Positions 1 to 64,000 of a DNA stretch of 64,000 bases are shown here, piece after piece; within the stretch, counting starts at the first letter, position 1; each line of letters opens with the position of its first letter. Made by a program: the position numbers and the translations under genes. The notes under the pieces are model-generated. The model was not told the DNA's origin and made no database searches. It was given only the letters and a program-made list of their open reading frames with translations. The stretch comes from Methanobacteriota archaeon. Its GTDB lineage: Archaea; Thermoplasmatota; E2; DHVEG-1. The stretch covers positions 672,001-736,000 of the forward strand of contig CAVYNH010000006.1 in assembly GCA_963769885.1 (NCBI GenBank). The letters run 5' to 3'.

Positions 1-429
1 GAAATTTGTTAGGGCATTTTGTGAGATGGTACAGTTGTGGCCGCTGACGACGATGCCATATCCGTTGTGACGTGCTAGGTCGCAGGTAAAACCAGAGATG
101 AGAACATGGTCCGCGGTGATGGTGACGATGTTCGCCTTCTGAGTAATACTCTTAAGTATTGTGCTGGTTCTATCTTGCCCTATAAGATTTATTGTCTTAT
201 TAATCGTCAGGATCTCGGTGTACGTTCCGGCATATACAAAGACGGTATCTCCGGCTGAAGCATTATCGATTGCTGCCTGGATTGAGGAATAGTTGTTTGG
301 TCCTACTCCGCCGACATATAATGTGATTCCTGTCATCACAAATCTATCTATCTCTGGAGATAGTGCTGATGTGTGGTAGATGCACGGTGTTAATAGAAGT
401 ATGATGGCTACCATTTGTAAGGTTTTCAT
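1..429 (-). CDS. Secreted parallel beta-helix (NosD/CASH-like) protein, 3' end runs off the window
   Basis: Manual translation from ATG at 429: signal peptide MKTLQMVAIILLL, then LYVGGVGPNNYSSIQAAIDNASAGDTVFVYAG, the N-terminal motif shared with four other paralogs in the window. Confidence 0.85.
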   Translation of the reverse strand, partial: MKTLQMVAIILLLTPCIYHTSALSPEIDRFVMTGITLYVGGVGPNNYSSIQAAIDNASAGDTVFVYAGTYTEILTINKTINLIGQDRTSTILKSITQKANIVTITADHVLISGFTCDLARHNGYGIVVSGHNCTISQNALTNF

Positions 430-576
430 GTGAATCCTTTTCCTGCCATGTGTTAACAATAAGCACTTAAAGTATCTTTCTATTGATTTTAAAAGTAAGA
501 ATATCTAGTTGCACTCAAAAAAGCCAAAAAACTAACCACTAATGAAGTACCTTCTAGGGTCAATCCTAGAAGAATT

Positions 577-861
577 CTATTCTACTCTCGAATAACCTTG
601 TTCGCGTTTCATGAGATTGATAACTTTAACTTCTTTATTTTCGATAAGATAAATAATCCTGTATTCACCTACTCGAAGACGGTATTTCTTCGGATGTGTG
701 TCTACTAACATTTTGATATCACATCCTGCTCGAGCTGTACGAGGATCTTCTTTCAGTCCTAGTAGGCTTATTCTGACATTTTTTTGCAGCTGTTCTGGCA
801 GTTCATGGAATGCTTTTTGAAACGTTCGTGAAACCAGAACGACGTACGTCATCTGGTTCAC
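577..861 (-). CDS. relE: RelE/ParE-family type II toxin
   Basis: 94 aa with YRLRVGEYRIIY RelE signature; 4-bp overlap with the upstream antitoxin gene. Confidence 0.9.
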   Translation of the reverse strand: MNQMTYVVLVSRTFQKAFHELPEQLQKNVRISLLGLKEDPRTARAGCDIKMLVDTHPKKYRLRVGEYRIIYLIENKEVKVINLMKREQGYSRVE

Positions 862-1043
862 AACTCATCGAGCGAAATGAATTCGTCCTCGGCAAGAATC
901 TTGTTCCAGGAATCATCCAATTTTTTCCAGGCGAATCTCTTGATTAATTTCTTAATAATCGAATCGTAGGTTTCGCCTTTTGTCCCCAGGTCCTGCAAGG
1001 CTTTTTTTGTTTCGTTGGTGATTGCAATGGTTGTGTTTCCCAT
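858..1043 (-). CDS. Antitoxin, RHH-like N-terminus and acidic C-terminal tail
   Basis: TTIAITNETKKALQDLGTKGETYDSIIKKLI (archaeal RHH-like antitoxin pattern), ends DEFISLDEL; coupled to relE. Confidence 0.85.
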   Translation of the reverse strand: MGNTTIAITNETKKALQDLGTKGETYDSIIKKLIKRFAWKKLDDSWNKILAEDEFISLDEL

Positions 1044-1121
1044 ACAGACACCTTTTCTTTATAGTAATTATAATCATTATGTCTATTTATAATTTACCCT
1101 TTAAAATCTTCATAATAGCTA

Positions 1122-1319
1122 ATAACTACAGGGTACCCTACACGGTCAAAGCTAGGTGAATTTATTTTAAAGATCTTCAAAGATAATGATGGAGCCTATC
1201 GGATCTATATTGGTATACCTATCGCCAAGGCTGCTCATTTTGAAAATAAAGAAAAGGTGAGATTTGATTATTACCCTGGGAAAAAAAGGTTAGTAATAAG
1301 GAAAATAACAGAATTATAA
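1122..1319 (+). CDS. Possible AbrB/MazE-like small DNA-binding protein (non-canonical ATA start or remnant)
   Basis: Open frame not in the ORF track: ITTGYPTRSKLGEFILKIFKDNDGAYRIYIGIPIAKAAHFENKEKVRFDYYPGKKRLVIRKITEL; residue pattern resembles a swapped-hairpin AbrB domain. Confidence 0.45.
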   Translation: MTTGYPTRSKLGEFILKIFKDNDGAYRIYIGIPIAKAAHFENKEKVRFDYYPGKKRLVIRKITEL

Positions 1320-1351
1320 GAAGAAAAGACTACTTTTATTCTACTCTCTAC

Positions 1352-1365
1352 AAAAACATTTATAA
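1352..1365 (+). promoter_or_regulatory. BRE/TATA promoter of the HTH-HEPN operon (probably leaderless)
   Basis: A-rich BRE-like run then TTTATAA about 24 bp upstream of ATG 1389. Confidence 0.55.
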
Positions 1366-1388
1366 TATATTTTGATATACTTTATTGC

Positions 1389-1691
1389 ATGAGCGATGAT
1401 GAATTTAAAGAAATCATCATTTCAAAATTAGATCGAATTGCTAATTTGTTGGAGATGAATGAAAAAAGAGAAATAGAAAATTTAAAAGTCCGATTGCTTG
1501 GACGGTCTAAAATTAAAAAAGAAATTTATGATCTTATAAACGGAGAAAGAACAGTACAAGAAATAGCCAATCTATTGAAAATTGCTCAACCAAATATAAG
1601 TAAAGCAATTGCTGACCTTGTGGATGGAAATCTTATCGGAAAAAAGACCAAAGGGAAATTTGTTATTTATTACAAAAAGTATGAAGGTTGA
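1389..1691 (+). CDS. Winged-HTH protein (ArsR/MarR-like), paralog A1
   Basis: RTVQEIANLLKIAQPNISKAIADLVDGNLI HTH plus wing; N-terminal helix SKLDRIANLL. Confidence 0.85.
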   Translation: MSDDEFKEIIISKLDRIANLLEMNEKREIENLKVRLLGRSKIKKEIYDLINGERTVQEIANLLKIAQPNISKAIADLVDGNLIGKKTKGKFVIYYKKYEG

Positions 1692-1695
1692 AAAA

Positions 1696-1989
1696 ATGAA
1701 TGATTTAGTTCTTTCAGAGGAAAAGGCAGATACGATAATTGCATTATTGAAATTAATAGCTGGCCAAAATATCAAGGAAATTAAAGAAAAACGAGAACAT
1801 TTACTTAGCGTCCCTAAAAAGAACTCTATTTTAGACGCGTGTGATGGAACAAAGGAATTGAATCAAATAGCCAAAAAAATAGGTGTATCTTATGAATATG
1901 TCCGGTTGACGGTTGCAGAATTAGAGAATGCAGGTTTAATAATTTTTATCAGGAGTGGAAAAAAGAATCTACCAAAGAAGGTGATATGA
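1696..1989 (+). CDS. Winged-HTH protein, paralog A2
   Basis: Probable start ATG 1696 (or 1681); KELNQIAKKIGVSYEYVRLTVAELENAGLI; N-terminal helix EKADTIIALL. Confidence 0.85.
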   Translation: MNDLVLSEEKADTIIALLKLIAGQNIKEIKEKREHLLSVPKKNSILDACDGTKELNQIAKKIGVSYEYVRLTVAELENAGLIIFIRSGKKNLPKKVI

Positions 1990-2204
1990 TTTCAGAAAAA
2001 GAAGATCCGATACTATTGGAATTAAGAAAAATAACAAACAGACTTGATGTTCTAATCGCATTCAACGCTATGCAAACAAATAGACCTGATTCAGACAAGA
2101 TAAAACTATTAAAAAAATTTGGACTTGGCTATGATGAGATACAAAATACATTATCCGTCTCACCCTCAACAATATCCAAAGTTCAAAAGGGGAAAGTGAA
2201 ATGA
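1986..2204 (+). CDS. Small HTH protein, paralog B1
   Basis: GLGYDEIQNTLSVSPSTISKV HTH; N-terminal NRLDVLIAF; ATGA overlaps on both sides. Confidence 0.8.
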   Translation: MISEKEDPILLELRKITNRLDVLIAFNAMQTNRPDSDKIKLLKKFGLGYDEIQNTLSVSPSTISKVQKGKVK

Positions 2205-2482
2205 ACGATAACAAGAATGAGCCAGCCGAGGAAAACGAAATATTAAGCAGACTAGATGTAATCATTTATCTATTATTAAAAGAGCAAAAACAATTGCCTA
2301 CTTCCAAGAAAAATATGGAAGAGCTTGTTAAAATGCTGAAGGGATTGGGAATTGAAGATTATAAATCTATTGCAAAAATTATCAATGCAAATCCTGGATC
2401 TGTGGCAAATATCCTTACCCGATTAAAAGGAAGTAAGAAAGTGAATAAAAATGTCCGAGAGAATAGATTCAAGAATCCTTGA
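2201..2482 (+). CDS. Small HTH protein, paralog B2
   Basis: DYKSIAKIINANPGSVANILTRLK HTH; N-terminal SRLDVIIYLL. Confidence 0.8.
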   Translation: MNDNKNEPAEENEILSRLDVIIYLLLKEQKQLPTSKKNMEELVKMLKGLGIEDYKSIAKIINANPGSVANILTRLKGSKKVNKNVRENRFKNP

Positions 2483-3200
2483 AAGAATAAAAGCTTGCCC
2501 TAAGATAAAAATATCTATTGCGGCCGTAAAAAATGAAATTTCTGAGATTAGAAGAGATAATCCGGGAGTTAGTTTAAATGCCGCAGCATGCGAATTTGCA
2601 AAAAGAAGAGGAGTCAATTTGATGAGGTATTTAGGAGATACAGATAGAACCACCTTATCATACATACGAGAAAGCCCCCAGCATACAATTGCGAAGGAAG
2701 AAAATAAAATAAGATCTATAAAAGTAAAACAGAATATTCCTACGGATGTTCCATACTTAACATCTGCCGATATATCAAATGCAGAAAAAATGTCTGTAAC
2801 TTATATTATTCTATATTGTTTTGAAAACTCCGTGAGAAGATTCATTATCGAACAATTGGAAAAAGCATATGGACCCAATTGGTGGGAAGATAAAATACAG
2901 GATAAAATAAAAAAAGAAGCTGATATTAATAGGAACCAAGAAAAAGACAAGAGATGGCATGCAACTCGAGGAGCTCATCCAATATATTATTTGACAATGA
3001 ACAGTTTAAGAAAAATAATTACTGATCAATGGCCTTTGCTGAAAAAAGTAATTAGAGAAGATCAAACATGGATCACAAGCAGATTGAATGAAATTACAGA
3101 TTCTAGAAACATAATAGCCCATCATAATCCCTTACCAAAAAGGGAAGTTGAAAGAATAATTCTCTATTTTGATGATTGGAAAAAACAAATGAAAATATAG
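2451..3200 (+). CDS. Swt1-like HEPN domain protein (predicted RNase)
   Basis: YIILYCFENSVRRFI...YGPNWW...SRNIIAHHN, with the Rx4H catalytic motif; extra helical N-terminal domain. Confidence 0.85.
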   Translation: MSERIDSRILERIKACPKIKISIAAVKNEISEIRRDNPGVSLNAAACEFAKRRGVNLMRYLGDTDRTTLSYIRESPQHTIAKEENKIRSIKVKQNIPTDVPYLTSADISNAEKMSVTYIILYCFENSVRRFIIEQLEKAYGPNWWEDKIQDKIKKEADINRNQEKDKRWHATRGAHPIYYLTMNSLRKIITDQWPLLKKVIREDQTWITSRLNEITDSRNIIAHHNPLPKREVERIILYFDDWKKQMKI

Positions 3201-3205
3201 AATTT

Positions 3206-4048
3206 TTAGATGTCTATAGTATCCGTCATTATTTCGTATTTACAATTCGTGCAACCAACCCGAATATGAACAGTATCAGGAGGCTCCTCATAGCCACCAC
3301 CTGAATAACGCTGTGTTTCCTTTATATGGCCACCACACGCTGGGCAAATTGAATCTTTTAATAAGGCATCTTCCCAAGCATTTATTTTTGAAATGACTTC
3401 TATAAATTTTGTTAATTTTTCTAAATCAGAATGATCTAAATCAGTTATTCTATGAATTTCTTTTATTCTCTTTTCAATAATTTTTTTTAAGGAGGGAATT
3501 TCAGAATAAATATCATCTTTCACTATTGGTGCATAGACATATTTTGCCACGTAGGGTGTTTCAAGTCCATAATTTGAGAGTATAATCTCCGATTGACTTA
3601 GGTAAAAATCAGTGATTCTCTTAAAATAATCAATGAAGTTAAAACCTTTAGAGCTCCTATAATATCTTACACCTGCCTTTAGAATCCACTCTTTGAATAA
3701 AGGAGCCTGCTGCCGGATATCCACTAGATCCTGTCCATCTGGAGAGAAGAAATCATCATGTTCTATTTTCTCTCGAATGCAATTAATCTTATTTATCAGT
3801 TGATTCCATTTTTCAATTTGATCAATGGTAGATAGTGGTCTATTAATTTGATTCCATCGTGTCTTTAAATGGGCTATTTTTAATGATTCAATATCATACC
3901 CCACGTGATTTGTGCCGACGACCAAAAGAAGCTTCATAAAATAATCCCATAGAAATTTGGCTGAAGCACGCCGCTCATCTGCACTTTCCTTTGGTGTTTT
4001 ATCATAAGATTCTAAGATGCTTCTTAAATATTCTTCTAGGTCAACCAT
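3206..4048 (-). CDS. HEPN-like protein with C-terminal Zn ribbon
   Basis: REKIEH (Rx4H) in a helical N-domain; CPAC...CTNC at the C-terminus; ATG start at 4048. Confidence 0.6.
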   Translation of the reverse strand: MVDLEEYLRSILESYDKTPKESADERRASAKFLWDYFMKLLLVVGTNHVGYDIESLKIAHLKTRWNQINRPLSTIDQIEKWNQLINKINCIREKIEHDDFFSPDGQDLVDIRQQAPLFKEWILKAGVRYYRSSKGFNFIDYFKRITDFYLSQSEIILSNYGLETPYVAKYVYAPIVKDDIYSEIPSLKKIIEKRIKEIHRITDLDHSDLEKLTKFIEVISKINAWEDALLKDSICPACGGHIKETQRYSGGGYEEPPDTVHIRVGCTNCKYEIMTDTIDI

Positions 4049-4067
4049 TAGTATTATCAATACTAAT
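4047..4067. promoter_or_regulatory. Perfect 9-bp inverted repeat overlapping the start of the HEPN/Zn gene (candidate operator)
   Basis: ATTAGTATT-ATC-AATACTAAT. Confidence 0.5.
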
Positions 4068-4276
4068 AGCCTATTTTAAGCTGAGTTTCATAGAGACCGT
4101 CAACCAGGCTAATTTTATTGGGTCAGCTTGATGTACGTCCAGATAAGAGTTGAGCAATTACGGCCTGAACCAAATCCATGTTATAAAATAAATTAGTATT
4201 ATTTTGCTTAAATACTTTATACTTTAAAGAAATTTTAGAATATACAAAGCCCCCTCAAGTTCAGGAAAATCGTTAC

Positions 4277-4410
4277 AGGAGAAGTTGAATACGGCGTTGT
4301 CTCAAACCTCAAAGGCTCCTCCTGAAGCCCTTTCATGACAAGGAAAATGGTCTAAGGAGAGGTCGAATACTTTTGAGACAAAGCCATTGAATACTTTCGA
4401 TGACCTCCTC
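4277..4410. repeat. Direct and inverted repeat cluster upstream of the recombinase
   Basis: AGGAGAAGTTGAATAC (4277) / AGGAGAGGTCGAATAC (4355) direct repeat; TTGTCTCAAA (4297) / TTTGAGACAA (4372) inverted repeat. Confidence 0.55.
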
Positions 4411-4523
4411 CAGGAGTATATAAGGAGAGAAATCATTCATTTACTCCAAGAAAAAATAGGTCAAAATGACCCCCAGATGGTTTGAGCATCCAGGGGTCTG
4501 AGACCATAATAGAGGTGTCTATT

Positions 4524-5504
4524 ATGATCCCGAACGGGAACAATACCAATAGTGGTAATAAGATTTTGGTGCAGGCCAGTCTCGAGCAGATAGTAATCGA
4601 AAAGCCATTGATCACACTACAACCTAAACCGGTCATGCCTTCTATCGTGCCGACTCCTTCTCCGAAGAATGAAACTGACAACGACAAACTCTTGGACAAG
4701 TTCAACCGCTATATGCGTGAGAACAACTACAGCAAGAGCACCATCTACATGTATACGAAGGTCGTCGGCCAGATGCTTGCCATGAAAGATTCGTTCTCCA
4801 TGACGGAGGATGATCTCAGCGACGTTCGGCTCTATCTTGTTGAACGCTATGCCCAGAATGGGAACCGGGCGAGGTTCGCTGCTATCAATGCTTTCTGCAA
4901 GCATATCCTCAAACGAAAAGACCTACATCTCAAGATCCCCAGTCCCGTCATCAAGAACAAAGACGTGTTCACCAACGAGCAGATTGACGCTATCCTTGCC
5001 ATTGCGAAAACGAAGAATAAACTCGCTTATGCCGTCCTTCAGACTTTGTACCATTGCGGACTACGTAAGATGGAGTTGTGCAATCTGAATCTTGCTGACC
5101 TTAATTTCGACACCATGGAATTGAAACTGAACAACACCAAGACAGGCAACGCGATTGTCTCCATGACCACCGCCGTTGCCAAGTCTCTGCAGGACTATAT
5201 TCAAAATGAACGACCTAAGAAAGAAGATGAACAAGCGGTATTCCTCAGTAAGAAAGGTGTGCGAATCGGTGAATGGACTGTCCGAGGATACCTCAAGGAA
5301 TGTGGGAAAGAAGCCGGGATTAAATCCCGGATGTATCCACACATGCTACGAGCATCATGCATTACACATCTTTTAAACAAAGGAGTGAATCCACTAACCG
5401 TTCAGCTCCATGCAAGGCATAGGAACTTCATGACAACCATGAGATATAATCGGCCAACTCAGCAGCAGATGAAAACGGATATCGAACGAATTTTCTCGAA
5501 GTAA
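4524..5504 (+). CDS. Tyrosine recombinase/integrase (Xer-like)
   Basis: Catalytic residues GLRKMEL, TKTG, HMLR, ARHR, TMRY; SAM-like N-domain; GAGGTG RBS before ATG 4524; no IntI-type insertion visible. Confidence 0.92.
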   Translation: MIPNGNNTNSGNKILVQASLEQIVIEKPLITLQPKPVMPSIVPTPSPKNETDNDKLLDKFNRYMRENNYSKSTIYMYTKVVGQMLAMKDSFSMTEDDLSDVRLYLVERYAQNGNRARFAAINAFCKHILKRKDLHLKIPSPVIKNKDVFTNEQIDAILAIAKTKNKLAYAVLQTLYHCGLRKMELCNLNLADLNFDTMELKLNNTKTGNAIVSMTTAVAKSLQDYIQNERPKKEDEQAVFLSKKGVRIGEWTVRGYLKECGKEAGIKSRMYPHMLRASCITHLLNKGVNPLTVQLHARHRNFMTTMRYNRPTQQQMKTDIERIFSK

Positions 5505-5568
5505 TGTGATGATTTTCAAGTTGGGAGTATATTTTTAAATAACGATCAGTTGTATATTTTGGATACTT

Positions 5569-6459
5569 ATGCCAATATTTGACGATGTCGGCAAAGCGCT
5601 TAAAAGAACTAGCGATGTAATTAAAAAAACAACCGATGGGATAGCGAAAAATATTGCTGCAAGTCAAGAAAATGCAAGGAGAAAACGGGAGATTTTAAAT
5701 AGATTCGTTATGGATGATTTGAAAAAAATATGCAAGGAATATGGAATTGGCGAGCCAGATCCATACGAAGAATTTTTTGGAGAAAGAACAAAGAAGAAAA
5801 TAACACGAAACGATTACATAGATTATATTGAAGAGAGGCTAGATTTGAAACACATCGAAGACTTTTGTAATAACCATAGAATAAAGAGGCAAATTGAAGT
5901 TGAATCTGGAGTCGAGGCACAAAAAGACCATCCTTCTCGACCAGAGCCTCCAATAGTAAATGAATTACGGAATGAAGAAAACAAAATCCAAGAAAAGACT
6001 TCAATAGTGACGACAGCAAATCAGAAACCACAGGGAGAAACTCACGATATCCTTAATACAATAAAGGAACAGTTCAAACCAGAGCCCTGCATGAACGAAA
6101 AAGAACTACAGGGTCAGCTAATGATCTGGTTCAATATTATGTATCCCAATCGGGTCGTGCGAGAGGTCTCCACGATGGCTGGAAAAGTCGATTTTGCGAT
6201 TGATAAAAATAGACTTGGACTCGAGGTAAAAATAGCTTTTGACAAGGGGACCTTGAGAAACCTAGTAGGTCAAATTCTCGCTTATAAAAAATATTTCAAT
6301 GAAGTAGGTATAATTTTGATGGATGTCAATGATATGCCAAATTCGATAATTACTGAATACATTAATGAATATAGAAATCAAGGCGTCGAAACCATAGTAA
6401 TTCAAGGGCAAATTAGGAAAAAGAAAGGAAGACCCAGAGAAGTCCGTGTAAAATATTAA
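5569..6459 (+). CDS. PD-(D/E)XK restriction-endonuclease-fold protein
   Basis: C-terminal EV...VDF...LEVK...GQILAY pattern; helical N-terminal domain and low-complexity linker. Confidence 0.7.
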   Translation: MPIFDDVGKALKRTSDVIKKTTDGIAKNIAASQENARRKREILNRFVMDDLKKICKEYGIGEPDPYEEFFGERTKKKITRNDYIDYIEERLDLKHIEDFCNNHRIKRQIEVESGVEAQKDHPSRPEPPIVNELRNEENKIQEKTSIVTTANQKPQGETHDILNTIKEQFKPEPCMNEKELQGQLMIWFNIMYPNRVVREVSTMAGKVDFAIDKNRLGLEVKIAFDKGTLRNLVGQILAYKKYFNEVGIILMDVNDMPNSIITEYINEYRNQGVETIVIQGQIRKKKGRPREVRVKY

Positions 6460-6511
6460 ATATCATTCAGGTTTCTTCTATTAATCATAATCTCAATTGA
6501 GATATTTATCT

Positions 6512-6532
6512 TAGCAATACTACTACTTGGTA
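6512..6532 (+). repeat. Island motif copy
   Basis: TAGCAATACTACTACTTGGTA. Confidence 0.55.
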
Positions 6533-6612
6533 ACTTATTAAAATGATTGATTTACTTATTAGAATGGTTTATTAAAAGATAAAAGATGTATTTGAGCTGG
6601 AGTTGTAAGACT

Positions 6613-7497
6613 ATGAAGAAAGCGGCATTTTTCTTACCTGTCTTTGTTATTTTATCTATCATCTTGTTAACTGGATGTACTGAAACAACTGGGCCTCTCT
6701 TAATGTCGATTACCAAATTCACAGCTGAACCTAATATTATAGCACAAGGCCAAACAGCTAACCTTAGTTGGCAAACATTCGGTGCTGTACAAGTAACGAT
6801 TGACCATGGCATCGGGAATGTGAGCATTTATGGATCAAGAATCATTGCTCCAACTAATACTACAACATACACTTTAACAGCATCAAATATTACTCATACA
6901 TTAACAGCCACAGTTCAAATAATCGTTCATTCAAATGAACAGACCGGAATATTAGTAAATTCATTCACAGTTAATCCGCGTATCGTACATCAAGGTCAGA
7001 CTGCAAACCTCACATGGAACATCACTGGAGCTAGTGTCGTCCAAATTGATCATGGTATCGGCAACATTAGCCTCTCTGGTACAAGAATTATTATGCCTTT
7101 AGAAACAACTACGTATACTATTACCTGCTCAAATGCAGTGAACACAGTAACGGCTACAACTCAAATTCTCGTCGAAGAAACAGAATCACCTCCTCCTGCC
7201 ACTACGCCATCAATTGCGTGCACTTTAGATAGTAGCAACAATAAAATTACTATAGCTAGCGCTGACCCCAACATTCAATGGAGCAATCTAAGGATTACAA
7301 ATAGTAGTACTCCCGCCTGTCATTGGGCAATATATGCAAATGGCGGGGTAACTAACCAATCTACAAATGTCCTTCCCTCCGGGGAGGTTATCGCTGGAGA
7401 TTATTTGAAAATCTGGGGCGTAACTGGAAATGTGCAGTTTACATGGGCTTACGTGCCAACGAATTCGTTAATTGGAGTTTGGACGATAAACGTATAA
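6613..7497 (+). CDS. Surface lipoprotein with two Ig-like repeats and a possible pilin-like C-terminal domain
   Basis: Lipobox LLTGC; duplicated FT.P.I.QGQTANL.W...V.IDHGIGN.S..G.RII.P..TTTYT repeat; C-terminal TPSIAC...SADPNIQWS...AGDYL...TNSLIGVWT. Confidence 0.75.
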   Translation: MKKAAFFLPVFVILSIILLTGCTETTGPLLMSITKFTAEPNIIAQGQTANLSWQTFGAVQVTIDHGIGNVSIYGSRIIAPTNTTTYTLTASNITHTLTATVQIIVHSNEQTGILVNSFTVNPRIVHQGQTANLTWNITGASVVQIDHGIGNISLSGTRIIMPLETTTYTITCSNAVNTVTATTQILVEETESPPPATTPSIACTLDSSNNKITIASADPNIQWSNLRITNSSTPACHWAIYANGGVTNQSTNVLPSGEVIAGDYLKIWGVTGNVQFTWAYVPTNSLIGVWTINV

Positions 7498-7510
7498 CCT
7501 AAAAATCTCC

Positions 7511-7597
7511 TAGCAATTCCAATATAAAAACCGTTTGGATAGCAATCATTATAAGAATATAACTCTTTTAGCAATTAATTATACATTAAAAAAGTAA
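7511..7597 (+). repeat. Island motif copy followed by two more TAGCAAT cores at exact 29-bp spacing
   Basis: TAGCAAT at 7511, 7540, 7569; the first is CTAGCAATTCCAATA, identical to 9029. Confidence 0.6.
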
Positions 7598-7623
7598 AGA
7601 AAATTAAATTAAATGGAAACCGT

Positions 7624-8988
7624 ATGAAAAAAAGAATAATTCTCATTTCAATTATTTCTATTTCACTTTTCTTGAATATTTTATTTTCCGGTTGTCTACA
7701 AAACAATACTATAACTACCGAAAATAATGGACAAAATTCAAAAAATGCTAATCAAGATAGACAAGAACAACCAGAGCCACAACAAACATACAAAGATTCA
7801 GACAGAGATGGTTATTACGATTACCAGGATAGTTTTCCAAATGACCCATCTGAATGGAAAGACAGCGATCATGATGGTGTCGGAGATAATTCAGATAAGT
7901 ATCCCTACGATTATGATAATGATGGATATGCAGACTCAGTTGATATCAAGAAAAACGGTGATGCTGCCATCAAAATATCCTTAAAAAAATTCAATGTCGA
8001 GGACGAATTGGATTTTCTTTTTGTGAGTGTTGAAGTTTATTTTGAGATATACATTAACGGAAGAATGGAAGCAAGAATCGACGATAATGGCGAATCATGG
8101 CATGCAACTGTTGGAGAAACATATTCAATAGGAGAAAGCGTCATCTATAACATAGATGATGACCAGAGGTACACGAATGTTAGAATCATCATGTGGGATG
8201 ACGATTACCTACTAGAAAATGATCCAATTGATATTGATGGAACCGGTACTGATGCAAAAGCATTAGACATCGTTTTTGACGCAATTACAGGTACTTGGAC
8301 AGGGGATGATAATGACGGCTTTACAGATGGTAGTGATGATGGAAGTGCAAATTATGATGACGACGATGGTAGTTTGTGGTATAGTCTTCAATTAGTTGAG
8401 GCTCAATATAACAAAATCTATCATTGGACATTTGATTGGAATCAATGGGAGTTACGCATTAATATTCCACCTACCAGCTATGCCTATTACAGACATTCAA
8501 ACGTCGATAGATCTCCTATTTTACCATCACAGATGGCTGCCTTTGTCACTTCTGATGATTCCATTATTAAAGACATCGCCCAACGATTACAGTCACATTG
8601 CAACGAAGCTGGGTATAGTTCATCTAAAACGGTTAATTTCATATTGAGTTTTGTTCAAAGTTTAGAATACACTTATGATAATGCTTCTACACCAGCAAAT
8701 GATTATTGGCGTTTTCCCGTGGAGACATTAATGGATGAAACTGGAGATTGCGAAGATACCTCCGTTCTCTTCGCTGCTATTATGGAAGCAGTTGGATTTG
8801 ATGCTGTTTTAATACATCTACCAGGCCATCTAGCAGTTGGAATATCATGTAATGAGGGATCTGGTTCGTATTATGATTACAATGGAAAATCGTATTATTA
8901 TTGCGAAACAACTGGCACAGGGTGGAATATGGGAAATATTCCATCTAATTTTGAGGAGCAATCAGCAAATATTATAGATGTTGATTAA
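7624..8988 (+). CDS. Lipoprotein with Ca-binding (TSP3-like) repeats and transglutaminase-like Cys-protease domain
   Basis: Lipobox FSGC; DSDRDGYYD...DSDHDGVGDNSD; GDCEDTSVL...GHLAVGI...YCETT. Confidence 0.8.
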   Translation: MKKRIILISIISISLFLNILFSGCLQNNTITTENNGQNSKNANQDRQEQPEPQQTYKDSDRDGYYDYQDSFPNDPSEWKDSDHDGVGDNSDKYPYDYDNDGYADSVDIKKNGDAAIKISLKKFNVEDELDFLFVSVEVYFEIYINGRMEARIDDNGESWHATVGETYSIGESVIYNIDDDQRYTNVRIIMWDDDYLLENDPIDIDGTGTDAKALDIVFDAITGTWTGDDNDGFTDGSDDGSANYDDDDGSLWYSLQLVEAQYNKIYHWTFDWNQWELRINIPPTSYAYYRHSNVDRSPILPSQMAAFVTSDDSIIKDIAQRLQSHCNEAGYSSSKTVNFILSFVQSLEYTYDNASTPANDYWRFPVETLMDETGDCEDTSVLFAAIMEAVGFDAVLIHLPGHLAVGISCNEGSGSYYDYNGKSYYYCETTGTGWNMGNIPSNFEEQSANIIDVD

Positions 8989-9029
8989 ATAATTTGAAGA
9001 AACTAATCCTTGGAGGAGTAATTGTCCTC

Positions 9030-9050
9030 TAGCAATTCCAATACCTGTTA
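9030..9050 (+). repeat. Island motif copy between convergent genes
   Basis: TAGCAATTCCAATACCTGTTA. Confidence 0.65.
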
Positions 9051-9085
9051 TTTTACCTTGAAAGCTCAGTATAGGAAAAGAAAAA

Positions 9086-10000
9086 CTACCACGTCCACGT
9101 GTAATCGTACGGTTGTGGTGCAGGGCGCCAGTCAATCCCGGACTTCAAGGGGAAGATGATGGTTGGAAGGCGATGCAGAAACGGGATATCGCTCCTCCAT
9201 CCGATCCAGTAGTAATTCTTGTGCCAGTAGGACGGCGCACCGCCGCGCGCGGGCACCAAGAAGTTATTCTCGATAATCTTGCTACCCGCACCGGCCCCGG
9301 AGAGGCTGATAGCAGTGGCACCGCACAAATCGCACGGCCAGGAGAAGTTGTTGTGTGCTACCAGCGTGTTCTGAGCACCGGCGGTGATCAGTAAATCGTA
9401 CCCGAAGTGGTTGTCGAAGTGATTCTGCCGAATGGTGTTGTCACAGCCCCCTGAAAGAAGAATTCCCGCTTCATACAACTCAATGAGTTCGAAATAGTTA
9501 TGAAAGATTGACGAATTAGCAACGTTGTTGAAAGTAATGGTACTCATGGTGGTGTAAAGGTCGCAATTCGAAATATTGACATCCGAAACGCCGTCAGCGA
9601 TGATGGCATAGGAGGTGATGATCTCGCCACCTTCGTACGTGATGCGAAAGCCATCTACTTTGACGGAATCGCGGATGATGTGAATGGCGGGCCGTTGCCA
9701 ATCGCATGCTTGCAGGGATACATCGTGGTGGTCTGCAATGAGCGAAATGGATTTGTTGACAACAACATTTTCCCAGTAGAAGGGTTCGTGACGGTACACG
9801 TACACGGTGTCGCCATCAAGGGAGGCGTTGATCGCATCTTGAATGGCTGTGTAGTTCCCAGGGCCGCTCCCACCAACGTACAGTGTGGCCCCAGTGTACG
9901 TCGTGGGTGATGGTAGGGATGCTTCGTTCGCAAAGGCGAAGACAGGAGGCATCAAGGCGAGAACGCCGATCATTCCAAAGACTACTATTTTATTTCTCAT
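9086..10000 (-). CDS. Secreted parallel beta-helix (NosD-like) protein
   Basis: Signal peptide from ATG 10000 (MRNKIVVFG); YVGGSGPGNY; C-terminal IDWRPAPQPY. Confidence 0.85.
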   Translation of the reverse strand: MRNKIVVFGMIGVLALMPPVFAFANEASLPSPTTYTGATLYVGGSGPGNYTAIQDAINASLDGDTVYVYRHEPFYWENVVVNKSISLIADHHDVSLQACDWQRPAIHIIRDSVKVDGFRITYEGGEIITSYAIIADGVSDVNISNCDLYTTMSTITFNNVANSSIFHNYFELIELYEAGILLSGGCDNTIRQNHFDNHFGYDLLITAGAQNTLVAHNNFSWPCDLCGATAISLSGAGAGSKIIENNFLVPARGGAPSYWHKNYYWIGWRSDIPFLHRLPTIIFPLKSGIDWRPAPQPYDYTWTW

Positions 10001-10025
10001 GAATTTTCCTCCGTTATCGATCAAG

Positions 10026-11312
10026 TCAAATCGTGTACGGTTGTCGAGCAGGATGCCAGTCGACATTGACCCATGGAATATTGAAAGGAATGGATTGGAA
10101 GGGATTGAAATAGTAGTTGTAGGTGAAGCTTGTTCCAAGAATGACCTTTGGGAAGGCTCGAGGCATGGTCCAATAGTTATGCCACCACAAGGTCCGCGTG
10201 TACGCGAAGCGGGCGTTCCTGATATTGTGCATGAAGTTGTTTTCCTCGACGATGTTTGGTTTCAAGGCAAAGTAGTGCAGATTGTCCCCAGCAATTGAGA
10301 TGCCGAGGGCATTGTGTTCAATCGAGTTTCGTTCAATGGTATTTCGCTGGCAGGTGGCAAGCTTGATTCCGATGGAACAATTCGTAATGGAATTGTGGAT
10401 GACGGTGTTTGCATCTGACGAGAGGAGACTAATACCAACCGAGACGGTGGAGATATTGAGGTCGCGCACGGTCATATAATGACAGGAAATAAGGAAGAGT
10501 TGTCCAACATCATTGCTAGCATCGATGGTCTTGTTTGCTTCTCCATTTAACATCAGAAAAGACTTGCCGTTGACGTTATTTTTGCTAAAGGAATTATTGT
10601 ACGCATCCGTATCTTCGAGGTTGAACCCACACTGGATGCAGGTGTTTCCTTCAAAGGTGTTCATCCGGGAGTAGACAATGTTGATCCCTATCAACCCACC
10701 ATGGGAGATGATGGTGTTGTTGGCGATGACATCATCCTGATCGTAAATGACGTTGATGGCTGTACTTGCCTTTTCTTCCAGGATGAAGGTGTTTCCGATC
10801 ACCGTGCTATTCCGTTGACCACGGAAGTCGAGATTATTATCCCACTTGTTAAAGTCATCGTAGTACACGTACATCGTGTTATTGTCGAAATGGTTAAACG
10901 AGCCAGCATAGATTCCCATGGAATTCTTAACAATATTATTGTCAAGGGTGATACTGCTCCTCATGTTCGAATAGAAGAACCCATCAATCGTAAATCCCGT
11001 AATTCGAATCTTGTCCTCGAATACTCCAAAAGAACTAACTTCGGTCGTGGTTCTGTTCTCCCCGACGATGGTCAGTTGTTTGGTGATATCAGCCTCCCCG
11101 TACGGTGAACTATCGTCATAGACAAAGATGAAGTCCCCATCATATGCGTCACGAACTGCCGCATTGATCGTGGTATAGTTACCAGGTCCGCTGCCACCAA
11201 CGTACAAGATATTTTCTCTTCCGCCTTTTCTTTGTCCTAAGTCGCGCGCAGTAACGGAAACGCAAAAGCCAATAACAATGAAGATTGCACCAAGAATGAA
11301 CAGCTTGTTCAT
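10026..11312 (-). CDS. Secreted parallel beta-helix (NosD-like) protein
   Basis: Signal peptide; YVGGSGPGNY; Asn-ladder repeats; C-terminal VDWHPARQPY. Confidence 0.85.
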   Translation of the reverse strand: MNKLFILGAIFIVIGFCVSVTARDLGQRKGGRENILYVGGSGPGNYTTINAAVRDAYDGDFIFVYDDSSPYGEADITKQLTIVGENRTTTEVSSFGVFEDKIRITGFTIDGFFYSNMRSSITLDNNIVKNSMGIYAGSFNHFDNNTMYVYYDDFNKWDNNLDFRGQRNSTVIGNTFILEEKASTAINVIYDQDDVIANNTIISHGGLIGINIVYSRMNTFEGNTCIQCGFNLEDTDAYNNSFSKNNVNGKSFLMLNGEANKTIDASNDVGQLFLISCHYMTVRDLNISTVSVGISLLSSDANTVIHNSITNCSIGIKLATCQRNTIERNSIEHNALGISIAGDNLHYFALKPNIVEENNFMHNIRNARFAYTRTLWWHNYWTMPRAFPKVILGTSFTYNYYFNPFQSIPFNIPWVNVDWHPARQPYTI

Positions 11313-11372
11313 GAATTGCCTCCATATATAGTAAAAGTTATCAGTTATTTAAATATTCACATGAAAATCACA

Positions 11373-11490
11373 TAGCCTTGTTCTTACAGGGTATGAGATA
11401 TTCTTCAAGAAAAAGTGCTTTCTTTCCCCTAGCAATTCCACTGTAAGGTACTATAGTGTGAAAATCATCTAGCGATACTGCTATAAGATA
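11373..11490 (+). repeat. Three island motif copies between divergent genes
   Basis: TAGCCTTGTTCTTACAGGGTA (11373), TAGCAATTCCACTGTAAGGTA (11430), TAGCGATACTGCTATAAGATA (11470); first and third both preceded by TGAAAATCA. Confidence 0.65.
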
Positions 11491-11540
11491 AATCACACTT
11501 TTCTAATAAATTATAAATAGCTTCTATCCAATTTCTTTTC

Positions 11541-11927
11541 ATGGGTAGGATAGTCAAAGATATAATTGTCGATGGTAAAATTAGACAAGCGATCTTTGAT
11601 AGTGGTTCAGTCGTCAGTTACGTGACGGAAAAAGCTTTACCTGAATCAGCCGTTTGTATTAATGTATCCCCCATAACATCTCGAGTAGCGGGTTCCACTC
11701 ATCAACTAACAAAGCGCTGCTTCATCCCAAGCAAACTCGATGGAAAGGATTTCGATTTTGATGCATTTGTCATCGATAAACTCGGTAAAGTCCAAGAAAA
11801 AGGAGACGTAGATCTGGATTTTTTAATAGGCGCAGCAACGATGGAAGAATGGTCCATCAGTATAAATCCAAAGGAGCAAACTGTTGACCTTCGCGGATTG
11901 AAAAGACGAGAATTTCTCTCTTTCTAA
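11541..11927 (+). CDS. Retropepsin-like (clan AA) aspartic protease
   Basis: AIFDSGS catalytic motif and FLIG motif; single-domain, 128 aa. Confidence 0.8.
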   Translation: MGRIVKDIIVDGKIRQAIFDSGSVVSYVTEKALPESAVCINVSPITSRVAGSTHQLTKRCFIPSKLDGKDFDFDAFVIDKLGKVQEKGDVDLDFLIGAATMEEWSISINPKEQTVDLRGLKRREFLSF

Positions 11928-12021
11928 ATTTCAAATCTATTATCTTCCAAGAAAAGAAATCCTTCCGATGGAAATGGAAGAAAAAGACATAAAATTACAA
12001 TGAAATACTATTAAATTTCCA

Positions 12022-12042
12022 GATTAATTCCACTATGAGGTA
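12022..12042 (+). repeat. Terminal island motif copy adjacent to the DUF2207 stop codon
   Basis: GATTAATTCCACTATGAGGTA, 2 bp from the stop codon at 12045. Confidence 0.6.
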
Positions 12043-12044
12043 AG

Positions 12045-13805
12045 TTATCTTCCTCCTGCGCCGCCGCCGCCAAACCCTCCGCCGCCACCGAAGCCGCCCC
12101 CATGTCCTCCTGCACCGGATGCCGCAGAAGTCATGACGGCGCGATTGACGCCATAAAACGACGCGTAAAACACCGGGACGAACGTTACCTCAGGGACGTT
12201 GATATTGAGTTTCTTCATAACCTTTGCAAGTTCCTTGCCGACACCAAGAGTCGTCCCATAAACGAGCCATTCCTTCCACACCGACAGGTCCTCAAGCCGA
12301 TATTGCTCCAGGTGCACCATATCCGCAAGAAACCGCCGGAAGGAATCCCACTCCTGCCTCTCCTTATAGTAGTCGTCTTTCCATCGCCCAAAGAGCGTCG
12401 GGGACGCCGCAGTCGCAATCACGGCTTGGACCGATAATATGAGCGAGTACGCCATGGCCGCGAACAACAGGGGATACACGCCTCCAAAGATACCGAACAA
12501 GATCAACGTGAGGATAAAGGACAAAACACCTATGCCAATGAAGACGGCGGGCAGTCTCCGTCCGCTCGTCATGAATTCTTTAGACAGCCTCGTGTCGGCT
12601 TTTCTGGTCAAGTACCGCATCTCGCGCTGGAGTGTCATAATCTGGGGCTGATTGTGCATGCCGGTGATCTCCGCTTCGAGCGCCGCTGTGGAAAACACGT
12701 TGTTTTTAGCCCATTTCGAAAGAAAAGACACGGCCCTTTGTTCATACTCGTCCAAGCCCTCGGCATGGTTGTTGATATGAATTTTAATGGTGCTTTCGTC
12801 CTCCGTTTCGATGGTGATGATCTTTCGCTGATGGAGGTCAAGCAACGTCGCGTAGAACCCGTTTGGGTTATAATCCTCGGCGCTTTTCACGAAGACTAAG
12901 TTCACAATCCATGGTTTTCGTTTCGCTGGGACGACGTTCAAGAATGTGGGGACGACAGAGCTTTTCTCCCGGCCTTTGAGAACATAGAGGACGAGGAGAA
13001 TGACGACAAAACCAACGACGAGGACGAGGAGCAGGTCAGTAAAAACAGACACTGCTCCATTTGCGAGCGTGTAGGCATCGTTGGCCGATACCGTCTTTTG
13101 GTACACCCCTGGCACGGTCCGGTGATAACCATAGGATATGTTATGTGAAAGGATCTCGACTTCGAGGAGACTGTTGGCAGGGCTCGCCCCGGTGATGGTG
13201 TACGTCGAGCCTGACTTCACGAGGTTCATCTGAGGGCGGGTGTAGATCGTGACGATGTCTCCAGAGGGGTCGTCTACCGTGATCTCAACGGATTTGTAGG
13301 CAATGTGGGTCGCGGCGAGCTTCAGGTTCAGGTGGTCGTACTGACCGTCGGACTCTACCGGTGGGGCGATGGTGTAGTTGATGCGAAGCGTGTAGATGCC
13401 TTCGTTGAAATGATCGGGGTTGTAGCATCCGATCTCGGAGTCGAAGGCCTTCGAAGCTATATCGGGGGCGGAGCTGAGCCAGACCCGCCCCGTGTAATCC
13501 TTGATATATGGTGAGTATGGGCAGGTCACGTTTGTGACCTCGATGTAGGGCTGAGAGGATGTCTGTTGATACGTGACGTTGTCCTCCCAATATCGGTAGA
13601 GCATCGTGTATCTGCCGCTCGCCTTGACGTTGTACTGGAAGGTCTCCTGCAGCCTGCCGTCGGGAGAGAGCGTCGCCTTGTAGCTGTTGACGACGAGGTC
13701 GCCTTCAAGTGGGAGGGCGTTGACGATGAGGATGCCGATGCCGGCGACGAGGACGACGACAGCCAGGACGATCGTCAGCTGACGCGGTTCGTTCACTGGT
13801 TCCAC
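12045..13805 (-). CDS. DUF2207 family membrane protein
   Basis: TM segments, W..F..FL, WLVYG..LGV, Gly-rich C-terminus GGGFGGGGAGGR; coupled to lemA. Confidence 0.88.
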   Translation of the reverse strand: MEPVNEPRQLTIVLAVVVLVAGIGILIVNALPLEGDLVVNSYKATLSPDGRLQETFQYNVKASGRYTMLYRYWEDNVTYQQTSSQPYIEVTNVTCPYSPYIKDYTGRVWLSSAPDIASKAFDSEIGCYNPDHFNEGIYTLRINYTIAPPVESDGQYDHLNLKLAATHIAYKSVEITVDDPSGDIVTIYTRPQMNLVKSGSTYTITGASPANSLLEVEILSHNISYGYHRTVPGVYQKTVSANDAYTLANGAVSVFTDLLLVLVVGFVVILLVLYVLKGREKSSVVPTFLNVVPAKRKPWIVNLVFVKSAEDYNPNGFYATLLDLHQRKIITIETEDESTIKIHINNHAEGLDEYEQRAVSFLSKWAKNNVFSTAALEAEITGMHNQPQIMTLQREMRYLTRKADTRLSKEFMTSGRRLPAVFIGIGVLSFILTLILFGIFGGVYPLLFAAMAYSLILSVQAVIATAASPTLFGRWKDDYYKERQEWDSFRRFLADMVHLEQYRLEDLSVWKEWLVYGTTLGVGKELAKVMKKLNINVPEVTFVPVFYASFYGVNRAVMTSAASGAGGHGGGFGGGGGFGGGGAGGR

Positions 13806-14350
13806 CTCGTCTCTGGCTTGTGCTGTGATTCGTCCTCGAACTGCAGGTACTCAAGTTTTTTGAAGGAGAACAGTCGTGCGACGATGCTGGAGGGGAACGT
13901 CTCGGACCTGGTGTTGTAGTCCTGCACGATGTTGTTGTAGGTGTAGCGGAGCCTGGCGATCTCGTCTTCGACGTCCGTGATCGCGTGCATCAGTTGTGTG
14001 ACGTTCTCGGAGGCTTTCAGGTTCGGGTAGGCTTCGACGACGGCAGAGATCCGGTCGAGGAGCCCGCGCGAGCCTTGGTTAATCCGGGTGACGGTCTGCG
14101 TCGTCTCCGGCTGTTGGATGATGCTGCGGATCTCGGCGACTTTCTCGAAGACCCCGCGTTCGAATTTGGCATAGCTCTTGACGATATCGACCAATTGAGT
14201 GATCATGTCGAATCGTTTCTTCAACGCGACCGCGATCTGACTGAGCCCAGCGTCCGCGCCGTTTTTCAGGATCTGGAATTTGTTGTAGGCGAGAATGAAG
14301 AGAACGATGACCAGGACGAGGACAAGTGTACCGAGCAAGATGAGAAGCAT
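13793..14350 (-). CDS. lemA: LemA family protein
   Basis: N-terminal TM; SQI.VALKKRFD; EAYPNLKASEN; RY.YN..V..YN...FPS. Confidence 0.92.
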   Translation of the reverse strand: MLLILLGTLVLVLVIVLFILAYNKFQILKNGADAGLSQIAVALKKRFDMITQLVDIVKSYAKFERGVFEKVAEIRSIIQQPETTQTVTRINQGSRGLLDRISAVVEAYPNLKASENVTQLMHAITDVEDEIARLRYTYNNIVQDYNTRSETFPSSIVARLFSFKKLEYLQFEDESQHKPETRWNQ

Positions 14351-14441
14351 GAGGGGAGTAGTGGAAAAAAATATTTAAAGATACCTTCCCGTAGGAAGCG
14401 TAAACAAATAACTTTTCAGGGAATAGAGTTCCCCTGAGGCA

Positions 14442-15512
14442 TCACACCGTGGAGTACGCGTAGGGCTGCTGGGCGGGATGCCGGTCGACCTCAACACGCG
14501 GGAGATGCGGCAGATCGATTTTATGCCCATGCCAGAAGACGCTCCAGCCCCTGACGAGATACGGATGGTCCAACGACGCGTTCCAGTAGTTCGCATCCCA
14601 CGTCGTCGAGCCGAACGGCCGATAATACCTCAGGACATAGGACTCGTTGAAATACCGGGCCTCCCTCAGGTAGTTTAGCTCCCAGTACGGCAGTTTCGCG
14701 AACATCGCGTCCCGCGCGTTCCCCAGGAAATTGTTCCGCTCCACCCGATCGTCGCAGGAACAGTTGATCTCCAGGCCCAGGCTGTTTCCCTCAAACGTGT
14801 TCGTCGCGATCGTGTTGTTTACCCCGTAGGAGTCATGGATCCCTTCCCTGCTGTTGTTCCGGAAGGTGTTCAAGAGGACCCTATTGTGACAGCAGCCGTA
14901 GAGCACCATGCCGAAATCGTTGTCCTCGATGATGTTGCCCTCAAACGTCGAGTCGTTGCAGCGGTACTCGGTCATAATGCCGATGTAGGTGCGGCTGATG
15001 CGGTTGTCGAGAAGGCGGATGCGCTCCCGCTGGGTGACCGGAAGCCAGAAGACCTTGAGGTTGATGCCCATGTTCGCGTCGCTGACCGCCGTCTGGCTGA
15101 TGGTCACGTCGTCCGCGCAGACGATGATATTCTGGATCCCGTTCTTAACCGTAAAGTTGCGGATTTGGACGCCGTCGGCCAGGACCCAGATCAGGACCGC
15201 GATGGAGTGGTTCCCGTCAAGGACGGTCGTGTTCGTCGCCTCGCCGACCAGGCTGATGGACGTGTTGATGACCAGCGTCTCGTGATACGGGGTGGAGTCG
15301 TCATAGACGAACACCGTATCGCCATTGGCCGATGCGTTGATCGCGTCCTGAATCCTGGTATAGTTATCCGGTCCGCTGCCGCCGACATACCGGATTGTTC
15401 CCGTTTGGACCGGCGTGGGTGTCCAACGGCCTGGGATGGGTGCTGAGGCAGCCGTAAGCAGGCTGGAAAGAAGCAGTACGCATACAGAAAATATCACGGT
15501 TATCGTCTTCAT
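14442..15512 (-). CDS. Secreted parallel beta-helix (NosD-like) protein
   Basis: Signal peptide; YVGGSGPDNY; C-terminal VDRHPAQQPY. Confidence 0.85.
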   Translation of the reverse strand: MKTITVIFSVCVLLLSSLLTAASAPIPGRWTPTPVQTGTIRYVGGSGPDNYTRIQDAINASANGDTVFVYDDSTPYHETLVINTSISLVGEATNTTVLDGNHSIAVLIWVLADGVQIRNFTVKNGIQNIIVCADDVTISQTAVSDANMGINLKVFWLPVTQRERIRLLDNRISRTYIGIMTEYRCNDSTFEGNIIEDNDFGMVLYGCCHNRVLLNTFRNNSREGIHDSYGVNNTIATNTFEGNSLGLEINCSCDDRVERNNFLGNARDAMFAKLPYWELNYLREARYFNESYVLRYYRPFGSTTWDANYWNASLDHPYLVRGWSVFWHGHKIDLPHLPRVEVDRHPAQQPYAYSTV

Positions 15513-15642
15513 CGTTTCCTCCAAGGACAATAGAAGAGCCCTGGGTTATAAATAATTTGTTGCTCCGCCACCCCCGAATGAAAAGAATTTAATAATAGCC
15601 TGCTCTATTGGAGGGCTAGATTATCGTTTTTTGGAGGAAAAC

Positions 15643-15852
15643 ATGGCGAATATAGACAATCCATCCGCTGGAGGGAGAATAAAACGGAAAGGAAAAAAAG
15701 AAAAAAATAAGGAAAAATGCGAACGAGGACCGACAGAAGAAAATAAACGAACAAAAAAAGACGAGATCCTGGATGAGGAAGAAGACGAAGAAAACGAAGA
15801 AGAAGATGAATACGTAGACCATTATCAAAAGAGAAATGTCAAAGATGAATGA
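15643..15852 (+). CDS. Small charged low-complexity protein
   Basis: GGAGG RBS before ATG 15643; basic then acidic tracts. Confidence 0.45.
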   Translation: MANIDNPSAGGRIKRKGKKEKNKEKCERGPTEENKRTKKDEILDEEEDEENEEEDEYVDHYQKRNVKDE

Positions 15853-15881
15853 GTATAGCTATCTCATAGGAGGAAAAGAAT

Positions 15882-15986
15882 ATGCCGAGATGCCCGCAAT
15901 GCGAGAAATTTTTTAGAAGTAAAAAGGCGCTAGAAAAACATAATACAAAAGAACATACAAAGAAACTAAAGAGAAGAGTTTATTGA
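15882..15986 (+). CDS. C2H2 zinc-finger microprotein (34 aa)
   Basis: Not in the ORF track: MPRCPQCEKFFRSKKALEKHNTKEHTKKLKRRVY; AGGAGG RBS at 15868. Confidence 0.75.
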   Translation: MPRCPQCEKFFRSKKALEKHNTKEHTKKLKRRVY

Positions 15987-16285
15987 TAGAGCGGATTTTT
16001 TTTCAAGGATACGAGTCTGATTACTTCCAATTTTTTCCAGAGATTGTGAAACCATGTCTGTACCAGAGGATCGCAGGATAAATTCGTATTCCACGCCTCT
16101 TGAATTTCATTCGTGGTCGCTCCCAGGTTGAACGAATCTGAAAGACAAACCCTGCTCCATCTCTTCATATCCGCATCCACTTTATCAAAGCATTTTCCGC
16201 AGACCAAGAAGCGTACTCCAAGCGCAGGATGGCGATGCCCTTCTAGAATCCCTAATTTCTTCTCGCATTCTTCACAGTCGACCAT
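15980..16285 (-). CDS. Small CxxC-CxxC zinc-binding protein, copy 1
   Basis: CEEC...HPALG.RFLVCGKC; close paralog at 18622-18951. Confidence 0.75.
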   Translation of the reverse strand: MVDCEECEKKLGILEGHRHPALGVRFLVCGKCFDKVDADMKRWSRVCLSDSFNLGATTNEIQEAWNTNLSCDPLVQTWFHNLWKKLEVIRLVSLKKNPLYQ

Positions 16286-16520
16286 CGTAGTTGTTCTCCG
16301 TTCAAGAAAAGAGATGTGGACGATATAATCGTCCTTGATGTTTTTCTTTATCTCACTTTCTTCGTTTTCCCCAAAAACAATCGTTAAGTCATAGGCTCTG
16401 GAAATAAGGACCTGATTGCCGGTTGTTTTCTGTATTCGTTGTTCTTCGTTGTCTCACCGTCCTTTCCGATGTTTTCGGATGATAGTAGTATACACTAGAC
16501 CCTTTATATCATTGTGTAAG

Positions 16521-16561
16521 AAAGCATATAAATGTGTAAAATTAATGCATTTTTGTGTAAA
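16521..16561 (+). promoter_or_regulatory. Duplicated promoter/operator element, copy 1
   Basis: AAAGCATATAAATGTGTAAAATTAATGCATTTTTGTGTAAA; 34/41 identical to 18015-18055. Confidence 0.65.
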
Positions 16562-16602
16562 GAAATCGGGGGCGGTCAAACCCGGATTTTCAACAACCCC
16601 GT

Positions 16603-17784
16603 TCACATATTCAATCTGTAAATCCGTTCCCGCTCCTCAAGCTGCTGCTTCAACCGCTTCACCGTGAGATCCGTATACACCCCAAGGGTCTTCTCTGCCA
16701 CGCCATCCCACGTGAAAAGCCCGACTTCCCGCTTCCCGTTCTCCGAAAGCGACTCATGCAACGACTCATAGCGCAGCAAGGAAATGACCTTGTTTGCGAT
16801 CTCATCAGAGTCCCAAAAATCGACCTTCAAGCAGTGATAAAACGTCTCACAGACACCCGCTGTCTTCGACGCGATAGTGGGAGTACCGGCGGAGATCGCC
16901 TCCAAGGCCGTAATACCAAAAGGCTCACTCACCGACGGCATCACGTAGACGCTCGCGACACCAAAGATATACTTCATTTCCTCATCGGTCAAATGACCCG
17001 CGAACATCACCCGATTGGAGATTCCAAGCTCATAAGCCTGGGCGATCAACTCAGGAAGCAGATCACCGCCACCAGCGACCACAAACCGAACATTAGGCTC
17101 AAAGTCAATAATCTTCTTTGCCGCACGGAGGAACACGTTCGCACCCTTCTGGATGGTCAGACGGCCTAAGAACAGGACAATCTTCTGTTTCTCGCCCTCG
17201 ACAATCGGATACACGCCATTATAGATAACATGGATCTTCTCCGGCGGTATACCGTATTTCTCGATCATCGTTCGTTTCGTCCCCTGACTGACTGCGATGA
17301 TGCTGTCGGCGTTCTCCATCCCTTTTTTTTCGAGAGCGATAAACCAGGGATTGGGATAGATCCCCCCGCTCCGATCGTACTCTGTCGAATGAATGGTAAG
17401 AACCAAGGGGAGGTCTCGGCGGTCCTTCAGCGCGATGCTGGCTTGAATCGTCAACCAATCATGGCAATGAATGACGTCATACCTGCCTTTCACCTTCGAA
17501 GCGATTAAAGCATTGTAGCGAGCGACCGCATCGAAAAATTCGCCCTCGATTTCCCGGCTCTCCGGGCGATCATAGGGGAAGACCGAGGTCTCGCCTACCT
17601 CTTTAATCACGAGATTTGGGTTGTCGCTTTTTGCACCGTGTTTGGTGTGAGGCATATAGAAATCTACTTTTACGCCTCGCATGGCGAGGCTGCGGGTCAG
17701 TCCGTAACAGTGGGTCCCTAATCCGCCCACCGTGAATGGCGGGAACTCCCAGCCGATCATTGCTACTTTCATGTCTTTGGTCAA
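16603..17784 (-). CDS. GT4 glycosyltransferase (glycogen-synthase-like)
   Basis: WEFPP..VGGLG, HCHDW, GRLT.QKG, EPFGITALEA. Confidence 0.92.
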   Translation of the reverse strand: MTKDMKVAMIGWEFPPFTVGGLGTHCYGLTRSLAMRGVKVDFYMPHTKHGAKSDNPNLVIKEVGETSVFPYDRPESREIEGEFFDAVARYNALIASKVKGRYDVIHCHDWLTIQASIALKDRRDLPLVLTIHSTEYDRSGGIYPNPWFIALEKKGMENADSIIAVSQGTKRTMIEKYGIPPEKIHVIYNGVYPIVEGEKQKIVLFLGRLTIQKGANVFLRAAKKIIDFEPNVRFVVAGGGDLLPELIAQAYELGISNRVMFAGHLTDEEMKYIFGVASVYVMPSVSEPFGITALEAISAGTPTIASKTAGVCETFYHCLKVDFWDSDEIANKVISLLRYESLHESLSENGKREVGLFTWDGVAEKTLGVYTDLTVKRLKQQLEERERIYRLNM

Positions 17785-17818
17785 TCGCTCGCTTCATTAT
17801 CCCCTCTTTGAGGGTCAT

Positions 17819-17929
17819 CTAATTATCAAATCGTGTTCTGTAATAGTCTGCGTCTGCCGAGAGGAGTCGTTTTCGATATCTCCAGCTCCTCTCGTTTTCG
17901 ATGGTTGAAAATTCCCTTTCCATGTTCAT
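17819..17929 (-). CDS. Possible 36-aa microprotein upstream of the glycosyltransferase
   Basis: GGTGA RBS; MNMEREFSTIENERSWRYRKRLLSADADYYRTRFDN. Confidence 0.35.
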   Translation of the reverse strand: MNMEREFSTIENERSWRYRKRLLSADADYYRTRFDN

Positions 17930-18014
17930 TAATTTTCACCTTTTCTCTACATTGTCGGATTTTTTTTTTGCAGAAGTAGGGGTAAGCGGTGCAGTATATA
18001 TATGGTGGAGTACA

Positions 18015-18055
18015 AAAGCATATAAGTGTGTAGATTTATTACATAGTTGTGTAAA
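18015..18055 (+). promoter_or_regulatory. Duplicated promoter/operator element, copy 2 (promoter of the RHH operon)
   Basis: BRE/TATA AAAGCATATAA then TGTGTA direct repeats 21 bp apart; ATG at 18059. Confidence 0.65.
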
Positions 18056-18058
18056 AGT

Positions 18059-18208
18059 ATGGAAAAAAGAATCCGGATGAACATCTCAGTGACAAAAAAA
18101 GAAAACGCGCTCATAAAAAGACTCGCCCAAGAAGAAAAACAACCCTATAGCCGACAGATCATCTACATGATGGAATTCTACATCAAGAACAACAAATCCC
18201 TCGAATAA
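18059..18208 (+). CDS. Ribbon-helix-helix (Arc/CopG-like) DNA-binding microprotein (49 aa)
   Basis: Not in the ORF track: MEKRIRMNISVTKKENALIKRLAQEEKQPYSRQIIYMMEFYIKNNKSLE. Confidence 0.75.
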   Translation: MEKRIRMNISVTKKENALIKRLAQEEKQPYSRQIIYMMEFYIKNNKSLE

Positions 18209-18222
18209 TAAGGTGACAAACC

Positions 18223-18420
18223 ATGAAATACATGTGTAACCGATGCAGCCGCGTCCTTCAGGCCGATGACATCACCATCCACTACACAACCAACGTCAAT
18301 GGACTAGAAATCATCGCTCTCTGCCCCACATGCCTAGAGGCGTACCTGACAAAAACAAAAACAGACACGGACAAAAAAGAAGATGACGTCCAACGAGGAA
18401 AAATAGCAAGAAAATGGTAA
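18223..18420 (+). CDS. Zn-ribbon microprotein
   Basis: CNRC...CPTC; AGGTGA RBS. Confidence 0.7.
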   Translation: MKYMCNRCSRVLQADDITIHYTTNVNGLEIIALCPTCLEAYLTKTKTDTDKKEDDVQRGKIARKW

Positions 18421-18593
18421 GGCACCAAAGAGACCCTGCCGAGGACCCGCCGTCACCATTTCCCGGGCAGAACAACGAAAAACGAGTCATAAAACTCCGT
18501 AACTTGCAAAATAAGAAAGAACAAGAATTACGCAGATGCCCGTTTTCAATCATGAGAAGCGGACCTCACGGGATGATTATTTTTCATCCTTGA
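18414..18593 (+). CDS. Hypothetical microprotein (59 aa)
   Basis: ATG overlaps the previous stop; MVRHQRDPAEDPP...IIFHP. Confidence 0.4.
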   Translation: MVRHQRDPAEDPPSPFPGQNNEKRVIKLRNLQNKKEQELRRCPFSIMRSGPHGMIIFHP

Positions 18594-18621
18594 GAATTGA
18601 AACCCCACCTTTTTCCTTTTT

Positions 18622-18951
18622 TCATCGGGACTCCCAGAACAAGAGATGAAACCCGCCGCTCCTCTTCTGCATCTGCCGAAGATCCTGAAGTCGCACTTTC
18701 ACCCAGAGATTCACAAACCACTGCTGCAGCAGCGGCTCACTGGAGATGCTGGTATTCCACGCCTCCTGGATCTCTTTCATGGACGAATCCTTCCGAAACG
18801 ACGTCGAGACACAGAACCGGCTCCCCCGCTCCATATCACCAGCGACCTTATCAAAACACTTCCCGCACACCAGAAACCGTGTCCCCAGCGCCGGATGCCG
18901 ATACCCTTCGAACACGCCTAACTTCTTTTCACATTCCACACAAACAACCAT
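18622..18951 (-). CDS. Small CxxC-CxxC zinc-binding protein, copy 2
   Basis: CVEC...HPALGTRFLVCGKC; paralog of 15980-16285. Confidence 0.75.
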   Translation of the reverse strand: MVVCVECEKKLGVFEGYRHPALGTRFLVCGKCFDKVAGDMERGSRFCVSTSFRKDSSMKEIQEAWNTSISSEPLLQQWFVNLWVKVRLQDLRQMQKRSGGFHLLFWESR

Positions 18952-19452
18952 AACTCGCATCCTCCTCACTAGAGAAATCGATCAGCAAACCTTGCTCTTA
19001 AAAAAACTTCGTTGCTGACTTCTTTTCTCCTCGTCCACCGTTTCACTTAACGATTCAGAAGACCCCCTAAACACTCACGCCTTTATATTGTCGCGTACCT
19101 CCGCTCCGCCTCGCGATCAAACTGAACGAGCGCATTCCCCCCATTCAATCGGAATCCCTTGTAGGCTTTTCTTGATACACCCCAAGCCATAAATCGTATG
19201 CCTCTTCTCAAACACCCTAGATCACATACCGGCCGAATGATTACCCCTCCTATTAAATATCCAAGAGACGTCATTCACATGACCTGATGCCCTCATGGAA
19301 CAAATCGGCCACTCACTCCACCCATAGGAACAGAACACCGGTTCGATTGTTGCGATGTTTTTCGATTGAATTTCTACTCAATCTTCATCAGCGTTTTTGC
19401 TGGTTTTCGGCCAAGAGAATCTCTAATAATCCCCGCAGGCATTCACCACCCC

Positions 19453-19884
19453 GTGGCCACCGACCTCACCGACGAAATCAAGGAACTGCAGAAACGCATC
19501 GACGAGCTCGAAAAACTCCTCGCCAGCCTCGTCAAACCATTGACGACAGTGCGCAAGACCACCGAGAACTACCTCAGGCTCGCCGGGCTGCTCCTCGACC
19601 ACGGCGGCCTCACCCCAGACCTCATCCTCCCCACCGTCAAAGACTCAATCGAAAAAGACATCGTCAGAGTCCTCCTCGACCGCCAGGACCAGAACGTCAG
19701 CCAGATCACCGAGCTCGTCAAGACCCGCCGCGGCACCGCCTCACGGCGCATCATCCGCCAGCACCTTAAAAGCCTCGAACAAAAAAACATCATCCAAGGC
19801 CAGCAGCGCGGCTCCCGCACCGTCTACCGCCTCACCCCCGACGTGATCAACAAGTGGTCACAACTGCTCGGTTTCCCTAAATAA
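19453..19884 (+). CDS. Coiled-coil plus winged-HTH transcriptional regulator
   Basis: Probable GTG start 19453; NVSQITELVKTRRGTASRRIIRQHLKSLEQKNII...VYRL. Confidence 0.75.
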   Translation: MATDLTDEIKELQKRIDELEKLLASLVKPLTTVRKTTENYLRLAGLLLDHGGLTPDLILPTVKDSIEKDIVRVLLDRQDQNVSQITELVKTRRGTASRRIIRQHLKSLEQKNIIQGQQRGSRTVYRLTPDVINKWSQLLGFPK

Positions 19885-19932
19885 CAGGACCACCCTCACA
19901 CCACCATAAGAAAAAAAATGGAGGCACCAAGA

Positions 19933-20206
19933 ATGTCAAACCACGAAGGAATGCCAGACCCAGAGAAAATCAAGGAAATCCTCGACGTCGTCGCCGAAAA
20001 AATCCCGGGGCTGCTCCGGCAGCTAAGCGACCTGCTCTACGGCCCCACCAGCGCCAAGCAGTACGCCGCGGCCGCCGCGATCTTCTACAAAGAGGCTCAA
20101 ATCCGCTGGCATGACCGACCAGGAGGCCTTCGAGCTGACCAGGCAGTACATGTCGACGCTGAACCTCGGCAACCTCATCCGCCGCATGCCCCACGACCAC
20201 GACTAA
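19933..20206 (+). CDS. Small helical protein (one extra base at ~20095, probable sequencing error)
   Basis: Removing one G gives ...IFYKELKSAGMTDQEAFELTRQYMSTLNLG..., homologous to the next ORF. Confidence 0.7.
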
Positions 20207-20218
20207 AAGCAACGAGCC

Positions 20219-20467
20219 ATGACCGAAGAGACACAGACCACGTGGAACCCCATGAAGCTCCTCGGGGTCATCATTCCCAAAATCCCCGGGCTGCTCCTAC
20301 GGTCCGGCGGGGAGCTCATCCGGTTCCGGTCCAAAGCGCGCAAGGCATCGCGGATTTTCCACGACGAGCTGCTCCAGCAGGGCCTCGACCCGGTCGCGGC
20401 GGAGGGGCTCACCAAGGACTACCTTGACGGCAGCAGCCCGCTCCTGCTGCTCCGACGCCGACGATAA
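20219..20467 (+). CDS. Small helical protein, paralog of 19933-20206
   Basis: Shared KIPGLL...IF..EL...G.....A..LT..Y pattern. Confidence 0.7.
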   Translation: MTEETQTTWNPMKLLGVIIPKIPGLLLRSGGELIRFRSKARKASRIFHDELLQQGLDPVAAEGLTKDYLDGSSPLLLLRRRR

Positions 20468-20600
20468 CGCCCCTCATCCTTTTTTTAACGTATTTTTTTC
20501 ATCCGGGCAGCGTATTCACTCTTCACTCCATGCAGGCCTACGGAAACAGCGGTCACCGCTGAGGGTGATGAAATCGGCGCCGAACCCATTTCTGTCAGGT

Positions 20601-21659
20601 CTAGATGATGTAGGGCTCTTGGGCGGGGTGCCAGTCGATCCGCAGCCTGATCTTGGCGAGCAGCGGCACCCAGGAAATGACGGTGTTGAATCCGATGATG
20701 GGGCAGAAGGAGACCGGCGCGCCCCAGTAGTTCGCGTCCCATCTGGTGATGCTGAAAATCTGGTAGTTATCCAGGAAAAAGAAGTCGTGGGTCTCCTCCG
20801 CCGTCTGCAATGCATTGATTTCGTCGATGGTCCGGGTGAACCGGGCCGATACCACGTTGTTGAAGATGTTGTTGGCGTTGATGGAGTTACCCGTGGCGCA
20901 GAATTCCTCGATGCCATGGTCTGAGTCGGTGACGGCGTTGTGATAGAAGGCGGTCTTGCTGCAGTACCACAGCTCGACGCCGCCCGTGTTGCCTTGGATG
21001 CAGTTGAAAGAGATGTTGCTGTTGAAGCTACGCTCGAGCTTGATACCTAGGGTGTTCCCCGTGATTAGGCTGTGGGTCACGACAGTGTGGTTGCAGATCT
21101 TGATGTGGATGCCGTCACCGTTGTTGGCGACGGTCGCGGCCTGGATGGTGTTGGCCTGGTACGGGGTGTAGCCGTCGCGGCAGATATCGATGCCGGTGTT
21201 GTGGCAGTTCTGGACGGTGACGGCGGATAGGAGGGTGTGGCTGGCTTGGATGGCGACGCCGTTGCGGGGGGAGTCGCCGATGGTGAGGTTTTGGATGATG
21301 ACGTCGTCGGCGGTGATGGTGGCGGTGTCGAGGAAGAGGCCGGTGCCGTTGACGAGGGTGGTGGTCTGGTTTTCGCCGATGAGGGTGAGGGTCTTGTTGA
21401 TTTGGAGGTTTTCGTGGTACGGGGCGGCATCGTCATAGATAAAGATAGTGTCGCCAGGGAGGGCGGTGTTGATGGCGGCTTGGATGGTGGTGATGTTGTC
21501 TGGTCCGCTGCCGCCGACGTAGATGATCCCGCCGGTGCGGGACGGCGTGGGGGTCGGGTACTGGGGTATGGCGGATGCTGGGGTGACGAGGGTGAGAAGG
21601 AGAAGGATGGCGACGCCTATGAATTGTTTCAACTTCGATTCCTCCGTGATAATAAACAA
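20601..21659 (-). CDS. Secreted parallel beta-helix (NosD-like) protein
   Basis: Signal peptide; YVGGSGPDN; C-terminal IDWHPAQEPY. Confidence 0.85.
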   Translation of the reverse strand: MFIITEESKLKQFIGVAILLLLTLVTPASAIPQYPTPTPSRTGGIIYVGGSGPDNITTIQAAINTALPGDTIFIYDDAAPYHENLQINKTLTLIGENQTTTLVNGTGLFLDTATITADDVIIQNLTIGDSPRNGVAIQASHTLLSAVTVQNCHNTGIDICRDGYTPYQANTIQAATVANNGDGIHIKICNHTVVTHSLITGNTLGIKLERSFNSNISFNCIQGNTGGVELWYCSKTAFYHNAVTDSDHGIEEFCATGNSINANNIFNNVVSARFTRTIDEINALQTAEETHDFFFLDNYQIFSITRWDANYWGAPVSFCPIIGFNTVISWVPLLAKIRLRIDWHPAQEPYII

Positions 21660-21890
21660 GGGGAAAATATTAAAACGTATCGGTCGGGATTTTTATTCAC
21701 CCCGGGTTGTTTCTTCAGAGGGCGTGACGGGGGGGGCGCGTGTGGTCTGCGGTGTTTTAGCGTGGTCCGTGTGGTTATCTCGCGTTTTGACAGGGGATCA
21801 TGGGTGGTTTGCCGGTCTCGCGGGTGTGACATGTTATTAAAGGTCAACCCGTTACCGCCAGCACTGACTCGGGAAAAGGACGGCATCACC

Positions 21891-23234
21891 ATGACGCAAG
21901 AGAGCGAAAAGCAACTCCTCGAAAAGGCGAACCAGCCCAGCAAAGACGCCCTCAGGCTCCACCCCTTCTACCGCGGCAAGATCGAGGTCACCCCCAAATG
22001 CCGCGTCCAGGACTTCACCGACTTCGCCATCTGGTACACCCCCGGCGTCGCCGCCCCCTGCAGAGATATCCAGGCCCACCCTGAGAGAGTCTGGGACTAC
22101 ACCAACCGCTGGAACACCATCGCCGTCGTCAGCGACGGCACCCGAGTCCTCGGCCTCGGCGACATCGGCCCCGAGGCTGGCCTGCCCGTGATGGAAGGCA
22201 AAGCCCTCTTGTTTAAGTACCTCGGCGGCGTGGACGCCTACCCCCTCTGCCTGGGGACGAAAGACCCCGAGGAGATCATCCAGGCCGTCAAATGGCTCAC
22301 CCCCAGCGTCGGCGGCATCAACCTCGAAGACATCGAGAAGCCCAAATGCTTCTACATCCTCGACCGCCTCCGTAAAGAAATGCCGATCCCCGTCTGGCAC
22401 GACGACCAGCAAGGCACCGCCACCATTGTCGTCGCCGGCGCCATCAACGCCCTCAAACTCGTCAACAAACCGCTCAAGACCGCCAGCATCAGCATGATCG
22501 GCGCGGGCGCCGCCAACATCGCGATCGCGCGCGTCCTCATCGCCGCCGGCGCCAACCCCAAGCACATCATCATGGCCGACAGCAAAGGCATCCTCGGCAA
22601 GGATAGAAAAGACCTGGAAAAAGACAAGAAGAACAACCCGGAGAAATGGAAGATCTGCGTCACCACCAACGCCGAGGGACGCACCGGCACCCAGGCCGAC
22701 GCCCTGCGCGGCGCCGACATCGTCATCGCCGCCAGCAAGCCCGGCCCCGGCACCATCAAAAAAGACTGGATTCAGTCGATGGCTGACGATGCCATCGTCT
22801 TCGCTACCGCCAACCCCGTCCCCGAGATCTGGCCCTGGGAGGCGAAAGAAGCGGGAGCGCGCATTATCGCGACTGGTCGGAGTGATTTCCCCAACCAGAT
22901 CAACAACAGCCTCGGCTTCCCCGGCATCTTCCGCGGCACCCTCGACGTCCAAGCCACGACGATCACGGACGAGATGTGCCTCGCCGCCGCCTACGAGCTC
23001 GCCAGGACCGCCGAGGATGAAGGATTAACAGACACGAACATCGTCCCGACCATGGACAACTGGGAGGTCTTCCCCCGGGAGGCCACCGCGGTCGGCATGA
23101 AGGCCATCGAACAGGGTATCGCCCGCAAGAAGATGACTAAAACAGCGTTGCATGACCAAGCCGCCGCCCTCATCAAGCGCGCCCGGGACGAAACCCAGGC
23201 GCTGATGCGCGATGGCTTTATAAAGCACGCATAA
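21891..23234 (+). CDS. mae: NAD(P)-dependent malic enzyme
   Basis: [39 protein letters not shown]; true start ATG 21891. Confidence 0.95.
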
Positions 23235-23334
23235 CCAAGGCCGTCCGCGTATTTTTCTAATTCAGGAGAAAGACCGCGCGTGAGTTACCAGACATTGGGA
23301 TAGGTATCTTTCCCGCTGATAGCCATTCACGGTT

Positions 23335-26300
23335 TTAATATTGCTGTGATACCTGCCCAGTGTTGTTTTTGGTCGGCATTTCTTTATGTTCAGTTGGTGG
23401 AGGCTGAATTGTAAGGTGACTCTTGGGAATCTCAGAGACAATCACCGACTTGAACAATCCAAAAATTAAGAAGTTTGTTTTAAGGTCGACGATTAAACCT
23501 GGTCTTTTCCCATGTCGGACGAGAAGCTCTTCAGGATAGGAAGATGAATTAAAACTGATGAGCTGCCCAGGGCCTCCTCCTGAAAATCGAACGTAGACTA
23601 TCTTCAAAATTCTGTAATAATCCCAATCCCCGACTGATCGTTCGTCGGTAAGAGCACCAACGATAAACATACGGTAATAGGTATCGACATGCTTAACGTT
23701 GACTTGGATGATTTCTGAAAAATTGCTCTCCGCGCCTTTTGAGTCCCGCGATTTCACAGAAACTGAATAGATCTGCTCGCCATTCCAGCTATGGGTAAGG
23801 ATTTTATCGTCTCCTGAATGGCACCATTCGGTCCAGTCAGTTGTAGTGCCATCACCCCAGTCGACGAGATAGGAGATATTGTCGCTTTCTGGATCTGTCG
23901 CTTGAATCAGGCATGAGTAGGTTTCATTCGGTAACCACCATGACGGATTTTGATACAGAATATCTCCGACAATCGGCGCCTTATTGATTGTGAAGCTCCA
24001 GTTCAAGCTGCTGGCTTTTTTGTGATAGAAATCCCATGCAACGATTCGCCAATTGTAGAGTACGCCTGTATTAAGGTTAATGGCGGCAAATGACGTATTT
24101 GTTATGTTATGCGCAATGAGCGGCGGTGGACTCGTGACTCCCAAGTATACGTCATACGTGACAGCATCTCCTGGGTCCGGGTCGCCTCCCTCCCAAGAGA
24201 GGGTGATGTTTGGTAGAACCCCAGTTGCTCCATCCGGTGGGAATGGATTGGATGGTGGATATGGGGCATGGTCCGGTGGTGAGGTCGTAAATGACCATAC
24301 AACGCTCACGTTACTGACTCCATGGTTATCCCATGGCACTATCTTCCAGTAATAGGTCGTAAGGTTCAAGAGGATTCCTGGGTCATAGGATGTCCCCGTT
24401 TGGTTAGATACGACATGAGGTGGAGGATTGCTAGTTCCGAAGCATACATCATAGGTCACGATATCACTAGAATCAGGATCACCACCTATCCAACTCAGCG
24501 TGACCTCATTGCTGACATTAACAGACTCGTCTGGTGGAAATGGATTATGTGGTTGATAAGGTCGGTAGTTGGTAGTAAAATGCCAGATGGGTATTGTCTG
24601 GGCTGGTTCGTGGTAGTTGTCCCAAGGTATTATCTTCCAATAGTAGATGATTCCGTAGTTCATTGTTCCTGGGGTATATGTAGTGGTTGATTGGTTTGAG
24701 ATTACTTTTGGTGGTGGATTGGTAACACCGAAATACACGTCATAGGTCACCGTGTCCCCTGGGTCAGGATCTCCACCCTGCCAGTTAATTGTGGTGTTTG
24801 GGTTTACGCCAGTGGTTCCATTGGTTGGATTTGGAGTGTGTGGGTTATATGGTGGAGCATTTACAAGAGTAATATTTTTCGTAATATCATCAAATGATCC
24901 GTCATCATCCCAAACAATTAAAGTGACATTGTATCTTCCAAAATTGCTATATAAATGGGTTGGATTTCGTATTGTACTATGGTTTCCATCACCGAACAAC
25001 CAGTACCAGCTGATTATTGTGCCATCCGGATCGGTCGAATTGTCATGGAAACTCACGTTAAGGGAACCTCGGAATGATGCGTTATAACGATAATTCGCAG
25101 TAGGGGCTACATTGAGGACTTCAATAAATTTTGTTATATTATCGGATTGTCCTCGGTTATCATATACTGTGAGTTCAACTTTATATAATCCATCGTCAGC
25201 ATATCGATGTGTTGAGTTTTGATTTGTCGAATTCGATCCATCTCCGAAGTCCCATCGCCAGCTGACGATGACACCGTCATCATCAGTTGCGGTACTATTA
25301 AAATGAATAGTGATCAAATCAGTAGGGAATTCTGGGGTAGTGATGAAATCCGCATTAGGCGGTGAGTTGATATGAACTGACCAAGAAGCAGACCAATTAC
25401 TTTTCACAGAATATTTATCTGCGGCTTTTACACTTATATTGTATGTTCCGGGTGAATGCCAGGTGTAATTAAAAGTTATGAGATTCCCTGATGGATAAAA
25501 CATGGTCCAATCGTCTATAATGTGATCACCGTTCATATCCCATCCATATTGGATGGTATCGTTATCGGGATCAATTGCCGAGGTTGTAAAAGAATATATC
25601 GTATGAAGAAATCCTTGTGATGGACCGGAGGGCATACTGGGGGTGGTTGGAGCGTTGGTCGGTGGAATATCGAAAGCGTGATAATCATAGAACGCTGTGG
25701 TATAACAGTTATTGAGACTATCGATGATGTCTCCGTTGCTGTCTAAAAAGATAATGCTCTGAAGGGTATATGGACCGTTGATAGCGTTTTCATAGATGTG
25801 GCTGCCATTGAATCGTAAGGTGATGTTGTTTGACGTTGTGCTTAGATTCGTGACTGTTAGTGTGGACGTGATTTCCTTTTGAGTGGTATCGTAGAGTGTT
25901 CCGATTAATTGGTATGTCCCAGTAGTATTTACATGGACGTCTGCTTTGATTGACAGATAATCATATTTGGTATCATTGTCGCCATCTACGCCATAGTCTG
26001 AGAAGGTTTCATTGAGGTAGGATTTTGGTCGTTGAAAATCAGAATAATTATATTGACTGGTGACATAGTTAATATTTTCCTCATATTTGTGATCTGAAAG
26101 TGATAATGACAGGTTATATGGTCCGTTTATTCTTTGTTGATATATTTTAGGTCCATCAATATTGAAGTATATTGTATTATTTCCTTGTGAAAGGTTGAAG
26201 GCTTCTACTTTTGTGTCAATTAATTTTCCTGATGAGTTATATAAGGTTCCTCCGATGGTATATGTTCCTGCAATTACTGTGTTTGTATTGAGTTCTATGG

Positions 26301-29300
26301 TCAGATAATTAAATAACCCATCTGATCCTGTGTCATTACCATAATCATCGATAGTTAATGGTTTTATAAGAATTCCTTGGAAATCCGAAAAATGATAGTA
26401 TGATGTATTGAAAATTTTCTGATCTATTACATCATAGTGTTCATCTCTTAAAGTGATGATAGGATGATAGATTCCATTTATTTTATTATCAAAAATATCT
26501 TTTCCTAGGATAGAGAAATTCATTTGATGAATCCCACTCGTAAGATATTTAATTATTCTTAGGGACGGTTTCAGTGAAGAATATTCTGGAAAGATACATC
26601 TGGTTCTATTCAGGGTTAATGTCGTTTCTATAACATAATATCCTGGGGTTGAGATATTTACTTTGAATTCATAAATCAGATAATTATATAAGCTATTGTT
26701 ATCATTATCAACACCGTAATCCAGAAAGTAATTAGTTATCTGAGTCCCATTACTCGTGAGAGGTTTAACTCTTGAATCTTTCTCTATACTATTGTTTTCG
26801 ATTGGTGGTGGTGTGTGGCTTTCGTATTTGAATTTTCCCCATTTCCCGAAATGTGCAAAATCTAGCTCTGAGGTGATTTTTCTTTGATTCCCACTAGTCC
26901 CAGAATAGGCTATATCATATCCTAAAATATTATAAGTATCTTTTATTCCATCCCCATCTGTATCTATAAATTCTCCCTTCCACATCTCCCAATATGCTCT
27001 GCTGTCCACGTTAATCCAAGGATCTGTAACAGAAAATCCTTGCGTCACTCGAAAAGTAGGATCATAACCTTTTCCGTTGTAGATACCATAGACATGGTCA
27101 TGGAAATCCCATCGATCTTTATTCATCCAAGTCGTTTGATAAGCGTTTCCACTATCTCCATCGAGCGCAATACAAGGAGTTTTTGTTAAAAATGCTGCAT
27201 CCATTTCTTGATTCGTTATGGTTACTTCCGGATCTTCATCATTATCAAGGTTAAGATAACAATTACTTGACAATTTATTGTATAAATCTTGTTCTCCAAC
27301 ATCAATTCCCAATGTAGCTGCTAAAAACTGTAAAACTTCATGAAATGCGCCACAGCTTCCCTCCTCATTTACAGAATTACTAGGATTGCTAATGTACCGA
27401 GTAATTAAATTATGGGCTGTGTACTCATTGGTAGAGCCGGCTTGGTATCTCCACCGAGGCGTATTAGTAATTTTTTCTGTGATCGTTTTGACAATCACAT
27501 TATCATCAGAGAGTCCATTTGCCCATCGTGTAGCTAAGTCAATATATGCGGGTCGAACTAAATTAGATTTTACCCCCATATAATGATAAATTGCGCCTTC
27601 CTTTACATACCAACCTTTCGCAGTAGGTGCTGCAAAAGTCACGTACACATAGGGAGTAAATGTTTTTGACCATTTGACTTGATTGTTATTGTCCTTGATT
27701 TTAAAAGTAATTGAGAGTGTGTAATTTCCAACGTTATTTGGTGTTGTGATAGCAGTAGTTGTTCCACTATAGCCATCAAAGTTTCCGGAACCTGATTTGC
27801 CGTTAAGACTCCATGTGTATTCAACCTTTGGCGTCCAGGTAGGATTATAATTCTTATCGACTGTTGCTTTTATTTGGAAAGTAGTTCCCTTCACATCTGC
27901 GATATGGCTATTTCTTGTTGGGGTTGTCGCTCCAAGGTTCTGTTGCCAAAAAATATCTCCATCATCGTTTTCGCCATTATTGTTATGGTCGTACTGAACA
28001 TCTTCTAGAGATTCTAGTTTCGTTACGCAAATCAATGGAGGTTGCGTGGATCCAGTAATTTGTGTACTCCCCGCTGAATAGTAGGTGCTGTCGCTGTCGT
28101 AAGCCCATGCTCGAAAATAATAGGTGGTGCCTATGGTAAGACCTGTAACCGTTGTTGCTGAACCAGTGTCGAAATACGCTTGATCTCCTTGTGATGGAGA
28201 ACTGGGATATCCGGTGGTACTGCGCCGAATCATTGTTTTATCGCCATTGGTTCCTTTCGTCCATGAGAGTGAAATCGAGGTAGTTGTTGTTGTTGTCACT
28301 TGGAGGGCTGAGGGATCACCTGGGAGTGTATACTCTGAATCTTGAGCATACCCAGTTGAATACAAGCCTGTACCGCTGTTATATGCCCATGCGCGGTAGT
28401 AATAAATTTGACCTGGGGTTATACCTGTGTTTGTTGTAGAAGTACCTGTTCCATAGTATGCTTGATCTCCATTGGTGTAGGAGGTAGGCCATGTGTCTGT
28501 TCTTCTTCGAATCATTGTATAATCACTACTAGAGCCTCTTGTCCAGGTTAGATAAATTGAGCTAGATGTCGGATTTTGAGCATTCAAATTTGAGGGATCA
28601 CCCGGGGGTGAAGGACCTGATGGATCGGTTCTTCCAGATATCTGGGAGCTTCCTGTCGAGTAATAGGTGCTATCGCTGTCGTACGCCCATGCACTGAAAT
28701 AATAGAGAGTATCTGAACTCAGACCGGTTACTGTAGTTGATGAACCTGTATCAAAATACGCCTGGGTTCCTGATGAGGGGGAGCTGGGATACCCGGTGGT
28801 GCTTCGGCGGATCATTGTCTTATCACCACCAGTTCCTTTTGTCCATGCTAGAGAAATAGAACTTGATGTATGGCCTGTTACATGGAGATTTGAAGGATCA
28901 CCAGGTAATGTGTAAAAGGTTTTATCACTTCCATAGCTGGTCCCCGCACTATTTGATGCAGCAGCTCGAAAATGATAGAGTGTACCTGGAGTGAGGCTAC
29001 TAATACTTGCGGAAAATGCTCCTGTAGACGTTTTTGGTTGATGGGCGGTCTCAGAACCGTAACTCGTTGTCAAACCATATTGAAACCAGACGTCACAAGA
29101 ACTCGCACCGCCCATAGAATCCAGGTTACCATTTAGAGTTGCAGATGTACTTAAAAGGCTTGATGCATCGTTTGTCGTAACTGTTGGTGGGGAAAGTGTT
29201 GTATACACTATATTAAGTTTTGGTCGATAATTTCCTCCTTTTTCAGCCGAATAAACGCAAATATATTCTGGAGTATCTAAAGGATCTTGATCTGGAGGTG

Positions 29301-29923
29301 GAGTACCCTGAGATATCTTTACTGGATCTTAAACAAAGTTTAGTATAACTAGTTTTATTGATCCAACTCAAGGCAGAGGAGACAAAATTAATGTTATTAT
29401 AACTGCCAACTACAAAATTCAATGTGTTAATACTTCCGCCGTTACCTAAATAATGATCCTTAAAATAATCCCCAGTCTCGAGAATAAGATGAGGATACGT
29501 GGGCTGTCCATTTTGTATGACAATATCAAAATTAAATGTGGATGCATCCACACTACCATACATACTTAAGGTTGCGGACGTAATGACGGCAGAATCAGGA
29601 ATAGTTGACGTATCAAAGTAAAGATAGCCTCTATGGATTACATATTGGGGAGGTCCCATATAATAATTATATTGGCCAATTTGAATGAAATCATCTGAAG
29701 TTAAAACAGCATTTCCAGTTTGAGCACTCCAAGCTTCTGGATAAGTTGAATAACCATACTTATAAATTCTTCCGTCATAAGTAGAACTATAAACAGTAAT
29801 ATCTGTTAATTGAGGACCTTTTGATAAAGGGGATGCAAAGACCCTGCATATATTAAAATTACTCATTGATAATATTATTATTACTAAAAATAAAATTAAT
29901 TCCTTCCTCCATTTCGTTTTCAT
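23335..29923 (-). CDS. Giant (~2,200 aa) secreted multidomain protein: DNRLRE-like domain, FN3 repeats, transglutaminase-like core, Ig-like repeats, PKD domains (split by one extra base at ~29307)
   Basis: Removing one base at GTACCC (29303-29308) joins ORFs 29243-29923 and 23335-29208; GSCGAF/FHDHV/YDPTF triad; WDFGDG PKD motifs. Confidence 0.8.
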
Positions 29924-29925
29924 TT

Positions 29926-30945
29926 TTATAACCTCCCGACCAATTCATTTTTCTCTCCAAAATTTTTAAATAAATTCGATAAAATAACAGAATTAAAAAA
30001 ACCAAAAATAAAAATTGGATTATTATCAATAATAACGCCTATATATTTTCTGACAATGACGATCTCCGTGTCTTTTGGAGGGAAAGTTAGTCTCATTGGA
30101 AAATGTAAATATGCAATTTTAACTACGCGAAAATAAATATAATCACCTACGGGGCGTAAATCGGAAATCGAACCAACAATTATCGATTCCTCCAGATACT
30201 GACGAATCTCAAAGATATGAATGATAAATGAAACATTCTCCGACATAGCCCCATAAATATCTCGGGCAGCGATGTTAACCGTGTAATTTCCTTCTGCACT
30301 CCAATTATGACTTAGGATCGTTAAGGCTCCTGAGGTAAAAGGGCCGTATTCCATGATAGTACCATCGCCCCAATTCACAGAATAATTCAGCTCATCATTC
30401 TCTGGATCAACAGATGATATAGTCAAATTATATTGATACCCAGGTAACCACCACGTCGGATTGATTCCCGTTGGTGTCCCAGGCGGCATGTTTTGTGTTT
30501 TTTCTGTCGTGAAGTTCCACAACGGCCCGACAGTTGAAGCACTTTGGTTGTCCCAAGCGACAATCTGCCAATAATAAAGAGCATTATAGGCGAGGGATCC
30601 AGGATCATATGTGGTTTCTGTCTGGTTCTCCGAAATCTTTGGCGGTGGAGCAGTGATCCCAAAGTACACGTCGTAGGTCACGGGGTCGCCATCAGGGTCA
30701 CCACCAGTCCAGTTCAGAAATGTGGGAATGCTGACATTAACTGCGCCATTGGACGGATTGGGATTGCTGGGAATGTTCGGTGGATGATTCACCCTCTGAA
30801 TGCTTTTCCCGTAAACGAAAAATGTTCCAACGCCGCTCGATGTAGTTCCTAAGAGAAAAAGAATTGCCCCGACTCCAAGGAGCTGTAGTTTCCGGTTTTT
30901 GAACCTGCTTTGGAAAAATAAGGTCTTGTTCCTTTCCCTTCTCAT
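29926..30945 (-). CDS. Secreted PKD/Ig-like protein, paralogous to the C-terminus of the giant protein
   Basis: WTGGDPDGDPVTYDVYFG, NPTWWLPG, VNWGDG and C-terminal VG...D.R.VGD..Y.R..KI.Y shared with 23335-29923. Confidence 0.75.
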   Translation of the reverse strand: MRRERNKTLFFQSRFKNRKLQLLGVGAILFLLGTTSSGVGTFFVYGKSIQRVNHPPNIPSNPNPSNGAVNVSIPTFLNWTGGDPDGDPVTYDVYFGITAPPPKISENQTETTYDPGSLAYNALYYWQIVAWDNQSASTVGPLWNFTTEKTQNMPPGTPTGINPTWWLPGYQYNLTISSVDPENDELNYSVNWGDGTIMEYGPFTSGALTILSHNWSAEGNYTVNIAARDIYGAMSENVSFIIHIFEIRQYLEESIIVGSISDLRPVGDYIYFRVVKIAYLHFPMRLTFPPKDTEIVIVRKYIGVIIDNNPIFIFGFFNSVILSNLFKNFGEKNELVGRL

Positions 30946-30996
30946 CTCTGTCGCCTCTTGAATCTGTTTTCTTATTTGAGCAGTTGGTGACTCGAT

Positions 30997-31527
30997 TTAG
31001 AGGGAGCGTTTGATGATGCGGGGTTCGTCTTTACTAACGGCGATGAAGCCTCCCCCGATGCCAGCAATGCGTGGCCTCATATTCGCGGAGTATCCGAAAC
31101 AGCTCTTGATGAGCACCCCATGGGTTCCATTCACGACCGTCATGTTGATGAGGTCATCTGGTTTAGTAACAATGGTATATCCGTTCATCCGATAAGTGAA
31201 AATCCCAAGGATAATCCCGCGGGGACAAAGGAAAATACGTGGCAACTTCGGCGGAAACAGGAACTGAAGGCCGACGATTCCGACAGAGACCGTTAGCCAC
31301 TGCTCGGTATCATTTTGTAAGAACTGAGAGAGGAATTTCCGGAGCTCTCCATCCTTCTGCAAGAGATCCGTATACGTTTTTCGTATAGCCTCCGTTGAAG
31401 GACTCTCCAGACCGGGACCAAGTCGTCGTGCAGCCACAGGCGTCTGGAAACTGGGTAGAACAGAGGCGATAAATATTAAGAAGAGCGCTGCTAAACAGAT
31501 ACCTTTTCCTCGCAAGGTGTTATGCAT
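30997..31527 (-). CDS. Secreted hypothetical protein
   Basis: Signal peptide after ATG 31527; same orientation as the surface-protein cluster. Confidence 0.6.
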   Translation of the reverse strand: MHNTLRGKGICLAALFLIFIASVLPSFQTPVAARRLGPGLESPSTEAIRKTYTDLLQKDGELRKFLSQFLQNDTEQWLTVSVGIVGLQFLFPPKLPRIFLCPRGIILGIFTYRMNGYTIVTKPDDLINMTVVNGTHGVLIKSCFGYSANMRPRIAGIGGGFIAVSKDEPRIIKRSL

Positions 31528-31984
31528 GATGCCTTTCTCCCCGCAGTAAATGCATTTAATAGAAACATTTAAAGGTTTTGAAAAGGCTTGTTTCACAACA
31601 AAATAATCAAAAAAATTCTTGAGGATTCATCATTATCGATTTTTTCAATAATGATTGTACATTATCCTGAGTTAAATTCGCCTAGCTAAAAGCGCTCAAA
31701 TTTCCTTTGAAAAATAAAAAAGATGAAAAAATTTAAGGGGCGATAACCAAATTAGAAAACGAAATCGTGTCTGAGCCTCCCTTATCTACCATCAGCCCTT
31801 TACCACAACACTGAAATAAACGGCAGCGACAACCGACATTCCCGACCACCCGGAGAGATGAAAAGGAAAACGCTTAATATCTAACAGCCGTTTGCCGGTC
31901 TCGACGAGACCACACCCACACCACACCCGCTCGCCGACACCGTTCAACCAACTCACACTCACTGAAGGGGGGGCACAGTCAACC

Positions 31985-33922
31985 ATGAATCACCCGACTC
32001 TTATCATCAGCAAAAAAGACCTCGCTGTGTTCGTCAACAACCTCATCCACGACACGACCTACGATGTCGTCGGCCCCCAAGCCAAAGGAGACAAACGCTT
32101 CGCCTTCGACACCCTCCAGGACGCCAGCCAACTCCGCCTCGACTACGACACCACCATCCTACCGCCGAAGAAATACTTCCTCCCCCCCTGCGAGACACTA
32201 ATAGAATACAACCTCAAGAAATCCTTCGACGCCACACCCTGCATCGACAACAAACCCAGAATCATCATCGGCATGCACCCCTACGACGTCATCGCCCTCC
32301 AATACAGCGACAAGGTCTACCAAGACTACCAAAAAGACGACTTCTACCACAAACGCCGCCAAAACACCATCATCATCGCCAGCGACATCGAAACCGTCTA
32401 CGAACGCAGCTTCGCCGCCAGCATGGGCACCCACACCACGGACACCGGCTACGACCTCCTCCTCACCAACATCGGAGTACACTACGCCATCACCATCGGC
32501 ACCGACAAAGGACGCAAACTCCTCAACACACACGCCACCACCAAAAAAACCACGCCCGCCGACCTCAAACGCGTCACCGACACCCGCGCCAGGCTCGCCG
32601 GCAAATACAAACGCACCCTCAAAGCACCCAAAGAAGACTGGCCCAAGATCCTCGCCGCCAACTACGACCACAGCCTCTGGGAAGAAAAAGCGGACCGCTG
32701 CATGGAATGCAGCTCCTGCACCATCGTCTGCCCCACCTGCTACTGCTACGACGTCCACGACACCACCGACCTCACCCTCACAGACGGCGAACGCTACCGC
32801 ACCTGGGACGGCTGCATGCTCAAAGACTTCGGCAGGATCGGCAGCGGCGAAGTCTTCCGCAAAGACACCAAGGAACGCTACCGCCACCGCTTCTACCGCA
32901 AAGGCAACTACCTCCCAGCCCGCTACGGCTACATCGCCTGCGTCGGCTGCGGCCGCTGCGGCATGGCCTGCCTCCCCGACATCGCCGACCCCTACAACGT
33001 CTTCAACGAACTCGTCCGCTTCGGCACCAGCCCCGACACCGACCACTACTACATCCGCCGCAACCCCAAACCCCACGAAAAAGGCATCATCCACACCCCA
33101 CGCCCCGCCACCATCACCCGCATCCAACGCCTCACCACCCAAGAGACCCTCTACGAACTCCGCCTCGACGACGCCAACCCCCTCGGCCACAAACCCGGCC
33201 AATTCGTCGAAATCAGCGTCTTCGGCGTCGGCGAAGCCCCCTTCTGCGTCAGCAGCGCCCCCACCACCACCCCCACATTTGAAATCGCCGTCAGAAAAGT
33301 CGGCAGCGTCACCACCAAGCTCGCCGCCCTCTCCGTCGGCGACAAGGTCGGCGTCCGCGGCCCCTTAGGCGTCGGCTTCGACACCAAAGCCTACGAGAAA
33401 AAAGACCTCCTCCTCACCGCCGGCGGCATCGGCATCTTCCCCATGCGCAGCCTCATCAACTACGTCCTCGCCCCCGAAAACCGACCCAAATACAAGAGCA
33501 TCACCATCCTCTACGGCGCCAAAAAACCCAGCGAGATCATGTTCCAAAACGAAGTCAACCAATGGAAAAAAATCGAAGGCGTCCAAGTCGAACAGACCGT
33601 CGACCGCTGCGACGCCAGCGACTGCTGGGTCGGCTGCACCGGCCTCATCACCACCCTCTTCCCCAAAGTCCAAACAAGCAAACTCGACATCAAAAACACC
33701 ATCGCCGTCGTCATCGGCCCCCCAATCATGTACAAGTTCGTCATCAAATGCCTCCAAACCATCGGCATCACCGACAACCACATCTACGTCAGCCTCGAAC
33801 GCCGCATGAAGTGCGGCGTCGCCAAATGCGGCCACTGCCAACTCAACGGCATCTACGTCTGCAAAGAAGGCCCCGTCTTCAACAACAAAGAACTCCTCAA
33901 CCTCCCGGAGGCATTCGAATGA
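31985..33922 (+). CDS. Group 3b (sulf)hydrogenase fused beta (4Fe-4S) and gamma (FAD/NAD(P), 2Fe-2S) subunit
   Basis: CMECSSCTIVCPTCYC and CVGCGRCGMAC (beta/AsrA-like), then PGQF, AGGIG, GPPIM, MKCGVAKCGHC (gamma/AsrB-like) in one frame. Confidence 0.9.
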   Translation: MNHPTLIISKKDLAVFVNNLIHDTTYDVVGPQAKGDKRFAFDTLQDASQLRLDYDTTILPPKKYFLPPCETLIEYNLKKSFDATPCIDNKPRIIIGMHPYDVIALQYSDKVYQDYQKDDFYHKRRQNTIIIASDIETVYERSFAASMGTHTTDTGYDLLLTNIGVHYAITIGTDKGRKLLNTHATTKKTTPADLKRVTDTRARLAGKYKRTLKAPKEDWPKILAANYDHSLWEEKADRCMECSSCTIVCPTCYCYDVHDTTDLTLTDGERYRTWDGCMLKDFGRIGSGEVFRKDTKERYRHRFYRKGNYLPARYGYIACVGCGRCGMACLPDIADPYNVFNELVRFGTSPDTDHYYIRRNPKPHEKGIIHTPRPATITRIQRLTTQETLYELRLDDANPLGHKPGQFVEISVFGVGEAPFCVSSAPTTTPTFEIAVRKVGSVTTKLAALSVGDKVGVRGPLGVGFDTKAYEKKDLLLTAGGIGIFPMRSLINYVLAPENRPKYKSITILYGAKKPSEIMFQNEVNQWKKIEGVQVEQTVDRCDASDCWVGCTGLITTLFPKVQTSKLDIKNTIAVVIGPPIMYKFVIKCLQTIGITDNHIYVSLERRMKCGVAKCGHCQLNGIYVCKEGPVFNNKELLNLPEAFE

Positions 33923-34668
33923 CCAAACCCCGCGTCGCCGTCTTCGACTTCGCCGACTGCGAAGGCTGCGAACTCCAAATCGCCAACCTCGAAGAAGAAC
34001 TCCTCGACCTCCTCACCCTCGTCGACATCGTCAGCTTCCGCGAAATCATGACCGAACACAGCGACGACTACGACATCGCCTTGGTCGAAGGCAGCATCAT
34101 GCGCCCCATCGACGAAGAACGCCTCCGCTACATCCGCAGCCGCGCCAAAATCCTCGTCGCCCTCGGCGCCTGCGCCGCCACCGGCTGCGTCAACACCATC
34201 CGCAACCAATGGACCCCAGACAACGTCAAAAAAGAAGTCTACGGCACCGCCCCCCTCAACAAGACCCTCTTCGACGTCGGCCCCGCCAAAGCCCTCAACG
34301 AAGTCGTCCCCGTCGACTACTACCTCCACGGCTGCCCCATCGACCGCAACGAATTCAAAGCCGTCATCACCGCCCTCGCCCTAGGCAAAAAACCGGAAAT
34401 CCCCACCTACCCAGTCTGCGTCGAATGCAAGAAAAACGAGAACATCTGCCAATACGAACTCGGCAACTTCTGCCTCGGCCCCATCACCCGCGCCGGCTGC
34501 AACGCCATCTGCCCCACCCACAACTCCCCCTGCGACGGCTGCCGCGGCATCCTCAAAAAACCGGACACCGAATGCATCAACAACCTCGTCACCCGCTACA
34601 ACCTCACCTACGAAGAACTCACACAACGCTGCACCATCTACAACTCCGGCAAGGAGGCCTGCAAATGA
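33919..34668 (+). CDS. hydD: Group 3b [NiFe]-hydrogenase small (delta) subunit
   Basis: DCEGC, GACA, GCP, CVEC, CLGP...C.AICP....CDGCRG. Confidence 0.92.
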   Translation: MTKPRVAVFDFADCEGCELQIANLEEELLDLLTLVDIVSFREIMTEHSDDYDIALVEGSIMRPIDEERLRYIRSRAKILVALGACAATGCVNTIRNQWTPDNVKKEVYGTAPLNKTLFDVGPAKALNEVVPVDYYLHGCPIDRNEFKAVITALALGKKPEIPTYPVCVECKKNENICQYELGNFCLGPITRAGCNAICPTHNSPCDGCRGILKKPDTECINNLVTRYNLTYEELTQRCTIYNSGKEACK

Positions 34669-35969
34669 CCAAAGACGCCCACATCCACGTCCACCACCTC
34701 ACCAGAGTCGAAGGACACGGTGACATCGTCCTCGACGTCAAAGCAGGCAAGATCCAACAACTCCAATGGCAAGTCGTCGAAGCACCCCGCTTCTTCGAAG
34801 CCATGCTCCGCGGCCGCCACTACACCGACCTCCGCCCCATCACCAGCCGCATCTGCGGCATCTGCAGCATCGGCCACTCCCTCGCCAGCCTCAAAGCCAC
34901 CGAAGACGCCCTCAACGTCAAACTCACCGACCAAACCCAACTCCTCCGCCGCCTCGCCATCAACGCCGAAAACATGCAAAGCCACATCCTCCACATCGGC
35001 TACCTCGCCGCCCCCGACCTCCTCGGCGTCGGCAGCGTCGTCCCCCTCGCCGGCTCCAAAAACCACGCCATCCTCCTCAAAATCGTCACCCTCCACCGCC
35101 TCTCCAACCAGATGAGCGACCTCATCTGCGGACGCACCATGCACCCCATCCGCCTCGTCATCGGCGGGTTCACCATGACCCCCACCAAAAAACAACTCGA
35201 AACCCTCAAAACCCGCCTCAAGGAAGCCCTCCCCCTCGCCCAAGACCTCATCGCCGTCCTCCAAAGACTCCAAGACAAACTCCCCGACTTCGAACGCGAA
35301 ACCGAATACATCGCCCTCTCCAGTGACAAAGAATACGCCCTCTACGACGGCACCATGACCTCCACCGACACCGGCCCCTTCACCCAAAACAAGAACTACC
35401 AATCGCTGATGAAGGAATACGTCGTCCCCCAGTCCACCGCCAAATACGCTAAACACGCCCGCGACTCCTACTTCGTCGGCGCCCTCGCCCGCTTCAACCT
35501 CAACAGCCGCCAACTCCACCCCCGGGCCCAGGAGACCGCCGAGTACTTCGACCTGCACGCCCCCTGCTACAACCCCTTCCTCAACACCTTCGCCCAGATG
35601 GTCGAGTTCGTCCACAACATCGAGGACTCCCTCCAGATCATCGATCAGCTCCTCAACCGGGGCATCAAAGACGAGAAACCCGCCGCCGCCGTCCCGAAGG
35701 CCGGCCGCGGCGTCGGCATCGTGGAAGTCCCCCGGGGCCTCCTCGTCCATGACTATACCTTAGATAAGAACGGGAACTGCACGAAAGCGAACTGCATCAT
35801 CCCCACGAACCAGAACCATGCCAACATCCAGCTCGATATGGAGAAACTGGTCCCCACGATTCTCCATAAGAGCGAAAAAGAGATTGAGTTGACCCTGGAG
35901 ATGCTCGTGCGGGCATACGACCCCTGTGTTTCCTGTTCCACTCATTACCTTTCCGTGAGGTTCGTCTGA
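34665..35969 (+). CDS. hydA: Group 3b [NiFe]-hydrogenase large (alpha) subunit
   Basis: TRVEGHG, RICGIC (L1), DPCVSCSTH (L2) with short cleavable tail. Confidence 0.95.
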   Translation: MTKDAHIHVHHLTRVEGHGDIVLDVKAGKIQQLQWQVVEAPRFFEAMLRGRHYTDLRPITSRICGICSIGHSLASLKATEDALNVKLTDQTQLLRRLAINAENMQSHILHIGYLAAPDLLGVGSVVPLAGSKNHAILLKIVTLHRLSNQMSDLICGRTMHPIRLVIGGFTMTPTKKQLETLKTRLKEALPLAQDLIAVLQRLQDKLPDFERETEYIALSSDKEYALYDGTMTSTDTGPFTQNKNYQSLMKEYVVPQSTAKYAKHARDSYFVGALARFNLNSRQLHPRAQETAEYFDLHAPCYNPFLNTFAQMVEFVHNIEDSLQIIDQLLNRGIKDEKPAAAVPKAGRGVGIVEVPRGLLVHDYTLDKNGNCTKANCIIPTNQNHANIQLDMEKLVPTILHKSEKEIELTLEMLVRAYDPCVSCSTHYLSVRFV

Positions 35970-35986
35970 GCCTCACACGTTTTCCT

Positions 35987-36463
35987 ATGCACGTTGGCGT
36001 CATCGGATTGGGCAGCCCGCTTCGCGGGGACGACGGAGTCGGCATCGTCCTTCTTCATCGGGTTCAGGCGAAGAAGAAGCCGGCCTGGCAGGAGATCGAG
36101 TTCATCGACGGCGGCACTGGCGGGTTGTCACTGGTCCACGACCTCACCCGGTTCACGCATGTGTTGATCATCGACGCGGTGGACTTCCAGGGCGAACCTG
36201 GGGAGTATCATCTCTTTGTCGCCAGTGATTTTCTCGCCAGCAGCACGCCGCCCAAGACGCTGTCGACACATGAACCCGGGCTCGCCGAGGACTTGCGCCT
36301 CGCCTGCCAGCTGCATACCTTGCCGGGTGTGGTGGAGATTTTCGGCGTGCAGCCTGAAAACATGGCATATAAGATGGGGCTCAGCCCGGCGGTCTCGGCG
36401 CAGGTGGATTCGTTGGCTCGGAGTCTGTCGTCGCTGTTGAATCAGCTTCCCCGCCTTCGGTGA
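35987..36463 (+). CDS. Hydrogenase maturation protease
   Basis: GLGSPLRGDDGVG, IDGGT, IIDAV, STH. Confidence 0.9.
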   Translation: MHVGVIGLGSPLRGDDGVGIVLLHRVQAKKKPAWQEIEFIDGGTGGLSLVHDLTRFTHVLIIDAVDFQGEPGEYHLFVASDFLASSTPPKTLSTHEPGLAEDLRLACQLHTLPGVVEIFGVQPENMAYKMGLSPAVSAQVDSLARSLSSLLNQLPRLR

Positions 36464-37685
36464 CCTCGTGTTCCTGCATGAGTGGCGCAGGCGGCATCCG
36501 TTTTTTCCAAATATAAGATAAGACGAGGGTGGTGGCGACGCTGATGATGAGAAGCCCGATGGGGGCCCAGACATTCTGGAGGACCATGAAGTCCGCAACG
36601 AACAGGATGCCGAAGGAAAGGATCATGATGCCGGAAAGAAGCTTCAGCTGGCGGGCGCGCCATTCTGAGAGCTTCGCCCTGCCGAGGGTGAAGGTGAACG
36701 CGAGGAGGATGGCGATGAGAGGGATGACGTAGACGATGTTGTAGAGGATAAGGTACAAGTAATGAGTCGTGGTAGGGAGGTGGTAGGCAGCGAGCTGGGT
36801 GGTGTAGACGAGGGGGAAGCCGAGGGTGCAGAGGAGTTCGTAGAAGTTGACGGTGACGGCGAGGAAGATGGCGCCGCCGAGGATGGCGGGAAGGTACGAT
36901 GCGCGGACGAGGCTGCGGGTCCGGTCGAAGATCACGGTGCGTTTTTCCTCGGGGATGCTGAGGCTGGGGCCTTGTTTGAAGTAGAAGAAGTCCTTGATGT
37001 TAAGGATGCCCATGGCGAGGGCGACGATGCCAGCGGCAAGCGAGATGATCCTGATGTTTTGGAGGACGGCGAGGGTGTTGAAGAGGAGGAACATGAAGAG
37101 GAAGTAGATGAAGCCGGAGAAGAAGATGAAGATGCCGCCGACGAGGAGCATCTTGCGTCTGGATTGCAGGGAGATGAGGAGGCTGAGGAGGAAGAAGAGG
37201 ACGAAGAAGGAGCAGGGGTTGATGCTGTCGAGGGCGCCGAGGGTGACAGTGAGGACGGGGAGGGAGAGGCTGGTGAGGTCAAGTCTGCCGATGAGGGGTA
37301 AGAAGATGGTGGTTTCATTTTGGGTGTAGTTGGATGACAGGTTGCGGATGTAGCTGTCGAGGATATCTGCGATAGTGTTGTAGGTGATGTTGTCGCTGAT
37401 GATTTTGGTCTGGTTTTGGATGAGGACGGCGGGGTATTGGGTGAAGCCGTGGGAGTGGAAGTCCTGCATGTTGGTGGCGTTGGTGAGTTCGAGCATGAGG
37501 ACGGTGACGGTGGCGGAGTAGTTGTGTTGGATGGCGGTGATGATCGGGATTTTTTCGCGGCAGTGGGAGCAGGATTCGGCATAGTAGTATTTGAGGGTGA
37601 GGGGGGTGGCGGCGCTGACGGGTGGGATGAGAAGTAGGAGGGTGAGGAGAAGGATGATGGTGAGGATGAGGGTCTTGTGGGGCAT
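36381..37685 (-). CDS. Thioredoxin-like domain fused to CcdA/DsbD-like membrane domain
   Basis: Signal peptide, CSHC, then TM domain with DSINPC and ELLCT.GFP. Confidence 0.8.
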   Translation of the reverse strand: MPHKTLILTIILLLTLLLLIPPVSAATPLTLKYYYAESCSHCREKIPIITAIQHNYSATVTVLMLELTNATNMQDFHSHGFTQYPAVLIQNQTKIISDNITYNTIADILDSYIRNLSSNYTQNETTIFLPLIGRLDLTSLSLPVLTVTLGALDSINPCSFFVLFFLLSLLISLQSRRKMLLVGGIFIFFSGFIYFLFMFLLFNTLAVLQNIRIISLAAGIVALAMGILNIKDFFYFKQGPSLSIPEEKRTVIFDRTRSLVRASYLPAILGGAIFLAVTVNFYELLCTLGFPLVYTTQLAAYHLPTTTHYLYLILYNIVYVIPLIAILLAFTFTLGRAKLSEWRARQLKLLSGIMILSFGILFVADFMVLQNVWAPIGLLIISVATTLVLSYIWKKRMPPAPLMQEHEVTEGGEADSTATTDSEPTNPPAPRPPG

Positions 37686-37758
37686 TCGGGGTCGGGGCCG
37701 CCTAGGGCTGGTAGGTCCTTGGTTTTCTATCCGAGGCGTGTATTTTATGGTTTGTGTC

Positions 37759-38007
37759 TTATCCTCCGGAGACGACGGGGGGTGCGATGGCGAGCTTGTC
37801 GCCTGGTGCGAGGGGGGCGTCGTGGCTGGTGAGGGCGCCGTTTTTGGTGGCCATCATGTAGGGGATGTCTTTGGTGAAGTCTGGGTATTTGGTGGTGAAG
37901 GCGACGAGGACGTCTTGGATGGTGCGGGGGTTGGTGAGGGGGAGGGTGAGGGTGTCGGCGCCGACCGTGTCTTTGTAGCGGCCGTAGAGCCGGATGGTGA
38001 TGCTCAT
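37759..38007 (-). CDS. MoaD/ThiS/SAMP ubiquitin-like protein
   Basis: 82 aa ending PPVVSGG. Confidence 0.88.
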   Translation of the reverse strand: MSITIRLYGRYKDTVGADTLTLPLTNPRTIQDVLVAFTTKYPDFTKDIPYMMATKNGALTSHDAPLAPGDKLAIAPPVVSGG

Positions 38008-38738
38008 GTGGGGGTGCTCCTGTTGCAGGTGGGGCAGTGGGGGTTGCGGGTGACGGGGATGGTGTCGCAGTGCTGGTGGTCGGCGTCGTAGATGAGGAGG
38101 CCGCTGGGTGGTCGGCCTTGGATGATGTGGAGGGCTTCGATGGTCTGGAGGGCGGCGGTGATGGCGGGGAGGGCGCCGTGGATGGGGAGGGGGGTGGCGG
38201 TGGATTCCGGGAGGGTACGGGTGAGGCAGTGGAAGCAGGGGGTTTGCCCGGGGATGATGCCGAGGATCATGCCGGTGGTTTCGGTGACGCCGGCGTAGAC
38301 CCAGGGGATGTGGAGGTCGACGGCGGCGGTGTTGATGGTGTGGCGGGTGGGGAGGTTGTCGGTGCCGTCGAGGATGATGGTGGCGTCGTCGAGGAGGGTG
38401 GTGATGTTGTCGGGGGTGACGGCGATGGTGTGGTCGTAGATGGTGACGTCGTGGTTGGCGGCTCTGAGGTGTGCGGCGAGGGTGGTGCTTTTGGGTTTGC
38501 CGATGTCGGCTTCGGTGTAGGTGGTGGTGCGGTGGAGGTTGGAAAGTTCGATGGTGTCGTGGTCGATGAGGTCGATGGTGCCGATGCCCATGCGGACGAG
38601 GAGGTTGGCGGTGTGGCTGCCGATGCCGCCGCAGCCGATGAGGACGGCGTAGGTGTCGTGGAGTTGCTGTTGGGCTTTTTCTCCGAAGGTGTTGAGGATG
38701 AGTTGGCGGTGGTAGCGGGAGACGGGTGGTGTGGGCAT
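38004..38738 (-). CDS. ThiF/MoeB/UbaA-family E1-like adenylyltransferase
   Basis: RYHRQ, GCGGIG, D.IELSNLHR, DGTDN, CFHC and CPTC Zn sites. Confidence 0.9.
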   Translation of the reverse strand: MPTPPVSRYHRQLILNTFGEKAQQQLHDTYAVLIGCGGIGSHTANLLVRMGIGTIDLIDHDTIELSNLHRTTTYTEADIGKPKSTTLAAHLRAANHDVTIYDHTIAVTPDNITTLLDDATIILDGTDNLPTRHTINTAAVDLHIPWVYAGVTETTGMILGIIPGQTPCFHCLTRTLPESTATPLPIHGALPAITAALQTIEALHIIQGRPPSGLLIYDADHQHCDTIPVTRNPHCPTCNRSTPT

Positions 38739-38806
38739 CGTGGGTTGGTATCGGTGTGGCGTGTTTTTATAGGTTTGTTTCTTTGGTGGGGAAAAGGAGG
38801 GTTTGG

Positions 38807-39541
38807 CTAGGGGTGGGTGGTGGGTGGTTTTGTGGTGAGTTCTTTGGCGGGGACGCCGGCGTAGGTTTTGCCTTGGGTGAGTCGTTGGTGTTTGGTGACG
38901 AGGGCGCCGGCGGCGATGGTGACGTCGTTTTCGATGGTGGCGCCGGGCATGATGATGGAGCCTGCGCCGATGACGCAGTTGTCGCCGATGGTGATGGGGG
39001 CCATGTCGATGGTGTCGTGTTGCATGTTGTGGATGTGGCCGTAGATGATGGCGTATTCGCCCATGGTGGTGTTGGCGCCGAAGGTGGTGAGGCAGGGGTC
39101 TTTGACGACGCCGCCGACCAAGGTGTTCTTTCCGATCTTCATGCCGAGGAGGCGGTAGTAGGTGAGCTTGGTGCGGCCGAGGGGGACGATCTCGAAGATC
39201 TTGCGTCCGGGGGTGTAGAGACTACAGACGATGAGCCATTTGATGGATTCCATGTTGGTGAAGTCGTAGGCGTAGAGGCCGGGTTTGTACTTGATGTTGA
39301 AAATATAGACGATGGCGGCGGGGATGAGGGTGATGCATTGGATGGTGATGATGGCGCCGATGTATACGATGGCCGGGAGGAGGAGGACATGCCACCAAAT
39401 GGTGAGGTTGAGGGTGCGCCAGGCGAGGAGGCCGAGCAGGACTGGGGGGAGGAAGCCGAGGTAGAAGATGAAGAACATGGCGACCGGGAAGAGGTATTTG
39501 CTGATGGTGAACGGCGTGGGGGGTGGGTTTGTTCCTGGCAT
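38807..39541 (-). CDS. Membrane-anchored hexapeptide-repeat acyltransferase
   Basis: Two TM helices then LbH repeats IGDNCVIGAGSIIMPGATIE...YAGVPA. Confidence 0.8.
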   Translation of the reverse strand: MPGTNPPPTPFTISKYLFPVAMFFIFYLGFLPPVLLGLLAWRTLNLTIWWHVLLLPAIVYIGAIITIQCITLIPAAIVYIFNIKYKPGLYAYDFTNMESIKWLIVCSLYTPGRKIFEIVPLGRTKLTYYRLLGMKIGKNTLVGGVVKDPCLTTFGANTTMGEYAIIYGHIHNMQHDTIDMAPITIGDNCVIGAGSIIMPGATIENDVTIAAGALVTKHQRLTQGKTYAGVPAKELTTKPPTTHP

Positions 39542-39579
39542 CTCTCAGGGGAATAGGAACTTGCTGAACCCTTTTAAAG

Positions 39580-40843
39580 TTAGTGGATGAGCTGGTATTC
39601 TTGGTAGGCCGTGGTCAGGTCTGCGAGGTAGTCGGGGAGGCTGCCGGCGAAGTCATTGAGGGCCGCGGTTTGGAGGCTGATGGCGGTGGTGTAGTGAAGG
39701 AGATTCGGGCCAGTGAGGTTGGCGCCGAGGAGGGGCTGGTAGCGTCGGAAGACCATCTCGGTGAGGCTGAAGGCGTACATCGCGGTGGCCGAGTCCGTGG
39801 TCTGATTCCCCGCGAATCTGAGGGTCTGTCGGCTGGCGTCCATCGCCTCGGTGTAGAGTGGTTTGACATTGTGGGCGTCGACCCAGAGCCATTGCTCCTC
39901 GCCGGTCATCTTGGGGAAGATGTAGTCGTGGACGGCGTGCCGTTCGTCATCTGGCCCGCAGATCCGCAGGATGAGGTCGCGGTCCTGGACGACCGGGGTC
40001 TTGCCGCCGTGGGCTTGGGTGAGGATCCAGCCGATGCCGGGGCAGTAGTACTCGACCATGTAGTGCATCTGGACCCAGTAATTGTCGTGCTGGCTGACCA
40101 TGACGCTGCGGGCGGGGACGCCCTGGGCGCGGAAGAGCGCGGCGGCGAGGTGGGATCGTCCGGGGCAGTCGCCGCTGCGGCGCAGGACGGTCTTGGCGTC
40201 TTGTCCTTTCAGGATGCCGAGGCGCAGCTGCAGGGCGTAGAAGAGCTCACGGTGGTTGTGGGTGAACCAGACGACGCGGTCCGCGTACCGCAGGAGGTTG
40301 GTGGTGCCGTGCGCCAGTTGTCGGGCGGTGTGTCGGATGGTAATGCTGCGGGATTGGACGACGGGGCTGGGCTTCAGCCATGGCCAGGTGTCTCGTGGCA
40401 GGTCTCTGAGGCAGGGGAAGCGGACGTAGCGGGGGAGGTCCTTGAAGTCGGTGGGGTTGACGAGCGCCCAGCTGTTGAAGTGGATCAGGACGGTCTGGTC
40501 CGCGGTGAGGTTGCCGAGGGTGAAGACGACGAGCTTGTTGGGCGCCTCCGTGTCGTTGATAATCGTATAAGAGATGAGTGCCGTCGTGGTGTCATTGAGG
40601 ATCTCGATGAACACGGGGGTTTGGTACTGGGTACTCAGGTGGGAACACATAAGAGACAATACAGATGGGGACGAAGGATGTGGCTTTGAGGTAGAGGTAG
40701 TTTTCATTGCGCATCAGATGCAGGGTCGCAGTCGCGGTCGTCTGCATTGGATTGGATGGTGCGGAGGGAACAGGGATGGCGATCGCACTCGAGGGCAGGA
40801 GGAGGACCGCGAGAGTGAAGAGCGTGGTGAGGTGGCGCCTCAT
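39580..40843 (-). CDS. Secreted transglutaminase-like protein (one extra base at ~40630)
   Basis: Signal-peptide ORF (start 40843) joins the catalytic ORF (GDCPGRSHL...MHYMVE) on removing one base: VFPPEYQYQTPVF. Confidence 0.8.
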
Positions 40844-40908
40844 TGGTATGGTTCTCAGTTGCATAACGGAGGAAAAATAGGTTGGGGAACTATATAATAG
40901 TTATTATA

Positions 40909-41568
40909 TTAGTCTTCGGGCTTCTGGGCGATGACGAGGAACCTCCAATCCCTGGATTTCCCCTGGATCTCCCGGATACGCAGCTCGGACGAACGAAGCA
41001 GGTTCTCAACCCAGGACCTGGTATGCGCTAACTTGTAGGCATCCATATGGTACCTGATGACATCATGGGTCGCACTCCGATGCCGCATAAAAAACCGAAG
41101 GGCGAATAATCTCCACCGCGGCAAATCCTTGTTCAACGCATCCAAAATCAGGTACCCACCCGGTTTCAACACTCGATAGATCTCTTGAAAACTTTTCTTT
41201 GGATCCGGCCAGTACGGCAGGCTGAACCGCGAGACGACCGCATCAACCTGACCTGAACAAATGGGAAGAGACTCCGAAACTCCTTGAATAAACCCCGCAC
41301 TTGCGCAGCCGGCATCCTTGAAATTCTGCCCCGCGAAACGCAGCATATCCCGCTGCGGATCCACCCCTATGAGTACTCCCTCAGGGTAGAGTTTCCGTAA
41401 CTCAAGAGACAACAGTCCCGTACCGGTTCCCACATCAAGGATGACCGGGCGAGGACCATGAAGACACTGCGGCACCTGGCGCGCCACCTCTTGATACAAC
41501 TCAGGGTACCGCCGCATGTACTCATTGAATCGCACGGCAGTCAAATCGTCAACAGTCTCGGTCGGCAT
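40909..41568 (-). CDS. Class I SAM-dependent methyltransferase
   Basis: ILDVGTGTG, GVD, EIYRVLKPGG. Confidence 0.9.
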   Translation of the reverse strand: MPTETVDDLTAVRFNEYMRRYPELYQEVARQVPQCLHGPRPVILDVGTGTGLLSLELRKLYPEGVLIGVDPQRDMLRFAGQNFKDAGCASAGFIQGVSESLPICSGQVDAVVSRFSLPYWPDPKKSFQEIYRVLKPGGYLILDALNKDLPRWRLFALRFFMRHRSATHDVIRYHMDAYKLAHTRSWVENLLRSSELRIREIQGKSRDWRFLVIAQKPED

Positions 41569-41616
41569 ACGGATGCTCAGAGGAAACAGGACGCGGCGGC
41601 ATAAGGCTTTTTCTCC

Positions 41617-42699
41617 CTACTGCAACAACCGGGTCCCATCGGTCTGGACCACAAGCTCCTTCGACGTGATGACCAGGTAATTCGAAACAGTGGCAAAGGA
41701 ACTAGAGATCTCGATATGCTGGCCTGAATCATGCACGACATAGATGCTCGCCAGCGCAGCCCCGAGTGATTCGTTGGTCCCGATATCCTGAAAGACCCGG
41801 AGGTGGAAGCAGTCCTCTACCCCAAAATTCTGCTCGATATCCGTCTGAACGTTATCCGCGACGCACGCGCATTCCACCGGAATCCAGCCGCCCACACCCT
41901 GACCAGGACCGATGAAGACCTCGGCCCAGGCGTGGGCCACAGCCTGCATCGGTGTCCCCTCGCTGACGAGATACCCGCGGATGAACCGCGCGGGAATCCC
42001 CACCGCACGGCACAAGGAGATATAGAGGAACGACAAGTCGTCGCAGTCGCCCGTCTTCAACACAAGCGTCGTCGCCGCAGGCTGCACACCATTGGATTCA
42101 TGCAACTGGTAATGGATATTCTCCTTCAGCCAACGGAACAGGGCTTTAGCGAGCAACAGCGAGTTGGTCGAGGAGTTACGCAAGACGGAGTCCGCGACCG
42201 CTTTAATCGCCGGGTTGGCAGGGTCGATGAACCGTATGGTCTCATTGCCCTGCACGTTCGTATACCGGGTAATATAATCCTCTGCACTGACCCGAAGCTG
42301 AGCAAGAGAGTCTGCGCTTTCGCCTGACAGGTCCGGATAGAGGTAGGTCTCTGCGGTGACTTTGGTCTGAACCCCGAGGATGTAATGGTTCGGCGTGGCG
42401 CCCGTGATGTTCCAGACAACCACGGAGTTGTCCGCCCGCTCATCGAGAGTATACGATGTCGTGTTCAACAGCGTATATGGGATATCGTAGCCCATGGTCA
42501 CTTCAGGGAGGTCGCAGGTGTACTTGATGGTATAGGCCCCCATCCCCGTCGCGTTGACATCATATCCATACCGAAGCGTGTACTGCACATGGGTGGGGTG
42601 CGTCACGTAGGTTCTCGGTCCGGGGACAATCGGGCTTGTGCACCCGGAGAGCATCAGGGCGATGGCGAGAACAATGGGGATTATGAAGAGGGGGCGCAT
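41617..42699 (-). CDS. Transglutaminase-like lipoprotein
   Basis: Lipobox LSGC; GDCDDLS...GIPAR...HAWAEV...GWIPVE. Confidence 0.88.
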   Translation of the reverse strand: MRPLFIIPIVLAIALMLSGCTSPIVPGPRTYVTHPTHVQYTLRYGYDVNATGMGAYTIKYTCDLPEVTMGYDIPYTLLNTTSYTLDERADNSVVVWNITGATPNHYILGVQTKVTAETYLYPDLSGESADSLAQLRVSAEDYITRYTNVQGNETIRFIDPANPAIKAVADSVLRNSSTNSLLLAKALFRWLKENIHYQLHESNGVQPAATTLVLKTGDCDDLSFLYISLCRAVGIPARFIRGYLVSEGTPMQAVAHAWAEVFIGPGQGVGGWIPVECACVADNVQTDIEQNFGVEDCFHLRVFQDIGTNESLGAALASIYVVHDSGQHIEISSSFATVSNYLVITSKELVVQTDGTRLLQ

Positions 42700-42700
42700 A

Positions 42701-44557
42701 TTAGGCGGACCTCCTGAGAAGCCCATGCCGGTGGAGGGGCCCGGGCGGGCGCGCGTGGGGCTGTTGGGCGAGCCAGTGGCGGCAGCCGCTGTTCATCGGG
42801 CAGGATTTACAGGATGGAGAGGCTTCGTGGCATATGGATTTGCCGAGTTGGGCGAGGCTGTCGAGGTATTTGAAGACGTTCTCTTTCATCTCCTCAGCCT
42901 CGGCACTGAGGAACTGGATGGTCTCGTCCGGGGTCTTGGTCTTGACCCAGCCGAGCCTGGTGGCGACGCGGTGGACGAGCACGGCTTTCTCCGTGTTATG
43001 CCTCTGCGCCTCCTTCTGCTGCTGTGAGGGGAGGGGTGGTGCCTTAGGGAGCTTGAGTTTGTAGTCACTGGGGTCGATGTCTTTGAAGACGGTGACGGAT
43101 TTGCCGCCGTGGTCGGTTTCCCGTGTTCGGATTTCGACGAGGATCGGGACTTGGATGCTGGCGCCGCTGATGAGGGCGACGCCGATCGGTAATCGTTGGA
43201 TCTCGTCGTAGGTCTGGCTGGTGAGGCCTTCGACGGATTGGATGATGGCTTTGAGGTCGTTGGGGTTGGTGACCTTGAGGATGATGTTGGTGTTGCACTG
43301 GCTGATGATGTTCTTGTCGATCTTGGCGGGGCGTTGGCTGACGACGCAGAGGCCCATGCCGAACTTGCGGCCTTCGCTTGCGACGGTCCGTAGCATCTGC
43401 GAGCTGACGGCGTGGCCGATGCCGTGCTCGGGGCAGTAGTTGTGGGCTTCTTCGACGACGCAGAGGAAGGGGGGGATTTTGCCGGCTTTGCGGTCCTTGA
43501 AGAGTTCTTCGGTGAGCCGGGCGACGACGACGTCTTGGATGTCCGGGGGGACGCCGCGCATGTTGATGATGGTGCATTTGCCTTTTTGGACGAGCTCGGT
43601 GGTCTCGGTGCCTTTGTCGCTGAAGACGCCGATCGCATCTAGTGATTCGAGGGAGGCGATGACGTTCCAGCGGGCGTTGCTCTTGGTGTGTTCGACGGCT
43701 TCGATGATGTCGCGGATGGTGTAGTTTTCTTTGAATTCTTTGAGTTCCTTGATGGTTTGGTAGAGGACCGCGATCTGGGGGCCGGAGAGCTTGGCCTGGA
43801 GGAGTTCGAGGATGTCGCGGCCTTCGAGGCTGAGACCGTTGAGCGTCAGGTGCTTGGAGCCGTCGTCGGTGGCGAGGGGGGAGTAGGCGGTGATCTGGCC
43901 GGCGTAGTCCGCGGGTTTGACGTTGAACTTCTCCATGTTCTTTTCGTCTTTCTTGTCTTTGTTGGGCTTACTCAGCGAGATGTACTCACCGTGGGTGTCG
44001 ATGATGACCAAGGGGATTTTCTTTTTGAGGAGTTCTTCGATGAGGACGCCGCACGCGTAGCTCTTACCGCCGCCGGTCTTCGCGAGAATGCAGATGTGTT
44101 TTTGTACGAGGGAATCAATGTTAAGGTAAACGGGCAGGTCATGGCCTTTCAAGAGGCCGAGGTAGGCGCCGTTCTGTTTTTCGGCTTGGAGGCCGAGGAC
44201 ATGGCGGATGAGGTCTCCGTTGGCGAGGGTGATCTGGGCGCCGGCTTCGAATGGGCTGCGGGGCGCCTGGAGGTGTCCTTCCTTGTCGCGGAAGCCGATG
44301 ACTTCGGCGTAGGCGCTGATGTCGCTCTTGATGGGTGGCAGGGTGCTGTTGGTTTTGATGGTGATGGCGTCCTCGAATTTCAGGTCGGAGTAGCCTTTGA
44401 TGTCCATGACTTGGGCGAGGACGTAGCCTTCTTCGTGCGGCGCGGCGACGTAGTCGAATTTGCGCAGGCTGTGGCCGTTAACCGTAAAGTTGAACTTCGT
44501 CGAGCCGACGTCACCGTAGATAAGACCGATACTGTCGTTTTTCTGATTCTGTGGCAT
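42701..44557 (-). CDS. HerA/FtsK-family ATPase (HAS barrel + DUF87-like) with C-terminal EndoIII-type 4Fe-4S domain
   Basis: AKTGGGKS, IDTHGEY, VVEEAH, EGRKFG, SQRP; C-terminal VHRVATRLGW...CHEASPSCKSCPMNSGC. Confidence 0.88.
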   Translation of the reverse strand: MPQNQKNDSIGLIYGDVGSTKFNFTVNGHSLRKFDYVAAPHEEGYVLAQVMDIKGYSDLKFEDAITIKTNSTLPPIKSDISAYAEVIGFRDKEGHLQAPRSPFEAGAQITLANGDLIRHVLGLQAEKQNGAYLGLLKGHDLPVYLNIDSLVQKHICILAKTGGGKSYACGVLIEELLKKKIPLVIIDTHGEYISLSKPNKDKKDEKNMEKFNVKPADYAGQITAYSPLATDDGSKHLTLNGLSLEGRDILELLQAKLSGPQIAVLYQTIKELKEFKENYTIRDIIEAVEHTKSNARWNVIASLESLDAIGVFSDKGTETTELVQKGKCTIINMRGVPPDIQDVVVARLTEELFKDRKAGKIPPFLCVVEEAHNYCPEHGIGHAVSSQMLRTVASEGRKFGMGLCVVSQRPAKIDKNIISQCNTNIILKVTNPNDLKAIIQSVEGLTSQTYDEIQRLPIGVALISGASIQVPILVEIRTRETDHGGKSVTVFKDIDPSDYKLKLPKAPPLPSQQQKEAQRHNTEKAVLVHRVATRLGWVKTKTPDETIQFLSAEAEEMKENVFKYLDSLAQLGKSICHEASPSCKSCPMNSGCRHWLAQQPHARPPGPLHRHGLLRRSA

Positions 44558-44597
44558 CCAAACCCCTGCTAGGCTAGCGAAATAAATTACGTGGTTC

Positions 44598-45413
44598 TTA
44601 TAGTTTATGCAAGAGCCTGCCGAGCTTTGGCGGCAGCCCGGCGAAGGCCATGAGCGCGTCGACTTCGATGAAGTGCAGGCTGCCCGGGATGACGAGGACA
44701 TGGAGGGGCGGGCCGAAGTCGCGGTCCATGAGGTTCTTGATGTGGTCGGCGGCGAGCAGAGGCTGGTCGGAACCGGCGCGGGCGACGACGCAGGCTAAGG
44801 ACTCTTCATTGATGGTCGTGCTCTCCAGCCTCGTGCCCATCTCGAGGATCAGCCGGAGGCCCTCCGGTGCGGTCATGTACCGGTTCTGGTCCGCCTGGAT
44901 GTCCAAAAAGACCAAGGTGTGCAGGCCAGCGGTCTGGTTGCCAGCGATGACCTCGTAGGGGCTGGTCGGGAAGAAGTTCTTCTGCGGATATGCTAGGGTC
45001 GTGCTGCGGCCGAATTTATAGTTCTGCAGCCCGAGGAGCCCGGGGGCGGCGGTGACGATGCTGCTGCCATGGATGATCCGGGTCGGGATTCCTTCGCGTG
45101 CGGCGCGCAGCCGCAGGTCGACATGGGTCGTAGCGGTCATGGGGTCGCCACAGATGAGGAGCGCGACCCTCTTGGTACGTGCGGCGGCGAGGACCTCGTC
45201 GGCGCGCTCAGTCTGCTCACGAGACAGCATCGTGATGGGTCTGCCGATCTGCTGTTCGAAGACGGTCTGGTCGAAGGCGCCGGGCCGCGAGGTGTAAAAC
45301 TCGGCGAAGACCACGTCCGCGTGCTGCAGCTCGTGCAGGCCTCGCAACGAGACGTCCCGGGTGCCGTAGAGCCCCAGGCCGACGAAGAAGAGCGAGCCGG
45401 TCACGCTTGTCAT
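44598..45413 (-). CDS. dph5: Diphthine synthase
   Basis: FVGLGL, AEFYTS, GDPMTATTH, GLQNYKFG, GLHTL.FLDI, FGPPLH. Confidence 0.95.
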   Translation of the reverse strand: MTSVTGSLFFVGLGLYGTRDVSLRGLHELQHADVVFAEFYTSRPGAFDQTVFEQQIGRPITMLSREQTERADEVLAAARTKRVALLICGDPMTATTHVDLRLRAAREGIPTRIIHGSSIVTAAPGLLGLQNYKFGRSTTLAYPQKNFFPTSPYEVIAGNQTAGLHTLVFLDIQADQNRYMTAPEGLRLILEMGTRLESTTINEESLACVVARAGSDQPLLAADHIKNLMDRDFGPPLHVLVIPGSLHFIEVDALMAFAGLPPKLGRLLHKL

Positions 45414-45662
45414 GGTTGCTGGTACGCATCCTGCGGTGGTTCATGAACCTATCCGCGCAGTGAAATATTCCGAAAACGTTTAAAAGTCCTTTTCTATACT
45501 CATCAGTGGGCGACAACTACCGGCTTTCTTTTTTTCCCAAAGCCATATCGACTCTGGTTTTTTTTCACGAAAAAGCCCTCCTGAATATAAAGATTGTGCC
45601 AGGAGAAAATTAAGAAAGATTTAAATTCCCATCAGAGCATGTCCCTGCCGGAGGTATGAGTT

Positions 45663-45848
45663 ATGCCTTACACACACCAAGGATGGACGTTATATACACG
45701 CAACGTGAACCTCAAAGGAGGAAGGAAGCAGACCATTTACTTCTTCAGCAAGCGCTCACCAAAGAGCGGGACACCCTGCGAGTTACCCACCGGCTACGCC
45801 GTCGGCGTCAACAAGAGAACGGGACTGCCATACCTACGCAAGAAATAA
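45663..45848 (+). CDS. Conserved small basic protein (61 aa), same domain as the C-terminus of 62299-63555
   Basis: GWTLY...IYFFS...LP.GY.V.VNKRTGLPYLRKK; GGAGGT RBS; T-rich terminator. Confidence 0.85.
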   Translation: MPYTHQGWTLYTRNVNLKGGRKQTIYFFSKRSPKSGTPCELPTGYAVGVNKRTGLPYLRKK

Positions 45849-45918
45849 GGCACCCCTTCTTTTTCTCTTTTTTTCACCCCCCTTATAATCCTTTTCATAC
45901 CCCAATCCTGAGACGGTC

Positions 45919-46272
45919 ATGAGCATACGCCATCGGCACCAGGCCCGCAAACACCAGCAAAGAACCATCGCCACACGGCGAATCCAACAGCTCAGCCGCC
46001 TCGCCGAGGCCCAGGCACAGGCTGGCAACCTCGAGGTCGCACAACGGTACATCGAACTGGCCCGCGGGATCGCCACCCGCGTCGTCGTCCCCCTCCCTTC
46101 GGCCGTCAAACGCCAGGTCTGCAAGCACTGCGGGGCGTACCTCCTGCCGGGCAGCACCAGCCGTACCCGGATCCACCGCGGCCGCATTATCCTCTACTGC
46201 ACCCGCTGCGGCGCATACCGCCGCCACCCGCTCCACCATAAACCCGTCAAACCACGCCTAACCAAGGCGTAA
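45919..46272 (+). CDS. rnp4: Ribonuclease P protein component 4 (Rpp21)
   Basis: IA.RRI..L...A...RY..LA..I; KRQVCKHC...PG....R....CTRCG. Confidence 0.9.
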   Translation: MSIRHRHQARKHQQRTIATRRIQQLSRLAEAQAQAGNLEVAQRYIELARGIATRVVVPLPSAVKRQVCKHCGAYLLPGSTSRTRIHRGRIILYCTRCGAYRRHPLHHKPVKPRLTKA

Positions 46273-46282
46273 CCGACGCGCC

Positions 46283-46642
46283 TCAGCGCTTTGTGAGGTT
46301 CCACTCCTCGTTCCCGCTGAGCGCCGTCAACAAAAGGTGGGCGCTGTTTTGCGAGAAACTCACCCGATATTGAATGGATTGCTTCCCGCTCGTGACCTTT
46401 GTCAGGATGCTCCCAATGACGGACCAGGTCCCCTCATCAACGACCAGCGGGAGTACCGCCCGGTACCGACCATCAGCCTCGAAGGTCATGTTCGCAGGGA
46501 CCCTGGAACCGTTCCCATAGGCAAACGTCCCCCACCAGGAGCCAACAAAGGGAGTCCTGGCGGGGTCAGCCTGCTGCAGGCACCCACCGAGCGCGATCGT
46601 AAGAAGCAGTAGGCACAACACCATGGCGAGCAATTGTTTCAT
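46283..46642 (-). CDS. Lipoprotein, small beta-rich domain
   Basis: Lipobox LGGC; FVGSW...GTW. Confidence 0.65.
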   Translation of the reverse strand: MKQLLAMVLCLLLLTIALGGCLQQADPARTPFVGSWWGTFAYGNGSRVPANMTFEADGRYRAVLPLVVDEGTWSVIGSILTKVTSGKQSIQYRVSFSQNSAHLLLTALSGNEEWNLTKR

Positions 46643-46757
46643 CAGCTGGTCCCATACCCGCGTTGGGGATGAACCACCCGCGAGTTATAAGAACATTCCC
46701 CCCCTTTTTTTATCACAACATTTTTATACAATAAAAAGGAATTAAAACTGGCTTTCC

Positions 46758-47219
46758 ATGAGACCACGCCTCATCACCCTAGGGTTCATCCTGCTTCTCC
46801 TCCTCTCCTTCGCCACCGCCTCGGCACGTACCATCCCGACAACCCACCAGCTCCTCCAAGAAAGAACAGCCAGCGGTACCAATACGACAACCCTCACCTA
46901 TCCCATGATCCGCATCGACATGCCAGCGACCAGCGGCCTGAACGTGACCAACGACGGCTTCGTCACCAAATCCGGCTTCGGCATCGGCCTCAGCTGGGAC
47001 GTCGGCGTCGGCGTCCTCGGCCTCGTCAACCTCACCGTCATCGACGGTCCCCTCACCATCAAGACCCCCGACAGCGAAGAGCTCACCTTGAACCCCGGAG
47101 ACAACCTCACCGTCCTCTTCGGCGTCTTCCACTACTGCATCTACCAGCCCCCCGGATCGCCACCTCACGGGTTCCTCATCGGCCGGTTCCTGGGCGTCAC
47201 CATCCAACACACCGACTAA
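46758..47219 (+). CDS. Secreted hypothetical protein
   Basis: Signal peptide; codon usage matches neighbours. Confidence 0.65.
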   Translation: MRPRLITLGFILLLLLSFATASARTIPTTHQLLQERTASGTNTTTLTYPMIRIDMPATSGLNVTNDGFVTKSGFGIGLSWDVGVGVLGLVNLTVIDGPLTIKTPDSEELTLNPGDNLTVLFGVFHYCIYQPPGSPPHGFLIGRFLGVTIQHTD

Positions 47220-47346
47220 GACCGACCCCTCGACCGCCTCTTTTTCCGCATTCCCCTCCTTGATTTTGGAAAAAACGGGAGCCAATACGCTTAAATAACA
47301 TTGCATTAATTACCCCTACCCACTTGAAAGAAGGAAACGGTTCACC

Positions 47347-47799
47347 ATGACATCTGCCTATGATGTTCCTGCGAAGGAATTGATCGCCGCACTGGCCAAG
47401 AAACTCCAAGCCGAACAGGCCATGGCGCCCCCCCAGTGGAGCGTCCTCGTTCGCACCGGCGTCACCCGAGAGAACACCCCAGAGCCCAAAGACTGGTGGT
47501 ACACCCGCTGCGCCTCGATCCTCCGCAAACTCTACCTAGAGAAAGCTGTCGGCGTCCAACGCCTCCGCGCCATGTACGGCGGCCCCCGCGACCGCGGCTC
47601 CAAGCCCAACAAGGCAATGGCCGGCAGCGGCGCCATCGCCCGCAAGGCCGTCCAACAACTCGAAGCCGCCGGGTACGTCGGAAAAGTCAAGGGCAAAGGC
47701 CGCATCCTGACCCCCAAGGGCGTCTCCTTCCTCGATCACACATCGTTCGAAGTCAAACAATCGCTTCTCGAAACCATACCTGCCTTGAAAAAGTATTAA
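47347..47799 (+). CDS. rps19e: 30S ribosomal protein S19e
   Basis: YDVP, WWYTRCASILRK.Y, GV.RL...YGG, GSG.I.R...QQLE.AG. Confidence 0.97.
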   Translation: MTSAYDVPAKELIAALAKKLQAEQAMAPPQWSVLVRTGVTRENTPEPKDWWYTRCASILRKLYLEKAVGVQRLRAMYGGPRDRGSKPNKAMAGSGAIARKAVQQLEAAGYVGKVKGKGRILTPKGVSFLDHTSFEVKQSLLETIPALKKY

Positions 47800-47842
47800 A
47801 TACCGATTCCTATAGGCAACATACCGAGGTTTTCGACCCATC

Positions 47843-48176
47843 ATGGACGAGTTAGAGGCGCTCCGGAAAAAAAGACTGCATGAACTCCAGCAGCAAGCAG
47901 CGGACCAAGAAGCATTCCAAGAAGATCAGCGCGCGGAGTACCGAAGAGCAAAAAAAGAACGCGATGCGCGCGATCCTCACCGACGACGCTCGCGAGCGGC
48001 TCGGCCGCATCCGCGTGGCACGCCCCGAGCTTGCCGACAACCTGGAGCAGCAGCTCATCATGTTGGCCCAGTCCGGCCGGCTCAAAAGTAAAATAAACGA
48101 CCAGCAATTACGGGAGATTCTCGCGAAGCTTCTCCCGAAGAAACGGGACATCACCATCCGCAAACGAGGGATCTAG
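47843..48176 (+). CDS. PDCD5-like dsDNA-binding protein (one extra base at ~47941)
   Basis: [12 protein letters not shown]...; ILT..ARERL..I...RPE.A..LEQQLI.LAQSG; conserved position between rps19e and rpl39e. Confidence 0.9.
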
Positions 48177-48180
48177 ACCT

Positions 48181-48339
48181 ATGTCCGACCACAAATCATT
48201 AGGAAAGAAACTCCGATTAACCAAAGCAGTCAAGAGCAACCGCCGCGTGCCCGCCTGGGTCATGATCCGGACGAACCGCCGATTCACCCGCCACCCCCAC
48301 ACGCGCAACTGGCGCCGCAACGCCCTGAAACGGAGCTGA
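48181..48339 (+). CDS. rpl39e: 50S ribosomal protein L39e
   Basis: Not in the ORF track: [52 protein letters not shown]. Confidence 0.95.
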
Positions 48340-48347
48340 GATAGTCC

Positions 48348-49031
48348 ATGGCAGACAAACCCGCTGAACAGGAACTCGAACGCATCTACGTTGTCCCACT
48401 TTCTACGATAAAAAAAGGCCGCACCAGTGTCGCCGCACCCCGCGCCGTCAACGAAGTCCGCGCCTTCCTTGTCAAGCATATGAAGGTCGAGAAGAAGAAC
48501 GTCTGGATCGATGACAGCGTCAACAAGGAACTCTGGGCCCACGGTAAATACTGGATTCCACGAAAGATCCGCGTCCGCGCCGTCAAATTCGACGACGGCG
48601 TCGTCGAAGCCACACTCCCAGAGCTGGCGGAGAAGACCTCCCGGCGCGAGCAGCTCAAAGAAGAAAAGGAGAAGAAGACCCCGATCCTCAAGAAAGAGGA
48701 GGCGCCCGCCGCAGAAGGCGTGCCCGGGGCTGAGGATTACACGATTACGCCCTCCGCTGACGGCGAAGTGAAGATTAAGAAGAAGAAGCCTGTTAAAGAA
48801 GGCGAAGAAGCCGTTGAAGAGAAGGTCCCCGCCGAGAAGCCCGCGGCCGAGGAACAACCACCGACCCCTGAGCCGAAGGAAGCCATCGCCGAGAAACCCG
48901 AGGCCAAACCCAAGGCGCCCAAGAAGAAAGCGGAGCCCGCGGAAAAACCCCAAAAGAAAGCCTCAGAGAAAGCGCCGAAGAAGGCTGCCCCCAAGAAGAC
49001 CACGCCTAAGAAAGAAAAAGAAGAAAAGTAA
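48348..49031 (+). CDS. rpl31e: 50S ribosomal protein L31e with long K/E/P/A-rich C-terminal extension
   Basis: ERIYVVPL...APRAV..VR.F..KHMK...NKELW..G...PRKIRV. Confidence 0.93.
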   Translation: MADKPAEQELERIYVVPLSTIKKGRTSVAAPRAVNEVRAFLVKHMKVEKKNVWIDDSVNKELWAHGKYWIPRKIRVRAVKFDDGVVEATLPELAEKTSRREQLKEEKEKKTPILKKEEAPAAEGVPGAEDYTITPSADGEVKIKKKKPVKEGEEAVEEKVPAEKPAAEEQPPTPEPKEAIAEKPEAKPKAPKKKAEPAEKPQKKASEKAPKKAAPKKTTPKKEKEEK

Positions 49032-49116
49032 CCAATTCACTCTTTTCTTCTCTTTATTTTTCTCTCCTCGATAGGTTAAGTTTATATAGTATTCTGGAAA
49101 CTACCCTGGCGATACC

Positions 49117-49800
49117 GTGACCCTCGAGACCCCCCAGCTGACGCTCATCGACTTCAACGAAAACCCCAACGTCGGCATTTACTGCCGCGCCAACAACAAA
49201 TCCGCCTTCGTCCAAAAAGGGCTGACCAAAAAAGCGAAACAGACCATCGCGGACACCCTCGCCGTCAAGGTCGTCGACATCTGCATCTGCGACGCCACCA
49301 TCATCGGCTCACTGCTCGCCCTCAACAACCACGGTGCGATCGTCACCGAAGCCATCGACGACGTCTCCCACAAAAAACTCAAAGACCAAGGCCTCCATAT
49401 TCTCTTACTTAAGGATATCATCAACGCCGCGGGCAACGACATCCTCACCAACGACCACGGCTGCCTCGTCCACCCCGAGATGAAGACACCGACCCTCAAA
49501 AAAATCCAGGATACCCTCGGCGTCCCGGTCGAACGCGGCTGCATCGCCGGCCTCGGCACCGTCGGCATGGCCGCCGTCGTCACCAACAAAGGCTGCCTCT
49601 GCCACCCCAAGATTGACAAAACCGAACAGCAGCACCTCGAGGAGCTCTTCAAGGTCAAGACCATGATCGGCACCGTCAACCACGGTTTCCCCATGATCGG
49701 CAGCGGCCTCGTCGCCAACGACCACGGCGCCCTCATCGGCAGGCTTACCACCGGCATCGAAATGGGCCGTATTGATGAAGCATTGGGCTTCCTCCAATAA
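49117..49800 (+). CDS. eif6: Translation initiation factor 6 (aIF6)
   Basis: NPNVGIY, GN.IL.ND, GTVN.G...GSGLVAN..G...G..TTG.E..RI..AL. Confidence 0.95.
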   Translation: MTLETPQLTLIDFNENPNVGIYCRANNKSAFVQKGLTKKAKQTIADTLAVKVVDICICDATIIGSLLALNNHGAIVTEAIDDVSHKKLKDQGLHILLLKDIINAAGNDILTNDHGCLVHPEMKTPTLKKIQDTLGVPVERGCIAGLGTVGMAAVVTNKGCLCHPKIDKTEQQHLEELFKVKTMIGTVNHGFPMIGSGLVANDHGALIGRLTTGIEMGRIDEALGFLQ

Positions 49801-49886
49801 CTATTAACGCCTCCTAACAGTCTCACTGCGGTAACGGGAGAGCCTGGTTTTTTCCGAAATATTCAAATAGTGCCACTGGTTTACAT

Positions 49887-49971
49887 GGGCTAGGCGGAGA
49901 GATGGGATTGCAAGTGAAACACAAACTCGTTTTTTAGGGAATACGGAGTATACACCTCCGCCGCCTCCCCC
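49887..49971 (+). ncRNA. Candidate structured small RNA between eif6 and thrS
   Basis: GGCGGAG (49893) / CTCCGCC (49956) closing stem with internal hairpins; TATA-like TTCAAATA upstream; pyrimidine tract downstream. Confidence 0.35.
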
Positions 49972-50059
49972 AAACTTCTCTTACACCACTCCATTTTTTT
50001 CTTCTCTACTGCACCAGTATGTTTATGAACCGCGATTTTATTAAAGCCCTCGATTCGCC

Positions 50060-51958
50060 ATGAAACTCCTCCTTATCCACAGTGATTTCATCGAGTACGA
50101 GGTCAAGGAAAAAGCCATCCCCCAGCCTGAAGAGATCACCACCAGGACCGGCCGGCTCGAGGAGGCCCTGACCGTCTTCGTCGCCGTCGAAAAAGTCGAC
50201 GAAAAGGCTCCAGAGCAGGCCGTCAAGGAAGCCGCCGATGCCATCGTCAAGATGGCGGAGCAGCTCAAGGTCAGCAACATCATGGTCTACCCCTACGCCC
50301 ACCTCAGCAGCAACCTCTCCAATGCCAAGACCGGCAAGGAGGTCCTCGCCAACCTCGAGGCCGAACTGAAGACCCGCGGCGACTACACCGTCAAACGCTC
50401 CCCCTTCGGCTGGTACAAGGCCTTCACTATCAAATGCAAAGGCCACCCCCTCTCCGAGCTCTCCCGGGAGATTGTCCCTACCGGCGAAGCCAGAGAAATA
50501 AAAAGCACCGAGGAGACCGAATCCCTCAAACAAGAACGCAAACTCAGCTCCTACTGGTACATCCTCAACACCGACGGCACCCTCACCGAGATCGACAACT
50601 TCAACTTCACTGGCCACAAGAACCTGCGGACCTTCGCCTTCTACGAAAAAGAAAAATCAAGGGCCATCAAGGGAGAACCAGCCCACGTCAAACTCATGAA
50701 GACCCTGGAGATCGCGGACTACGAACCCGCGTCAGACGCGGGCAACATGCGCTTCTACCCCAAAGGCCGCCTCATGAAAAGCCTCCTCGAAGACTACGTC
50801 ACCCAGCGGGTCATCGACTACGGCGGCATGGAAGTCGAAACCCCCATCATGTACGACATGGAGCACCCCACCCTCTCCAAGTACCTCGCCCGCTTCCCCG
50901 CCCGCCAATACCAAATCGAAAGCGACAAACGCCGATTCTTCCTCCGCTTCGCCGCCTGCTTCGGCCAATTCCTCATGGCCCACGACGCCACCATCAGCTA
51001 CAAAGACCTCCCCCTCAAAATCTACGAACTCACCCGCTACAGCTTCCGCCGCGAACAATCCGGCGAACTCACCGGACTCCGACGCCTCCGAGCCTTCACC
51101 ATGCCAGACGTCCACGCCATGGTCAGCGACATGCCCATGGCCATGGACGAGTTCGTCATCCGCTACAACCTCAGCCTCAGCGTCCTCAACCACATCGGCA
51201 TCACCACCGACGACATCGAGATGGCGCTGCGCACCACCAAAGACTTCTACCAGAAAAACAAAGACTTCATGGTCAGCCTCGCCAAAAAATTCGGCAAACC
51301 CGTCCTCCTCGAAATGTGGGACGAACGCATCTTCTACTTCATCCTCAAATACGAGTTCAACTTCGTCGATATGTCCGACAAAGCCAGCGCCCTCAGCACC
51401 GACCAGATCGACATCGAAAACGGCGAACGCTACGACATCACCTTCACCGACAAAGACGGCACCAGAAAACACCCCTACATCCTCCACTGCAGCCCCAGCG
51501 GCGCCATCGAACGCGTCCTCTACGCCCTCCTCGAAAAGGAAGCCATCAAAATAAGCAAAGGACAAAAACCCATGCTGCCGCTCTGGCTCTCCCCTACCCA
51601 GGTCCGGCTCATCCCCGTCACCGACGAATTCCAACCCGACTGCGAACGCTTCGCCGCCGAACTCGCCATGCTCTCCCCCTGCTACGTCATCCGCACCGAC
51701 ATCGACAACCGCGAGGAAAGCGTCAGTAAAAAAATCAGAGAAGCAGAGAAGGAATGGATCCCCTATATCGTCGTCATCGGCGACAAAGAACGCACCAGCG
51801 GCACCATCACCCCCCGCTGCCGGCTCCCATCCCTCGGCGGCGGCGAGTACACCGTCGCCCAGTTCCATGAACACATCATCGTCCAGACCAAAGACTACCC
51901 GCAACAAAAACTCCCCCTCCCCCAGCACCTCTCCAAACGCCCCAAGTTCACTGGATAA
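50060..51958 (+). CDS. thrS: Threonyl-tRNA synthetase (archaeal type with N-terminal editing domain)
   Basis: MKLLLIHSD, YPYAHL, PFGWYKAF, CKGHPLSELSR, RFAACFG, HCSPSGAIER. Confidence 0.97.
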   Translation: MKLLLIHSDFIEYEVKEKAIPQPEEITTRTGRLEEALTVFVAVEKVDEKAPEQAVKEAADAIVKMAEQLKVSNIMVYPYAHLSSNLSNAKTGKEVLANLEAELKTRGDYTVKRSPFGWYKAFTIKCKGHPLSELSREIVPTGEAREIKSTEETESLKQERKLSSYWYILNTDGTLTEIDNFNFTGHKNLRTFAFYEKEKSRAIKGEPAHVKLMKTLEIADYEPASDAGNMRFYPKGRLMKSLLEDYVTQRVIDYGGMEVETPIMYDMEHPTLSKYLARFPARQYQIESDKRRFFLRFAACFGQFLMAHDATISYKDLPLKIYELTRYSFRREQSGELTGLRRLRAFTMPDVHAMVSDMPMAMDEFVIRYNLSLSVLNHIGITTDDIEMALRTTKDFYQKNKDFMVSLAKKFGKPVLLEMWDERIFYFILKYEFNFVDMSDKASALSTDQIDIENGERYDITFTDKDGTRKHPYILHCSPSGAIERVLYALLEKEAIKISKGQKPMLPLWLSPTQVRLIPVTDEFQPDCERFAAELAMLSPCYVIRTDIDNREESVSKKIREAEKEWIPYIVVIGDKERTSGTITPRCRLPSLGGGEYTVAQFHEHIIVQTKDYPQQKLPLPQHLSKRPKFTG

Positions 51959-52017
51959 CCACAGAATTACGCCTTCATCGTCCAAAGAAAAAAAATGATC
52001 CCAGGGAGAAAAGGCCC

Positions 52018-53149
52018 ATGCTCGCACGAAAAGAAATCCAGAAGATAGCCGAGTCCTACGACCCCGCCCAGATCACCATCGGCGTCCTCGGAGGACACTC
52101 CGCCCTGGACGTCTGCCGCGGCGCAAAAAAATACGGGTTCCACACCCTTGCCGTCTGTCAACAAGGCAGAGACAAGACCTACAGCAAGTACCTACCGCAC
52201 CAGACCCGATGGCCGCGGTTGCGTCGACGCCACCATTACCCTGGACAAGTTCTCGGACATCACCACCCCCGAGGTCCAACGACAACTCCGAGACCACAAC
52301 ACCATCTTCATCCACAACCGCTACTTCTGGGTCTACTTCAACTTCACCGACATCGAAAACAACTTCCGCGTCCCCATCTTCGGCACCCGCAGCATGCTCA
52401 AACTCGAGGAGCGAGACGTCCCCAAAAACCAGTACTACCTCCTGGAAAGAGCAGGAATCCGCCACCCCAAGATCTTTCAATCGCCTAAGGACATCGACCG
52501 CCTCGTCCTCGTCAAGGTCAACGAGGCCGCCCGCGGCTACGAACGCGCCTTCTTCTACGCCTCCACACCCGGAGACTACCAGACCAAGGCAACCGAACTG
52601 CTGAGGAAAAAGATAATCACTCCCGATGCCCTGAAGAAAGCAGTCATCGAGGAGTATGTCGTCGGCGCTCAGATCAACTTCAACTACTTCTACTCAAGCC
52701 TCGACGACGAACTTGAGATCATGGGGACCGACACCCGACGGCAGACGAACCTCGACGGTCTCATCCGCCTCCCGGCCAATGAACAGCTCGAAGTCCTCAA
52801 GTATCTCCAGCCGAAGATCATCGAGACCGGACACATCGCAGCGACGACGAAGGAATCGATCATCGAGAAGATCTTCGACCTCGGAGAGAAATTCGTGGCG
52901 ATTACGAAGAAGGAATGCCCGCCTGGAATCATCGGCCCCTTCGCCCTCCAAGGCGCCATCGCCGCCGATAAAGGAAAGGAGGAAATGGTAGTTTTCGACG
53001 TCTCTATGCGCATTCCCGGTAGCCCGCTGACTCCCTTCACACCCCATACGAGTTACCTCTACGGCACCTCGATTAGCTATGGGGAACGCATCGCCATGGA
53101 GATAAAGAAAGCCGTGAACACGCAGCGGCTCAAGGACATCGTCACCTAA
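52018..53149 (+). CDS. purP: AICAR formyltransferase PurP / PurP-like ATP-grasp protein (one extra base at ~52191)
   Basis: GGHSALDV..GAK..GF.T; ERAFF; GTDTRRQTN.DG; GH...T..ES; GIIGPFALQ. Confidence 0.88.
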
Positions 53150-53718
53150 ACGTCTTTTTTCGGGATGATCGTCCGCTGTTCCGTCAGGATCATATCGAGG
53201 GGAATGTCATGCGGTTCCGTCGGGATGCGGGGAACAATCTGATTCTCGAAAGCGAGGCCAAACGTGAGGACCTGATGCGGATAGTGAAGGAGGCGGTCAT
53301 AGAACCCCATGCCATGGCCGATGCGCCGACCGGCTTCGTCAAAGGCGACGCCGGGGATGATACAGAGGTCGAGGTCCTCGAAGCGAGCGGGCATGCGATA
53401 TTCCTTCTTGGGTTCGGGAATTGAGTAGGGACCGAGGGTGAGGTCGTCCCAGCGGCGGAGGAGCGACAGGGAGAGGGTCTTGGTGGCGGGGTCGGTGCAG
53501 GGGACGACGACGCGTTTGCCGCTGAGAAGGCTGCGTTTGATCATATCGTGCGTGGCGACTTCGTTGTCGTAGGAGACGTAGAAGAGGATGGTCTGGGCGG
53601 TGGCGTACTCGGGGCGTTGGAAGAGGCGGTCGAGGATCATCTGGCTTTTGACCTGGACTTCGCGGGGAAGCATGGCCGCGCGTCGTTGCAGGGCCGCGGT
53701 TCGGATGTCGTCTTTCAT
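53146..53718 (-). CDS. 5-formyltetrahydrofolate cyclo-ligase
   Basis: YVSYDNEV.T, PGVAFD..G.RIG.G.GFYDR, EPHDIPLD. Confidence 0.93.
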   Translation of the reverse strand: MKDDIRTAALQRRAAMLPREVQVKSQMILDRLFQRPEYATAQTILFYVSYDNEVATHDMIKRSLLSGKRVVVPCTDPATKTLSLSLLRRWDDLTLGPYSIPEPKKEYRMPARFEDLDLCIIPGVAFDEAGRRIGHGMGFYDRLLHYPHQVLTFGLAFENQIVPRIPTEPHDIPLDMILTEQRTIIPKKDV

Positions 53719-53855
53719 CGGGGTTCCACCCCTGGGGTGTGTGAAGGTGTGTGAGGGATGGTATCGTTTTGGTGGTTTTTAAGCACCTCGTTGGTTGGTG
53801 TACGGCGGTATCTTGGTTAGTATCGGGGCGGTATTAAAAAAATTAATATATAATA

Positions 53856-54104
53856 ATGCGATTCGTTTGTGTGGGGGAATTTCCGTTGGACGACAAGCAG
53901 TTGACGTTTGAGGACGGTATCACGTTGTGTAAGCATGTGTTTCAGTGTGCGATCCATAAGACGCTGAATGGGGTGCCTGAGGAGTGGATGATTTTTTCGA
54001 AGACGCATCAGGTGTTATCGGAGCTGGGGTATGTGACGGACCTTGAGGAGCTGCAGATGGTGCTCTTCAAGCTGAACCTGGATAATATCTACCCGAAAGT
54101 GTAG
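53856..54104 (+). CDS. Small hypothetical protein
   Basis: 82-aa ORF with AT-rich upstream promoter-like region; no family recognised. Confidence 0.6.
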   Translation: MRFVCVGEFPLDDKQLTFEDGITLCKHVFQCAIHKTLNGVPEEWMIFSKTHQVLSELGYVTDLEELQMVLFKLNLDNIYPKV

Positions 54105-54202
54105 GAGCGCCAGGGAGGATCTCCGGTTCTTTTTGCCAAAAGAAAATTCGATATCGTAGAAGAAGAAAATGAAAAAAAGGAGAAGCGGGGGGGGTGCCTT
54201 CT

Positions 54203-55150
54203 CTAGGTGAAGATCATGAAGAAGAGGAGGAGTATCCCGCTGCGGGTGATGTTGATGGTTCGGACGTTGGCACCGCCTATTTGGAGGGAGAACTGGATTC
54301 TCCCGAAGCCGAGGATGAACATTTTTATGGATGTGGAGTTCCCCGGTCCGAGGTCCGGCAGGGTCCCGTTCAGATGTTTGCCGAGGAGGACGAACCCAGT
54401 CAACGTGGAATTCCACCAGAGGTCCTGCGCGGTGACGTTCCCGGTGTTGGTGATGGTGAGTCCTCGGAAACCAAACCTGCATGACAGCGTCGTTTCCGTT
54501 AACCCGTAGGTCCGGAAGCACATGTCCCAGGTTCCATTCCCGGCATTACGTGGCGTGCTTGCAGGAGACGATCCTTGCACCGAGGGCGCGCCAACAACGG
54601 TCGAGTTCCAGTTCGTCCCGTCAATGCTTATCCAGGCACACCCGTTGGGGTACGCGGTCGAGTCGTTGCTCCCCGCCCAGATGAACCAGTTGGCGGTGAC
54701 GTTCTCGGTCCTACAGACGATGTAGTAAGTGTCGCCGGGGACGACCCAGCAGTCGGGGACGTCGCAATCCACCCAGGTGACGTTCAGGTTCGTGAATTCC
54801 TCCGTAGGGACGTCGACGGAAACGAGGTCTGCGCCAGCCAAGTCCTGGCGGATCGAGACGGTGAGCGGATGTGTGGTCGTGGTATTCTTCCCGGCCTCGA
54901 GCTGAACCCGGGTGAGGACCTCTTTGGTTGGGACAAACGACTGGGCAACCTGAATATTGACAGACAGCGCCTCGTAGCTCCCGATGAGCATGATATTGTT
55001 GCTCGTTTCCTGTTTCTGGTCGAGCTCATCAACATAGACCGGCGACCCGGTCTGCATCGCTGGATTCGCGTAGGCATCGGCTCGCGGCAGGACCACAGAG
55101 AGTCCAGCGACCACGAGCACACACGCTATCAGTATGGATAGTTTTCGCAT
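54203..55150 (-). CDS. Secreted hypothetical protein (surface-protein type)
   Basis: Signal peptide from ATG 55150; DELDQ.Q, AQSF.P, D.CF.TYG motifs. Confidence 0.7.
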   Translation of the reverse strand: MRKLSILIACVLVVAGLSVVLPRADAYANPAMQTGSPVYVDELDQKQETSNNIMLIGSYEALSVNIQVAQSFVPTKEVLTRVQLEAGKNTTTTHPLTVSIRQDLAGADLVSVDVPTEEFTNLNVTWVDCDVPDCWVVPGDTYYIVCRTENVTANWFIWAGSNDSTAYPNGCAWISIDGTNWNSTVVGAPSVQGSSPASTPRNAGNGTWDMCFRTYGLTETTLSCRFGFRGLTITNTGNVTAQDLWWNSTLTGFVLLGKHLNGTLPDLGPGNSTSIKMFILGFGRIQFSLQIGGANVRTINITRSGILLLFFMIFT

Positions 55151-55314
55151 AAACCTTCCTCCAATCCTGCTATTAACCCTGTTGTTCATAAAACTTCCGC
55201 TGAAGCATCCCCCGTCCCTGAGAGCCGTGGTAACAATAGGGGAGGCATCCTACGGCTCCCCCTGGAGCAGGTTTAAATACCTTAAAAGACATAGAAATCA
55301 TAAGGGATTCAATC

Positions 55315-57213
55315 ATGAAGCGCCTCGCCCTCCTCCTCACCTTCCTGGTGGTCCTCAGCGGACTTGGCGCTGCCAGCATTCCAACCACCAGCCCCACCTC
55401 ATCCCTCAGAACCTCCCAGAGTCTTTCCCTCCGATTCACCTCTGCCCCTCTACTCCAGGAAAAAAACGGAGACTACCGGGTCACCATCGCCGGCGCCGCC
55501 TCCCAACTCTCTGAACGAAACAAGCCGATGCTCCCACTTCAAATCCAGACCATCCAGCTGCCTTGGGGCGCCCAGAACATCCAAGTCCACTGTACCATCC
55601 CCGAAACGCATACCATGATCCTGGACAGAGACATCGCCCCCGCCCAGATTTATCGGCGCGATCAACTGCCTCCCGCGCCCATGAAAGATCCCATAGTCTA
55701 CCAGAGTAGCGACCTCTACCCACAGGCTTGGTACTCCACACGCCTAGGGGCTGGTCGCAACGAGCAGATGCGCCAGGTCGTCTTCGTCACCATCGCCTGC
55801 TATCCCGTCCGGTACGCGCCAGCCGCCCATCGCCTCGAATACACCTCAGGTTTCGATCTGACCATCACCTACGACCTCGGCCGAACCACCCCGCGGCCGA
55901 CCGGCGAACCGTTCGACATGGTCGTCATCGGCCCGAAGAAGTTCGAACGACCCCTGCAACTGCTCATTGACCATAAGAACGCCGTCGGCGTGAAAACCTA
56001 TTTCAAAGGCATGGAGGACATCCTCAGCCAGTACAACGGCACCGACCCTCCCGAGCAGGTCAAATACTTCATCAAGGAGGCCTACGACACCCACAACATC
56101 AGCTATGTCCTGCTCGTCGGCGGCCTAAAATCCTACTTCGACGCCACGGACAAAGACGGTCGCTGCTACGGCTCCACCGCCTGGTGGGTCCCGGTCCGAT
56201 ACGTGGCAATCCCGGAGGATGACGACGAGGCCTGTCTTTGCGACCTCTATTACGGCTGCTTGTACAATGCTTCAGGAGGGTTCGACAGCTGGGATTCCAA
56301 CGGCGACGGCGTCTACGCCGCCTGGAGCGCCGGCGTCCCCAACGACCAGTTCGATATGAACCCGGAGGTGTTCTACGGGCGTCTCGCCGTGACGACGATT
56401 TCGGAGCTACGGAATGTCGTCGCCAAGATCATCGCCTACGAGACGTCATCCCCGGCGAACCAGTCCTGGTTCAAGAACGTGGTCGGCGTCGGCGGCAAAA
56501 CCGTCCAGAATTTCTCCGGGAAGCCGGATGGGGAATGGCTCTGCGATCAGGCGATCGAAAACCTCAGCCTCGTCATCCCCGGTCTGAACCCGGTCCGCTG
56601 CTACTCCACGAACCGGGGCACATGGAATCTGACCCCGACTCCCTTGGCGATCGGCAAAGCGATTCGGTCTGGGGCAAGCTTCGTGGACATGGAGGGTCAT
56701 GGGAACCCGATGACGTGGAACACAATCTGGTTCGACGGTGAGTATCCCGACGACTGGTGCGGCGGCACGAACGTCTACCTGTTCTGGATGTTCCGCAATG
56801 ATAACATGCTGCCGATGGTGATCGTCGGCGGCTGCCACAACGCAATGTTCAACGTGACGTTCATGCAGAGCCTGCGGGACAGGAATGGGACCCAGTATTT
56901 CACCTATGGGATTCCGACCCCGTGGTGCTTCAGCTGGGGGCTGGTGAGGAAAGCCCATGGCGGCGCGATTGGCGCGACGGGCAGCACCGGGTACGGGCTT
57001 GCAGATGCGGATAACCCGAACTCGTTGAGCGCGGAGCTTGAGGGTGATTTCTTCCGGATGATCGGCCGCCTCAACGCGACGACCCTGGGCCAGGCGCACA
57101 GCTGGGCTGTTGAGACGTATCTTGGTGAGAACCAGATTCAGCTGGACGATGCCTTCTGCATCACGAACTGGCAGTTCTTCGGCGACCCCAGCCTAAGGAT
57201 CGGCGGCTATTAA
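55315..57213 (+). CDS. Gingipain-family (C25) cysteine peptidase with propeptide
   Basis: Signal peptide; YVLLVG, D.YY, GRL, EGHGN (His), GGCH (Cys), FGDPSL. Confidence 0.9.
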   Translation: MKRLALLLTFLVVLSGLGAASIPTTSPTSSLRTSQSLSLRFTSAPLLQEKNGDYRVTIAGAASQLSERNKPMLPLQIQTIQLPWGAQNIQVHCTIPETHTMILDRDIAPAQIYRRDQLPPAPMKDPIVYQSSDLYPQAWYSTRLGAGRNEQMRQVVFVTIACYPVRYAPAAHRLEYTSGFDLTITYDLGRTTPRPTGEPFDMVVIGPKKFERPLQLLIDHKNAVGVKTYFKGMEDILSQYNGTDPPEQVKYFIKEAYDTHNISYVLLVGGLKSYFDATDKDGRCYGSTAWWVPVRYVAIPEDDDEACLCDLYYGCLYNASGGFDSWDSNGDGVYAAWSAGVPNDQFDMNPEVFYGRLAVTTISELRNVVAKIIAYETSSPANQSWFKNVVGVGGKTVQNFSGKPDGEWLCDQAIENLSLVIPGLNPVRCYSTNRGTWNLTPTPLAIGKAIRSGASFVDMEGHGNPMTWNTIWFDGEYPDDWCGGTNVYLFWMFRNDNMLPMVIVGGCHNAMFNVTFMQSLRDRNGTQYFTYGIPTPWCFSWGLVRKAHGGAIGATGSTGYGLADADNPNSLSAELEGDFFRMIGRLNATTLGQAHSWAVETYLGENQIQLDDAFCITNWQFFGDPSLRIGGY

Positions 57214-57295
57214 CACAGATTTCTTTTTTTATCTTTGATGCTCTCAGAGGATAAGGAAAGAAGAAAAAAGGCGAGGGGGGAGGGGTTGTTTTCCC

Positions 57296-58363
57296 TTAGA
57301 CCTCTTGCATCAGGAAGGCGCCGAGGCATTGGAGGCTCTCTTCGTAGGAGTCGGGGAAGAGGAACCGCTCGGTCGCGGCGATGCTGCTGAGCAGGGCGTT
57401 CCCGTCCTGCGGGGTGAAGCAGAACCCGACGACCTCGTTTTCGTTGATGACGTGGATTGTGGGGATGATGACGACGGTCTGGTCCAGGATCCTACCGTAA
57501 TGCCCATGGTCCCGGCCGAAGGAGAACACGAGGTTGGAGGACTTCTTGTAGGTGATGGCAACGCGGGGGTTGTCCATGAACCGCTGCGCGGCCTCCTCTT
57601 TCGTGATCTTGTGGTCCAGCTTCACGTCGTACCAGATGCTGTGCATGTATTGGGTATTGACCTTCATCGAGCTTGAGAACACGTTGAGGTCGATGCCCAG
57701 GGTCTTGTAGAGATGGTAGACGTCGACGGCGTGGTGCGTGCCCATGGCCGCGTCCTTGTGGACGTCGACTTCGGGGGAGGGGACGAAGCTTTTCACCTGG
57801 CTAATGTCGTTGGCGCGGCGGATGCAGAGGAACCGGCCTTCCTTCATGTGGTTCTTCTTCTTGTCGATGCCTAGGGTGTTGATGATGACCGCGATGTTGT
57901 GGGTGTTGCAGCTGACGACGTGGATGTACTGGTCTTTTGGGGTGATCGCCTCGTCGTTGATGCCGACGGCGAACATCTTGCCGAACCCGAACTCGGAGCC
58001 TTGGGCGATGAAGCCTTTGACCTTGTTCGCATACTTGGTGTAGTATTTCTCCTTGTTCTGCATCCCGGTGCCCTTGGGAGTGCAGTCGATGACGACGCTG
58101 GCGCGCTTGATGGCCTCTTCGGCGTCGAACATGGGTTCGATGCCGAGCGTCTGGAAGTCTTTGAGTTTCTCGGGGTTGACGGCCACGTTCGCGCCCCGGT
58201 TCATCAGGCCCTTGATCTTCGGGCGGTCCTCAAGCGTGGGGCTATGCTTGTAAAAGGTGACCTCGTCGATGCCGAGGTCGTCTCTCGCGTCACAGAGCAG
58301 GCCGATGAGCGGCTCGCCGATGGTTCCTGTGCCAACCACATGGACAATATTGCCAGAACTCAT
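57296..58363 (-). CDS. Archaeal-type glyceraldehyde-3-phosphate dehydrogenase-like protein
   Basis: VVGTGTIG Rossmann, IDCTP.G, VVSCNTH catalytic Cys, RRA.D, HHA.DV. Confidence 0.75.
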   Translation of the reverse strand: MSSGNIVHVVGTGTIGEPLIGLLCDARDDLGIDEVTFYKHSPTLEDRPKIKGLMNRGANVAVNPEKLKDFQTLGIEPMFDAEEAIKRASVVIDCTPKGTGMQNKEKYYTKYANKVKGFIAQGSEFGFGKMFAVGINDEAITPKDQYIHVVSCNTHNIAVIINTLGIDKKKNHMKEGRFLCIRRANDISQVKSFVPSPEVDVHKDAAMGTHHAVDVYHLYKTLGIDLNVFSSSMKVNTQYMHSIWYDVKLDHKITKEEAAQRFMDNPRVAITYKKSSNLVFSFGRDHGHYGRILDQTVVIIPTIHVINENEVVGFCFTPQDGNALLSSIAATERFLFPDSYEESLQCLGAFLMQEV

Positions 58364-58476
58364 TTTCTCCCCAACGGGGGGGTAAGAGATACGATAATAT
58401 AATTGTTCCTGTTTTCTCCAGAGTCGCGGCCTGAAACGATAGACTTATCAGAAGGAATCCCATACCGGTTTGGTTT

Positions 58477-59124
58477 ATGCAGATTCATCCTATTTTCGGC
58501 ATCGATTACGACGCGAACATCTACCTTATACCAGGGGAAACGCCGACGCTTATCGATACCGGGACCGGGTTTCATAGTGAAGCAGCCCTAGAAGACCTCA
58601 GGGATTTCATCAATCCAGGGCAGATCCAGCAGATCATCCTTACCCACGAGCACTATGACCACGTCGGCGGGACACCGGACTTCCTCCAAGCGACCACGGG
58701 AAAGGCCCGCGTCGGCGCCCTCCAGACGATCTCTGAGAAGCTGAAGACGGGGAAAAGCACTTTTGCGGAGATGCTCGGCGGCCACATGCCCTCCATTGAC
58801 ATTACCCTGCTTCTCAACGATGGAGAGAAAATCATCTGTGGAGACGACGAGTTCACCGTGCTCGCCACTCCGGGACACAGCCCAGGCAGCCTCTGCCTCT
58901 ACAACCCCAAAGACAAGGTTCTGTTCAGCGGCGACACCGTCTTCGCCGGTGGCGGCTACGGTCGCTACGACTTCCCCGGCGGCGACTACGACCAGCTCCT
59001 CGCCTCCGTCCAACGTCTCATGACCATCGAAGTAGACGCCCTCTACAGCGGCCACGGTCCCGTCGTCACCAAGAACGCCAGCCGAGACATCAGGGAGGCC
59101 TACAAGAACATCCTGATCAGGTGA
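58477..59124 (+). CDS. Metallo-beta-lactamase-fold hydrolase
   Basis: THEHYDHVGG, TPGHS, SGD, GHG. Confidence 0.9.
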   Translation: MQIHPIFGIDYDANIYLIPGETPTLIDTGTGFHSEAALEDLRDFINPGQIQQIILTHEHYDHVGGTPDFLQATTGKARVGALQTISEKLKTGKSTFAEMLGGHMPSIDITLLLNDGEKIICGDDEFTVLATPGHSPGSLCLYNPKDKVLFSGDTVFAGGGYGRYDFPGGDYDQLLASVQRLMTIEVDALYSGHGPVVTKNASRDIREAYKNILIR

Positions 59125-59360
59125 CCATGCCCAACGTACGCGCCATCCTCAACGAGCTGAAATGGAGCAAAGACCTGTCCAAGGCCGAGATCTGGTACCG
59201 CCATCGCGGCGCCCCCAACGACACTATGATCATCTCCGGCGCCGACATCACCGACATCGGCCGGTCGTTCTTCGAGACCACCACCGCTTCCATCCCGTTC
59301 CACCGCATCTTGAAAATCTGTTACGACGGCACCGTCGTCTTCGATCGAAGCCAGATTTAA
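59121..59360 (+). CDS. DUF504/MJ1316-like RNA-end recognition protein
   Basis: R.ILN.LKW...Y.HRG...IPFHRI..I. Confidence 0.85.
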   Translation: MTMPNVRAILNELKWSKDLSKAEIWYRHRGAPNDTMIISGADITDIGRSFFETTTASIPFHRILKICYDGTVVFDRSQI

Positions 59361-59411
59361 TAACACGGGAACCCTATTCCCACCGAAAAACAATGATAAG
59401 AGGCATCACCC

Positions 59412-60682
59412 ATGGCTGAAGAGAAAACCTCCCAGATCTCAGGTTTCTACAAACTCCCCATCGAAGACCGCCGCGCATTGGTGAAGCGGTTCGCCGGCCT
59501 GTCTGACGATGAGCACTCCCTGTTCTCCTCCAGTCTCGACCTTCAAACCGCGGACCGCATGATTGAGAACGTCATCGGCACCTTTGAACTGCCCTTGGGC
59601 CTCGCTGTCAACTTCCGAATCAACAAAAAAGACTACCTCATCCCCATGGCGACGGAGGAATCCAGCGTCGTCGCCGCCGCCAGCAACGGCGCTAAGATGG
59701 CCCGCGTCCTCGGCGGCTTCACCGCTACCTGCTCCCCGCCCTTGATGATCGGTCAGATCCAGCTCCTCGCGATGCGTGATGCGGCTAGTGCCGCCCAAGA
59801 GATCATAGATCGAAAACACGACGTCCTGAAGCTGGCGAACGAACAAGATAAGGTGCTGACGGATCTAGGCGGCGGGGCCAAAGACCTCGAAGTCCGGATT
59901 CTGGACAGCCCTCTTGGCAAAATGCTCGTCGTCCACCTCATCGTCGACGTCCGAGACGCCATGGGGGCCAACGCGGTCAACACCATGTGCGAAGCGATCG
60001 CGCCAGTGCTTGCTGAGCTCGCCAACGGCAAAGCCCGGCTCCGGATTCTCACCAACCTAGCAGACCGCCGGCTCATCACCGCCGCCGCGACCTTCGATGC
60101 GAAAACCATCGGCGGGGATGCAGTCGTCGATGCCTTCCTTGAATCCTATACCCTAGCGATGGTGGATCCGTACCGCGCGGCGACCCACAACAAGGGAATC
60201 ATGAACGGTATCGATGCGGTCATCATCGCCACGGGTAACGACTTTCGTGCTATCGAGGCAGGGGCGCATGCGTATGCCGCCCGAAACGGCTGCTATACCT
60301 CACTGACGACCTATGAGCAGGATGAGGCGGGGAACCTGATGGGGATGATCGAACTGCCGATGGCGGTCGGCATCGTCGGCGGCGCTGCGAACATGCATCC
60401 CAAGGCCCGACTTTGCCGTAGGATTCTGGGTATCACATCTGCCGCCGAGCTGGGTATGATTGCGGGTAGTGTCGGCCTCGCCCAGAACTTCGCTGCAGTA
60501 TTGGCACTCTCCACAGTCGGAATCCAGAAAGGGCATATGTCCCTGCATGCAAAAAACATCGCCGTGATGGCTGGAGTCAGGGGGCCGAGATCGACGTTCT
60601 TGGTGAGAAGCTGGTCGCTGAAGGGAAGGTGAAGTTGGACCGGGCCAGGATTCTTCTTGAGGAGATGCGCAGGAAGAAATAG
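59412..60682 (+). CDS. mvaA: Class II HMG-CoA reductase (one missing base at ~60576)
   Basis: MIENVIG, PMATEE.SVVAA, DAMGAN, THNKG, GIQKGHMSLH; the shifted frame continues GAEIDVLGEKLV...KK to stop 60682. Confidence 0.92.
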
Positions 60683-60791
60683 GTAACTGTCTTCTCAGTG
60701 GCTGCCAAGTCTATTAATACTCTCCACACTGAATCCTTCTAAAAAACACGTGAAAATATTCGAAGAGTAATTGAAGATGAAAAATAGCGGT

Positions 60792-62284
<1,493 letters not shown>

Positions 62285-62298
62285 CTATACATCAACCA

Positions 62299-63555
62299 AT
62301 GCCTTCGGAGACCTCAAAAAAACAAAAAGACATGGACAAACTCCGCCGCATCCTCGACAACCCTAACGATCCCACCCTCGCCACCGACAACCCCAGCCTC
62401 GACTCCGTCCGCCGCCGGCTCACCCACACCAGACCCCCCACTACCCACACCAGACCCACCACCCCCAATATGCAACCCCACGTCACCATCCGCCAACCCC
62501 ACCCCGCCACCGAACCCCTCCCCACATGGACCCTTCACGAGACACCCCCAACGATACCATCGAGCGAAAAAGAACTCCCCCTTTGGATCCCCATTGATAC
62601 ACCGACACTAACGGCATCCACAACCCTGCCTCCCCTCACCTTCTCAGACCAACCCCTCTTCGACATCGAACAACCAGAACCCACCGCCACCTTCGAAACC
62701 ATCACCGACATTGAACCACAGCCGACCCACGAGACCAGCACCGAGAAACCCACGACTACGGAACTCCCCCATTGGGAACTCGTCACTCCCCCAACCACGA
62801 CATCGGACGAGCCACCCCACGTCCCTCTCCAAGAATTCACCGAAGTCACCACTGAAAGCCCCGCCCCGCCCGTTCACGAACCAGAGCTACCCGCCCCAGC
62901 GAAGCAGACGTGGCGGCAACGGCGAGCAGAGAAAAAAACAGCACGAATCCAGGCTAGAGAGGCGAAACGACGAGAGACCCTCAACCACGCCAAGACCACC
63001 CCAGAGCCACAACCATCAGGGGTACGTCTCAAGCCAGTGGCGCCCCTCCCGACACAGAATGGTGAAGGCTTCCGCGGCATCCCCAGTATCGATGACCAGA
63101 CCGCAGAGCTTCTCTTCAGAAACGGGTACTACACCCTGGAGCAGCTCCGTCAGACCCCGGTCGGAACCCTTATCAAGATCAAGGGCATCAAACGCAAGCA
63201 AGCCAAACAAATCAAAAAAGAGGTCGATGACTACTTCGCAGCCAGCAACAAGCCGCCCGAACCTGCACCCAAAACGAAGCGGCAGTCAAAGAAGAAATCA
63301 CGAAAGGATGAGGACGCGGATGTCACCGAATGGGAATCCTATGAGGCATCCGACGAGTTGCACACCCCACCGATCTGCACCTACGAGGGTTACACTCTGT
63401 ATCGGCGGGAAGTCAAGTCGGGGCGGATAAAGACCACGATGCATTTCTTCAGCAGGAACCCGCCGGATAAAGGCAGCCCCTCGGCACTCCCCGAGGGATA
63501 CATCATCGCAGTCAACAAGCGCACCGGCGTCCCGTACATAAAGAAGCAGAAATAG
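62299..63555 (+). CDS. Protein with Pro/Thr/Glu-rich disordered region, tandem HhH domain and C-terminal copy of the 45663 domain
   Basis: IPSID..TAELL..NGY.TLEQL....L.KIKGI...AK.I; C-terminal GYTLY...HFFS...LPEGY...VNKRTGVPYIKK. Confidence 0.75.
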   Translation: MPSETSKKQKDMDKLRRILDNPNDPTLATDNPSLDSVRRRLTHTRPPTTHTRPTTPNMQPHVTIRQPHPATEPLPTWTLHETPPTIPSSEKELPLWIPIDTPTLTASTTLPPLTFSDQPLFDIEQPEPTATFETITDIEPQPTHETSTEKPTTTELPHWELVTPPTTTSDEPPHVPLQEFTEVTTESPAPPVHEPELPAPAKQTWRQRRAEKKTARIQAREAKRRETLNHAKTTPEPQPSGVRLKPVAPLPTQNGEGFRGIPSIDDQTAELLFRNGYYTLEQLRQTPVGTLIKIKGIKRKQAKQIKKEVDDYFAASNKPPEPAPKTKRQSKKKSRKDEDADVTEWESYEASDELHTPPICTYEGYTLYRREVKSGRIKTTMHFFSRNPPDKGSPSALPEGYIIAVNKRTGVPYIKKQK

Positions 63556-63598
63556 GTCATCGCTGTATTTTTATAGGCCTTTTTCGTACGCCTAGGGT

Positions 63599-64000
63599 AT
63601 GAGTGGCACGTGGACCGGTCCGCTGCAAAAGATCGCTGACTATCAGTATCGCATTCCGGTGAATTATCGAGGCGAACGCCAGAACCTTCAAATGAAGACC
63701 TCAGCGGTGATCTATGCTAGCGATTCGATGATCCCGTGTATAAGGGCGGATAATGCTCCTGAGCAGGCGGCTAACGTCACGATGCTCCCCGGGATTGTGG
63801 GTGAATCGCTGGCTATGCCGGATATCCATTGGGGCTACGGGTTTCCAATAGGCGGTGTCGCGGCCACTGACTCTGAGGTAGGCGTGGTATCCCCCGGCGG
63901 CGTCGGCTTTGATATTAATTGCGGCGTGCGACTGGTGCGGACGAACCTGTATCGAAAGGACCTCTCCGCTCAGCAGATTCAGGCGTTGGTAGACGAGATG
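63599..64000 (+). CDS. rtcB: RNA 2',3'-cyclic phosphate/5'-OH ligase RtcB (partial)
   Basis: Manual translation: ...ANVTMLPGI...[17 protein letters not shown]...[15 protein letters not shown]. Confidence 0.95.

Follow-up and report, generated by a model that had tools for sequence, protein, structure and literature searches.

What does a run of four small helix-turn-helix (HTH) genes do in front of a gene for a HEPN protein? The question is raised by an operon at 1389-3200 of the window, by which we mean the whole 64,000-nucleotide stretch of a Methanobacteriota archaeon genome analysed here (GCA_963769885.1, CAVYNH010000006.1:672001-736000). A first-pass annotation had described five tightly packed genes behind a TATA promoter, encoding two winged-HTH proteins, two short HTH proteins with a shared N-terminal helix plan, and a HEPN protein that keeps its Rx4H motif intact and has an added N-terminal domain. 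This description holds throughout. Five ORFs run in one direction, joined in turn by a 4-bp gap and by overlaps of 4, 4 and 32 bp, and both 4-bp junctions (at 1986 and 2201) are ATGA overlaps. The array reads W-W-S-S, the W family having a winged HTH and the S family a short trihelical one, and is followed by the HEPN gene:

1359-1366, plus strand: likely archaeal TATA box TTTATAAT, its centre about 27 nt 5' of the ATG at 1389
1389-1691, plus strand: W1, 100 aa, N-terminal helix and winged HTH (W-family HMM, 3.5e-26)
1696-1989, plus strand: W2, 97 aa from the ATG, N-terminal helix and winged HTH (W-family HMM, 3.5e-27)
1986-2204, plus strand: S3, 72 aa, N-terminal helix and short trihelical HTH (S-family HMM, 1.9e-12)
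2201-2482, plus strand: S4, 93 aa, long N-terminal helix, sigma-region-4-like HTH and basic tail (S-family HMM, 2.3e-15)
2451-3200, plus strand: HEPN effector, 249 aa, with an AROD-like N-domain, a linker and a HEPN domain of the Swt1/Abi2 clade (Pfam HEPN_Swt1, 9.2e-12)
2823-2837, plus strand: ENSxR motif (E125, N126, R129) in the first HEPN helix
3105-3122, plus strand: catalytic Rx4H motif RNIIAH (R219, H224)
3203-3207, plus strand: T5 run just past the stop codon that may serve both the operon and the convergent gene as an archaeal terminator

The spacing of TTTATAAT from the first ATG and the archaeal host make it the likely TATA box, and its position suggests that the mRNA is leaderless or nearly so. 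No operator-like repeat common to the promoter stands out, the AT-rich repeats there being unconvincing, and neither a tandem repeat within or directly upstream of the operon nor an Rfam match was found. All five proteins are basic (pI 9.2-9.7), which leaves no obvious charge complementarity for a complex.

The four small proteins were classified with family HMMs built from the loci that were fetched with the HEPN alignment (alignments A3 and A4), and these reproduce the division into two winged and two short HTH proteins. Members of the S family (~55-110 aa) begin with a long helix, which is followed by a trihelical HTH and a tail rich in Lys/Arg, and 14 of 38 match Sigma70_r4_2 weakly. The AF2 model of S4 (pLDDT 76) has helices at residues 8-30, 36-48, 54-60 and 65-91. 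Members of the W family (~100-145 aa) combine an N-terminal helix with a winged HTH and give weak MarR, ArsR or TrmB-like matches; W1 itself passes the HTH_5 cut-off narrowly (23.8 bits against 22) and matches MarR_2 and TrmB weakly. The N-terminal helices noticed earlier (SKLDRIANLL, EKADTIIALL, NRLDVLIAF and SRLDVIIYLL) are all present, and the S and W profiles align over helix and HTH (E 3.7e-5, probability 71%). Judged by profile comparison, the relationship between the two families is distant and their common helix-plus-HTH plan is real.

The effector scores 45.7 bits against Pfam HEPN_Swt1 (PF18731; cut-off 27.5) and stays below the cut-off for Abi_2 (18.8 against 25.6). Its family is large, with 1302 cluster representatives at E<=1e-3 and 522 at E<=1e-10, many of them 250-270 aa long and alignable end to end. 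Across 40 full-length relatives the residues of both motifs, E125, N126, R129, R219 and H224, are invariant. The AF2 model (pLDDT 91.7) resolves two domains, an N-domain at about residues 1-70 and the HEPN domain at about 105-249, on either side of a linker whose residues ~71-90 are of low confidence. Residues 108-249 are nearest in structure to the PbAbiF toxin (8vz6; Z 9.3, rmsd 4.0 over 142 residues), and the domain also superposes on the AF_0298 HEPN protein (Z 7.7) and on the C-terminal domain of yeast Swt1 (Z 7.5); since helical folds easily give middling Z values, these matches back the sequence evidence and are no proof. The informative comparisons were VIA-align and the profile searches: Foldseek against the PDB returned no match at E<=0.001 for the effector model or the S4 model. 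Taken together, we assign the effector to the HEPN superfamily, and within it to the Swt1/Abi2 clade. HEPN enzymes usually act as dimers. When a complex between the HEPN protein and S4 was modelled (alignments A2 and A3), the score was 0.00, which speaks neither for nor against an association. Among viral sequences, a pattern-based scan of IMG/VR contigs returned no relatives, and in PHROGs, W1 was the only one of the five proteins to find a match, a weak one to a family of unknown function (phrog_5978, 8.6e-5).

At its N-terminus the effector carries a bundle of three helices that is a homolog of AROD, a domain of archaeal Rpa1. The fit between residues 5-62 and the AROD of Pyrococcus abyssi Rpa1 has a Z of 7.2 and an rmsd of 2.2 over 55 residues, at 29% identity, and the effector-family profile matches AROD by sequence (E 1.2e-5). 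The AROD of RPA has been described as an archaea-specific and acidic domain, which serves in protein-protein interaction and shows no DNA binding (PMC10122647). It is fused to an OB fold, whereas the domain described here is fused to HEPN and is basic, with a net charge of +5 and a pI of 9.8 in the window protein and a median net charge of +4.5 in the family. This charge, and the presence in seven relatives of a W-type winged HTH on the HEPN protein in place of the AROD-like domain, suggest that the N-domain may bind nucleic acid or a partner protein. The basic AROD-like domain also occurs in bacterial HEPN members from Ignavibacteria and Actinomycetota (e.g., L005:4923-5130 and L007:2883-3090). 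Within the order of the host, four frames of 149-175 residues match the N-domain part of the profile only (G047:C29:24217-24393, G052:C4:108352-108552, G036:C76:31170-31337 and G089:C364:404-742); three of the four are interrupted by stop codons, and they may correspond to the stand-alone AROD proteins reported for Thermoplasmata.

The operon lies in a foreign island of 33-40% GC, within a genome of 57-59%. The 16S of this genome is archaeal (1510 bits), and a 30-nt stretch of it is shared exactly by Methanomethylophilaceae, Methanoplasma and Thermoplasmata MAGs, so the host is a Methanomassiliicoccales-like archaeon. Among the 118 genomes searched in its order, the full-length effector was found in the window's genome only, and a sister species of the same genus gave no effector match. 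The first 12 kb of the window have 33-44% GC (33-35% over the operon), against 56-62% in most of the rest. The operon is placed between a 16-bp site at 1133-1148 and a recombinase gene, and the following genes surround it:

577-861, minus strand: ParE/RelE-type toxin
858-1043, minus strand: DUF7557-type antitoxin
3206-4060, minus strand: 284-aa protein of no firm family, encoded convergently to the operon, with a Zn ribbon (CxxC...CxxC) at its C-terminus
4482-5504: tyrosine recombinase (Phage_integrase, 4.3e-34)

The 16-bp site (GTACCCTACACGGTCA) is an exact copy of GTAYCC-N5-GGTCA, and together with a near-copy at 547-562 that has one mismatch it brackets the ParE/RelE pair; window-wide, the pattern occurs 4 times where 1.7 would be expected, which is no excess over chance. 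The Zn-ribbon gene was considered as a part of the module and rejected, having no homolog beside any other array. Its start lies within a palindrome, TTAGTATT-ATC-AATACTAA (4049-4067), a half-site of which recurs at 4194-4203; the palindrome is absent from the operon promoter, which gives no sign of a shared operator. Past the recombinase, 5569-6459 encodes a 296-aa protein that matches a PHROG nuclease family (1.2e-14) and carries a weak DpnII/MboI-like signal. Farther along the window are several NosD/beta-helix surface-type proteins (9086-15530) and, on the minus strand, a 1957-aa ORF (23335-29208) that falls mostly within a second low-GC block (~26-28 kb).

A number of observations show that the association of the small genes with HEPN is no accident of this island. 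First, in all 25 complete loci encoding the long form of the HEPN protein, one to five S or W genes adjoin the HEPN gene, an association beyond chance; the small genes often overlap by 4 bp and are nearly all on the HEPN strand, one S gene in L028 being on the opposite one. These loci span Bathyarchaeia, Thaumarchaeota, Asgard archaea, Undinarchaeota, Actinomycetota, Ignavibacteria, Verrucomicrobiota, Aminicenantales and a metagenome, and they bear out the co-occurrence for which the first-pass annotation had proposed a neighbourhood search. Second, each of the closest effector relatives (33-40% identity) has three to four small genes upstream on the same strand. Third, 68 of 72 small proteins find their best BLAST match in another locus, at the same relative position and order, as in the trios of L007, L012, L014 and L033 or the W pairs of L004, L022 and L032; W2 of the window has its best match in L022, and S3 resembles the gene preceding the HEPN homolog in L001 (29% identity, E 3e-7). 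The sets of paralogs are therefore old and ordered, which argues for distinct roles. Fourth, full-length S matches were confined to the array in six whole genomes, that of the window included, and full-length W matches in the window's genome; by this measure, the small HTH genes are dedicated to the array. The surroundings of the module are less constant. A pooled PADLOC and Pfam scan of 132 proteins flanking 24 loci revealed no conserved extra partner, just a few scattered restriction-modification (R-M) or integrase genes amid housekeeping genes, and with neighbourhoods this heterogeneous an enrichment in defence islands is not demonstrated.

The array is also a module in its own right, found with effectors other than HEPN; this and the AROD-like nature of the N-domain are new beyond the earlier annotation. 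When S was used as the seed, the resulting sample of seven contigs comprised arrays ending in a Swt1-like HEPN protein (three), a TIR protein (one, L070), a membrane protein (one, L068) and proteins of no known family (two). In L070 (2724-6448) an array of the form W-W-S-W-x-S-x precedes a 514-aa TIR protein, which also matches PDC-S66 (1.2e-56) and ThsB, and an integrase gene lies ~700 bp upstream. When Bathyarchaeia were sampled with the W profile, arrays appeared in 24 of 301 genomes (about 8%). Twenty of these loci were fetched: five contain a Swt1-like HEPN gene, one (L116) a Ymh-type HEPN gene and one (L101) an HNH endonuclease gene, to whose product two further terminal proteins (L103, L107) are related, and the remainder finish in terminal genes of no known family or at contig ends. 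The number of HTH genes per array, four in the window, varies from one to eight elsewhere. In L101 and L104, the latter from the same species as L010, the array runs on beyond the HEPN gene; L101 (1539-5839) reads W W HEPN S W W W W followed by the HNH protein, and in both loci HEPN stands mid-array, as if two array-effector units had been joined in tandem. The variety of terminal proteins (TIR, HNH, Ymh-HEPN, membrane proteins and those of no known family) suggests that the array is a regulator or sensor whose effectors can be exchanged.

How does this arrangement compare with known toxin-antitoxin (TA) systems? The operon could be a type II TA module with several antitoxins, in which the HTH proteins are labile antitoxins and autorepressors and HEPN is the toxin, and which stabilises the mobile island or cassette array by addiction with no antiviral role. 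As in HigBA or the tripartite PaaR2-PaaA2-ParE2, small DNA-binding genes lie upstream of a nuclease gene and overlap it, on a mobile island with other TA pairs nearby; here the operon has a ParE/RelE pair and a recombinase as its immediate neighbours, and site-flanked cassettes are close by. Type II TA systems are known to mix antitoxin and toxin families. Against this, type II TA operons have two or three genes, whereas the window has four old paralogous HTH genes (up to eight elsewhere) and an effector; to our knowledge, no TA layout has two to eight conserved and ordered HTH paralogs for each toxin, and the terminal genes include TIR and large proteins typical of immune effectors. We regard an addiction module of the type II kind as an unlikely account. 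Two other schemes for the control of HEPN toxins fit poorly. The Abi2/AbiD/AbiF and Swt1-like HEPN RNases belong to the same clade by Pfam, and PbAbiF is the best structural match of the effector. Yet AbiF is held in check by an upstream non-coding RNA, whereas the DNA upstream of our effector encodes conserved proteins. HEPN-MNT systems, in turn, require a nucleotidyltransferase domain, and no neighbouring gene has one; exchangeable effectors, TIR and HNH among them, set the array family apart from these systems as well as from the type II and tripartite modules. With no MNT gene, upstream RNA repeat or Rfam match, neither HEPN-MNT nor AbiF-type control is supported.

The HTH proteins could instead be ordinary transcription regulators of the mobile element, with HEPN as a co-expressed RNA-processing or RNA-binding factor and no logic of toxicity or immunity. 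The resemblance of the S and W domains to generic DNA-binding HTH domains and the position of the operon next to the recombinase of the island are in line with such an explanation, which we nevertheless judge quite improbable: the array travels with interchangeable nucleases, TIR and membrane proteins in unrelated contexts, many loci have no mobile-element genes, and the catalytic residues are invariant.

Could the operon already have a name? Residues 91-247 of the effector, its HEPN domain only, match PADLOC PDC-M34B (PDLC04592; 5.1e-47). PDC-M34 is a candidate system predicted by 'guilt by embedding'; the PDC candidates as a class were selected for lying inside BREX, DISARM or type I R-M loci, as set out in 10.1101/2024.01.29.577857. 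It pairs a DUF5343 protein (A) with a HEPN protein of ~190 aa (B) that has the ENSxR and Rx4H motifs in common with ours. The PDC-M34B profiles, of 147-192 positions, lack the N-domain, whereas the window effector has its AROD-like domain and four HTH genes upstream. Genuine pairs occur in Actinomycetota (L015, L021 and L023-L026), where a DUF5343 protein of 206-215 aa overlaps a downstream 193-aa HEPN devoid of the N-domain and of S or W genes. The A proteins beside such short HEPN proteins score 1.6e-62 with PDC-M34A; among seven proteins of the window (the five of the operon and two flanking genes) none matched it at E<=1, and no PADLOC model recognised the small genes as a system component. 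Despite the HEPN match, that the operon is an overlooked PDC-M34 or another named system is thus barely credible, and the identification with PDC-M34 is rejected because its defining partner is missing. The statement of the first-pass annotation that the architecture matches no named system has accordingly stood. The passages on Swt1 in the 2013 survey of HEPN proteins (PMC3710099) do not describe this layout, and we found no description of it in the literature on PDC-M34, HEPN_Swt1/PF18731, DUF5343 or neighbourhoods of small HTH, HEPN and TIR genes.

We favour the explanation that the operon is a self-contained and horizontally mobile conflict module, serving antiviral defence or addiction, in which an HTH array is combined with a toxic effector; we give it a probability of roughly 0.58. 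The recurrence of the same HTH array and effector cassette in many archaea and bacteria makes it probable that the module is an undescribed one. This reading rests on 1) the conserved layout and the dedicated genes; 2) the ancient paralogs; 3) the fusions and the exchange of effectors; 4) the invariant catalytic residues, the AbiF-like fold and the membership in PDC-M34B; and 5) the foreign context. Its defence component is weakened by the heterogeneous flanking genes and by the basic nature of all five proteins. The mechanism could be as follows. The W-W-S-S array would be co-transcribed and translationally coupled with the effector, a conditionally toxic and probably dimeric RNase. The HTH proteins would repress the operon, hold or direct the effector, or do both, until infection, loss of the element or a similar trigger sets it free. 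Autorepression, direct binding by way of the N-terminal helices or the N-domain, and the sensing of foreign nucleic acid are possible means of regulation, and the HTH paralogs probably have non-redundant roles, possibly in a mixed assembly. A stronger version, which we put forward as tentative, would place the S/W array, as sensor or regulator, at the conserved core of an undescribed but widespread class of immune systems in prokaryotes: old, non-redundant HTH paralogs would detect invading DNA or the takeover of transcription, and their mixed nucleic-acid-binding assembly would release whichever effector is attached, be it Swt1-HEPN, Ymh-HEPN, TIR, HNH or a membrane protein.

If the conflict-module reading is true, HEPN, TIR and HNH conflict systems would have a new logic of control, in which an array of tiny, ordered and ancient HTH paralogs does the work of a single antitoxin, NTPase or signalling cyclase. 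In addition, the AROD fold, known from archaeal RPA, turns out to have a basic relative that occurs outside replication and beyond the Archaea. The compact 1.8-kb module is also present in Asgard, thaumarchaeal, DPANN-like and several bacterial lineages, in which few defence systems have been characterised.

Follow-up and report, generated by a model that had tools for sequence, protein, structure and literature searches.

Do the short repeats that separate the genes at 6460–12044 of this DNA mark an array of exchangeable cassettes, and could the adjacent Xer-like recombinase move them? Integrons are the textbook device for storing and reshuffling single genes, and their definition rests on a single integrase clade and on attC sites that fold. 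The window analyzed here is the whole 64,000-nucleotide stretch from a Methanobacteriota archaeon. A preliminary description of it had read the locus as an integron-like system in which the recombinase captures or shuffles modules, and comparative data support that reading. We put at about 0.6 the probability that 6511–12036 is an integron-like, site-specific array of four cassettes, lying outside the integron family, with the recombinase mechanism and the origin proposed below.

Organization of the putative array

The features of the locus, in which the cassettes are predicted units, are as follows.

4385–4523, + strand: conserved leader of the recombinase gene, with a TATA-like box (TATATAAGG) and a hairpin (GACCCC.GGATG...CATCC.GGGGTC)
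4524–5504, + strand: Xer-like tyrosine recombinase, 326 aa (Pfam Phage_integrase, PF00589, E = 4e-34)
5569–6459, + strand: variable gene, 296 aa, in the slot between recombinase and first site; weak likeness to DpnII/MboI restriction endonucleases (Pfam E = 0.002, below cut-off)
6511–6526, + strand: first-type site (TTAGCAATACTACTAC) in an attI-like position
6527–7525, + strand: cassette 1, lipoprotein gene (6586–7497) and terminal site (7510–7525, CTAGCAATTCCAATAT)
7526–9044, + strand: cassette 2, transglutaminase-like gene (7624–8988; Transglut_core, E = 8e-5) and terminal site (9029–9044)
9045–11444, − strand: cassette 3, two beta-helix/NosD-like genes (9086–10138 and 10026–11312; Pfam NosD, Beta_helix)
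11445–12036, + strand: cassette 4, secondary site (11469–11484, CTAGCGATACTGCTAT) and retropepsin-like gene (11541–11927)
12045–13805, − strand: GC-rich DUF2207 gene (Pfam DUF2207, DUF2207_C), the right boundary, outside the array

The four window cassettes span 0.6–2.4 kb and carry one or two genes each. The cassette 1 protein has a signal peptide and an LLTGC lipobox, and the retropepsin-like translation of cassette 4 contains a DSGS motif and has no Pfam match. The terminal site of cassette 3 (11429–11444) lies on the + strand, opposite to the genes of that cassette. The terminal site of cassette 4 (AGATTAATTCCACTAT, 12021–12036) is degenerate in its left half and ends 8 nt short of the DUF2207 stop codon (12045), where GC climbs to 0.52–0.56, in agreement with the earlier statement that the last copy abuts this stop at a composition boundary. 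The DUF2207 gene is itself patchy; of 108 genomes in the taxonomic family, 7 were found to carry it, and in relatives neither an empty target site nor any site-like sequence was found 3′ of it. At the other end of the array, the slot occupied by the 5569–6459 gene holds unrelated genes, mostly defense-type, in other islands. Homology between islands ends at the recombinase stop codon, where we found no recognizable site. No known RNA family was found within 1–16000.

A Xer-like recombinase outside the integron-integrase family

In an alignment of five islands, identity in the recombinase leader starts ~140 nt 5′ of the ATG, and the DNA beyond is unrelated. Translation could also begin at a TTG codon at 4482. 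A candidate site upstream of the gene, at 4054 of the window (13.5 bits), was rejected because it has no equivalent in other islands. Residues R181, K206, H273, R276, H299 and Y308, which vary little or not at all among 24 relatives, place the protein in the tyrosine recombinase superfamily, and with this complete R-K-H-R-H-Y set it looks active, as far as sequence can predict. Its best NCBIfam model is XerA (NF040815), at 135.5 bits against a 220-bit cut-off, which none of the other proteins in the genome (92% complete) reaches either. The integron-integrase model TIGR02249 matches in two separate stretches and reaches 69.4 bits against a cut-off of 265, and PRK15417 reaches 31.6 bits against 435. 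In a PDB search, the nearest solved structures are those of archaeal XerA (5HXY, 4A8E), and IntI4 (2A3V) matches over the N-terminal half only. The genome has two paralogous copies of the recombinase, in different islands and with 83% nucleotide identity, and relatives with at least 45% identity were found in just 10 of the 108 family genomes.

A sequence-defined site confined to recombinase islands

Each of the five intergenic gaps in 6460–12044 holds one motif copy, always on the + strand and whatever the orientation of the flanking genes, as had been described. The motif spans 16 bases, and its core reads YTAGCAAT(T/A)C(C/T)A(C/A)TA, with a left flank rich in pyrimidines. Matches to the 21-mer consensus with at most three mismatches lie at 6512, 9030, 11430 and 12022, all on the + strand, and these four compare with 0.01 expected in the window from shuffles. 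The sequence CTAGCAATTCCA is indeed exact at 7510, 9029 and 11429, and its only other copy in the whole 2.09-Mb genome (n = 4) lies in a second island, beside the paralogous recombinase. Among the copies listed in the preliminary description, those at 6512, 7511, 9030, 11430, 11470 and 12022 hold up. The one at 11373 is weak, agreeing at ~12 of 19 consensus positions by manual reading, and may be merely conserved promoter DNA of the beta-helix cassette. Those near 530 and 1116 belong to another site family, GTAYCC-N5-GGTCA, which bounds a second array to the left. Alignment across islands gives an informative length of ~14–16 nt plus a TTCTCC-like left flank; the ‘nnGGTA’ tail of the original consensus is not conserved between islands. 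All 18 aligned sites are on the same strand as the recombinase.

In a genome-wide scan with a 16-nt position weight matrix (PWM), every site of at least 18.7 bits falls in two islands, both low in GC and each next to one of the two paralogous recombinases. This confinement of the top matches rules out a genome-wide regulatory site, and the scatter upstream of core genes that had been named as evidence against array formation is not seen; the motif is limited to islands with this recombinase clade. Isolated matches elsewhere were set aside. For example, one copy (G000:C6:274876) stands alone, and by our own arithmetic about one 11-mer match is expected by chance in a genome of this size. A degenerate 14-mer mostly gives one or two matches per genome in the 108 family genomes, and at the 18 of these positions that we inspected the DNA is coding-like and no recombinase is near; in viral contigs, a 15-mer of the first site gives no more than one match per contig. 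We read both sets as chance.

The attC sites of integrons are imperfectly palindromic and fold in single-stranded form (R''-L''/L'-R'). No attC-like fold was found in five of the sites here, whose single-strand DNA folds on both strands gave z-scores from −1.5 to +1.0, which together with the integron-integrase score bears out the earlier view that no canonical integron is present. Dyad symmetry beyond CTAG...CTAG is likewise not significant; outer-arm complementarity is 2.7 of 8 positions against 2.1 in random island DNA, and values this close to random do not demonstrate a full two-arm core site. The proposal of a 28–30-bp dyad with a 6-bp spacer as general anatomy thus finds no support, and the near-palindrome on which it drew is present at 11436–11455 and partly kept in the sister genome but is no general feature of the site. 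What is conserved is the sequence and not base pairing. Two positions distinguish first-type from cassette-type cores (CAATACTA versus CAATTCCA), and for classical tyrosine recombinases a core mismatch of that kind hinders complete exchange.

Homology breakpoints at the sites of related islands

Four further related islands (L016, L027/28, L029/30 and L092) have the same site set and recombinases 81–88% identical. They share a layout in which the recombinase is followed by one to four defense-type genes, the first site TAGCAATACTACTA and then cassettes of 0.6–2.8 kb, each ending in TAGCAATTCCAMTA. The first-type variant (TAACAATACTACTA in L092) is the first downstream site in six islands: that of the window, L010, L016, L027, L029/L030 and L092. 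The known islands, about six, all belong to one narrow clade and some come from one sample. The site set was not found in 62 metagenome and 15 genome loci with recombinase relatives of at most 62% identity.

Gene order is not identical among these relatives, as a static locus would have it; cassettes occur in differing combinations, islands that share a cassette are otherwise unrelated in content, and blocks of homology begin and end inside sites. One case is cassette A, the first cassette in three islands. The copies in L016 (14454–15317) and L027 (12959–13815) are 88.6% identical, with a match that begins exactly at the first site and stops 11 nt beyond the next, between unrelated flanks, whereas the recombinase genes of these islands are 77.7% identical. 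For the tail of L030, identity with the L027 copy of cassette A is 99%, and the recombinase genes are 75.7% identical. These comparisons suggest that cassettes move independently of the platform. The end of cassette 1 in the window (AACCTAAAA.TC.TC.CTAGCAATTCCAATA) resembles that of cassette A. Homologues of the cassette A gene also occur in L236 and L238 without a site, so the gene exists outside arrays too, and in L240 with a divergent site-like sequence after the gene. L029 and L030 agree completely as far as the first site extends and diverge beyond it; they are two assemblies of apparently one sample, and their difference could be an assembly artefact.

Cassette 3 is homologous to a one-gene cassette of the sister genome (10048–11442 of the window versus L016 15377–16839, 77–78% identity), and the match ends inside the site. 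The adjoining 11435–11462 matches L016 20425–20452, and the start of cassette 4 (ATTCCACTGTAAGGTA.TATAGT.TGAA) recurs at L016 20419, 3.6 kb farther along the sister array. Because these two matches are split in L016, the sister genome has 3.6 kb extra, and this segment lies between two direct copies of ATTCCACT.

The tRNA-Cys relatives and alternative explanations

Of the more distant recombinase relatives, 34 have 190 nt or more of sequence on their downstream side; 31 of these are followed by tRNA-Cys(GCA), either ~196 nt away or at 1–2 kb with one gene between, and the other three show a partial 5′ copy only. Partial 5′ tRNA copies in distant relatives flank extra modules that hold cargo genes only. 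The clade with the first site forms one group in a quick tree (SH-aLRT 87), and the window's clade departs from the tRNA-Cys arrangement: the window has no tRNA, a first-type site takes the equivalent position, and the genome's own tRNA-Cys (C3:35629) has no recombinase alongside. We infer that the clade probably derives from, or is sister to, integrases at tRNA-Cys that would use the tRNA 5′ end as attachment site. The idea that the site itself came from a tRNA was rejected; no tRNA of the genome exceeds 8.5 bits by PWM, and the tRNA-Cys 5′ region scores −3.5. A skeleton, TA.CAA-N5-CTA, is common to the site and the tRNA-Cys 5′ end and is a lead only.

Partial tRNA repeats around extra modules, as in the relatives at tRNA-Cys, are the classic signature of tandem integration, and they invite an explanation by serial accretion. 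Here the repeats would be attL/attR scars of successive small integrative or cis-mobilizable elements at one att site, one of which supplied the recombinase, and the result would be a passive pile with no dedicated entry site. The occurrence of genes in both orientations, which makes their own promoters probable, also fits. CIME accretion in Streptococcus is a further example of tandem integration. Additive flexible genomic islands at tRNA genes, with tRNA-fragment repeats around gene cassettes, have been described in Ca. Actinomarinales (PMC7771536), and tycheposon islands in Prochlorococcus (bioRxiv 10.1101/2020.12.28.424599). As in all of these, cargo modules in the window lie head to tail with direct attachment-site repeats between them, strains swap modules at the repeats, and the wider family of the recombinase does so at tRNA-Cys; modules separated by direct repeats and differing in content between close relatives define such islands and are seen here. 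Mechanistically, accretion overlaps strongly with a cassette array. In contrast to those islands, the repeat here is no tRNA fragment, the recombinase lies in cis in every island and the modules are mostly single-gene. Several observations nevertheless make a passive pile the less probable reading. First, the modules are just 0.6–2.8 kb long, and functions in recombination, replication or packaging are encoded by none of them in the six arrays. Second, a distinct first-site variant is kept at the recombinase-proximal end in six islands. Finally, first position is in every case taken by the cassette that was shared most recently, which fits a fixed entry site.

It is very unlikely that the motif is a regulatory element, either bound by a DNA-binding protein that the island encodes or signaling transcript ends, with breakpoints arising by homologous recombination at the sole conserved stretches. 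The islands do encode several HTH proteins, and TAGCAAT occurs additionally at 7540 and 7569, 29 nt apart, giving three copies spaced by 29 nt ahead of the 7624 gene that could form an operator. However, the strand and position of the motif are independent of the genes, as it follows + gene stops, follows a − gene stop and lies upstream of a − start. It is missing from the rest of the genome, and it co-varies with one recombinase clade and with no HTH gene. Moreover, 16 nt of homology is very short for homologous exchange, and the extra 3.6-kb segment is flanked by the core in direct repeat.

That the recombinase is the host's chromosome-dimer resolvase, with IMEX-like or pdif-like elements stacked at dif, is scarcely credible: archaeal XerA provides its best family match and best structures and the genome has no other protein over the XerA cut-off, but the recombinase itself falls below that cut-off, is duplicated, is not a conserved gene of the lineage, has relatives tied to tRNA-Cys and lies beside multiple direct site copies with no 11-6-11 dif-like dyad.

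Comparison with known systems

Like integrons, including archaeal integrons (Ghaly et al. 2022, PMC9668308), the locus has a tyrosine recombinase beside a one-directional array, cassettes that lack mobility genes and are each terminated by a recombination site, a site of a different type nearest the recombinase, a first position occupied by a shared and recently moved cassette, and an apparent crossover at the edge of the conserved core. Unlike integrons, it has a recombinase without IntI identity and sites of 16–25 bp that are conserved in sequence and lack hairpin potential, whereas attC sites fold and it is their structure that is conserved. In addition, the recombinase is co-oriented with the array, cassette genes run in both orientations with no common promoter evident, and the opposite side carries a second array, whose sites are of another type. 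The one to four defense-type genes between the recombinase and the first site are a further difference from integrons and a counterpoint to the array reading.

Acinetobacter pdif modules on plasmids are bounded by inversely oriented sites. The window shares with these modules and with Xer/dif IMEX elements a Xer-type recombinase fold and short sites that flank single-gene modules, but its recombinase is accessory and its sites are direct repeats.

A model for cassette exchange

In the cassette-array reading, which we prefer, the right end of each cassette would be a short double-stranded recombination site made up of the TTCTCC-like flank, TAGCAAT and TCCAMTA, and the array would start at its distinct first site, downstream of the recombinase and one variable defense-type gene. 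We propose that the recombinase encoded at 4524–5504 binds TAGCAAT-containing sites, with strand exchange at the right-hand border of the core, inside ATTCCACT or immediately beyond it. A pair of sites in direct orientation would recombine to release a cassette as a circle, which would prefer the first site and enter the array there, shifting older cassettes to the right. Through such events, the arrays of different genomes would gain, lose and swap, one at a time, accessory genes that encode surface proteins, enzymes and regulators. In the clade of the window recombinase, a non-tRNA site would take the position of the tRNA-Cys attachment site. The GTAYCC-N5-GGTCA family co-occurs upstream of the same recombinase clade, which leaves the cognate site ambiguous.

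More tentatively, and at clearly less than even odds, the locus may be an archaeal counterpart of the integron that evolved independently. A stationary Xer-like integrase, with tRNA-Cys-targeting integrases as its ancestors, would then operate a dedicated entry site together with short cassette sites that are double-stranded and defined by sequence. Two orthogonal arrays, one on either side of the recombinase, may be served by the same clade; their sites would have TAGC-type arms in common and different cores, and the arrays would form a two-sided library of defense and surface genes.

More broadly, the locus suggests that Thermoplasmatota may reach the same outcome as integrons by means of an ordinary Xer-like integrase and a 16–25-bp sequence site, apparently starting from a tRNA-targeting integrase. 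Integron finders would overlook such arrays. If the proposed mechanism is true, the recombinase and its site would be a compact pair, testable as a tool, and the system would show how capture platforms evolve from integrative elements and would explain how uncultured sediment archaea exchange defense and cell-surface genes one at a time.

Genes and setting of the island

The window spans G000:C6:672001-736000. GC content in the source genome (G000; 2.09 Mb, seven contigs) is 55%, and it is 30-45% over window positions 1000-12040 before rising to 0.52-0.56 at the DUF2207 gene.

Genes from the recombinase to LemA, from mechanical gene calling and Pfam searches (window coordinates)
4524-5504, + strand, tyrosine recombinase
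5569-6459, + strand, 296-aa gene
6586-7497, + strand, lipoprotein
7624-8988, + strand, transglutaminase-like protein
9086-10138, - strand, beta-helix/NosD-like protein
10026-11312, - strand, beta-helix/NosD-like protein
11541-11927, + strand, small protein with a DSGS motif
12045-13805, - strand, DUF2207
13793-14350, - strand, LemA (Pfam)

Upstream, between a separate left array and the recombinase (1389-4060), lie small HTH genes, a Swt1-like HEPN gene (2451-3200) and a convergent 284-aa gene, contents that look like defence genes. The ~140-nt leader before the recombinase ATG (4385-4523) is kept in five islands, and the DNA further upstream differs in all of them. This leader contains a TATA-like box and a hairpin with a 12-bp stem, and may be autoregulatory or a recombinase-binding region.

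A one-directional site at every module border

As the preliminary description had claimed, a motif in one orientation marks the module junctions: its 21-mer, with at most three mismatches, has four matches (6512, 9030, 11430 and 12022), every one of them on the + strand, where 0.01 would be expected. A + copy occupies each of the five intergenic gaps between 6460 and 12044, be they tandem, convergent or divergent, which bears out the earlier observation that motif strand is independent of gene orientation. Exact matches to the 12-mer CTAGCAATTCCA lie at 7510, 9029 and 11429, and the whole genome holds only one more, at C4:129189. When G000 was scanned with a 16-nt PWM made from 13 site copies, all sites of at least 18.7 bits were confined to the window island and C4:126441-129189, a likewise low-GC locus that carries a recombinase paralogue (83% nucleotide identity).

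Most of the information in the site resides in TAGCAATTCCACTA, with a weaker TTCTCC-like flank on the left; the GGTA tail of the original consensus lacks conservation. The copy placed at 11373 is weak, and those near 530 and 1116 proved to belong to another family, GTAYCC-N5-GGTCA, which bounds the left array. Dyad symmetry, suggested earlier from a near-palindrome, is not above random outside CTAG...CTAG; a few sites are good palindromes (for example, ATCTAG-CAATTCCA-CTAGAT at position 15190 of L010, the G000:C4 locus). The cores of first-type sites and cassette-type sites differ at two positions. No Rfam family matches in window positions 1-16000, and the window contains no tRNA. Three TAGCAAT repeats spaced exactly 29 nt apart (7511, 7540 and 7569) lie between cassette 1 and the transglutaminase gene, and a comparable doublet occurs at 11430 and 11470, 40 nt apart; these repeats could be accessory binding sites.

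Left-type sites, GTAYCC-N5-GGTCA(AAGCTA), occur at window 532-569 and 1114-1160, G000:C6:662112 and 668705, L010:8743, L027:650 and L029:394, only in loci of this recombinase clade and always on the + strand upstream of the recombinase. In G000 they bound a separate array left of the window. The sequence ATAGCTAA.AACTA, which resembles the right-array site, precedes the left-type site at window 1114 and at L027 631. L016:7868-7992, in the sister genome, and L027:522-645 share 125 nt of non-coding sequence at 83% identity; the match stops at ATAGCTAA, and at that point the sister genome has no GTACCC...GGTCA core.

Recurrence in related islands

Recombinase relatives of 81-88% identity occur in the sister genome (L009/L016, G001:C36), at G000:C4 and on metagenome contigs L027/L028, L029/L030, L055 and L092. 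In six islands the first downstream site is a conserved variant, TAGCAATACTACTA, which in L092, one of the six, reads TAACAATACTACTA. It follows the recombinase stop codon by 1.0-3.5 kb holding one to four unrelated genes, which include those for a REase-like protein, an HD protein, a methylase and a Saf_2TM-like protein; in L010, a TIR gene lies directly upstream of the recombinase. Beyond the first site, modules of 0.6-2.8 kb each terminate in TAGCAATTCCA(A/C)TA after a pyrimidine-rich flank, and island alignment places every site on the recombinase strand. Their cargo consists of diverse accessory genes, including bPH/SHOCT, beta-helix, arylsulfotransferase, ferredoxin-like and MarR/TrmB regulator genes, with no mobility genes among them.

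The site is specific to this clade. Comparable sites were absent from the loci of more distant recombinase relatives scanned with the PWM (15 genome and 62 metagenome loci), from viral contigs and from 108 genomes of the family, whose single matches lay away from any recombinase. A third recombinase copy in G000, at C4:108884-109165, is a fragment (66% identical over residues 232-325, with an in-frame stop) and is probably a decayed platform.

Homology between islands breaks at the sites

BLASTN of all islands against one another, together with junction alignments, revealed module-wise homology whose blocks stop in the sites, as the cassette reading put forward at the outset had predicted. For example, cassette A (a small Zn-ribbon gene and a 155-aa bPH/SHOCT gene) is 88.6% identical between L016 14454-15317 and L027 12959-13815; the left edge of the match coincides exactly with the first site and the right edge lies 11 nt beyond the next, the flanks are unrelated on both sides, and the recombinase genes are only 77.7% identical. 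The tail of L030 matches cassette A of L027 at 99%, with recombinase genes 75.7% identical, so that cassette A stands first in three islands. L029 and L030 are identical until the first site ends and diverge thereafter. The coincidence of the contig pairs L027/L028 and L029/L030 suggests that L029 and L030 are assemblies of the same sample, and their difference may be an assembly artefact. From these alignments, the cassette A pattern would fit insertion at the first site and recent movement from one platform to another.

A beta-helix cassette of the window recurs in the sister genome; the match stops inside the site (window 11442, L016 16839). To the right of this site in the window, GTAAGGTA.TATAGT.TGAA is found again at L016 20425, and the sister array thus has 3.6 kb extra (two modules) with direct ATTCCACT copies at both ends. 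This bracketing places the crossover at the right core edge, and we infer a position at or adjoining ATTCCACT. By a rough estimate, chance would seldom place boundaries within ~12 nt of sites that are ~1.3 kb apart.

A XerA-like recombinase with tRNA-Cys-associated relatives

The recombinase has a complete catalytic set. Its best family is archaeal XerA (135.5 bits, below the cut-off of 220), and among solved structures XerA of Thermoplasma and Pyrococcus come nearest. A role as host resolvase is ruled out by the two paralogues and fragment in G000 and by patchiness, with relatives of at least 45% identity found in only 10 of the 108 family genomes. No protein of the 92%-complete G000 reaches the NCBIfam XerA cut-off, and the two island recombinases are its best XerA-like matches.

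Downstream sequence of at least 190 nt was available for 34 relatives at greater distance (45-62% identity); in 31 of them tRNA-Cys(GCA) lies downstream, and in the other three only a partial 5' copy. The tRNA follows at ~196 nt, or at 1-2 kb with one intervening gene; the ~196-nt spacer, often present (L013-L019 and L056-L091, about 30 loci), contains repeated CATAAC/GGTAAC motifs. Partial tRNA-Cys 5' copies flank extra modules in L056, L017 and L068, modules with nothing but cargo genes: a PKD surface protein, or an aminotransferase, AFOR, homoserine dehydrogenase and a large surface protein. These loci are thus additive islands at the 5' end of tRNA-Cys. In a quick tree with unresolved basal order, the first-site clade forms one group (SH-aLRT 87) among tRNA-Cys-associated groups. 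Together, the tree and this linkage indicate that the first-type site holds the place of the relatives' tRNA-Cys attachment site; a TA.CAA-N5-CTA skeleton is common to both by eye, and is not significant by PWM.

Upstream of recombinase relatives, the 3' end of another tRNA (TTCAAATCCCTTCCCCTGCA) is repeated (L021/L094:3256, 3999; L088:1300, 2067, 2138), which adds a second series of tandem att scars to these loci. In L081, a long CRISPR-like array (11220-17720; roughly 100 repeats, period ~66-67 nt) begins ~0.4 kb downstream of a recombinase relative, directly after its tRNA-Cys.

Mechanism and classification

In the mechanism we propose, the recombinase recognizes and binds sites of the TAGCAAT type, releases cassettes from the array as circles and integrates these circles at the first site. 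By function, the closest system would be the integron. Archaeal integrons reported so far are canonical IntI/attC systems (PMC9668308); the array departs from these on both defining points, as the preliminary description had recognized, since the recombinase scores 69 bits against a cut-off of 265 with the integron-integrase model and the sites show no single-strand folding (z-scores -1.5 to +1.0). More broadly, the array fits a known class, additive islands that grow through site-specific insertion in tandem (PMC7771536; tycheposons), from which it differs in using a non-tRNA site, in having the recombinase in cis in every island and in possessing a dedicated first site.
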